DNA from: Polysphondylium violaceum | Lineage: Eukaryota | Length of the DNA stretch: 36,012 nt | Assembly (NCBI GenBank): GCA_000277445.1 | Contig: AJWJ01000015.1 | Location: 1-36,012 of the forward strand | Direction of reading: 5' to 3' | The notes under the pieces: model-generated | What the model was told of the DNA's origin: nothing | The model's database searches: none | What the model saw: the letters and a program-made list of their open reading frames with translations, nothing else | Position numbers and translations under genes: made by a program | Shown here: in pieces, positions 1-36,012 of the stretch | Numbering within the stretch: position 1 is the stretch's first letter | Layout of the letters: the number at the start of each line of letters is the position of its first letter

Positions 1-103
1 TTTTTTAATCATCCTAAATTTGATATTCTTTTTTTATTACTCGCTCCTATATATCTTTTTTTGTACAAATTCTTAAACATCAATATATATATATACATTA
101 AAA

Positions 104-883
104 ATGGCTGAAGACGGTATTAAAAAGTTATTCGAAGTTGAAAAGAAAGCTCAAAAAATGATTGCTGACGCTAGAGCAGGTATGATTCTTTTGTGTGTTT
201 AAATTTCATCATTATGATTTTTATGAGTTTTTGTTTTGTTACACAAATACATCATACAATCATAATTGTATCCCCATTTCCTCCTCCTCAACATTCATAG
301 TCAGTCGGTCAGTCGTTTAATTACTTCACTGATGAATAATAGATCTCTGACAAACACAGGAAAAAATACGACAGTGTTTATTAAGATTTAGTAATTAGTA
401 AAGAGTCATTCTGTTTATTGGAGAGAAGTAGATATGATTGACATTCACCATTCGCATTCTATTCATAAAACAATAACACAACATATAAACTAACTTGTAT
501 CTTTCTTTACTATTTTACAGACAGAGCCCAAAAATTAAAGAAAGCTCAAGAAGAAGCCGAAAAAGAAATTAAAGAATTCAAAGAAAAAGAAGAAAAGAAA
601 TTCAAAGAATACGAAGCTAAAGTAATGATCAATCATTTAATTATCTCTTTCACTCCGATCAACAATCATACTTGTTGATCCTAATCACATCAGACTCGTT
701 TTACTAACATTTGTTATTATTTTTTCTTCTCTATAGTTTATGGGTTCATCATCTGAAACTGCTTCTCAATTAGCTGTCACTGCTGGTAAAGAAATTGAAA
801 TTATTAGAAAGGCTACTGCTCAAAACAAGGATGTCGTTGTTGATCTCCTCCTTAAATACGCCTGTGAAGTCGATTTAAACTAA
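104..883 (+). CDS. vatG: V-type H+-ATPase subunit G; 3 exons: 104..179, 521..621, 737..883 (about 107 aa)
   Basis: Exon 1 reads MAEDGIKKLFEVEKKAQKMIADARA and ends at a GTATGA donor. Exon 2 reads (D)RAQKLKKAQEEAEKEIKEFKEKEEKKFKEYEAK, matching the conserved V-ATPase G 'RLKQAKEEA' core, and ends at GTAATG. Exon 3 reads FMGSSSETASQLAVTAGKEIEIIRKATAQNKDVVVDLLLKYACEVDLN*. Splice phases are consistent (1, 0). Introns are AT-rich with TTTTACAG and CTATAG acceptors. Confidence 0.75.
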
Positions 884-1064
884 GTTAAATTAAAGTGTTT
901 TATATAATTGTTTTTTAAAATAATCCTCTTACAATCCTATGACTACTATTTTTATTGTTGTGTTGTCTGGTGTTTATCTTTCGATATAGATTTAGATACT
1001 TTAAAAAAAAAAAAAAAAGAAAAAGAGAAACAGTATATTGTATATTAAATATATGTTTATTTGT

Positions 1065-1758
1065 TTATTTATAAACAACTCTATCATGAGCAACATAGTT
1101 TTCTTTTGAATCTATATAATGGATGCCAATGATTTCAGCTTCACAATCGGCACATGTAAGATATTTATGAGTGGCATTTACATCTTTGGTAAATGCTACA
1201 TTTTCAAAATGAAACATATCTGCTAAAAACCACATCCACTTTAATTCGTCAGCTGCATTGCTTGATTTCTTTTGAACAAGTGTTATCTGAAAAAGGTAGG
1301 TGTTTGAAGTGTCAATATATTGGTTTTTTTTTGTTTTTTTTTTTTCCTATATTGGTATAAATTTGATATTGATACTAAAAATATCAAATGAAAATGCATT
1401 TGGATATGAATGAATTGACGATATGTGATTGACGATTGATAATACATACTTTTTTATCTACCAAAACAGCATTATCGGGGGCAATAATTTTACAATCACA
1501 GAGTCTACAATGTACATTTTTAGTTAATTTATTAGTGCCTTCAACAAAGGTGGATGATTCAGGGGCTGCTTCGTTTTTATCAGTCACAACAGTGGTTGAT
1601 GTTAAAACATCCTCAATGAATTTAGGTGGTTCAACTCTAACTCCGTTGATGATTTGAACACCTTCCTCCTCAGTTTCTTGTTGATCGACTTCCTCAGTTT
1701 GTTTTTCTTCAGTTGGTTGATTTTCTTGTGGTTGTTGTTGTTGTTGCTCTTGATCCAT
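1065..1758 (-). CDS. Mss4-like guanine-nucleotide exchange factor with an acidic, Q-rich N-terminal extension; 2 exons: 1450..1758, 1065..1286
   Basis: ORF 1384..1758(-) contains HCRLCDCKIIAPDNAVLVDKK and is followed by a GTATGT donor. After a TTTTTCAG acceptor the downstream exon reads ITLVQKKSSNAADELKWMWFLADMFHFENVAFTKDVNATHKYLTCADCEAEIIGIHYIDSKENYVAHDRVVYK*. The CxxC...CxxC spacing and the W-x-F...FENV...YL-C-A-D-C-E motif are characteristic of Mss4/RABIF zinc-binding domains. The N-terminus MDQEQQQQQPQENQPTEEKQTEE is low-complexity. Confidence 0.6.
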
Positions 1759-3289
1759 TATTTAATTTATATATCTATATCAATATCTATGTGAAAATGA
1801 TAAAATGAAAAAAATGAAAATTTAATAAAAAAAAAAAAAACTCCACAAACCCAAAACGAGAAACCTCAGCAAATTCTATGAATATTTTTCATTAAATGGA
1901 AAATAAAAAAGGGAGATTAGAGTTCTCATGAATTCAATAAATAATATTATAGTATTGTATAATGTGAAATAAAGAGTTTGAAATTAATATTTAGAAACAA
2001 AGGTAATTCAAATTGAAAAACATGCCGATAAAATTGAAAGTTGAAATTCAACCTAGTTTATTGTGGTTGTGGTTGTGGTGTTATGAAAAAACCATATGTG
2101 CTCGTTTGGCGATACCATCAACCACAAACCTATTGGTAGGGTAAAGATATTTTGGTTGAAGTGGCTGTGAGATTAGTTGTAGGAGTTGGCAACTCGTTGT
2201 TTCGAATGGTGAACAAATGTTGTTATTTAGTTTTCAGGAATAAAATTTAGAGAGAGATAAAAAGGTGGTAAAGTAAATGTGGTTGGGGTGAAATAATAAT
2301 TATATTATATTTTTTGAATGGTGTGTGATTGATTTTATATATAAAAATAGGGTGAAAATAACCCGATAAAAATACTCAAAACACAATAATCACCATCACC
2401 ACCACAAAAAATTGATTCCTACAATAATTTTGACAATATTTTAATTTTGAATATCGAGGGTACAAACGACTGGGAGTACCTTTTTGAGTTGTTTCATTAT
2501 GTAATATACAATTTATATTACTATTACTGGTTGAGTGAGTTCATTGTTATTTTAACACTTTTCCCAATTTGATCAAACTATCTAGTAGATTTTGCTCACT
2601 TACGTTCTTTGTTTTTTATCTTTTTATTTCATTTTTTTTTTTTAATTATTTTAATTGTGAGGAGATAATTGGAATTCAAAAAAAACAGATACCTACAATA
2701 GTAATGTAAGTAAAATTATTATAAATAAAAATTCAAAAAGAAGGGTGATCATATGAGATAAGTTGTAGCATCAACAAATTAATTTTTCTTTTTTATTTTT
2801 CTTTTTTTTAAAGGCATTAATGAGGATTGGAACGATTTAATGAAATAAATTTAAATATTTTCCACAAATGATCAATCACTTTTGTTGTTAAAAATGGAAT
2901 ATATTAAAGTATGATTTGATTTGAATGTGATGAGCTCTATATCTCCCGTTTAAATATTTAATATCAGTGTGAGTGTGTGTATTATGTCTTCATATGGCAA
3001 AAATGATCTGATAATTCATAAAGTGTTTTTTTCAGGTAAGATTAACCTATTTTTAAAATTTATATTGATAATTATAGAAATATACACTGACGAACCATTT
3101 TTGGTTTTCACTTTAATGAGGGGGGTTATACAGTTAATGTGTGGTGTTTTTTTATTTCAAATACGAAAAAAAAAAACCAAAAGGATAGGCATTTTGACAG
3201 AGAGGAAATAGATGTATAAAATGACAACACCATATACTAATTTACCTCAATTTTAATCAGGATCCCCATATAATAAAAAGTATGATAAA

Positions 3290-3420
3290 AGAGTTTCCTC
3301 TCCATTTCCACCCACCCATTCACCCACTTTTACCACTACCACCCGCTCTATTTCAAACACAACACCTACACAAATTTCACCCACCACTCCTCACACACAG
3401 AAAATCAACACTTCCTATAG
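3290..3420. promoter_or_regulatory. C/CA-rich block (CCACCC/CACCCA/CACACA motifs) about 1.2 kb upstream of the Cys-rich repeat gene
   Basis: The run ctccatttccacccacccattcacccacttttaccactaccacccgctc...cacccaccactcctcacacacag is highly atypical within otherwise >85% AT intergenic DNA. It resembles the CA-rich / G-box (GBF-binding) elements of dictyostelid post-aggregative and prespore promoters. Confidence 0.35.
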
Positions 3421-4134
3421 AAAAGTCGTAAAAATCAATTATGAATTATCCCCCTCCCCCCTGTCAGAGGTCGGGTATAAAATAGTAATAGATGCATTAC
3501 TTTTGTGTTTTATATTTTATAACAATATGTTGTTGTTGTTATAGTTGTATGTGTGACAAGATTTCATCACCAGAATTTAATCATTGAAAATCTTGTAGGA
3601 GGTACCTTTTTCAAAATGTTGTGATATTTTTTATTTTGAGGGGGGGTGGTAAGGAGCAAAGTGGTAGATAGATAAATGGTGGGCCAAAAGAGATTATAAA
3701 AAAGTTTATTTTTAACTAATGAGAAAATGGGGTTCAATTGTGGTAGTGATTTATATTGTGTTTGGTGTTGATGATGATGTTGATAAGGGGTGTGATATGT
3801 ACATATGTACATATATGTATAATGTTTCCATACAAATGAATAAATATGGAGTGGTGATCTCATATAAGTAAGTAAAAATGGAGAGTGTACTCTGTGTGTG
3901 AGTGAGATAGATAATTGTGGGTTAAAATTAGTAAATAAACGAGTGAATGGAGGGTATTTTATAAATTAATTTTATGATATGATTGAAAAAAAATGTACAG
4001 ATCATTGGAAACTTGATCAACTTACTTTGAATGTGTGTGTGAAATTGATTTTCAAATGAGGAAAAGACAACCTAAATTGAATAGATGAGGTTAGAGAGGT
4101 TGATCAAATAACACAAAAATTATCAAAATAAAAC

Positions 4135-4260
4135 ACTCTCCATTCACCCTACCCCCCCACAAACACACATAAACACACCTACACATAACACACACTCTCA
4201 ACATACATACATACACACAACACAAACACTACCTACTTACCCACCACACTATATAATTTT
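4135..4260. promoter_or_regulatory. Second CA-rich block (ACACAC / CACCC / CCCCCCCAC) about 400 bp upstream of the ATG at 4622
   Basis: The run cattcaccctacccccccacaaacacacataaacacacctacacataacacacactctcaacatacatacatacacacaacacaaacactacctacttacccaccacac is roughly 120 bp with almost no G or T runs. This strand-asymmetric CA composition is unlike the flanking AT-rich spacer. Confidence 0.35.
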
Positions 4261-4621
4261 ATTTTTAATATATTTTCTGGAAATTTAGAAGGGTATTTAA
4301 ACAGAGTGGAAAATTGAAATTAGAAATCAAAACACAACATCAACAACATCCAAATAGAATAACAAAGAAAAACTCAGAGTTTTTTAAAGTTTTCTAATTT
4401 TAAAATATATATTTAATATATATATATCTATATTTTCAAATCAATATTTATTTATATTTATTTATTTAACAATTTAGATTTTATCTCCTCGTTTATTATT
4501 ATTTCTGTAATTAAAAAAAAAAAAAAAAGTAATTTTCCAGAAATATTTTTTGGTAAAAGATACATTGTTACTAACATCAATCAATCTATAGGCCTACTTT
4601 TTTGTAAATTCAAATTGTAAA

Positions 4622-7600
4622 ATGATAAAATACATTTTTATCTTGCTCATTGTTTTGAGTGTTTTTGGTTTAGCATTTGCCAATGTTGAAAATGCTGAGG
4701 AAGTTACAGTTTGCGGCACTGGTACATGCGGTTCTTGTGTTGGCGGATGTGATGATAAAAATTTGTGTACAACCGATACATGTATTGCCGGTAAATGTTT
4801 TAATACTCCAAAATTGTGTATGACCATCCTTAGATGTGGTGTCGCAACTTGCGATCCAACTTGTGGTGAATGTGTTGTAACTGGTCCCAAAGATAGCTCT
4901 TGTTGTGACGATGGAAGTGCTTGCACCATTGATACCTGGAGCAACAAAACCGGTTGTATTAATACCCCAAGAAGCTGTGATGATGGAAATCCTTGTACTG
5001 CCGATAGCTGCGATTGTGATAAAGGTTGTCAAAATGTTCCAATCAATGTAGATGATAATGATGCTTGCACCAGAGATTCTTGTTCAAATGGTAAAGTTAT
5101 TCATGAAAAAATCAACTGTGATGATGGAAACTCTTGTACTATTGATAGCTGCGATTGTGTTAAAGGTTGTCAAAACGTTCCAAAGAACTGTAATGATAAC
5201 AACCCATGTACTATCGACTCCTGTTCCAACTCTACTGGCTGTGTAAATACTGCAATTGATGTAAATGATAATGATGCTTGTACTCGTGACTCTTGTTCAA
5301 ATGGTAAAGCTGTTCACGAACAAATCAGCTGTGATGATGGAAATGCTTGTACCGTCGATAGCTGTGATTGTGTCAAAGGTTGCCAACATACCCCAAAGAG
5401 CTGTGATGATAGCAATCCATGTACCATTGACTCTTGTTCCAATTCTACTGGTTGTGTAAATATTCCAATGGATGTAAATGATAATGATGCTTGTACTCGT
5501 GACTCTTGTTCAAATGGTAAAGTTATCCATGAAAAGATTAGCTGTGATGATGGAAATTCCTGTACTATTGATAGCTGTGATTGTGTAAAAGGTTGTATGA
5601 ATATTAATAAGGATTGTAATGATAATAACCCATGTACCATTGATTCTTGTTCCAATTCAACTGGTTGTGTAAATATTCCAATGGATGTAAATGATAATGA
5701 TGTTTGTACCAAAGATTCTTGTTCAAATGGTAAAGTTATTCACGAACCAATTAGCTGTGATGATGGAAACTCATGTACCATTGATAGCTGCGATTGTGTT
5801 AAAGGTTGCCAACATACTCCAAAGAGCTGTGATGATAGCAACCCATGTACCATTGACTCTTGTTCCAATTCTACTGGTTGTGTAAATATTCCAATGGATG
5901 TTAATGATAATGATGTTTGTACCAACGATAAATGTGTAAATGGTAAAGTTGTTCATGAACAAATTAGTTGCGATGATGGAAACTCATGTACCATTGATAG
6001 CTGCGATTGTGTTAAAGGTTGCCAACATACTCCAAAGAACTGTAATGATAATAACCCATGTACTATTGATTCCTGTTCCAATTCAACTGGTTGTGTAAAT
6101 ATTCCAATGGATGTAAATGATAATGATGTTTGTACCCGTGATTCTTGTGTAAATGGTAAAGTTGTTCATGAACCAATTAGCTGTGATGATAAAAACTCTT
6201 GTACCGTCGATAGTTGTGATTGTGTAAAAGGTTGTATGAATATCAACAAAGACTGTAATGATAACAACCCATGTACCATCGATTCTTGCTCAAATTCAAC
6301 TGGTTGTGTCAATATTCCAATGGATGTAAATGATAATGATGTTTGTACCAAAGATTCTTGTTCAAATGGTAAAGTTATTCACGAGCCAATTAGTTGCGAT
6401 GATGGAAACTCATGTACTATTGATAGCTGCGATTGTGTTAAAGGTTGCCAACATACTCCAAAGAGCTGTGATGATAGCAACCCATGTACCATTGATTCTT
6501 GCTCCAACTCTACTGGTTGTGTAAATACCCCAATGGATGTAAATGATAATGATGTTTGCACCCGTGATTCTTGTTCAAATGGTAAAGTTATTCATGAAAA
6601 AATCAACTGTGACGATGGAAACTTGTGTACTATTGATAGCTGTGACTGTGTCAAAGGTTGCCAACATACCCCAAAGAGCTGTGATGATAGCAATCCATGT
6701 ACCATCGATTCTTGCTCAAATTCAACTGGTTGTGTAAATATTCCAATGGATGTAAATGATAATGATGTTTGTACTAAAGATTCTTGTGTAAATGGTAAAG
6801 TTGTCCATGAAAAGATTAGCTGTGATGATGGAAACTCTTGCACCATTGATAGCTGCGATTGCGTAAAAGGTTGTCTCCATATCAATAAGGATTGTAACGA
6901 CTTTAACCCATGTACCATTGACTCTTGCTCCAACTCTACTGGTTGTGTAAATATCAATATGGACGTTAATGATAATGATGTTTGTACCAAAGACTCTTGT
7001 GTGAATGGTAAAGTTATTCACGAACAAATCAGCTGTGATGATGGAAATCCATGTACCCTTGATACCTGTGATTGTGTTAAAGGTTGCCAACATACCCCAA
7101 TCAATGTTGATGATAATGATGCTTGTACCCGTGACTCTTGTGTAAATGGTAAACCTGTCCATGAAAAGATTAGCTGTGATGATAAAAACTCTTGTACCGT
7201 CGATAGCTGTGACTGCGTCAAAGGTTGTATGAATATCAACAAGAACTGTGATGATAACAACCCATGTACCATCGATTCTTGCTCAAATTCAACTGGCTGT
7301 GTCAATATTCCAATGGATGTAAATGATAATGATGTTTGTACCAAAGACTCTTGTGTAAATGGTAAAGTTGTTCATGAAAAGATCACTTGTGATGATGGAA
7401 ATGCCTGTACCATGGATAGCTGCGACTGTGTTAAAGGTTGCCAATACGTTCCAAAGAGCTGTAATGATAACAATGGTTGTACCATCGACTCTTGCTCCAA
7501 CTCTACTGGTTGCATCAATACTCCAATCAATGTAAATGATAATGATGCCTGTACTAAAGATTCTTGCTCAAATGGTTTAGTTATTCACGAAAAGATTACT

Positions 7601-8470
7601 TGTAACGACAACAATGCCTGTACTGATGATAGCTGTGACTGTGTTAAAGGATGTGTCTTTACTCCAAAGAATTGCGGTAAATCAGATAGATGTAATATTG
7701 TAAGTTGCTCAAATTCCACCGGTTGTGTTAGAGTCCCAGTTTCCTGTGACGATTTCAATCCATGCACTGTAGATTCTTGTGATGCAATCAGAGGATGTAT
7801 CAACACACCAATCAACGTTGATGATAATAATTTATGTACCCGTGACTCTTGTGTAAATGGTAAAGTCGTTAATCAACCAATCGTTTGTGATGATAAGAAA
7901 GCCTGTACCAACGACTATTGCGATCCAAAGAGAGGTTGTGTCTTTGCACCAGTAGTTTGTAACTCTACTTCTTGCTCCAAGGGATCATGTTGTGAAGATA
8001 CCGGTAAATGTGTCTATGAAAACACTCGTAACTGTGATGATAACAACAAATGTACCATTGATAAATGTGATCCAGTCAAAGGATGTACCAATACCAATTT
8101 AGTATGCAATGATAATGATCCATGCACTGATGATAGCTGCGATTGTGGTAGAGGTTGTGTCTTTACTCCAAAGAAATGTGAAGGTAAAGATAAATGCTCC
8201 AAATACACTTGTGATAAAGCCTCTGGTCAATGTAAAGCTGAAAAAATTGTCTGTAAACCATCCTCCAATCCATGTTTAGTATCATTCTGTAATCCAGAAT
8301 GTGGTACTTGTGACACCAAACCATTAGTTTGTGATGATGGAAATCCCAAAACCAAAGACTCTTGTAGTATTGCCAAAGGTGGATGCGTCTATGAAGATTG
8401 CAAAGATGATGATGACAAAAAGCCAACTACAGGTGCTAAAACCATTGGTGGATTCAAATGGCCATTTTAA
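4622..8470 (+). CDS. Secreted cysteine-rich repeat protein (1282 aa), built almost entirely of roughly 24-aa C-T-x-D-x-C units (Dicty_CTDC-like), single exon
   Basis: The N-terminus MIKYIFILLIVLSVFGLAFANV is a hydrophobic signal peptide. More than 50 iterations of xxCTxDSCxxxxGCxxxP units follow, about 16% Cys. There is no transmembrane segment and no stop codon or intron across 3.85 kb. The ORF is directly in the six-frame track. Confidence 0.85.
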   Translation: MIKYIFILLIVLSVFGLAFANVENAEEVTVCGTGTCGSCVGGCDDKNLCTTDTCIAGKCFNTPKLCMTILRCGVATCDPTCGECVVTGPKDSSCCDDGSACTIDTWSNKTGCINTPRSCDDGNPCTADSCDCDKGCQNVPINVDDNDACTRDSCSNGKVIHEKINCDDGNSCTIDSCDCVKGCQNVPKNCNDNNPCTIDSCSNSTGCVNTAIDVNDNDACTRDSCSNGKAVHEQISCDDGNACTVDSCDCVKGCQHTPKSCDDSNPCTIDSCSNSTGCVNIPMDVNDNDACTRDSCSNGKVIHEKISCDDGNSCTIDSCDCVKGCMNINKDCNDNNPCTIDSCSNSTGCVNIPMDVNDNDVCTKDSCSNGKVIHEPISCDDGNSCTIDSCDCVKGCQHTPKSCDDSNPCTIDSCSNSTGCVNIPMDVNDNDVCTNDKCVNGKVVHEQISCDDGNSCTIDSCDCVKGCQHTPKNCNDNNPCTIDSCSNSTGCVNIPMDVNDNDVCTRDSCVNGKVVHEPISCDDKNSCTVDSCDCVKGCMNINKDCNDNNPCTIDSCSNSTGCVNIPMDVNDNDVCTKDSCSNGKVIHEPISCDDGNSCTIDSCDCVKGCQHTPKSCDDSNPCTIDSCSNSTGCVNTPMDVNDNDVCTRDSCSNGKVIHEKINCDDGNLCTIDSCDCVKGCQHTPKSCDDSNPCTIDSCSNSTGCVNIPMDVNDNDVCTKDSCVNGKVVHEKISCDDGNSCTIDSCDCVKGCLHINKDCNDFNPCTIDSCSNSTGCVNINMDVNDNDVCTKDSCVNGKVIHEQISCDDGNPCTLDTCDCVKGCQHTPINVDDNDACTRDSCVNGKPVHEKISCDDKNSCTVDSCDCVKGCMNINKNCDDNNPCTIDSCSNSTGCVNIPMDVNDNDVCTKDSCVNGKVVHEKITCDDGNACTMDSCDCVKGCQYVPKSCNDNNGCTIDSCSNSTGCINTPINVNDNDACTKDSCSNGLVIHEKITCNDNNACTDDSCDCVKGCVFTPKNCGKSDRCNIVSCSNSTGCVRVPVSCDDFNPCTVDSCDAIRGCINTPINVDDNNLCTRDSCVNGKVVNQPIVCDDKKACTNDYCDPKRGCVFAPVVCNSTSCSKGSCCEDTGKCVYENTRNCDDNNKCTIDKCDPVKGCTNTNLVCNDNDPCTDDSCDCGRGCVFTPKKCEGKDKCSKYTCDKASGQCKAEKIVCKPSSNPCLVSFCNPECGTCDTKPLVCDDGNPKTKDSCSIAKGGCVYEDCKDDDDKKPTTGAKTIGGFKWPF
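5050..7570 (+). repeat. Tandem array of about 12 copies of a 213-bp (71-aa, three CTDC units) repeat with higher-order A/B alternation, inside the CDS
   Basis: Off-frame ORFs MIMMxxPxILVQMVKLF recur at 5052, 5265, 5691, 6330 and 6543, with spacings of 213, 426, 639 and 213 bp. Antisense ORFs (5314..5712, 6592..6990 and others) repeat with the same period. The protein repeat NDNDxCT(R/K)DSCSNGKVIHExISCDDGNSCTIDSCDCVKGCQHTPKSCDDSNPCTIDSCSNSTGCVNIPMDV is near-identical at nucleotide level between copies. Confidence 0.85.
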
Positions 8471-8618
8471 AAATATTACTTAACTAAATCAACATTTGTT
8501 TGATTTATTCTTTTCCAACCTTGTTTAAATCTTTTAATTTTTTTAACTTGAAAAAATCAATAAATATATATTACAATCTTGTATAAAATAATAATATTTG
8601 ATTTATTTCTTACAATTA

Positions 8619-9518
8619 TCATTTATAAAATTTATCTCTAAAGCTTAATCCAAGTGCAAAAGAATATAATTGAATATTTACAAGACAATTTCTTTTTTTT
8701 CTTTCATCTAAGATTATTTAAAAAGTATATTAATAAATAGTAGCTAATTGAATAAATAAATATACATTACCTTCTAAATGGTCAAAAAGATTATCAAAAG
8801 GGAGTAGTACTACTTCAATTGATTCAGTATCTTCCAATTCTTGTTTTTCTTTTTTATCTTCAGTTATCTATTTTGAATTTTATTAATAATTGTATTATTA
8901 ATAAAATTCAAAATAATAAATTGAAAAGAGATACTTACATTTACAATTACAATTTTAGAGGTACAATCAGCTGCACCACTTTCAAGTGGTAAAGGTGGTG
9001 ATGTTAATAACACTTGATCAGCTTGATATCCTGTTTCTTCTTTTAATTCCCTTAATGATGCCTTTTATTGTTTAAAAAATTAATCTTTGAGCAAAAATCA
9101 GAATAATAATATAGTTGAATAATACATTTTCAATACTTTCATTGGGATCAATTAAACCAGCAGGAAACTCTAAAACAAAATTATTTACAGGTGGTCTGAA
9201 TTGAAGAGTAAGAATAATATACTTTTTACCATCCTTATTTACAGTGGCGATAATATCAGAGCTATCCACTTCTGATACCTTTGTAGTTCTAGATACAGAT
9301 TCCCATGTCTTTTAATGGAAAAGTAAAAAAATCAATATAAATATCCTCTATCTGTGGTACACAATGGTGCAGATTTTTAGTAAATATCAGATTTATACTC
9401 TAACTCTTCCTTGATGATCATAATATACAATCTCATTTAATTCTAACCATTTAGCTCGACATAAACTATTGATTTTAATTTGTTTTGAAACGTCATGGGA
9501 AATAAGAGATTCACTCAT
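8619..9518 (-). CDS. Nudix hydrolase, NUDT5-like ADP-sugar pyrophosphatase; 5 exons: 9399..9518, 9126..9308, 8939..9061, 8771..8867, 8619..8707 (about 203 aa)
   Basis: Spliced product: MSESLISHDVSKQIKINSLCRAKWLELNEIVYYDHQGRVR | TWESVSRTTKVSEVDSSDIIATVNKDGKKYIILTLQFRPPVNNFVLEFPAGLIDPNESIEN | ASLRELKEETGYQADQVLLTSPPLPLESGAADCTSKIVIVN | ITEDKKEKQELEDTESIEVVLLPFDNLFDHLE(G/D) | ERKKRNCLVNIQLYSFALGLSFRDKFYK*. It aligns motif-for-motif with human NUDT5 (TWESVKRTT..., QFRPP...EFPAGLID, the Nudix box LRELEEETGY, and the C-terminal YSYALAL). Donors are GTATAA, GTATTA, GTAAGT and GTAATG. Phases are consistent. Confidence 0.7.
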
Positions 9519-9995
9519 TTTCTATATAGAAATCTTTGACAAAAATAGACAATGATGAAGAAAAAGATGAACAGATATAATTGTACTGATAAACAATATA
9601 GTAGTTGATGATGTAATCCTAAATACCAAAGAGTATAAAGAAAAAAAATAAAAAGAAAAAGAATATCTTTCGGGGTTATATATTGCAGAGCTATTTTCAA
9701 ATAAAGCACCTGGGCACACAAGAGGTCTTTTTTCTTTTTGCAAGAAGAATTTTTTTTTTTTTTTTTTTAGTTTTTCGTATCAGATTGGCAAGAGATACTT
9801 TCCCCCAGAAAAAATCGAATTTAAATTTTCTGTTTTCCTGCAGTTACTTTTTATATTTATATTTATTATTTTATTTTTGTTGTTAGTAATTCGAATGTGA
9901 TCAATTAAGTTTGTTTATCAATTTCAAAATTATTCAAGAAAAACAGATCAATATTATAAAAGGAAAATAGTAGTAGCAGTAGTATAAAAGAAATA

Positions 9996-11679
9996 ATGTT
10001 GGAACCAGGTATTATCTTGGAAGAGACAGAAAATGACACTCGTCCACTTTTACAGGAAACTAGTCAAGCCACCTACTATAATAGTGGCAGTAATCCAGAT
10101 TTAACAGGTGCCGCTCCTGGGTCGACATCGGCAAGCAAACCACATATCCCTCACGATCCCTTATCCCCACAACCTTATAAGTTAAGTAGATTTGAAAAAC
10201 TTTCCTATGGTGTGGGCGAGAGTGGTCTATCAGTGTTTCAAATGATCAAGGGTTTCTTTTTAAATTCATTTCTACTAAGTGTTGCTCAACTTGATCCATT
10301 CTACTCGGCAATCATTTTGTTTACCACAAAGTTTGTCGATGCATTTAGTGATATATTAGTTGGAAGTTTTAGTGATAAGACAAAGAGTAGATTTGGTAGA
10401 AGAAGAGTATGGATTTTGTTTGGTTCATTACCTTTGGCCATCTTTTACACAATGTTGTGGTATGTGCCCGACACCAATCAAACACTAAAGGTCATTTATT
10501 ACCAATTTGTCGTCATTGTGCTTAGTGTAGCCTACACTTGTGTGGCTATTCCCTACTCGGCCATGAATGCAGATATTACATCAGACTATGACGAACGTAC
10601 TGAGTTGGCAGGCATTCGTATGATTTCATTAATGATTGGTGGCTTAATAAGTACATTTACACATTCAATCATCATCAAAATATTTAAATCGACCCTCGAT
10701 AATGGAGTCGTAGTTTACGATTTTCAAAAAGGCTATCTATTGTCAGGTGGCATCTGGGGTGGCATTATGCTCATCCCCTTGGCAATAACTTTCTTTGGTA
10801 CAAGAAATATACCAACACAATCATTTAAAGATTCACACATTCCTTTTTTTAAAGGTCTCGTAGTTATGTTTTCAAATCGTGCATTTATTACCGTAACTCT
10901 TTTATATTTCTTTTGTCAAGTAAGTATTAATATTAGTGTATAGTAATGCCATATATAATACTAATCTATTTCATCTATACTTGTATGATTAGATTGCAGT
11001 ACAATTTGTACAAAATAATTTAGTATTATATTGTAAATATGTTGCAAATGCAGAGGATTCGTTCCCTTATATTTTAGCGACATTACAAGTATCTGTATCA
11101 ATATTTATATTTTTTTGGGGTAAGGTGTCAACTTATATTGGCAAAAAGACAGTTTACTATATCGGTGGTGTGTTCTTGTTGGGCGAGTTTATCGGATTAT
11201 ACTTTTTGCCCGCCAACAATAAGTACTTGTTATGGGGTATGGCAGCATTTGGTGGTATCGGTGTATCGGTTGCCTTTCTTATTCCGCTCTCTATGTTGCC
11301 CGATGTTGTCGAACTCGATGAGCTCAAGACTGGTGAGCGTAGAGAAGGTCTTTTCTATAGTTTGTTTTTATTCTTTCAAAAGCTTGGTCTGTCTGTCGGT
11401 TTGGCAGTGAGTAATTTTGCACTTGGTTTGGCAGGATACGAAGCACCCCAAGTTGTCGACGGCACCGATGGTCTATCGACAGAGATCATTGATAACAATG
11501 TCGAGAATCCCGATGTTATCAAAGCACTCCGTTACCTCGTCGGTGTTGTGCCCTCTATTATCGTGTTTTTCAGTTTTATCGCCGTATTCTTTTACCCAAT
11601 CTCTAAAAACTCTCATTCTCATATCAAAGAATTACTAAAAAGAAAAAGAGAGGGTGCTACCATCACTGTCGATGGTTAA
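9996..11679 (+). CDS. MFS_2 / GPH-family (sodium:galactoside-symporter-like, MFSD2-like) membrane transporter; 2 exons: 9996..10919, 10993..11679 (about 536 aa)
   Basis: Exon 1 ORF 9996..10943 contains LSYGVGESGLSVFQMIKGFFLNSFLL and FSDKTKSRFGRRRVWILFGSLP (GPH-family signature region). It ends ...LLYFFCQ at a GTAAGT donor. A 73-nt AT-rich intron ends at TGATTAG. Exon 2 reads IAVQFVQNNLVLYCKYVANAEDSFPYILATLQVSVSIFIFFWGKVSTYIGKK... and continues through ORF 11125..11679 as further transmembrane helices, ending ...KRKREGATITVDG*. Confidence 0.75.
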
Positions 11680-12334
11680 CTACATATATAACAACAAACA
11701 ACAATGATTAAATTAATTTTTTCTTTTTTTTATTTAATTATTTATTTATATTAAATAAATAAATTCTATGCATTTTAAATACTATGCTATTTATATACTC
11801 TATGCCCTATATATCACACACCCCCTCCACATTCATATTTACTTCCTAATTTATTGAGTACTCTTGAACTCTATATGAGGATTTATCCTGTTCATCTTAT
11901 GACAATAAATTATATTAATAACATATCCTCAAAAAATCGTTATTATTGTCAAGATATTTATTTGAAAAATTCCCCATTTTTGTAACTTTGATTGACACAT
12001 TTTTTTTTAAATTAATTAAAAATCCTAAAAGGTGTTGTTTTTGTTTTGTTTTTTTTTTTAAATTAATTAAAAATAAATTTTTTTACTATGTAAGGGACAA
12101 TGTCATGAAATGAATTCATTTCATAGTTGTAATAATAGGTTGTAATATAGTATTTCTTTTTTTTTTATATCTTTATCTCTTTTTTTTTTTTAATTAAATA
12201 TTTGTTTTTTAACTTTATCCCCATTTGATTTATAAATAAAATCGTCGTTAGAAATATTATCCCTATATTACCGAATCATCCATCAAAAAGGTATTGTCAT
12301 TATTATTTATGCAGAAAGTGTAGAGTTTGTCGAC

Positions 12335-12430
12335 AAAAGAGGATGGTGTGTTGGTGTTCTGTTTTATTTTGAGGACAAAAAAAAAGATAGAAAAGGAAAT
12401 GTGTGGGTGTGTGTTTGTGGGGTGAAATGA
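12335..12430. promoter_or_regulatory. GT-rich G-box-like block (GTGTGGGTGTGTGTTTGTGGGGTG) about 200 bp upstream of the trehalose-phosphate synthase ATG
   Basis: ggatggtgtgttggtgttctg ... gaaatgtgtgggtgtgtgtttgtggggtgaaatg lies in otherwise AT-rich spacer. GTGTGGG-type G boxes are the known recognition sequence class of dictyostelid G-box binding factor in developmentally induced promoters. Confidence 0.3.
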
Positions 12431-12600
12431 TTTAATTTATTTATTTATTTAAAATATATAATTCATCATTGTGTTTGTGTAATCATGATAGTATTTTAAA
12501 AATCATTTGCCAATCAGTTGTATTAACAGTTTCTTTACATATATAGTTTTAGATATCAATCACAATTCAATATAAATATAAATATAAATATAAATAATAA

Positions 12601-15128
12601 ATGGAATCCCTTTTACCAAAAGAAAAAGTTAAAAGACTTGTCGTTATTTATCATTCACTTCCAATTAGTAATGGTAAATTAGATTTAAATGGTAAATATA
12701 GTTATCATATACATTAAAAATTAATAATATGCACTAATTAATAACAACCTATGAATAGTTTGTTCTTATCATGATAGAAATTTAGGCTCATTGGCATCTT
12801 CTGTAAAGGCCCTAAAAGATAATAATAGTAAGTATAAATATATTTAAATACTTTTTAAATTGATATCTAATCTATAAATGAAAATATACAGTTGTAAATA
12901 ATCAAATTTGGGTAGGATGTCCAATTAATGATAAATTAAATGGAATAGAAAGTGAATTGGTTAAAGATGATAATTTTGTACCAGTAAACACCATACCTTC
13001 AAAACTATATGAGGACGCATGTGTAAATTTTTCACATAAATATCTTAGACCAGTGTTTCATTATGATATTTCTAGTACAAAGTTTGATGAAAATCATTGG
13101 AGATCATACATCGAGTTTAATATTCAATTTGCAAGAAAGATTCAATCCATTTATCAAGAGGGTGATATATTATGGATACATGGAATTCAATTATTATTGC
13201 TACCACAGTTCCTGAGGGAACTAATACCAACATCAACTGTTGGTCTCTTTCTCCATTGTCCTTTTCCAGCGGTAGAGGTTTATAGATGTCTACCCACTCG
13301 TAAAAAGTTATTATTAGGTATGTTGGGATCAAATCTGATTGCCTTTCAAGCATACTCTTATTCAAGATACTTTGTACAATCGTGCACTAGAATTTTAGGT
13401 TCCCATGTTGGTTTTGATGGTGTAAAGTACCACAATCCCGATACAAACACAGATATGTTGACAAGGGTATCGGTTTTTTCAGAAGGAATAGATCCGAGTG
13501 AAGTCATCAATGCCTTGGCAGTTAAAGAGTCTCAGTTGAGAATCAAGGAGCTAGAAGAGACATTTAAAGGAAAGAAAATCATCATTTCCAAAGACAAGGG
13601 TGACGCTATAGAGGCTACCAAAAACAAATTACTCGCATTTGAAAGAGTATTGAAAAAGAACCCCAACTGGATTGGTCAAGTTGTATTCTTTTTGGTTTGT
13701 GAACCTTATCCCTCGAGTAGTAGTTGTCCGACAAAAAAGGATAAAATCATATCAAACATTAACGAAACCGTCGCTAGAATCAATGGTGAATATGGTGCCG
13801 TTGGTATCATTCCCATTCAGTATATTAATAGAAATGTAGATTTCTCTGAAATGTGCAGTTTATTTCACGTTTCCGATATATTATTGTCCACTCCATTACG
13901 TGAAGGTATGAACCTCGACACCCATGATTTTGTAGTCTCTCACAGAGATAGTTTATCTAAACCAGGTACTGTCATTTTAAGTGAATTTGATGGTGCATCA
14001 CGTTGTTTTGGTGGTGCAAAGTTAGTTAATCCATGGTGTGTAAATCATATTGCACAGGCAATCACCGAGGCATTGGAGCAGAACACAGATGTAGCACAAA
14101 TTAATCATGATCATAATTTAAATTATGTTTTAAACAACACATCATTTCTTTGGGGAGAAGCATTTCTTTATGATATTCTCTCAATTATCCATCAACCAGT
14201 TAATAACCATACCTCTACTCTTTTGGATATCAAATTATTAGACAAATCCTATAGATTGTCAAAAAAGAGATTACTATTGTTTGATTATGACAGTGCATTC
14301 AAAGCTTTATTACCAACCAGTCCCGAGCTACCATCTTCGCTGCCATCGTTTGGTCCCACCAAAAATAATAGTGTTCAAAATAGAATTTCCAATGTTTTAA
14401 AGAAGTTATCCAAAGATCCAAACAATATCATCTATGTCGTTTCTCGAAGAGATAAAGATACCTTGGAAAATGTATTGGAGAATATTCCCGTTGGTCTGAG
14501 CTGTGAAAATGGAAACTTTTTAAAATCTTCCTCTGGTATTCCAGGCCAGGAGGGGGAATGGGAGAATCTATCCGCTGGCCAAGATATGTCTTGGAGAGAG
14601 GTTGTCAGTCAAATTTTAGAACATTTTTGTGAAAGATTACCTGGATCCAATATAACAACAAACACAATCACCCTCTCATTCTCTTATGAACACTGTCAAA
14701 CAGACTACTCATCAGAGGTTGCACAAGAACTACTCACAACCCTCATTGAAGTAGCCACCAAGTCTCCCATCGATATATCTCACAATAACAAAACCATTGA
14801 AATCCAACCTTCTGGTATAGGCAAAGGTTACTCAATGAAAAAAGTATTGGATGAAAATCCATCCATTGATTTCATTCTCTGTGTCGGTGATGAAAAAACC
14901 GATGAAGATCTATTTGACATTCTCGATGATAACAATTCAAGTCATTATTCCATCTCTGTTGGCAAAAAGAAATCCAATGCCAAATATTATGTTCAAGATA
15001 AATCACATGTAATCAAAACTCTAGAAATGATTTCCAATTTCTCTTCTCTCTCTCCACCAAACAATATGTTTACTTTTAGTCAAAAAATATCTTTTTCAAA
15101 AGATTTAACTTATACTTCAACATTTTAA
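12601..15128 (+). CDS. alpha,alpha-trehalose-phosphate synthase (GT20) fused to a trehalose-phosphatase domain; 3 exons: 12601..12691, 12786..12827, 12892..15128 (about 789 aa)
   Basis: Exon 1 reads MESLLPKEKVKRLVVIYHSLPISNGKLDLN(G), the TPS N-terminal 'RLVVVSNRLP'-type strand, with a GTAAAT donor. A 42-nt micro-exon reads GSLASSVKALKDNN. Exon 3 reads IVNNQIWVGCPI...FVPV...FHY..., then LWIHGIQLLLLPQFLRE, VGLFLHCPFPAVEVYRCLPTRKKLLLGMLGSNLIAFQAYSYSRYF (GT20 core motifs). The C-terminal HAD-like TPP motifs are LLLFDYDSA...VVSRRDKDTLE...GDEKTDEDLF. Confidence 0.8.
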
Positions 15129-15356
15129 AATGGATACACAATGTGATCAAAAGAGATATTCAACAATTAGTTTTGGTGAATAAAAAATCTATTGAGCAGT
15201 CTGCCCTTTTTCTTTAGGATATGGTGGTTTTTTTTTGTTTTTTTTTTTTTAGAGAGTGATATATTATATGATTCCAAACGTTACTGACATTTGATTTAAT
15301 ACATATTTTGAAGAAATTTCTATGATGTGGTAAAATAAATAAATTTTATTAAACAT

Positions 15357-18300
15357 TTATCGTTTTAAATAAATTGGAATACCATAAGATATACAAGAGC
15401 CACCGACTAAGTATTTCCATTCACATGATTTTCTTGCTATGGCTAGAGCATAACTAATATCCATATCTTGATTATTTATACTATTGACATCTTTTGGATC
15501 GTATTCATTGAGAAACCAAGTTTTAATAAACGATCGAGTTAATCTATCACAATCAGAGGTGGGCACATCAAATATATTGCCAATTACTGCTTTACTGCCA
15601 GCTAAAAGAAAATCTAGAATAATACCAGTGGGTTCAAATTCGCCTTGTTCTTCTAAATGACCGCTCTTACAACCCATTAGGATTGATACACCACATTTTG
15701 AAAGTTTTTGTATTCTGTCGCCACGGAAATACTGTTCACCCGATCCGTGACCCATATAAAAAAAGATTTCATTGTCTTCCAGTGCATTTTGATATTGAGG
15801 TTTGGTGGGAATTTGCCCAGCAATACCTGCCCAACTTGGAAAATGTTTGTTAAACAATGGAATAAAATAATCTTGAGTTTCGCTCAGACCACCACTTGGA
15901 TTGATAATGTAAAAGAGACTCTTGGTATCGACATATTCTCGTTCTTGTTTACAATGGCCGGTGGTCGAGTCTAGTGTTAAATGTCTTTGGAATGCAAACG
16001 ATGGTACTCTGTATGTAGAGGATTGCGAAAATGGTTCCAAAGTTTCAATTGGAAAACTTTGAAGAACTTTATCGATTATAAAAACAACTGGCATTCTTTT
16101 TTGAGAGAGATAAAGTTTGGCGCAGGTTTCTAAAGTCTTGGGGATCTTGCTGTTACTAATAACGCCAGTAGAGTTGGTGTTGAAACAATTTATAAATTCA
16201 TCGATAAACATTTGTAAAACAAATTCAATTTCGCCTTGATTTGGATGATTATCAAAGGTACTCTGGGTATCATAAACTCCAGTTTTTTCATTCTTTAATA
16301 CGATATTGTTAATTTGAGTCTTGGCATCCAATTTACTGTAACCAAGTAGTTCTATAATCATTTCTATTCGAGTTGTAAATGAAAGGAATGGAAGTGATGT
16401 AAATAAATGATCGAGTAAATTGATGTTGAATGTTGGTGATATTGTGGCTGGGGTTTTTTTACTATTGGTACTATTAGAACAAGGTTGGTTCTTTGGGAAT
16501 GAATATTTAGACAACTCTTGTAAAATGTTTTGTTTTGATTTCTGAACCATTGCAATTACATTGGGATTCATTAATGGTCCAATTAGTAAATGTTTTGAAG
16601 AGCCAATGAGTTGATCGATAGAGTTTAAAATATTTTTCATTTCAAACTCTAATACCTTTCTTCTATAGAACCAAGCTTTTTTAGAATCTTCAGTGTTTGA
16701 AAAGTTTGGTGAGTTTTCTTTGTTATTTAATAAATTTTCAATTTCTATAGTCTTTAATCCACCCTTAATTTTATCTAAAATTGAAAAAGAGATTGTTGTC
16801 ATTTTGGTTTCGCCATCATCTTGATTAATGTCATTATTATTATCATCTTCATCTTCTTCAACTTCTTCATCCTCTTCCATTTCCATCTCCATTTCCATTT
16901 CTTCATCATCATCATCACCATTGTTTTCATGTTCAGGATCATTTTGATTATTATCAATTAATGGAATCTTCACTCTTGATAAAATAGGAACTTGATTATT
17001 TGATAATCTACACAATATTAAATATTCACCCTCGTGTGCAATATTACATGATATCCATTGGGATGGTAGTTCAGTAGAGTAAAGTTTCTTTAGTTGATTG
17101 GTAAATGAGGAATCGGTCAAATTTGAAGGAAGATCCACTCCTCCGTTCCAAGAGAATATTGATTGTCTCATTGCCAAACTTTTCTTATCTTGATTATTAT
17201 TTTGATGATGATGTTGAATAATAGTTTGCATATCATGTCTACTTTTAATACCAATTGCTAAGTCTAAATTATTATTATTAATATTAATATATTATAAGCA
17301 AGAATCAAATATTTAAATTTGTTACATACTTAGGAAATGAGTACCAACAAAAGGATTTTGAGTACCAGTTGACAAACATATATATTTACAAATAGATGCA
17401 TTTAATTTAATTAAATTAAATTTACCAATTCTTTGAAAGGCACGAAGGAATAGTTCACGAGCAGAGGCAATATTTGGATGAGGTTTTGAACTAGTGGTAT
17501 TCGAAGTATAATTATCAAAAGACCAAATCTTTTCATGAACATTTTCATCTACATTATAGAAATAAGCCTTTCCCAAATGGAATTCTAATATGGTCAAGGT
17601 GATATCATTTGGTTTGAATGATGTTGTATTTTGATGAATTAAACGGTCAAGACAATCGATGGCACTTTCGTATTTCTTTTCAAGTATTTGTAACTTTGCC
17701 AATTTACCTTGGATTCTAGGCTCATAGGCCAACAATAATCTATAAGACTTTTGATTTCCTTCATTACTATCTTTGGCTGGTGGATTAATTGGTTGGTTTA
17801 CTAAATGATCAATAGTTTCAACTATGGTAAATTCTTTTAATTTTTGACCACCTCCAACATTATTATTATTATTATTATTATTTACATTTATAGATTTTGA
17901 TGATAAAAGCTTCATAAGTCTGGCTTCCTTTGGAGTACTGTCATTATTTGATTCTTGAATTGATAGACTATTACTAAATTTATCTATTAAACTACTAGTA
18001 TTGTTTTTATCTTGTATAATCTCTAGTGTTTTGTTATAATATTGACAAGACTTTGAAACAAGACCTTGTTTACGATAAAGATCACCCAACAGCATATTTG
18101 AAAGTAATAAACAAACTTTAAGACAATATGGTGATTGTTGTTGCTGTTGATTTGATTGATGTCTATTTAATAGGAATCCGACCAATTCCAAGTTTATCTT
18201 GGAGTCAATAAAGTTGTGCTTATTATAAAATAATTCACCAATCTCTACTAAAAACTCACAGGTGATCTTTAGAGATCCATAAATGATGCCAATCAGTAGA

Positions 18301-21300
18301 CCTCTTTCATAATAGTATTGTGCCTCCTTTGGTCTACCTCTGAGCTCATATATACTTGAAATATGGAGTAAAGAATCCAAACAAATTTTCAATGATGCCC
18401 ATTTTGATGTTGTTATTGTAACACTACTATTGCTGCTGCCATTGTTGAATTGTTTTTGCTTTTTACTTCCACTAGCTGCTTCTTTTAACAAATCTACAGA
18501 TTCCAATGGCATCGTACTAAATATACAATCGATAAGCTTATCGGCAACTTTAAAAGCCATTGCCGAATCTGTTGCCGATATGAATATGTTTGAAGTAATT
18601 TTAGATATCTTCATAAAAGCAGAAATATCAACAAGTTCATTGTTTGTTTCCATTTGCTTAATGAATTGATTATAAAGTTTTTTAATATCTTCACATCTAG
18701 AGGGACATAATTAGTTATAGGCAATGGTTTTAAGAATAATAATAATATACATACAATTGATTGTCATTTGGATTTACAAAATATTTATATTCAGAAAGAT
18801 AGACATAGAATATCATTTGATAGGAATCAAATCTATCGGTAGATAAAATTGGTTGAAAAGAATTTAATAGTGTTTGGGAGAGTTGGAGATAATAGAGGCA
18901 TTGGGTAGTGTTGTTTAATTCCAAATAGCTTGAACTAATTTGATTAAAACATTTAAATGTCTCGGATAAAAACGTCATCGAGTGAGGTGAGAATAGACAT
19001 TTGATCAGTGCAATGACAAGTTTTAAAACAAAGATTGAATTATTATAATCACCTTCAAAACTATATATATCGGCAATATTGTACAAGATAGAGAGGGTTG
19101 TGTGAGGTGAGATAAAGTATTTCAAATTGTTTTGCAACACTGAATAGTTGGCAGTGGTGCCACTTGTTCCTTTACCTGCAGAGAGAACCGGTTTCTCTAG
19201 GGAATCCAATAATTTGCACCAAAGACTAATAGACAAACCAAGCTCTTTGGTGATGGGCGAGGAGGATGATCCAACTGGCGAACGGAATCGATTCGAGTCT
19301 GACGAACGGAGGAAATGTGAGATGGAAAGAGAAGAATTTGCTTTACTACTGTATTTGAATAACTCACTCTCGCTAGAGTCAAAGTAGTCCAAACTACTAT
19401 TCTTTTCGTTTTGGCGTATACTCGACAGAATATCTTTACATTGGTTTTGGTAGAGCTCGAGATGGGTAATTGCTTTCCAGAAATGTAATTTGGCCAATTC
19501 ATTATAGATTGCCGAGTGGAACGGTTGGTCTAAAGAAAGCTGGTTGTTCTTTATCATATCCACAGAGTCTTGGAAATGGTTCTCAATATTCTCTTTGTTA
19601 GGATTGTAAAAACGGAGGATCTTGCCCCTCTCCATGAGATATCTGGCATGAAGAATGGGATATGTGGCACTGGGCAAGTCATTGAGGAATCTATCGATTT
19701 GCAAGAGCAATAGTTGATGAGCATTCTTTTCGCCTCCACCAATAAATTGACTAAAGTTTAACAGCATCATATCGTATACTTGGATTTTAAATTCAATGGT
19801 AAAGGATTCATCGCCAATGGTGATGATATCGTTGATGAGTTTGATCCCATCGAGTGGAGATAAATGAGATCCAAGTTGTTGTTGATTAAAGTCTTCAATC
19901 TGCGCTAAATTTGTATTGAACAAATGGAGTAATGTCAATGAATAGTTTCTAAGAATCTCTTGAAATGGTCTTTGTTGTTGATACTGTTGTTTTGCTGCTG
20001 CCCCACTACGAGTGTCAGGGGACTTTCCACCACTGATTGATTCATAGAGAACTTGATTAAAGTTTGTTTTACCCTTGAAATAGCATTTTATAGACTCGAT
20101 AGCCAAACTATGGGCTTTTTTGAGACCCTCCAAAGACTTGTCCTGCACCTTTAGTCGTATGTAGGATGCATAGAAATAGCAATTGGACAACATCTCCATG
20201 TGATGGAGTGTCTGTTCGGTTGGTGGCTTTCGTAATGTCAATATTCTATTAATGATTTGAATGGATGATTCAATGTATCCTTTGGCAAGACTATAGTCGG
20301 GTGGCTTGATGAGCTTTAAAAAATATGTTCCAAGATTGTACAAATAAGAGGCAAACTCTTCAATGCCTTGTGTATAGTTGAGAACAACGCCACACACCAC
20401 CGAATTGGTTTCCACGAGTTTGGTCTTGAAAGAATCTGTCAACTTTCCATTCATTCTTTTGAAAAGACTATAGATACACAATGAATAGTTTTTAATAAAT
20501 TCCTCTAAACTCCCCTGAACATGTTTGTTGGTGTAGAATTTCTTTGTTGGATTCAGAGTATCAAATGCCTTGAGCCATTTGAGATTCACCACCGATGGAA
20601 TCAAAGTATAGTATTCGTTAAATGTTTCTATTTGTTGACAAATTTCCAATTTTAATGATTTCTTTTCCTCTCCATTATTTTTAGTAAACTTTATGTAGAG
20701 TTGTACAAACTGATCGACAAGACATAAAGTGTGTCCAATGAATTTAATGCTACTAAATTTTGACTCTATTGAATTTTGTGCATCTATTGTAAATTGACTA
20801 TTGACAAATGCTTTTTCTGTAAGTTGATGGGTTGTCAACAGATACTTGTACAATTCTTTTTCTAAATCTGTTGTATCTGGTGATTGATTGTTTTCAATGG
20901 TATTTGTCAATTGGTGTAATAGATAATAACATTGTTGTATCCAACAATGTAATTGACCAATAACCAATTCACATTGATAAAAATTACTCGTTTCATTTGA
21001 TTCTTTTTTCTTTTTTAAATATTGATTTACAATTTCTATTAATTCCTTAGCAATTGTATATTGATTCTATAAAAAGATAATATATTAGTACACATTTTAT
21101 GAATACTAATAATAAAAACAACACATACAGAATCAATGGCAAATGTTGATATTGTACACAAACAATCTATAAATGTTGTATCAACTTTTAAAATATATAA
21201 TGGATCTTCTGGATTTGATTTCAACATTTGAGGGATTACTTGTACTTTTATCATATCTACTATATCATTCAACATTTTCCAACAATTTTTATCTAGAGAA

Positions 21301-22276
21301 TTATTCAATATATTAATATATTTCAATGATGATCAATAACCATACCAATAGTACGAACCATTATAATAATTCTTTTTTTGTAATATCAACAAGAAAATTA
21401 ATAAGCGATCAAAGAATTTAATTGGAGAATCAGATTTTGCCAAAGAATTCCAAGTGACAAAATTGTAATGATAAAATAATAAATCTTTAAACTGAATTGA
21501 ATAGGGCCACTGAGAATCATTCATTCCTATTTTTGATAAAAAGAAGGCACATCGGTTGTAAAATTTAATGAAAAAAGCTTCGTGATACATATTTGGTTTG
21601 TCTGCCAATTCGAATCTACTACTAAACCAACTGTTGTAGTTTTTTATAAACTCGTCCAACATTCTTTCAGAGGTCTCTGAATTATTAAATATATTACTAT
21701 CTTCAAAACACTGCATTTTGAGAAACATTGCGTGTATGCATGTCTTTTCAAAGTAATCTATATTGTTTGGGTGTTTGGATTTCAATGCTGAAAGCAATTC
21801 GATAAACATTGACATTGCTTCAAATGCTTTGGAGTAGAGTTTATTGTCTATCAATATACCACCGACCAGCAACCATTTCTTGTGTGGTGTTGTCGAGTTT
21901 TGCGTGTTGACATACTTTGCCATATTGATTAAAACAACTAATAAACTAGATACCAACACTGAAACCCCGTCTTTGTAGGTCAATGTCTTTGATCCCAAAT
22001 ATTCTGTCAACACCTTTGCTAATCTATCACTAATTGTTAATAATGTTTTTGAGTCACTTGATTAATTGGCAAGTATTAGTATTACGATATTTATAAAGGT
22101 TATTTTGATTATATCTACTTTTGTTTAATTAATTCCAACGACAAATTGTTGAATTTATCTTTCCACTCTAATTCAATATCTGGAATGTTTGATTTTGATT
22201 GAAGTAAAGAAAGAAATTCATTTTTATCTTCAAATATTTTAAATGTAGATTCCACATCTACACTTAAAGATACCAT
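15357..22276 (-). CDS. espl1: Separase (peptidase C50, ESP1/ESPL1 homologue), about 2,100 aa; proposed exons: 22119..22276 (tentative), 21359..22023, 21130..21292, 18755..21066, 17330..18696, 15357..17263
   Basis: The C-terminal exon carries the separase catalytic dyad context FFYMGHGSGEQYF ... VSILMGCKSGHL (His and Cys of caspase-like clan CD). Upstream exons are long alpha-helical (TPR/ARM-like) sequence typical of the separase N-terminal region. Junctions: CAATT|GTATGT...CTCTAG|A; CTAA|GTATGT...ATTTAG|AC; GATTCT|GTATGT...TTTATAG|AAT; AATG|GTTCGT...CTCTAG|AT. The last of these removes the single TGA separating ORFs 21333..22013 and 21039..21326. Phases are consistent throughout. The 5' exon and its GTAGAT donor are weak. 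Confidence 0.7.
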
Positions 22277-22579
22277 TGTTGATATGTATAGACACACACA
22301 CTATAGATATACTAAATATCTATTCTATCTCTGATAAATCAATATCTGTACAAAAATCTTTGTATTTAATTCTGATCAAATGAACACATTATTACTCTTG
22401 AAAAAAAAATGCAAAAAATAAAAAATAAAAAATCTTTTAAATTTTGGCGCAATTCTCAAAATGAATAAGCCAACACTTTAGTTGAAATGATTTGATTTTT
22501 AATGAAAATGTAATTTATTCATTGTAGTCAATAAATTGTAAAGGGGAAATCTAGTTGTTTATTAGATATACATATTTAT

Positions 22580-25440
22580 TTATTTTATTCCTAATATTAA
22601 ACAAGTAAATGCCTGAGCCAATAATGGGATATATTGATTACTGGGCGACGATCTAGATGCAACTCTGTTTAATAATTTAATGAGTGATCCTAAAATAGCC
22701 TTCTTTTCATCATTTAAAGTTCTCAACATATTCTCTATACCTACTACTCTTTCATGTTCATTTTCACATTCTATTTGTTTAAATTAATTCAATTAGTATT
22801 AAGATGATATGATCGTATCAGTGGTAATCTATAACTATAAAATGCAATACATACTAGCAATAGATACCCAAGTATTTATAAATGAATCTGTTACGAAAAT
22901 TGGCTCAATAGTTTTGAAAAAGTGTTTCAAGAGTTCAGAAGTCATATAAACATCCACGTGTTCAGGCTGCATTGTGTTTCCATTGACCTTTAGTGATTCA
23001 GAATATATTTTGCTCTCTTTATCTTTTGCAATCTCTGCACTTTTAATCAATACATCGGCACTTAAATCTGCAATATTGTCTAAATAACTAGATGTTTTTA
23101 ATATTAAAGCTGATTTAGATGGTCCTCTCATATTTAAATTCTAATTACAGTATTAGTATTAATAATATCTTTTAACTATCAGATTATTTATACTTACAGG
23201 GAATAGAGATTCATAGTTTTTAATCAAAGACTCCATTACTACTGAACTCTTTTGATTAATATGGTCCTTTGTAATTTGTTGTTGTTGTTGTTGTTGTTGT
23301 TTCATTATAGTATCTTGAGAATTCTTCAAGATATTATTACCACTAATATTAATATTTGATTTTGTCACTGGAGTGTTTTGATTGGAGGTAGCAGTAGGAG
23401 TATTGTTACCAATGCTATTACTGGTATTATCTAAAACACTTGAGCTTTTCATATTATGATTATTGGGAGATGGTACAAATGTGGAGGAGGAGGCAGAGGA
23501 GGAAGCAGAGGAAGGGACCCCAATATCATTTGATTTTTGATTTATGTCTTGTAAATACATGGAATGGAGTAAAGAGAATTTCTCTGCTTGTTGGTCATGT
23601 AGGGCGTGATAGAGCATATGAACTTGATGCTCGAGACCTCTGACTCTAGCAACGTCTACCATTCTTTCATCGGTGATCAAGTCATGGCCACAATCTAAAA
23701 TTTGGATGATACCTGAAATGTAGATCTCTGATGCAATTCTGGCGGCCTCTCTTCTGGCCAATTCTCTGACGAGATCTTGTTTGATGTGATAGTGATCTTT
23801 GATTCTTTGGCTGCACGATTGAAACAATGGATGGATTTTAAAGTAATCGGAATAGTATCCCTCTCTGATTTGTGAGTATATTCTCTCGAGCTCTATATCC
23901 CACTTTGAGAGGTCCCTCTCCACGACATTGATGGCCTCGTACAGACGAGTGACTTCATTGCAAACCGATACAAATCTATCACGGAGTTCTCTCACACTTC
24001 GTTTCTCAATGTTGAGAAAGGCGATGGCTGACTCTACCTTTCTTTTCTTCTTTTCAAAGTCTTCAATTTGTTTGGATTCTTTGGAACGTAGTTTCTTTTT
24101 CTTTGAAAATGCATCGATAGATTCATCGATAGATAGCTTTTGTGACAAAAGATCTTGAAGGAAATTGAGGATTGTCGAACTGACCAAATCACAGTCACCA
24201 ACAATTTTAGCATTTTGTTTTAATTCAATGTTGACTTGTTTCTTTGTGATACGTTTCTCCAAGAGTTGATGAATCTCTGACGATAGATTGTGGAGGTGTG
24301 ATGTCAAGAGTACTCTATTTTTAAACTGAATTCTTTCTATTCTATACTTTGCCGTGAGCAATACCTCTGATATCTTTTGATTCAACTCTTCTTCATTATG
24401 ATATTGACTAATATTTAAATTTAAATTTTGTGCTAAACTATTTAATTGTTCCTTTTTCAAATTAAATGATTGTTGTTGTTGATGTTGTTGTTGGTGGTGA
24501 TGTTGTTGATTATTAATACCATTTAAAACTATTGGTGAGGAATTCTTTGCAACAGATGCAGGATATTGATGTGGTGATGATTGCTCTTGTTCAAATCTTT
24601 TCTTTTGATGGAATATTTTTGGTGTTTGTGGTGAAAGGGTTGATTGGTGTTGTTGGTTATGATGTTGCTGTACAGGTGATGAAATTGGTGAATAGTTATA
24701 AGAAGAAGACGATGGTGATGATGTAGTTGTTGTAGTTGTAGTTGTTGGTTGTTGTTTTGGATTTTTCAACATTAATATTTTCTTTTTTTTCTAATTCTAA
24801 ATCATCTTTGATTTCATTCATTTGTTCATCCATTGTTTGAATTTGAGCTGTTTGTTCTCTTAGATCTTGTTTTACACGTTGATACTCTTTTATAATATTT
24901 AATACTTTTCCTTTATCAACTGTATTATTACCATTGTTGCTATTATTACCATTGTTATTACTATTATTATAATGATTACTGATATTGACTTGATTATTTT
25001 CCAAAGAATTTAAAGAATTCATTAAACTTTCAATATCTTTATCTACATCCAAATTCTTTTCACTACCATTTTGTCTGCTATTATAAGAATTTATAATATT
25101 TGATAGACTTGAATTACTCTTTGAATTTGTTAAGTCCTTTTCCTTTTTAATTTTTAAATGTTGCTTTATTAGCCAATCTTCATCGTCATCCTCCAATTGA
25201 CTAAAATCTGCGCCATCTTTAATATTATTTATTTCAATTAATATTTATTCACATCGCTCTCATTCATTCCGACTACTACTCACCTATATAATCATTTATA
25301 TTTATATTTGGACCAATGACTGATTTTCTAAGTACCTCTCTTAGATCTGATATTTCATCAATTAAATGATTACTTTTGATATCATTTTTATGTAGAGTAT
25401 TGATTTTTGATCCATCCATAACTAATGCTGAATTTTCCAT
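22580..25440 (-). CDS. Q/N-rich coiled-coil protein of unknown function (about 850 aa), multi-exon; exons: 25284..25440, about 24790..25216, 23198..about 24790 (frame change inside an A8 run), 22855..23140, 22580..22770
   Basis: Start MENSALVMDGSKINTLHKNDIK...DYI(G) precedes a GTGAGT donor and 67-nt intron, then DGADFSQLEDDDEDWLIKQHLKIKK... (ORF 24696..25196). The body is ORF 23159..24772 (MLKNPKQQPTTTTTTTTSS...polyQ...heptad-rich segments...CGHDLITDERMVDVARVRGLEHQVHMLYHALHDQQ). It ends SLFP|GTAAGT, a 57-nt intron, TAATTAG|NLNMRGPSKSALILK... (ORF 22835..23131), IA(A)|GTATGT, an 84-nt intron, and ATAG|(K)CENEHERVVGIENMLRTLNDEKK...LILGIK*. I recognise no conserved catalytic domain. Confidence 0.5.
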
Positions 25441-26430
25441 CTTTGTTCAATTTTTATGTTTTGTTTAATGTTTTGTGATGTTGTTGTTGTGTTTATCTGA
25501 TGATTTCAAACTTTAAATTAATATATAAATAAAAGAAGAGAATAAGATAATAAGGAGAGTTTGAAGTGTTATTGGTGGTGTGTTGGGTGAGGTTATGATG
25601 ATTAGTTTAATTAAGAAATAAAATTATAAATTGAAAAAAAATAATAAAAAAATAGTAAATTAAATAATAATGGTTTCTATTTATGTGTTATATGGTTGAT
25701 ATTGGTGTTGATGTTGTGGGTGTGAATGGGGTGGAGGATAAATTAAGTTGGAGGTAAAATATACACTAAACATATACACAAATTATGTGCCCACTCAATC
25801 TTTTTAATTTAGTATTAGTGGTGGGAAAAAAAAAAAAAGTAAAATATATATAGATAAATATATCTTTTTTTATCCAATTTTGTAGTGTGAGTGGTGTTTA
25901 ATGTGGGTGTGTTTATTTGTAGGTATAAACAAGAAGAACTCTGAACCTTACGATATTGTTGAATAATTATTTAATCAAAAATCAAAAGTGGGTGAGTGGG
26001 TGTGATTAACACTTTTTTTATTTATTATTAGCGTGTGTGCTATATTAAATAAGGATATAAATAGAGAGGTTGTGAGTGTGGGACTATGTGAGGGAGAGAT
26101 TAAGAAATATATATAGTGTGTGTGATGCGAATAAAAATAATAACATGATGGGCTTATTTTTTTAAAATAAACCAATAAACCAATGTGATATATTAATAAA
26201 AATCACACAATATTATAATAATATTTATATTTCCGCCAAGATATCGGAATTATGTGCATATTATCACACGCCCATAACTAAGGATATTTCACCCCATTCC
26301 ATGCAATCCCCAAAAAAATTTTAGATTCTTTTTTTTCCACTCCGACGTTGGGATGGTGATTAGGATTGTATGGGTGAGTGAGCGGGGGTGGGGGTGGGTG
26401 AGTGTGGGCATTTCAATCATCACATTGATT

Positions 26431-27477
26431 CTATACGTCGATGACTACTTTTCCATTGGCTGTTCGATTTTCAAATGCTTGATAGGCTAGTGCAATTTCA
26501 TCAATTCCGAAATGGAGTGTGTTGTCTATATTTACAGACAAAGTGTGGTTTTCATAGAGCTTGGCGAGCTGGGCTAGATGTGGGCCAGAGGGCACAAATA
26601 GACAATGGTCAAATTGAATGTCTTTGTTGAATTTTGTTTTTATCTGATCACGCTTTGATAGGGTGTCCATCACACCCCTTGGCAGACCTTGGACAACGCC
26701 CTGGCTATCGCTGTGCGAGACAAAGGATCCGTTGAAGCCTATGAGATGTCCTGTGTTGTTTTTCAATGCATGTATGCATTTATCCTCGATTTGCTCGCCA
26801 GTGACACAGTTGAATATAATGTCAAAAGGCTGTTGTGTAGAGTCTTGTAAAATGGATGAAAGGTTGTAGTCGATGACTTGGTCGGCACCTGCAGCTTTTA
26901 GCTTATCGAAATGAATAGGATTGCATGTGGTGGCGACAAAAGGAATGTGGAGATGTTTTTTGAGATAGTTTACAATAAAGAACCCTACACCGCCATTGCC
27001 CCCATTGACCAGCACTCGCTTACTCGATCCGTGCTCAAGTTTAGCTGTGTTGGTGATTGCGTTCAAAGCAGTGAGAGCTGCAAAGGGCACCGAGGCAGAT
27101 TCTCTATGACTCAAGTTTTTGGGCTTCAATGATATCTCACTCTCATCCAAGAGAACATATTGTGCATGAGAACCATTGGAAAATGGTGCATTTGAGCCCC
27201 AAACCAAGTCACCTATATTATAATCCCATACATCTTGACCAACCTCTACAATTTCCCCACTACATTCTCTTCCCAAAATAATTGGCAACTCTTGATTTGT
27301 CAATCCAACTATACTTTTAGCATAACCCTTTCTCATAACATTATCCAAAGGATTGATACTAGTTGCACAAACTTTAATTAAAATCTGTGATTTCTCTGGT
27401 TTAGGGAGATGAACTTTACTTGATATCTCTAAATTACTTAATGATTCTCCATATTGATTCAACAATACTCCTTTCAT
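26431..27477 (-). CDS. Zn-dependent alcohol dehydrogenase / quinone-oxidoreductase-like MDR superfamily protein (348 aa), single exon
   Basis: ORF 26431..27477(-) starts with a GroES-like N-terminal domain (LIKVCATSINPLDNVMRKGY...GRECSGEIVEVG), followed by a Rossmann nucleotide-binding fold VLVNGGNGGVGFFIVNYLK (GxGxxG). Overall architecture resembles RTN4IP1/zeta-crystallin-type MDRs. Confidence 0.85.
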   Translation of the reverse strand: MKGVLLNQYGESLSNLEISSKVHLPKPEKSQILIKVCATSINPLDNVMRKGYAKSIVGLTNQELPIILGRECSGEIVEVGQDVWDYNIGDLVWGSNAPFSNGSHAQYVLLDESEISLKPKNLSHRESASVPFAALTALNAITNTAKLEHGSSKRVLVNGGNGGVGFFIVNYLKKHLHIPFVATTCNPIHFDKLKAAGADQVIDYNLSSILQDSTQQPFDIIFNCVTGEQIEDKCIHALKNNTGHLIGFNGSFVSHSDSQGVVQGLPRGVMDTLSKRDQIKTKFNKDIQFDHCLFVPSGPHLAQLAKLYENHTLSVNIDNTLHFGIDEIALAYQAFENRTANGKVVIDV

Positions 27478-27846
27478 AAACTTATTATTATAATAGTTAT
27501 TTTTAGGTGCTATTTATATTGTATTAATATTTGCGGAATAGTTGGACCAAGCAATTATTATAGTACCTCTAATAAAACTTTTTAATAAATGTATTGATGT
27601 ATTTGTATTCATTTTTTGAGTTTTATATCTAAATATTTAGATATTGATCTAGATTTATATATGTTAAAATGATATTTTTTTAAAAGTTGATGATCATGTT
27701 TTTGTTGGCATATGATAAAATTAAATAAAAAAAAAAAAAAAAAAGACCTGGTTTGCAAAAAATGAGATGAGATAATTATGATGAAGTTAATTTTTTATTA
27801 CTTGGACGAATACCATATGATAAGGTTATCGATTAACATTTTCAAA

Positions 27847-27890
27847 GAGATTTAAAAGCAATCCTATAATATATTATAAGATTGCTTTTA
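27847..27890. repeat. Imperfect 21-bp-arm inverted repeat (hairpin/palindrome) in the intergenic spacer
   Basis: The sequence ttaaaagcaatcctataatat|atattataagattgcttttaa has a right arm whose reverse complement matches the left arm with 2 mismatches. It lies between the 5' ends of the MDR gene (-) and the amylase gene (+). Confidence 0.5.
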
Positions 27891-28449
27891 AATCTATATG
27901 AATGTCTAATTTTCATTGAATAAATTGCCTAATAAGAAAAATCTAAATAAAATACTTCCTACGAAAACTCTTGGGACAGGTGGTGTAAAAATTAATTGTA
28001 AAACACTTCAAATGGTCATTGACCACCTTTTGTTCGAAAAAATGTAAACGCTAAAGATATTTTTTTTAAAATTTTCGTCAAATTTTTTTCTTTTTAATTT
28101 TAAAAAAATTCAGGATTGAATAGAATTTAAAATTTGACAGGTTATTTCTTTTATTATTGCTACAGTGCTTTTTGTTATTGTTCATACCAGCCTATTGCCA
28201 TCAATCATTGTCTTTTTTTTTACACAAAAAACAATAATATCTTGGCATCCCCAGCACTTTGGATTTTTATTTTTTTTACAATTTTTTTTTTACAATTTTT
28301 GCAATTTGAAGCGTTTTTTCTAAATTTCGAGTGGGTGTAAGAATTTATCATTTCATCACCAACACCTCATTCACACACGCACACTATCGATCAATCACCT
28401 GTCAGTCTGTCAGTTTATATGTTTGTGATTCTGTGTCTATAATAACGAG

Positions 28450-29933
28450 ATGATGAGTAAAATTACATTACTTGTATCAATAATATTATTAGTTGGATAT
28501 TCACAAGTGAGTAATGCAGGTACACCTGACCAATGGAGTCAAAGAACTATATATCAGTTGCTTACCGATAGATTCTCGCAAACTGTAAATTCAAGTACAC
28601 CATGTCCAGATCTATCCACCTACTGTGGTGGCACATTTGATGGCATTGCTGCTCATTTAGATTATATCCAAGGCATGGGTTTTGACGCCATATGGATATC
28701 ACCTGTCATTGAAAACTATCCTGTAGGTTGTTGTTGTTATTATAGTATATAGTAGGCAGTTATCTAACATTAATAATCATCATAAAGGGAGGGTATCATG
28801 GCTATTGGCAAACAAACTTTTATGCAATCAATGATAATTTTGGATCGAGTAGTGATCTATTGAATCTAATCAAAGCATGTCATACTAGAGGCATTTGGGT
28901 AATGTTGGATGTCGTTGCCAATCATATTGGACCTGTAAACTATGACTACTCTACCATTGTTCCATTCAACAATACCGAACACTACCACAATTGCACTGGA
29001 TGTCCCAGTCAATGTACAATTGAGGATTTTGATGACTATGCACAAGTTGAGCATTGCAGATTGGCCGGATTACCAGATCTCGACCAAGATAATCAATATG
29101 TCAGACAAACACTCCTCGACTGGATCCAAGACATTGTCGAGCAATACTCTTTTGACGGTATTCGTATCGACACCGTCCCCGAGGTGAAAATGGACTTTTG
29201 GCAAGAATACAACCAATACGCCGGCGTCTATGCCGTGGGCGAGGTGTACAATGGCAACAACAGCTACGTGGGCGAGTACACAGAAGTCATGGACGGTGTA
29301 TTGAGCTATCCCATGTTTTTCACACTCCGTAACGTGTTTGCTCAACAACAGTCTATGTACCAGATCCAATCCACCTTTCAGCAATACCAACAATACATGA
29401 AGAACCTCACACTCATGGGCACCTTTATCGACAACCACGACCAGGTCAGATTCCTCAACGAACAACCCGACATACTCCTCTACAAAAACGCCATCACCTA
29501 CACCCTCATGGCACAAGGAATCCCCATCATCTACTATGGCACTGAACAAGGCTTTGACGGTAGCTCTGATCCAAATAACAGAGAACCCCTCTGGACCACC
29601 CAATTCAACCAAAATGCCGAGCTCTACCAATACATCAAGCTGATCAATCAATTCCGTGCCTCTAATCCACAATACCAAACCTATGACCAAGTACAACGTT
29701 ATGCCGATAATAGCTTCTATGCTTTTAGCAGAGGTCAAGTGTTTGTTGCCCTCACCAACGGTGGTTCCAATCAAGCCCAAATCATGAGAAATATCACCTA
29801 TCATCCATACACTGATGGTACCACTCTCTGTAATCTATTCTATCCAACCGAAGATTGTATTAAAGTCACTGACAACTCTTTTGAAGTCTATCTAGACTAT
29901 GGTGAATCTAAAATCTACTATCCAATAAACTAA
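28450..29933 (+). CDS. amyA: Secreted GH13 alpha-amylase of the fungal Taka-amylase type; 2 exons: 28450..28722, 28788..29933 (about 472 aa)
   Basis: Exon 1 reads MMSKITLLVSIILLVGYSQVSNA (signal peptide), then TPDQWSQRTIYQLLTDRFS...YCGGTFDGIAAHLDYIQGMGFDAIWISPVIENYP, and ends at a GTAGGT donor. After a 65-nt intron, exon 2 reads GGYHGYWQTNFYAIN...RGIWVMLDVVANHIG...FDGIRIDTVPEV...GEVYNG...FIDNHDQVRF. These align block-for-block with Aspergillus oryzae Taka-amylase A catalytic regions I-IV. Confidence 0.85.
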
Positions 29934-30170
29934 TAATTAGATATATATAATATTTAATTATTAATCCATAAATATTCAATTGATTATTATTATTACTATT
30001 ATCATCATCATTCAACAATATCAAAGAGGGAGAGAGGTATTTAATTTTTTTAAAATTTAATTATTTATTTTGATTTGTTAGAAGGAAGGGGAGTGAGTTT
30101 GTTGTTGGTGAGTGAGTGAGAGTCTGAGTGAGAGAGTGATTAACTTAATTTAATTTGATATGGTGATGAT

Positions 30171-31058
30171 TTAAATAATAATACAATTGCCATTCTTCTT
30201 TTTATCTTTTTTCTTTTTATCTTTTTTATCTGTTTCTTGATTAGCAGTTGTATTGGGGGTACCATCAGTACCTTTTTTATCAATACCTCTAGATTCGAGA
30301 ACTATATCAATAGCTGCGTTAAAGACTTCTTCTAAACCTTGACGAGTTTTTGCAGAGACTTCTAAATATTTGGCAGCTTTAATTTGTTTGGCCATTGAAA
30401 GACCCATATCTGGTGTGACTGGTTCAAATTTACCAGAATTTGGATCTGGGTGTTGAGCTTCACGTAAATCTATTTTAGTACCGACAAGGATATGTGGAAT
30501 ATCTGGGATATAATGATTAACTTCTGGTGCCCACTATAGTAATGTTTAAAATCATATTAATATACTGTTTTTGTCATCACCATCTCTTAATGATGGATGA
30601 GCGAATGAAGAAAATAAAATAATTACTTTATCTCTAATAGCTTCATAGGAAGATTGACTGATAGTACTAAAACAAAGAAGTACAACATCTGCACCTGGGT
30701 ATGAAAGTGGTCTTAAACGATCGTATTCCTCTTGACCAGCAGTATCCCAAAGATGAATTTTAATGTCTTCATTTCCTCTCTTTCTAGTAGCTGTATAGTT
30801 TTCAAAAACAGTTGGAACGTAATCTACTGGGAAATCATTTTGTGCATAACAAATTAAGAGACATGTCTTACCGACGGCACCATCACCGACAATAACCAAT
30901 TTTACTCTTGTTGCTGCTCCTGAACCTGCATCCTATCATAGCAAAATTTAAAAGGAAAAAAAAAATGAAAAAAAAAAAAATAAAAAAAAATAAAAAAAAA
31001 GGTTATTATTTGATTTTAGATGGTTATAGAGTAGAGTAATAATATTTACTTCAGCCAT
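30171..31058 (-). CDS. racE: Rho-family small GTPase, RacE-like; 3 exons: 31050..31058 (9-nt exon, MAE), 30627..30932, 30171..30533 (about 226 aa)
   Basis: ATGGCTGAA|GTAAAT is followed by a 117-nt intron. CTATGATAG|[102 protein letters not shown]|GTAATT is followed by a 93-nt intron. CTATAG|[83 protein letters not shown]...[14 protein letters not shown]. It carries the P-loop, switch I/II and a Rho insert, a polybasic tail and a CaaX box (CIII). The N-terminal M-x-E-D-x-GSGA-TRVKLV matches D. discoideum RacE as I recall it. Confidence 0.8.
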
Positions 31059-32221
31059 TTTTTTCTAATTGTTATATATGAAATTTAAAAAACTAAATAA
31101 ATAATAGTAAATTTGTATTACTTGAACTTTAAAATATACACTAAAATTGTAAAGAAGGGTTGTATTAATATCAATTCAAATCAATTCCCAAACAATCACA
31201 AGCAATTGCGTGCTAGCTAAACTAGATATGATTGATGTGATGTGTTGTGTTGTTGTGTTGAGTATTATGAATGATTATGATAAAACCAACCTTGTTTTGA
31301 TTACAATAGGACTCGTACTAATATATATATATAAATAATAAATATAAAAGTGATTATTAACTAATTCTACAGTTGTCCAAAAATTGAAAGTAGAGTTAAA
31401 ATATTGATAAGATAAATAAAGATAAATATATATTATATAAAAGGAATGTGTGTGTGATTGATGTGTGGTGTTGTCTGTCTGTCTGTTCTGAACAAATAAA
31501 AGTGTTTAGAAAGAGGTTGAGAATAAAATAAAAAAAGCTGTTTGTGTTATTGCTTTAAATAACCTGTGTGTGTGTGTTTGTTTTATTGTGTTATTATATG
31601 GTGTATAAACTACAGTGTTGTTAAGAGGTGCTACAAAATTTTGGGGTGGGGTTTTTTTTAGAAAAAAAATGAAAAAAATGAAAAAAAAAAAAATTTGCTA
31701 ACAAAATGCACAATTTGGTTATCAGAAAATATTTCACTGATTTTCAAAAAAGTCACGAGACTCACTCCATTTGACTACACACATATAAAACAAGATTGTA
31801 TTTTTTTTTTTTTTTTGGCATTTCTTTGATTCTTATCGCTAATGTTTTATTTTTATATCCCTTTTTATTTCTGTGTTTCTTTATGAATGCATATATGTGT
31901 TGACACAATATAAAAATGGAGATATAGTGTGTGTGCTTGGGTTCTAGCATAGATAGTAGTATTATTGGTTAATAGGGAGGAGTTGGATGGGATCGCCAAA
32001 TAGGGTGTTCATGAGGCTAGAAAGATATTTAAATAAACATGTGTGCTGTTCATTGTGTTATAAGAATAACAGGACAGCAATCAAAAAAGATACAATAAAA
32101 TCTATTGTTCAGATATTGGGGGAATATCGCTGAGAAATTTTGAATGAAAAAAAAAAAAAAAAAATTGAATTAGTTGATTTGAAAAGACAGACACATACAG
32201 AATATAGGATACGAGTGTAGC

Positions 32222-32294
<73 letters not shown>

Positions 32295-32295
32295 G
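32222..32295. repeat. (GATA)n / (ATAG)n tetranucleotide microsatellite, about 18 units
   Basis: A perfect atagatagatag... run sits 50-120 bp upstream of the AMPK-beta ATG at 32345. It is mirrored by the spurious (-) ORFs 32102..32329 and 32170..32394 reading (YLSI)n. Confidence 0.95.
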
Positions 32296-32344
32296 ATAGA
32301 AAGTATTGGTTGCAGTACTTTCTACACAATAGATACGATACACA

Positions 32345-33533
32345 ATGGGTATTACTTCATCCACAGAGCAAAAATCAAATATACAGTCGAGCAATGCTAA
32401 TGCGGATCAACAGCAACAGAGATACATTCAGCAACAGCTACAACAACACCAACAAAAGCAATTGCAACAACAACAACAGCAACAACAGCAATTACAACAA
32501 CAGCAGCAACAACAACAATCATATAATCAAAAGATTAATCAAACTACAGTCAGACCACAACAACAACAACAGCCTTATAAACCTTTGCCTATATATTTAA
32601 CTCCACAACAACAACAATACTATAGACAACAGCAACAGCAACAACAAGGCTCTAAATCATATGGACAGAGCATGGGTCAATCCCCTAGATCTATACCCTC
32701 AAGTGGTAGCAATACAGGTAAAACTCCTTCAGAGTTTAATGTACTAAGTATGCTCTATACTATTAAAACCACGTACTCTACAGTATACCTCTATTAACAC
32801 AACAATACTTTTTAGTGTCACCACCATCGTCACCTTTGGTAGGTCCAATGGCAAATACAGCAATCATCGATCCACCCATACCAACAGTTTTTACATGGAC
32901 AGGAGGAGGAAAGGAAGTTTATATTTCAGGATCATTTAACAATTGGAAAGAAAAGATACCATTATCACACAGTGAAAAGGATTTTACTCTTATCTATAAC
33001 CTACCACCAGGTGTTCATCAATATAAATACATTGTCGATGGTAAATGGATTCATTCAACCGAGCAACCAGTCGCTGCCGACATCAAAGGTAATCTTTTAA
33101 ATTTTGTTGAAGTTAAATCAAAAGACCCAAGTAATGATTTAAATACATTAAAATGTAATACTCTTATTATTATTATTATTATTACAATGAACACCATGAT
33201 ATTAACAGACACACAATATACACCACTATAGTATCAACTACACCACCAGGATCATATAGTAAAAATATACCAGAGGAGGAGTTTCAAAAGATTCCACCAC
33301 CTTCTTTACCACCTCATCTAAGAAGGGCATTGTTAAATACTCAACCATCAACAGAGGATCCAACTCTTTTACCCTTACCTCATCATGTAATGCTTAATCA
33401 TCTCTATTCTTTACCAAGAAAGGATAAAGTTACAATTTTAGGTGTGACACATAGATACAAAACTAAATTTGTAACAACAGTACTTTATAAACCTGTAAAT
33501 GAATCTTCATTGGATAATTTAGATAGTAGTTAA
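32345..33533 (+). CDS. prkab: AMP-activated protein kinase beta subunit (CBM48 glycogen-binding domain plus the C-terminal alpha/gamma-interaction domain); 3 exons: 32345..32747, 32816..33154, 33232..33533 (about 347 aa)
   Basis: Exon 1 starts MGITSSTEQK (an N-myristoylation-type MG start, as in AMPK beta), followed by a long polyQ tract. A GTATGC donor (phase 1) and TTTAG acceptor lead to (M)SPPSS...PTVFTWTGGGKEVYISGSFNNWKEKIPLSHSEKDFTLIYNLPPGVHQYKYIVDGKWIHSTEQPVAADIKGNLLNFVEVKSKD (CBM48, near-identical motif order to human PRKAB1/2). A GTAATA donor and 77-nt intron precede (L)STTPPGSYSKN...PPSLPPHLRRALLN...LPLPHHVMLNHLYSLPRKDKVTILGVTHRYKTKFVTTVLYKP*. Confidence 0.8.
32420..32535 (+). repeat. 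(CAA/CAG)n polyglutamine-coding repeat inside the AMPK-beta first exon
   Basis: caacagcaacagagatacattcagcaacagctacaacaacaccaacaaaagcaattgcaacaacaacaacagcaacaacagcaattacaacaacagcagcaacaacaacaa encodes QQQQRYIQQQLQQHQQKQLQQQQQQQQQLQQQQQQQQ. Confidence 0.9.
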
Positions 33534-34262
33534 GATACCTTTTAGAACACAAGAAGAGAAAAGATTAACGACACCCCACCTGCCATCCAAAGAAATAGAG
33601 AAAAAGAGAAAGAGATAAATTTGTTTTATTATATAGCTATATATATTTTCACACCCACAACATCTATATTTATATTCCAATACATACTAAATCTAATCAT
33701 AATAATTAATATAATAATAATCATAATAATAATAAAACCTTCAAGGTACTTTTTTTTGTAAATATTAAAAATTATGATTATGGCAAAGAATCTCTTTTTT
33801 ATTTATTTTTTTGTTTATAAAAACTCCTGTTATTCAACACAATAGTATTAGTTATTAGTACAAGTCGTTGTTGTTGTTGTTGATTATTTGGGATTTATAT
33901 AATAAAGGCTAAGATGGTGGTGTGTTTTGTATTTTTTGTTATTTTTTTTTTTGTTTTTTTATGTAAGAATGAATATTGAAAAAGTATATTATTATTATTA
34001 TTATTAACTAACTAATTAATTAAAAAGATTATAATTGCCATTGAACTAAAGGGATGGGGTATGGTGAGCGGGAGAAAATAAATATTGATGTGGATAAAAT
34101 ATTGAATCAATTTGTTTGAGGGGGTGAAATTATCTGGAATTATCTGGAAATTGATCAATCACAAAGGTGGAATGTATTTGGGCGGGTTTGGAGCAATGAC
34201 AATGATAATGGTAATAATTAAAATAAAATTAATCAATGATGTTGATGATGATTTTAAAATAA

Positions 34263-36012
34263 TTATTCAGAAAATGGATCATAGGGATTAAAGTTTTCTT
34301 GTGTATATTTTGGACATGGTACCAAGAGCGGATAGTCATTGCATTTCTCAACCAACTCAATGAGAGTATTGTAAACGGCAGTTTTTCCTTGAATCTTGAA
34401 CCCAGTAAAACTATTTTCATCAATTAATTGAATTCTACGATGTTGATTATTTTTCATAGATAAAGTGAAAGGACATGTCTTTGGTTCTGTAGAACTTAAT
34501 CTAATTAAAAATGAACCTTCAGGTGCTTTTAATAATCTTGCGGTTGCTTGTTCTCTATAAATATCACCATGGAACCAAACTTTTGCTGATAATTTATTAA
34601 TCTATATGATGATGAGTAATCGATTAGTATTAGGTATTTGTATAAACTCAAAAATCAATAATCAATAAACAACATACATTTTCAATAACATCAATACCAC
34701 TGTTTGAAGCCTCAAAGAAAGAACCAAACCATTTCATAACTTTATCAAATCTTTCCATAGTGACCACTTGTTTGGTTTTCTGGACGGTTTGATGAGATTG
34801 TTGTACCAAAAGGTCTTTTAATGGAGAGTAATCAATTGGAGTGGCGTTGGCATTAAAGGGTAAGTGTAATTGTCTTAGAGTCTTTTCAAAATCAGACCAT
34901 TCGACCTCTTCCAAAAGTTCTTGTTTTGGAAGAAGGAAATGCTCTTTCCAATACTTTCTACCGTCGTCAAACTCGATGGCACAATCAATCAAAATTTCAT
35001 TTAAACGGAAGAGGATCTCTGAAAAAGAGGGTCTGTTTTGTGGATTGTGATCCCAACAGGTTTGTATCAAATGTCGCAAACTTGGTAGAGTGTCAATTGG
35101 GATTGGTGGTCTTTCTCTCTCATTACACACTGCATTAAAGAATATATCATAGTCTTTGTGGTGTGCATAGGGTGGTTCTTTTGTCAAGATTTCCCACAAA
35201 ATAATACCAAAACTATAAACATCTGCTTTTTCATTATAAGGATTTCCCATCATAACCTCTGGTGCCATCCAAAGTGCTTTAAAATATTAATTTTAATATT
35301 AATATCAAAACTATTATTATTATTATTATTATTATTACTATTACTATTATTACTACTATTGTTACTTACGAGTTCCTTTGGCAGCTTTATCTTGAAACTC
35401 TTCACCTTCTTTAATTTGACTGAAACCAAAATCAGTTACTTTAACTCTGAGATTAATGTCAACTAAAAGATTTGCAGTCTTGAGATCATTGTGTACAATT
35501 CTAGTGATACCGTGTAACCAGTTCATACCCAATGCAGCATCCTTTGCCATTTGCATTCTTCTAAATAAACTAAATTCCTTTTTCGTTCTATCATTATGAA
35601 GAAGTTTTTCTAAATCTGTTTGACACAATTCTGTAACAATTTGCATTTTTCCCGATTGAGTGCAAGCTCCTAAAAATAATACTACATTTGGATGAAATAT
35701 TTTACTATATACATAAAGGTAAATATAAATATTAATATCACACAGACACAAACCTATATCAATCTATCAATCCACTAATCTATCACTATCTAGATTAATC
35801 AATGACTGCATACCTCATAATTTTAACTTCATGTCTAAAACTAGTCAATTCATAAAGATTCAACTTTTGTTTTCTTGGCACTTTGACTGCTACCTCTTGA
35901 CCACGACATCTACCTTTATACACTGAACCAAATGAACCTTGACCCAAGAAATCCAATTTTAAATCATATTCAATTTCTTCTGGTAAAATCTCAGGTGGAC
36001 CCGATGCTTTTC
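34263..36012 (-). CDS. Shk-family dual-specificity protein kinase with C-terminal SH2 domain, 5'-partial (start lies beyond the window end); exons: 35814..>36012, 35370..35704, 34678..35276, 34263..34601
   Basis: The kinase N-lobe reads LGQGSFGSVYKGRCRGQEVAVKVP...FRHEVKIM(S) followed by a GTATGC donor. Then KIFHPNVVLFLGACTQ...IVHNDLKTANLLVD...VKVTDFGFS (HRD-like and DFG motifs)|GTAAGT. Then (P)LWMAPEVMMGNPYNEKADVYSFGIILWEILT...(APE and the C-lobe)...GIDVIEN|GTATGT. Finally INKLSAKVWFHGDIYREQATARLLKAPEGSFLIRLSSTEPKTCPFTLSMKNNQHRRIQLIDENSFTG...*, a canonical SH2 (W-x-H-G...FLIR-S...). This kinase-then-SH2 order is the hallmark of dictyostelid Shk kinases. Confidence 0.8.
35286..35350. repeat. 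(TTA/TAA)n trinucleotide microsatellite inside an intron of the Shk-type kinase gene
   Basis: ctattattattattattattattattactattactattattactactatt produces the spurious poly-Leu ORF 35158..35466(+). Confidence 0.9.

Follow-up and report, generated by a model that had tools for sequence, protein, structure and literature searches.

The question raised by this locus was which protein is encoded by the long open reading frame (ORF) that starts at position 4622 of the window, the 36,012-nt stretch of Polysphondylium violaceum DNA that was analysed, and where such a protein would act. The ORF begins with ATG, runs for 1282 aa without an internal stop and yields a product that agrees at 1282 of 1282 positions with gene model g731, as given in the 'ecmABhomologs' alignment supplementing Narita et al. 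(2020, Genome Biol Evol; PMC7259674). The locus probably specifies a secreted, structural component of the extracellular matrix that belongs to the EcmA/EcmB clade, and it is an ordinary, already published EcmA/EcmB relative rather than a new gene. The gene is genuine, has a single exon and codes for a large Cys-rich repeat protein that is secreted. The RNA-seq-trained published model is the identical single exon, no exact repeat of 80 nt or longer occurs in g731 and the repeat copies diverge from one another by 4-34% at the DNA level, in agreement with the original prediction that the ORF is uninterrupted and no artefact of assembly. Cysteine makes up 15.4% of the product (197 residues, close to the figure of about 16% given before), Asp 14% and Asn 11%. 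The features of the locus are collected in Table 1.

Table 1. Features of the g731 locus, in positions of the window.
Feature	Position	Strand	Evidence
5' intergenic region of about 2.9 kb, putative promoter	1759..4621	+	ORF scan; role as promoter presumed
CA-rich tract, about 360-520 nt 5' of the ATG	4099..4263	+	C+A >=85% across 80-nt windows
Complete CDS (1282 aa) in one exon, gene model g731 of P. violaceum	4622..8470	+	ORF list, identity to the Narita 2020 supplement, PF00526 score
Predicted signal peptide, aa 1-20, MIKYIFILLIVLSVFGLAFA, cleavage after A-F-A	4622..4681	+	Sole hydrophobic segment
N-terminal divergent Cys-rich region with degenerate units, aa 21-142	4682..5047	+	In-register sequence reading
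Core array of twelve 71-aa (213-nt) A+B+C super-repeats	5048..7603	+	TRF, in-register reading, unit typing
Divergent units at the C-terminal side (aa 995-1256), with about 11 predicted beta-hairpin modules	7604..8389	+	AlphaFold2 model of aa 1018-1282
C-terminal tail, charged and probably disordered, KDDDDKKPTTGAKTIGGFKWPF	8390..8467	+	pLDDT <50 at model residues 249-260
Candidate polyadenylation signal AATAAA	8559..8564	+	Direct sequence reading

The Dicty_CTDC family model (PF00526) matched g731 in 41 stretches with a score of 993.6 bits (cut-off 27; E = 0), as had been expected from the first reading of the sequence. The exact motif CTxDxC occurs 44 times, spaced by 24/24/23 aa, within a framework CxxxxxCTxDxCxxxxGC of about 24-aa period in which all four cysteines are present in 30 of the 44 units and the first and the fourth (Cys1 and Cys4) are missing from the other 14. 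When degenerate units at both ends are added to the exact motifs, the protein comprises about 50-52 units, which fits the earlier estimate of about 50. No other credible domain was found in g731 by the Pfam search, again as proposed, and an NCBIfam search returned no family. Two phage tail families and DUF4025 also appeared among the Pfam rows; no stretch passed alone for any of them and they were rejected as compositional noise.

The units are not uniform, a property that the original prediction had missed, and three types make up a 213-nt super-repeat of 71 aa. Type A contains 2 Cys, type B 5 Cys (...DSCDCVKGC...) and type C 4 Cys (...CSNSTGC..., which includes an N-glycosylation sequon), giving an odd total of 11 Cys per super-repeat; one C unit is absent from the core array near aa 829. 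TRF reported a period of 213 with 9.8 copies and 83% matches at 5024-7100, as well as 2.6 copies at 7092-7654. Between super-repeat copies dN/dS was 0.17 (dS = 0.77), and the repeats are under purifying selection. Cys1 and Cys4 are present or absent together: in a tally of 220 units, both were found in 148 and neither in 71, with a single discordant unit.

Kyte-Doolittle analysis (15-aa windows) gave a value of 3.07 at aa 1-20 and a next-best value of 1.07. Because aa 1-20 is the only strongly hydrophobic segment, the protein is most readily seen as secreted and not membrane-anchored; the scan of the whole protein revealed no GPI- or TM-like hydrophobic C-terminal end. This N-terminus, with its A-F-A motif, supports the signal peptide claimed earlier, whose cleavage site we judged by eye from the sequence. 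Exact CTxDxC motifs near the N-terminus lie at aa 49, 125 and 149, the last of which slightly overruns the N-terminal divergent region as delimited in Table 1.

Previous work has placed two P. violaceum genes as the sister clade of ecmA plus ecmB in a Bayesian tree (Narita et al., 2020; PMC7259674). By BLASTP, g731 was 67% identical to g7103, 53% to EcmB and 48% to EcmA, against 45% for g9971 and 42% for g6127, that is, 48-67% for the proteins with which it groups versus 42-45% for the other two. A quick neighbour-joining (NJ) tree recovered g731 with g7103 (bootstrap 99.5%), in agreement with the published two-gene sister clade, EcmA with EcmB (97.5%), and, at only 59.5%, a clade of all four. 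Among the CTDC proteins compared, 2-Cys units are common to these four only. Identity, published tree and 2-Cys units thus all place g731 in the extracellular-matrix branch of the family, where the original prediction had put it.

In order to name the gene within this pair, the ecmAB1 primers were examined. The window contains neither the promoter primers nor an exact match to the qPCR primers, although one of the latter fits the repeat consensus with 2 mismatches; g731 is thereby ruled out as ecmAB1. The peptides ACTRDS and HIPISC, encoded by the qPCR primers, both occur in g7103, and therefore ecmAB1 corresponds to g7103 and g731 to the other member of the pair. From the tree and the primer checks, g731 is very probably the published ecmAB2, so that the earlier description of the protein as unnamed does not hold: it had been published, identical, in the alignment of ecmA/ecmB homologues. 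It is functionally unstudied, however; the experiments of that paper dealt with ecmAB1 alone of the two, and an ecmAB1-lacZ fusion was active in the tips of aggregates and gave strong expression in the stalk (PMC7259674). Non-repeat termini gave mixed signals for a pairing of g731 with EcmA and of g7103 with EcmB. The N-termini of g7103 and EcmB are reciprocal best matches at equal position, the signal-peptide cleavage region of g731 is EcmB-like, and the C-terminal motifs CCEDTGKC and DDxNPKTxDSC are common to g731 and EcmA only; the scores of these terminal matches are no higher than those of matches to internal repeats.

Textbooks have presented EcmA/B-type proteins as prestalk markers for decades. 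Like g731, D. discoideum EcmA (DDB_G0277853) and EcmB (DDB_G0269132) are made up of a signal peptide and, behind it, hardly anything but 24-aa Dicty_CTDC repeats, intersperse 4-Cys with 2-Cys units and conserve the 'CSNSTGC' unit, and they are 48-53% identical to g731 over more than 1000 aa. A signal peptide plus essentially CTDC repeats alone is also how the EcmA/EcmB family has been described (PMC4406040), a description that g731 fits. Since the duplications were independent according to both the published and the NJ tree, g731 and EcmA/EcmB are co-orthologues and not one-to-one counterparts. Within P. violaceum, g7103 shares the A-B-C super-repeat; g731 exceeds it in length by 460 aa and, unlike it, possesses an extended, divergent C-terminal region. 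The P. pallidum EcmA/B homologues PPL_07208, PPL_07586 and PPL_04427 (Schilde et al., 2014; PMC4406040) fall into this clade in its wider sense and, by their published description, have a g731-like architecture. Stalk and tip expression was reported for two of these three and no cell-type specificity for the remaining one (PMC4406040), and stalk specificity cannot be assumed for all members of the EcmA/B clade.

Upstream of g731, no ORF of at least 150 aa was found between the minus-strand ORF at 1384-1758 and the ATG, and this region carries the longest CA-rich tract of the window, which the original prediction had taken as part of a putative developmental-type promoter. CA-rich elements are known from D. 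discoideum prespore promoters, and a prespore or spore-coat function had been considered in the original prediction. However, further C+A-rich, G-poor tracts lie at 3322-3419, 12338-12429, 24603-24760, 25668-25770 and 30053-30170 and, because similar tracts adjoin unrelated genes in the window, the tract is not peculiar to g731; a scan of the upstream region for TTGA-type and CA/G-box elements yielded too few matches, and to motifs too short, for any interpretation. A matrix protein that reaches the spore coat by way of prespore vesicles would be secreted and Cys-rich, as g731 is, and prestalk and prespore markers can co-occur in single cells in groups 1-3 (PMC4406040). Yet dictyostelid spore-coat proteins are composed of Spore_N and FOLN modules (Gloeckner 2016, Table 4), neither of which was detected in g731 by the Pfam search, and its nearest characterised relatives are stalk/prestalk genes. 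We consequently regard a spore-coat function as improbable.

Family membership on its own would also be compatible with a secreted signalling or regulatory protein such as PsiA, PsiF/DicA or the phosphodiesterase inhibitor PdiA, given that pdiA, psiA, psiF and psiN belong to the Dicty_CTDC family (Gloeckner 2016). Such a role is very unlikely for g731, in which no PA14 domain was found by the Pfam search, whose size and repeat-only architecture fit EcmA/EcmB, and which lies within the EcmA/B clade and not with the other CTDC paralogues.

Structure prediction was performed with an alignment of 119 rows drawn from matches to the C-terminal 265 aa. The AlphaFold2 model of aa 1018-1282 reached a mean pLDDT of 90.2 and showed one two-stranded beta-hairpin per unit, with 10 hairpin units, half of which (5/10) carry the exact motif. 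A 142-aa A-B-C-A-B-C block of the core, modelled with its 8 sister copies as alignment, reached a pLDDT of 33.8 and was discarded. The one fold match that Foldseek returned for the hairpin model at a significant E-value (1e-6) was the Cys-rich arm of HgL, the heavy chain of the Entamoeba Gal/GalNAc lectin; the global TM-scores were low (0.17-0.24). The pseudo-domains of the E. histolytica protein, newly solved (PDB 9gja/9gjb/9gjc), have been described as a 'novel fold', with C1-C4 bonded internally and C2/C3 bonded to neighbours (PMC12948311). The modules of HgL and g731 are alike in being small (20-35 aa), beta and four-Cys and in forming long arrays, a likeness of structure only: neither phmmer nor the 119-sequence profile detected HgL among all PDB sequences, even at E <= 10. 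They differ in that the HgL modules are described as three-stranded, whereas the g731 model has two strands per unit.

As HgL is the only structural match of g731, the rod might be thought of as the arm of a cell-surface adhesin, serving as a spacer for the display of a binding site. HgL, however, is a membrane adhesin with other domains, whereas g731 has no transmembrane or GPI-like segment, its Pfam search gave no lectin, VWA or other terminal domain, and the two proteins show no relationship at the sequence level; there is very little chance that g731 is an adhesin of this kind.

Bacterial contamination or recent horizontal transfer is effectively refuted as the origin of g731, which is flanked by eukaryotic genes (separase, TPS/TPP and a protein kinase among them), resembles its neighbours in GC3 and codon usage and shares 53-67% identity with dictyostelid EcmB and g7103. 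The best 120 matches in an index of 5.8 billion proteins and the best 150 of an exhaustive HMMER search with residues 1-1199 were bacterial, metagenomic or unnamed at identities of up to 51%, some with bacterial T9SS sorting domains and Myxococcota and Chitinophagales names, and dictyostelid EcmA/B were not among them. We dropped the reading of these matches as evidence for an unannotated or bacterial-like gene because exact look-ups of g7103, g9971 and EcmA in the same databases likewise return nothing, and because BLAST gave 48-67% identity to the published sequences; exact look-ups of g731 itself, also empty, are uninformative on the same ground. A search with the C-terminal 265 aa gave only proteins of up to 464 aa and no orthologue. 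The PF00526 proteins of bacteria and metagenomes (Myxococcota, Bacteroidota T9SS cargo and others) share the repeat at identities of up to about 51% over the matched stretches, are usually fused to T9SS sorting, PKD, CHRD or P-domain modules, reach 7241 aa and occur in another cellular setting; they number in the thousands, with 8209 representatives at E <= 1e-3. Elsewhere in the window, the ORF at 26431-27477 corresponds to KAF2077936.1 (CYY_000737).

As a structural matrix protein, g731 would be routed by its signal peptide into the secretory pathway, and its approximately 50 successive 23-24-aa modules would each fold as a small beta-hairpin. In the model, Cys2 and Cys3 share an extended strand at a distance of five residues and so cannot bond to one another. 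Covariation, strand geometry and analogy make Cys1-Cys4 within a unit and Cys3(i)-Cys2(i+1) between units the most likely disulfide plan, and the internal C1-C4 bond of HgL is consistent with the joint loss of Cys1 and Cys4 observed in the repeat units. Together, the hairpin model and the HgL match suggest a disulfide-laddered rod. Disulfides would staple the hairpins into a long, stiff, protease-resistant rod that may be laid down with cellulose in the stalk tube and/or the slime sheath and reinforce the matrix, like EcmA/EcmB in D. discoideum; the expression of ecmAB1 in P. violaceum suggests likewise, and g731 expression may itself be stalk-specific. In A units the Cys1-Cys4 bond would be lost and the ladder kept. 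Every B unit has one additional Cys that lacks an obvious partner; a molecule contains 15 of these, and they could link it covalently to other molecules.

As a gene discovery g731 carries little weight, because the gene, the family and the kinship with ecmA/ecmB had all been published before. The 71-aa super-repeat with 11 Cys, the co-occurrence of Cys1 and Cys4 and the hairpin model with its HgL match go beyond the literature, and the residual value is structural: PF00526 has more than 8000 cluster representatives, mostly bacterial, without an experimental structure. The hairpin model, the Cys1/Cys4 co-loss and the HgL match combine into a testable disulfide-ladder model for matrix rods, and the periodic odd Cys could account for covalent cross-linking of the matrix. 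A broader proposal, which we put forward tentatively and with more doubt than confidence, is that Dicty_CTDC shares the fold of the HgL pseudo-domains, that EcmA/B-type proteins are continuous disulfide ladders, and that the 15 unpaired 'CDC' cysteines of g731, one exposed in each 71-aa super-repeat and conserved under purifying selection, could serve to cross-link the stalk/sheath matrix between molecules. g731 follows a strict A-B-C triplet, and its 5-Cys 'CDC' unit, of which it has 15 copies, is nearly absent from EcmA and EcmB, with one copy each; g7103 carries 10 'GCC' extra-Cys copies and g731 none.

Positions 4622..8470 (+) of the window hold one open reading frame, 1282 codons long, which is identified as gene model g731. 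Its translated product contains 197 cysteines together with 14% Asp and 11% Asn, and carries 44 exact CTxDxC motifs spaced in a cycle of 24/24/23 residues. The Pfam family PF00526 (Dicty_CTDC, the 'Dictyostelium repeat') matched it with 993.6 bits in 41 separate stretches, far over the gathering score of 27 bits. The original prediction of a Dicty_CTDC matrix-type protein was correct, and its estimate of about 50 units is a fair count when degenerate terminal units are included; the protein is indeed Cys-rich, the proposed value of about 16% being corrected to 15.4%. Two phage tail families and DUF4025 also appeared in further Pfam rows, where no single stretch passed, and were rejected as compositional noise. 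A single hydrophobic segment was present, the N-terminal MIKYIFILLIVLSVFGLAFA, with an A-x-A cleavage motif at its end. Elsewhere in g731 the Kyte-Doolittle mean never exceeded 1.07 and, therefore, the protein has no membrane anchor.

The dehydrogenase ORF of the window matched exactly KAF2077936.1 (CYY_000737) of Polysphondylium violaceum, whose genome has been annotated with RNA-seq-trained BRAKER1 and searched for relatives of ecmA and ecmB (Narita et al., 2020; PMC7259674). Two P. violaceum genes, named ecmAB1 and ecmAB2, make up the clade sister to ecmA+ecmB from D. discoideum, and the supplementary alignment 'ecmABhomologs' holds g9971, g6127, g731, g7103, DdisecmA and DdisecmB (PMC7259674). 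The comparison sequences of relatives were transcribed from this alignment, in which g731 is identical to the window ORF at 1282/1282 residues. The published model has the same single exon, which disposes of the possibility that real introns interrupt the frame. The gene is thus already published, and its family long known.

In order to assign a name to g731, we compared it with ecmAB1. The ecmAB1 promoter primers were absent from the window and the qPCR primers had no exact match within it. The peptides encoded by the qPCR primers, ACTRDS and HIPISC, are both present in g7103, which therefore corresponds to ecmAB1; HIPISC is not found in g731, and g731 was ruled out as ecmAB1. BLASTP identity to g731 was 67% for g7103, 53% for EcmB, 48% for EcmA, 45% for g9971 and 42% for g6127. 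In a neighbour-joining tree built on a MAFFT alignment, the pairs g731/g7103 and EcmA/EcmB had bootstrap values of 99.5% and 97.5%, the node uniting these four being weak (59.5%). Among the six proteins, units with two cysteines were confined to the same four, g9971 and g6127 consisting of four-cysteine units alone. Given the assignment of ecmAB1 to g7103, the pairing of both P. violaceum proteins and their common two-cysteine units, g731 is almost certainly ecmAB2, a name that we infer and that was not taken from the published naming figure. A literature search found this name in no paper other than PMC7259674. As a separate observation, g731 shares the C-terminal motifs CCEDTGKC and DDxNPKTxDSC (aa 1123 and 1238) with EcmA only, and the N-termini of g7103 and EcmB are reciprocal-best at the same position. 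From these mixed and weak signals, ecmA and ecmB could have split before P. violaceum and group 4 diverged, the repeat arrays being later homogenised within species.

EcmA and EcmB are the canonical prestalk and stalk matrix proteins. [quoted passage not shown] In P. violaceum, an ecmAB1-lacZ fusion was expressed weakly in aggregate tips and strongly in the stalk, and ecmAB1 mRNA increased in the stalk-overproducing stlB- mutant (PMC7259674). Two of three P. pallidum homologues were expressed in stalk or tip, and the third without cell-type specificity (PMC4406040). Its ancestry and architecture make a secreted structural protein of stalk tube and/or sheath the best explanation for g731. Dictyostelid spore-coat proteins are made up of Spore_N and FOLN modules (Gloeckner, 2016). 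Pfam detected neither in g731 and, consequently, the suggestion of a prespore product is without support. The clade position of g731 and its lack of PA14 or any other domain speak against a signalling protein like Psi or PdiA. Likewise, clade position and the lack of lectin, transmembrane or other domains disfavour a membrane adhesin resembling HgL, the Entamoeba histolytica Gal/GalNAc lectin heavy chain.

In large protein collections, PF00526 has 8209 cluster representatives (E <= 1e-3; 1138 at E <= 1e-30) and is overwhelmingly bacterial or metagenomic, with proteins of up to 7241 aa and many fusions to T9SS sorting, PKD, CHRD or P-domains. An amoebozoan match, P0018 from Clastostelium recurvatum, carries PA14. 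Such matches would point to bacterial contamination or recent horizontal transfer, but this explanation is contradicted by the eukaryotic neighbours of g731, by codon usage and GC3 that match theirs, and by its higher identity to dictyostelid proteins. Word-indexed and exhaustive HMMER searches retrieved neither EcmA/EcmB nor any P. violaceum paralogue, despite 48-67% identity in direct BLAST, and exact look-ups of the published g7103, g9971 and EcmA in large protein databases gave no match. Since known published sequences were also missed, absence from those databases carries no information. It seems that large collections lack, or conceal, such highly repetitive dictyostelid proteins, so that top-hit taxonomy is misleading for this family.

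The g731 array is more ordered than the original prediction had it. Tandem Repeats Finder reported a period of 213 nt at 5024-7100 (9.8 copies, 83% matches), and printing the protein in a 71-aa register revealed twelve consecutive super-repeats at aa 143-994. Each comprises a unit A (VNDNDxCTxDSCxNGKVxHExIS, two cysteines, without the first and fourth framework cysteines), a unit B (CDDGNSCTIDSCDCVKGCQHTPKS, five cysteines, one of them an extra 'CDC' cysteine) and a unit C (CDDxNPCTIDSCSNSTGCVNIPMD, four cysteines and an N-S-T glycosylation sequon), giving an odd number of 11 cysteines. The 213-nt copies showed 66-96% DNA identity, no exact repeat of at least 80 nt, a mean dS of 0.77 and a dN/dS of 0.17; they are therefore old and under purifying selection. 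They do not bear the marks of repeat collapse or mis-assembly, an objection that was checked and not upheld. The N-S-T sequon is present in every C-type unit within a conserved CSNSTGC motif (window 5048-7700), which is also kept in EcmA, EcmB and g7103, and 12 of the 14 N-X-S/T sequons of g731 lie in an SNSTG context. This suggests N-glycans regularly spaced along a rod.

The extra cysteines differ among the proteins: g731 has 15 of the 'CDC' type and none of the 'GCC' type (odd total), g7103 has 10 and 10 (134 in total, even), EcmB 1 and 14 (165) and EcmA 1 and 8 (215). In g7103 both types occupy adjacent units and could pair. The 'CDC' cysteine of g731 is invariant in aligned copies and has no periodic partner; more speculatively, a free thiol every 71 residues is plausible as an intermolecular cross-linking site.

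No solved structure matched g731 by sequence. AlphaFold2 gave a failing pLDDT of 33.8 for a core A-B-C-A-B-C block when the alignment held its eight sister copies alone, and a mean pLDDT of 90.2 for the last 265 aa when 119 sequences of database relatives were aligned. In the latter model each unit is a two-stranded beta-hairpin (strand 1 TxDxCx, strand 2 GCxxxP), including one A-type unit that forms an identical hairpin without Cys4, the last framework cysteine. Cys2 and Cys3 share one extended strand, five residues apart, and therefore cannot form a bond with one another. In the 220 units from six dictyostelid proteins, Cys1 and Cys4 occurred together in 148 and were jointly missing from 71, with a single discordant unit; for 241 database relatives the corresponding numbers were 2952, 398 and 149. 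Because the units arose from one another by duplication, the nominal P value is too favourable.

Among solved structures, some resemblance to the CTDC hairpin array modelled at window 7673-8467 was seen only for the cysteine-rich arm of HgL, released in February 2026, with no sequence-level link detectable between them. HgL modules have 20-35 residues and four cysteines, the first and fourth forming an intradomain bond and the second and third bonding to the modules before and after, 'rigidifying the arrangement'; the module is termed a novel fold and Dictyostelium goes unmentioned (PMC12948311). This is exactly the pattern predicted for g731 from Cys1/Cys4 co-loss and strand geometry. By covariation, modelled geometry and analogy with HgL, homology to which is unproven, a Cys3(i)-Cys2(i+1) ladder would run along all units, and a Cys1-Cys4 staple within each unit would be given up by A units. 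The super-repeat, the covariation and the HgL link are of small added value; together they yield a disulfide-ladder model that can be tested, for a repeat family that is large and without experimental structure.

The intergenic region before g731 is unusually long (~2.9 kb). Its CA-rich tract, originally read as a developmental-type promoter, is real and longer than any other in the window. Since similar C+A-rich, G-poor tracts also lie beside unrelated genes, this tract alone is no sign of developmental regulation. Products of the neighbouring ORFs are an MFS transporter, trehalose-phosphate synthase/phosphatase, separase, a TPR protein, zinc alcohol dehydrogenase, alpha-amylase and a protein kinase.

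Positions of neighbouring genes and C+A-rich tracts in the window
Feature	Positions	Strand	Remarks
Upstream gene opposite g731	1065-1758	-	two ORF pieces, 124 aa and 56 aa, the second with CxxC
Fused trehalose-6-phosphate synthase/phosphatase	12957-15128	+	GT20 and Trehalose_PPase
Apparent multi-exon separase candidate	15357-20967	-	three ORFs
Peptidase_C50 ORF of separase candidate	15357-17231	-	
TPR-like ORF of separase candidate	17322-18653	-	
Domain-less ORF of separase candidate	18730-20967	-	
CA-rich tract upstream of g731	4099-4263		
C+A-rich tract	3322-3419		nearly G-free
C+A-rich tract	12338-12429	-	nearly G-free
C+A-rich tract	24603-24760	-	nearly G-free
C+A-rich tract	25668-25770	-	nearly G-free
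C+A-rich tract	30053-30170	-	nearly G-free

The nearly G-free tracts, of 80-160 nt, are spread over the window within or close to intergenic regions, and C+A-rich tracts may be common to promoters or intergenic DNA of P. violaceum in general.

Follow-up and report, generated by a model that had tools for sequence, protein, structure and literature searches.

A 213-bp tandem array in a Polysphondylium violaceum EcmA/EcmB-family gene is very probably an old, selectively maintained protein repeat

A contig of the Polysphondylium violaceum genome (AJWJ01000015.1, assembly GCA_000277445.1) carries a long tandem array within a coding sequence. The question raised by this locus is whether the units of the array resemble one another because they were recently homogenised as DNA, or because they are old duplicates maintained as protein. 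The whole stretch of DNA analysed, referred to hereafter as the window, comprises 36,012 nucleotides of AT-rich eukaryotic DNA, with a base composition in line with that of the P. violaceum genome. An open reading frame (ORF) of 1282 codons extends from 4622 to 8470 on the + strand and passes without interruption across all 13 units. Its features, with the basis of each assignment, are as follows.

4622-8470, + strand: coding sequence of g731, intron-less and complete (1282 aa plus stop), of the EcmA/EcmB family and probably ecmAB2 (ORF and translation).
4622-4684, + strand: predicted signal peptide MIKYIFILLIVLSVFGLAFA, then NVENAEE (by eye: short basic start, hydrophobic core, A-F-A motif).
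4685-5023, + strand: N-terminal Cys-rich region outside the array, its last modules being c-type and b-type ('c b' opens the module string ahead of the array).
5024-6940, + strand: units U1-U9, nine full 213-bp units of 71 aa each (TRF, in-register repeat search, module typing).
6941-7081, + strand: unit U10, truncated to 141 bp and consisting of modules a and b only, one 72-bp c module being missing in frame (spacing of 141 instead of 213; module string '...abcababc...').
7082-7720, + strand: units U11, U12 and U13, of which U13 is degenerate, with 67-72% identity to other units (repeat search, unit alignment).
7721-8470, + strand: C-terminal divergent CTDC-like modules, followed by a short acidic/basic tail (translation, Pfam).

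The repeat itself was characterized by several methods. TRF reported a 213-bp period at 5024-7100 (9.8 copies, 83% matches, score 2699) and again at 7092-7654 (2.6 copies). A repeat search recovered 13 in-register copies from 5024 to 7720 at a spacing of 213 bp, apart from one spacing of 141 bp, where one 72-bp module has been lost. Self-identity was 0.84 at a lag of 213, as compared with 0.22-0.35 at off-register lags, demonstrating that the periodicity is real and far above chance. The original prediction of a 213-bp tandem array inside a coding sequence, made from the sequence alone, was therefore confirmed, with 13 units in one ORF. Also confirmed was the presence of two unit variants in irregular order: the motif GCQHTPKSCDDSNPCT occurred in units 2, 4, 7 and 8, and the motif GCMNINKDCNDNNPCT in units 3 and 6, close variants of it being present in units 9 and 11, giving spacings of 213, 426 and 639 bp. 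The super-periods that had been proposed along with these variants were only partly recovered. A weak 639-bp period was detected, identity being 0.866 at a lag of 639 and 0.869 at 1278, as compared with 0.836-0.846 at other multiples (0.837 at 213); however, this excess is small and largely derived from the U4/U7 pair, and the variant order is irregular.

The gene that contains the array is already known, as the published EcmA/EcmB-family matrix gene g731. Narita et al. (2020; Genome Biol Evol, PMC7259674) include g731 in the 'ecmAB homologs' alignment that accompanies their article (Fig. S3, Alignments.txt), and the ORF at 4622-8470 was identical to g731 in that alignment (supplement 1) at 1282 of 1282 residues. 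According to the relevant parts of the same article, P. violaceum has two such genes, ecmAB1 and ecmAB2, which together are the sister clade of the D. discoideum genes ecmA and ecmB; the encoded proteins consist mostly of 24-aa repeats annotated as Dicty_CTDC, and the reporter and qPCR work and the stalk expression described there concern ecmAB1 (g7103), not g731. The 71-aa three-module supra-unit, the unit variants and the silent-site divergence presented below are not described in those parts.

The assignment of the two names was examined with the published primers. On translation, the ecmAB1 qPCR primers gave ACTRDS and HIPISC, and HIPISC is present in g7103 and absent from g731. Within the window, the qPCR primers had no exact match, one of them matching with two mismatches, and the ecmAB1 promoter primers had no match; the possibility that g731 is ecmAB1 was rejected on this basis. 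The presence of HIPISC in g7103 but not in g731, together with the absence of the promoter primers from the window, indicates by sequence that g7103 is ecmAB1, leaving g731 as probably ecmAB2 by elimination. The MFS transporter gene adjoining g731 was 99% identical to P. violaceum CYY_000733. When synteny was followed through this gene, no CTDC gene was found beside it in the D. discoideum or D. purpureum loci, and a tblastn search of these MFS loci with one 71-aa unit gave no match.

Tandem Cys-rich repeats of 24 residues have been the hallmark of the EcmA/EcmB family since its first descriptions in the 1980s; no account of the ecmA 24-aa repeat was recovered in a search of the literature. 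Pfam Dicty_CTDC (PF00526, 'slime mold repeat') matched g731 over 41 stretches with a score of 993.6 bits (E = 0), the gathering threshold of this family being 27 bits. When translated in register, the repeating module of about 24 residues fits the pattern C-x5-C-T-x-D-x-C-x5-C, and TRF detected a corresponding 72-bp sub-period inside the array. Among the genes of the Dicty_CTDC family are ecmA, ecmB, pdiA and the psi genes, which are catalogued as encoding matrix proteins; the layout described for family members is a signal peptide with Cys-rich repeats after it (PMC4406040). The same layout was found in g731, in which a signal peptide predicted by eye is followed almost wholly by Cys-rich 24-aa repeats. 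Inclusion in the published ecmAB alignment and the common N-terminal c-a-b-c modules indicate that g731 belongs with EcmA/EcmB.

Each 213-bp unit encodes 71 aa, made up of three differentiated Dicty_CTDC modules, a, b and c, with 11 Cys per unit. In module a (23 aa, 2 Cys), cysteines one and four are gone; module b (24 aa, 5 Cys) carries one cysteine more, in 'CDC' (DSCDCVKGC); module c (24 aa, 4 Cys) has the canonical form.

We subsequently considered the age of the units. The original prediction held that the array is homogenised at the nucleotide level, as a coding minisatellite produced by recent unequal crossing-over or gene conversion, and a comparison of synonymous with nonsynonymous differences had been set beforehand as the test that could refute it. 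The strict 213-bp register over 13 units is in keeping with such a minisatellite. Nevertheless, the mean pairwise nucleotide identity of the units was only 85%, ranging from 74 to 96% among U1-U12 with U4/U7 as the top pair, and the longest exact tract common to units anywhere in the array was 77 bp. Units vary at 89 of the 213 columns, each with its own substitution pattern. For the 11 full units, pS was 0.45 and pN 0.10 (pN/pS 0.22), which corresponds after correction to about 0.6-0.7 substitutions per silent site; about half of all unit differences are silent, although silent sites make up only about a fifth of the total. More than one codon is used at 31 of the 45 codon columns in which the amino acid is invariant. 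The same codon was used at identical residues in 76% of cases, as compared with 60% expected from the codon usage of the gene, and several unit pairs, at 65-67%, are close to this codon-usage equilibrium. The dominance of silent differences, the silent polymorphism of most invariant columns and the shortness of the longest exact tract mean that neither recent homogenisation nor a coding minisatellite is supported. The data indicate instead that the units are old duplicates, whose similarity has been preserved by strong codon bias together with purifying selection acting on the protein. The silent-site test used here offers a quick separation of old protein repeats from homogenised DNA repeats.

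Exchange between units has not been wholly absent. When the order of polymorphic sites was permuted, long concordant runs were found in excess, with p <= 0.013 for 11 of 55 unit pairs, and five tracts of 96-203 bp were 96-99% identical. The longest of these is the following.

5654-5856, + strand: longest high-identity tract, 203 bp, of U4 as compared with U7; 97.5% identical to 6293-6495 (lag 639), with exact sub-tracts of 77 and 74 bp.

This tract is the strongest candidate for an exchange or duplication of recent date. The protein encoded by U4 is the same as that encoded by U7, and the two units differ by just 8 bases in 213, which shows that at least one recent event has occurred in the array. 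In addition, module a is more uniform than its neighbours at silent sites (pS 0.23, as compared with 0.59 for b and 0.56 for c), and the fraction of identical codons within it was 0.86, as compared with 0.58 expected. This uniformity indicates that there is some local homogenisation at the nucleotide level or some extra constraint. Taken together, the mosaic tracts and the uniformity of module a fit slow, patchy exchange or partial re-duplication superimposed on an old array. The mechanism originally proposed, unequal crossing-over or gene conversion, is therefore retained in part: the array must have grown by duplication of three-module blocks and its mosaic tracts exceed the permutation expectation, but a recent date for the process is not supported, as judged by pS.

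The pair of 96% identical units with the same protein, the five tracts and the permutation signal are also what a recently homogenised minisatellite, one whose copy number would be unstable and whose assembly would be highly prone to collapse, would leave behind, and the units group by gene rather than across paralogues, as it would lead one to expect. Against this stand the mean unit identity and pS given above, the unit pairs that lie near codon-usage equilibrium, and the fact that the B variant is common to the paralogue and so probably older than the gene duplication. Collapse is also unlikely on this account, given the unit-specific substitution patterns and a longest exact repeat shorter than the usual Roche 454 read. 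We regard such a minisatellite as improbable.

We conclude with considerable confidence that the array is the repeat core of g731 (probably ecmAB2), one of two P. violaceum co-orthologues of D. discoideum EcmA and EcmB, and that it represents a protein repeat of old origin maintained by selection, not a minisatellite homogenised recently. Under this interpretation, three-module blocks would have been duplicated in tandem by unequal crossing-over to give the array, probably before the duplication that separated g731 from g7103. Since then, purifying selection would have kept the units while their silent sites diverged; exchange would have been rare and limited to stretches of about 100-200 bp, and units would have turned over slowly within the gene.

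It is conceivable that the array, or the number of units in it, is an artefact of a short-read draft. The assembly is a Roche 454 draft of 2012 in 1,228 contigs, and the copy number comes from this one assembly. Reads of this type are usually well above 77 bp in length, and the unit-specific substitutions at 89 of 213 columns, together with the 77-bp maximum exact repeat, make collapse unlikely, contrary to the high risk that had been anticipated. Moreover, the frame remains open through 13 units and 1282 codons, and similar multi-module periods occur in the paralogue and in the D. discoideum relatives. An assembly artefact is accordingly very improbable; the assembly at the array is probably trustworthy, and the gene is suitable for comparative studies.

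Modules were typed along four proteins, g731, g7103, EcmB and EcmA, with the following results.

g731: c b (abc)x9 ab (abc)x3 ..., period 71 aa.
g7103: c (abc)x5 ..., period 71 aa.
EcmB: c abc, then (cca)n, period 72 aa.
EcmA: c abc, then (ccaaa)n, period 120 aa.

All four proteins begin 'c-a-b-c'. The presence of multi-module periods in each of them indicates that a multi-module supra-unit is a trait of the family, and that the block amplified varies by lineage. D. discoideum EcmB (ST310) and EcmA (ST430), which are prestalk/stalk matrix proteins, resemble g731 in being secreted and in consisting almost entirely of 24-aa Dicty_CTDC modules. Like g731, they have multi-module periods, and each has one N-terminal a-b-c block with a 'C[DL]C' b module; the amplified block, in contrast, is cca (72 aa) in EcmB and ccaaa (120 aa) in EcmA, as compared with abc (71 aa) in g731. 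In the published tree, as given in the relevant part of PMC7259674, the P. violaceum pair is the sister clade of EcmA/EcmB, and its members are not one-to-one orthologues of these proteins. A three-module amplification block that differs by lineage provides a tidy example of repeat-protein growth, although the finding matters little beyond annotation.

The paralogue g7103/ecmAB1 has, like g731, a signal peptide, the N-terminal c-a-b-c modules, a 71-aa abc period and, once, a B-type variant. It differs in being shorter (821 aa, about seven units) and in having an extra Cys ('STGCC'), which gives 12 Cys per unit as compared with 11 in g731 and is the sole fixed difference between the two arrays. 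Amino acid identity between units was 83% within g731 and 70% from g731 to g7103, and the nearest neighbour of every g731 unit lies inside g731. One trans-paralogue exception was observed: unit B5 of g7103 carries the B variant (GCM[N/H]INKDCNDNN), and its nearest relative is unit 3 of g731. The occurrence of the B variant in both paralogues and the position of B5 suggest that two or more unit types were already present before the g731/g7103 duplication, and that slow within-gene turnover followed.

The greater likeness within arrays than between paralogues would also result from independent expansion. By such a birth-and-death process, the abc arrays of g731 and g7103 would have expanded separately after the gene duplication, with no need for gene conversion. 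This is consistent with the closest relationship of each g731 unit to another g731 unit, and also with EcmA and EcmB, which have one N-terminal abc block each and have amplified ccaaa and cca, lineage-specific amplification being the rule in the clade. It accounts less well for the MNINKDCNDNN-type variant found in both paralogues, for the proximity of B5 to g731 unit 3, and for the short mosaic tracts in g731, for which exchange among units already present is the easier explanation. Independent expansion is thus possible but not likely, and an array already containing more than one unit type before the gene duplication remains the preferred interpretation.

The structure of the repeat was modelled with AlphaFold2, using units 3-5 and a 28-row alignment as input. 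The mean pLDDT was 93, and each module was predicted to form one beta-hairpin with two 6-residue strands. From the model we infer that the hairpins would be stapled by disulfides and would align into a long extended rod, the length of which may be set by unit number; C1 may pair with C4 and C2 with C3, and a Cys of 'CDC' may be left unpaired. EcmA is thought to strengthen the stalk (PMC4406040), and by analogy the g731 protein would be secreted and would reinforce the stalk or sheath matrix. A broader proposal can be formulated, in which the EcmA/B co-orthologues of separate dictyostelid lineages amplified different blocks because block composition tunes the architecture of the matrix, the odd cysteine count of the g731 unit (11, as compared with 12 in the paralogue) leaves a free thiol in each unit that cross-links the stalk matrix, and unit number varies between P. 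violaceum isolates, changing stalk mechanics; as a joint reading we consider it unlikely.

A sequence search of the PDB returned nothing meaningful. When the AlphaFold model was compared with the PDB by Foldseek, the best match was the Cys-rich region of the Entamoeba histolytica Gal/GalNAc lectin heavy chain (9gjf and related entries, E 9e-5). This amoebozoan region resembles the g731 model in consisting of elongated Cys-rich beta-hairpin repeats, but the TM-score is only 0.23 and the sequence identity 15-20%, so the likeness is a local one of small disulfide-rich hairpins and not evidence of homology.

In whole-protein homologue searches of a database without the dictyostelid CTDC matrix proteins, the only matches were CTDC arrays of bacteria and a few from transcriptomes, none of them above 48% identity. 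In a control search, the sequence of EcmB itself failed to return EcmB. The missing dictyostelid matches therefore reflect the database, and the bacterial best hits carry no evolutionary meaning; a reading of them as horizontal transfer was rejected on this ground. The bacterial Dicty_CTDC arrays (from Bacteroidota with a T9SS sorting domain, and from Myxococcota) share the 24-aa module with g731 at up to 48% identity, and also its 2-Cys variant, which has lost C1 along with C4. In contrast to g731, the examples read are monotonous single-module repeats without the abc supra-unit, and they are fused to other bacterial domains.

Finally, the additional open frames within the array were analysed. 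Off-frame ORFs of 64 codons, described initially as identical and recurring, do start at 5052, 5265, 5691, 6330 and 6543; however, they are kept in only five of about 12 units, and a comparison of the five gave identities of only 62-89% for amino acids and 84-96% for nucleotides. The antisense strand, which had been noted as open for 130-146 codons, does contain ORFs of 132, 132 and 146 codons within the array, but these are not special. Shuffling of synonymous codons in g731 yielded stop-free runs that were equal or longer in both the antisense and the off-frame frames. The reading of these ORFs as overlapping genes was therefore rejected, as they are reproduced by codon shuffles and vary between units; they are by-products of the Cys/Asp/Asn-rich composition of the protein.

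Rearrangement of the array in g731, the gene for an EcmA/EcmB-family secreted matrix protein, is not confined to the register of the 213-bp unit. Between the tenth and eleventh units, exactly one 72-bp module of type c is missing, in frame (6941-7081, with the junction at 7082), and therefore the single-module register is also subject to rearrangement. The junction (7033-7203) at which module b of the tenth unit is followed by module a of the eleventh, was 81% identical to the junction between the N-terminal b module and the first unit (4975-5145), the highest identity within that repeat family, and PINVDDNDACTRDSC is encoded at both. This likeness may be what remains of a large duplication, ~2 kb in size, that took place long ago inside the array.

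Each 71-aa unit of g731 (5024-7720) carries 11 cysteines, as compared with 12 per unit in the paralogue g7103, owing to an 'STGCC' motif in the latter. This extra cysteine, in unit column 3, is the sole fixed difference between the two arrays. Because the number in g731 is odd, each of its units may contain one unpaired thiol, located in the 'CDC' of module b. Two-cysteine modules were also found in bacterial CTDC arrays (segments of proteins P0001-P0120), where the first and fourth cysteines are absent jointly, and lone four-cysteine modules occur there between two-cysteine neighbours. These patterns suggest that, inside each module, C1 pairs with C4 and C2 with C3.

Neither g731 nor g7103 was returned from the protein collection searched, and D. 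discoideum EcmB was not returned even with its own sequence as query; the P. violaceum MFS neighbour of g731 was present. The collection appears to lack reachable dictyostelid CTDC matrix proteins.

Neighbouring genes in the window were assigned by Pfam:

9996-11679, MFS_2 transporter
12957-15128, trehalose-6-phosphate synthase/phosphatase fusion
15357-17231, (-) strand, separase (peptidase C50), with a TPR-containing exon upstream
26431-27477, (-) strand, zinc-type alcohol dehydrogenase
28860-29933, alpha-amylase

Upstream of the MFS gene, no conserved gene order was found in comparison with the D. discoideum and D. purpureum loci. The window also contains simple repeats typical of dictyostelids:

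30956-31000, A run of about 45 A
32222-32294, perfect (ATAG)18 microsatellite
32408-32518, CAA-rich, polyglutamine-type repeat inside the ORF at 32345-32797
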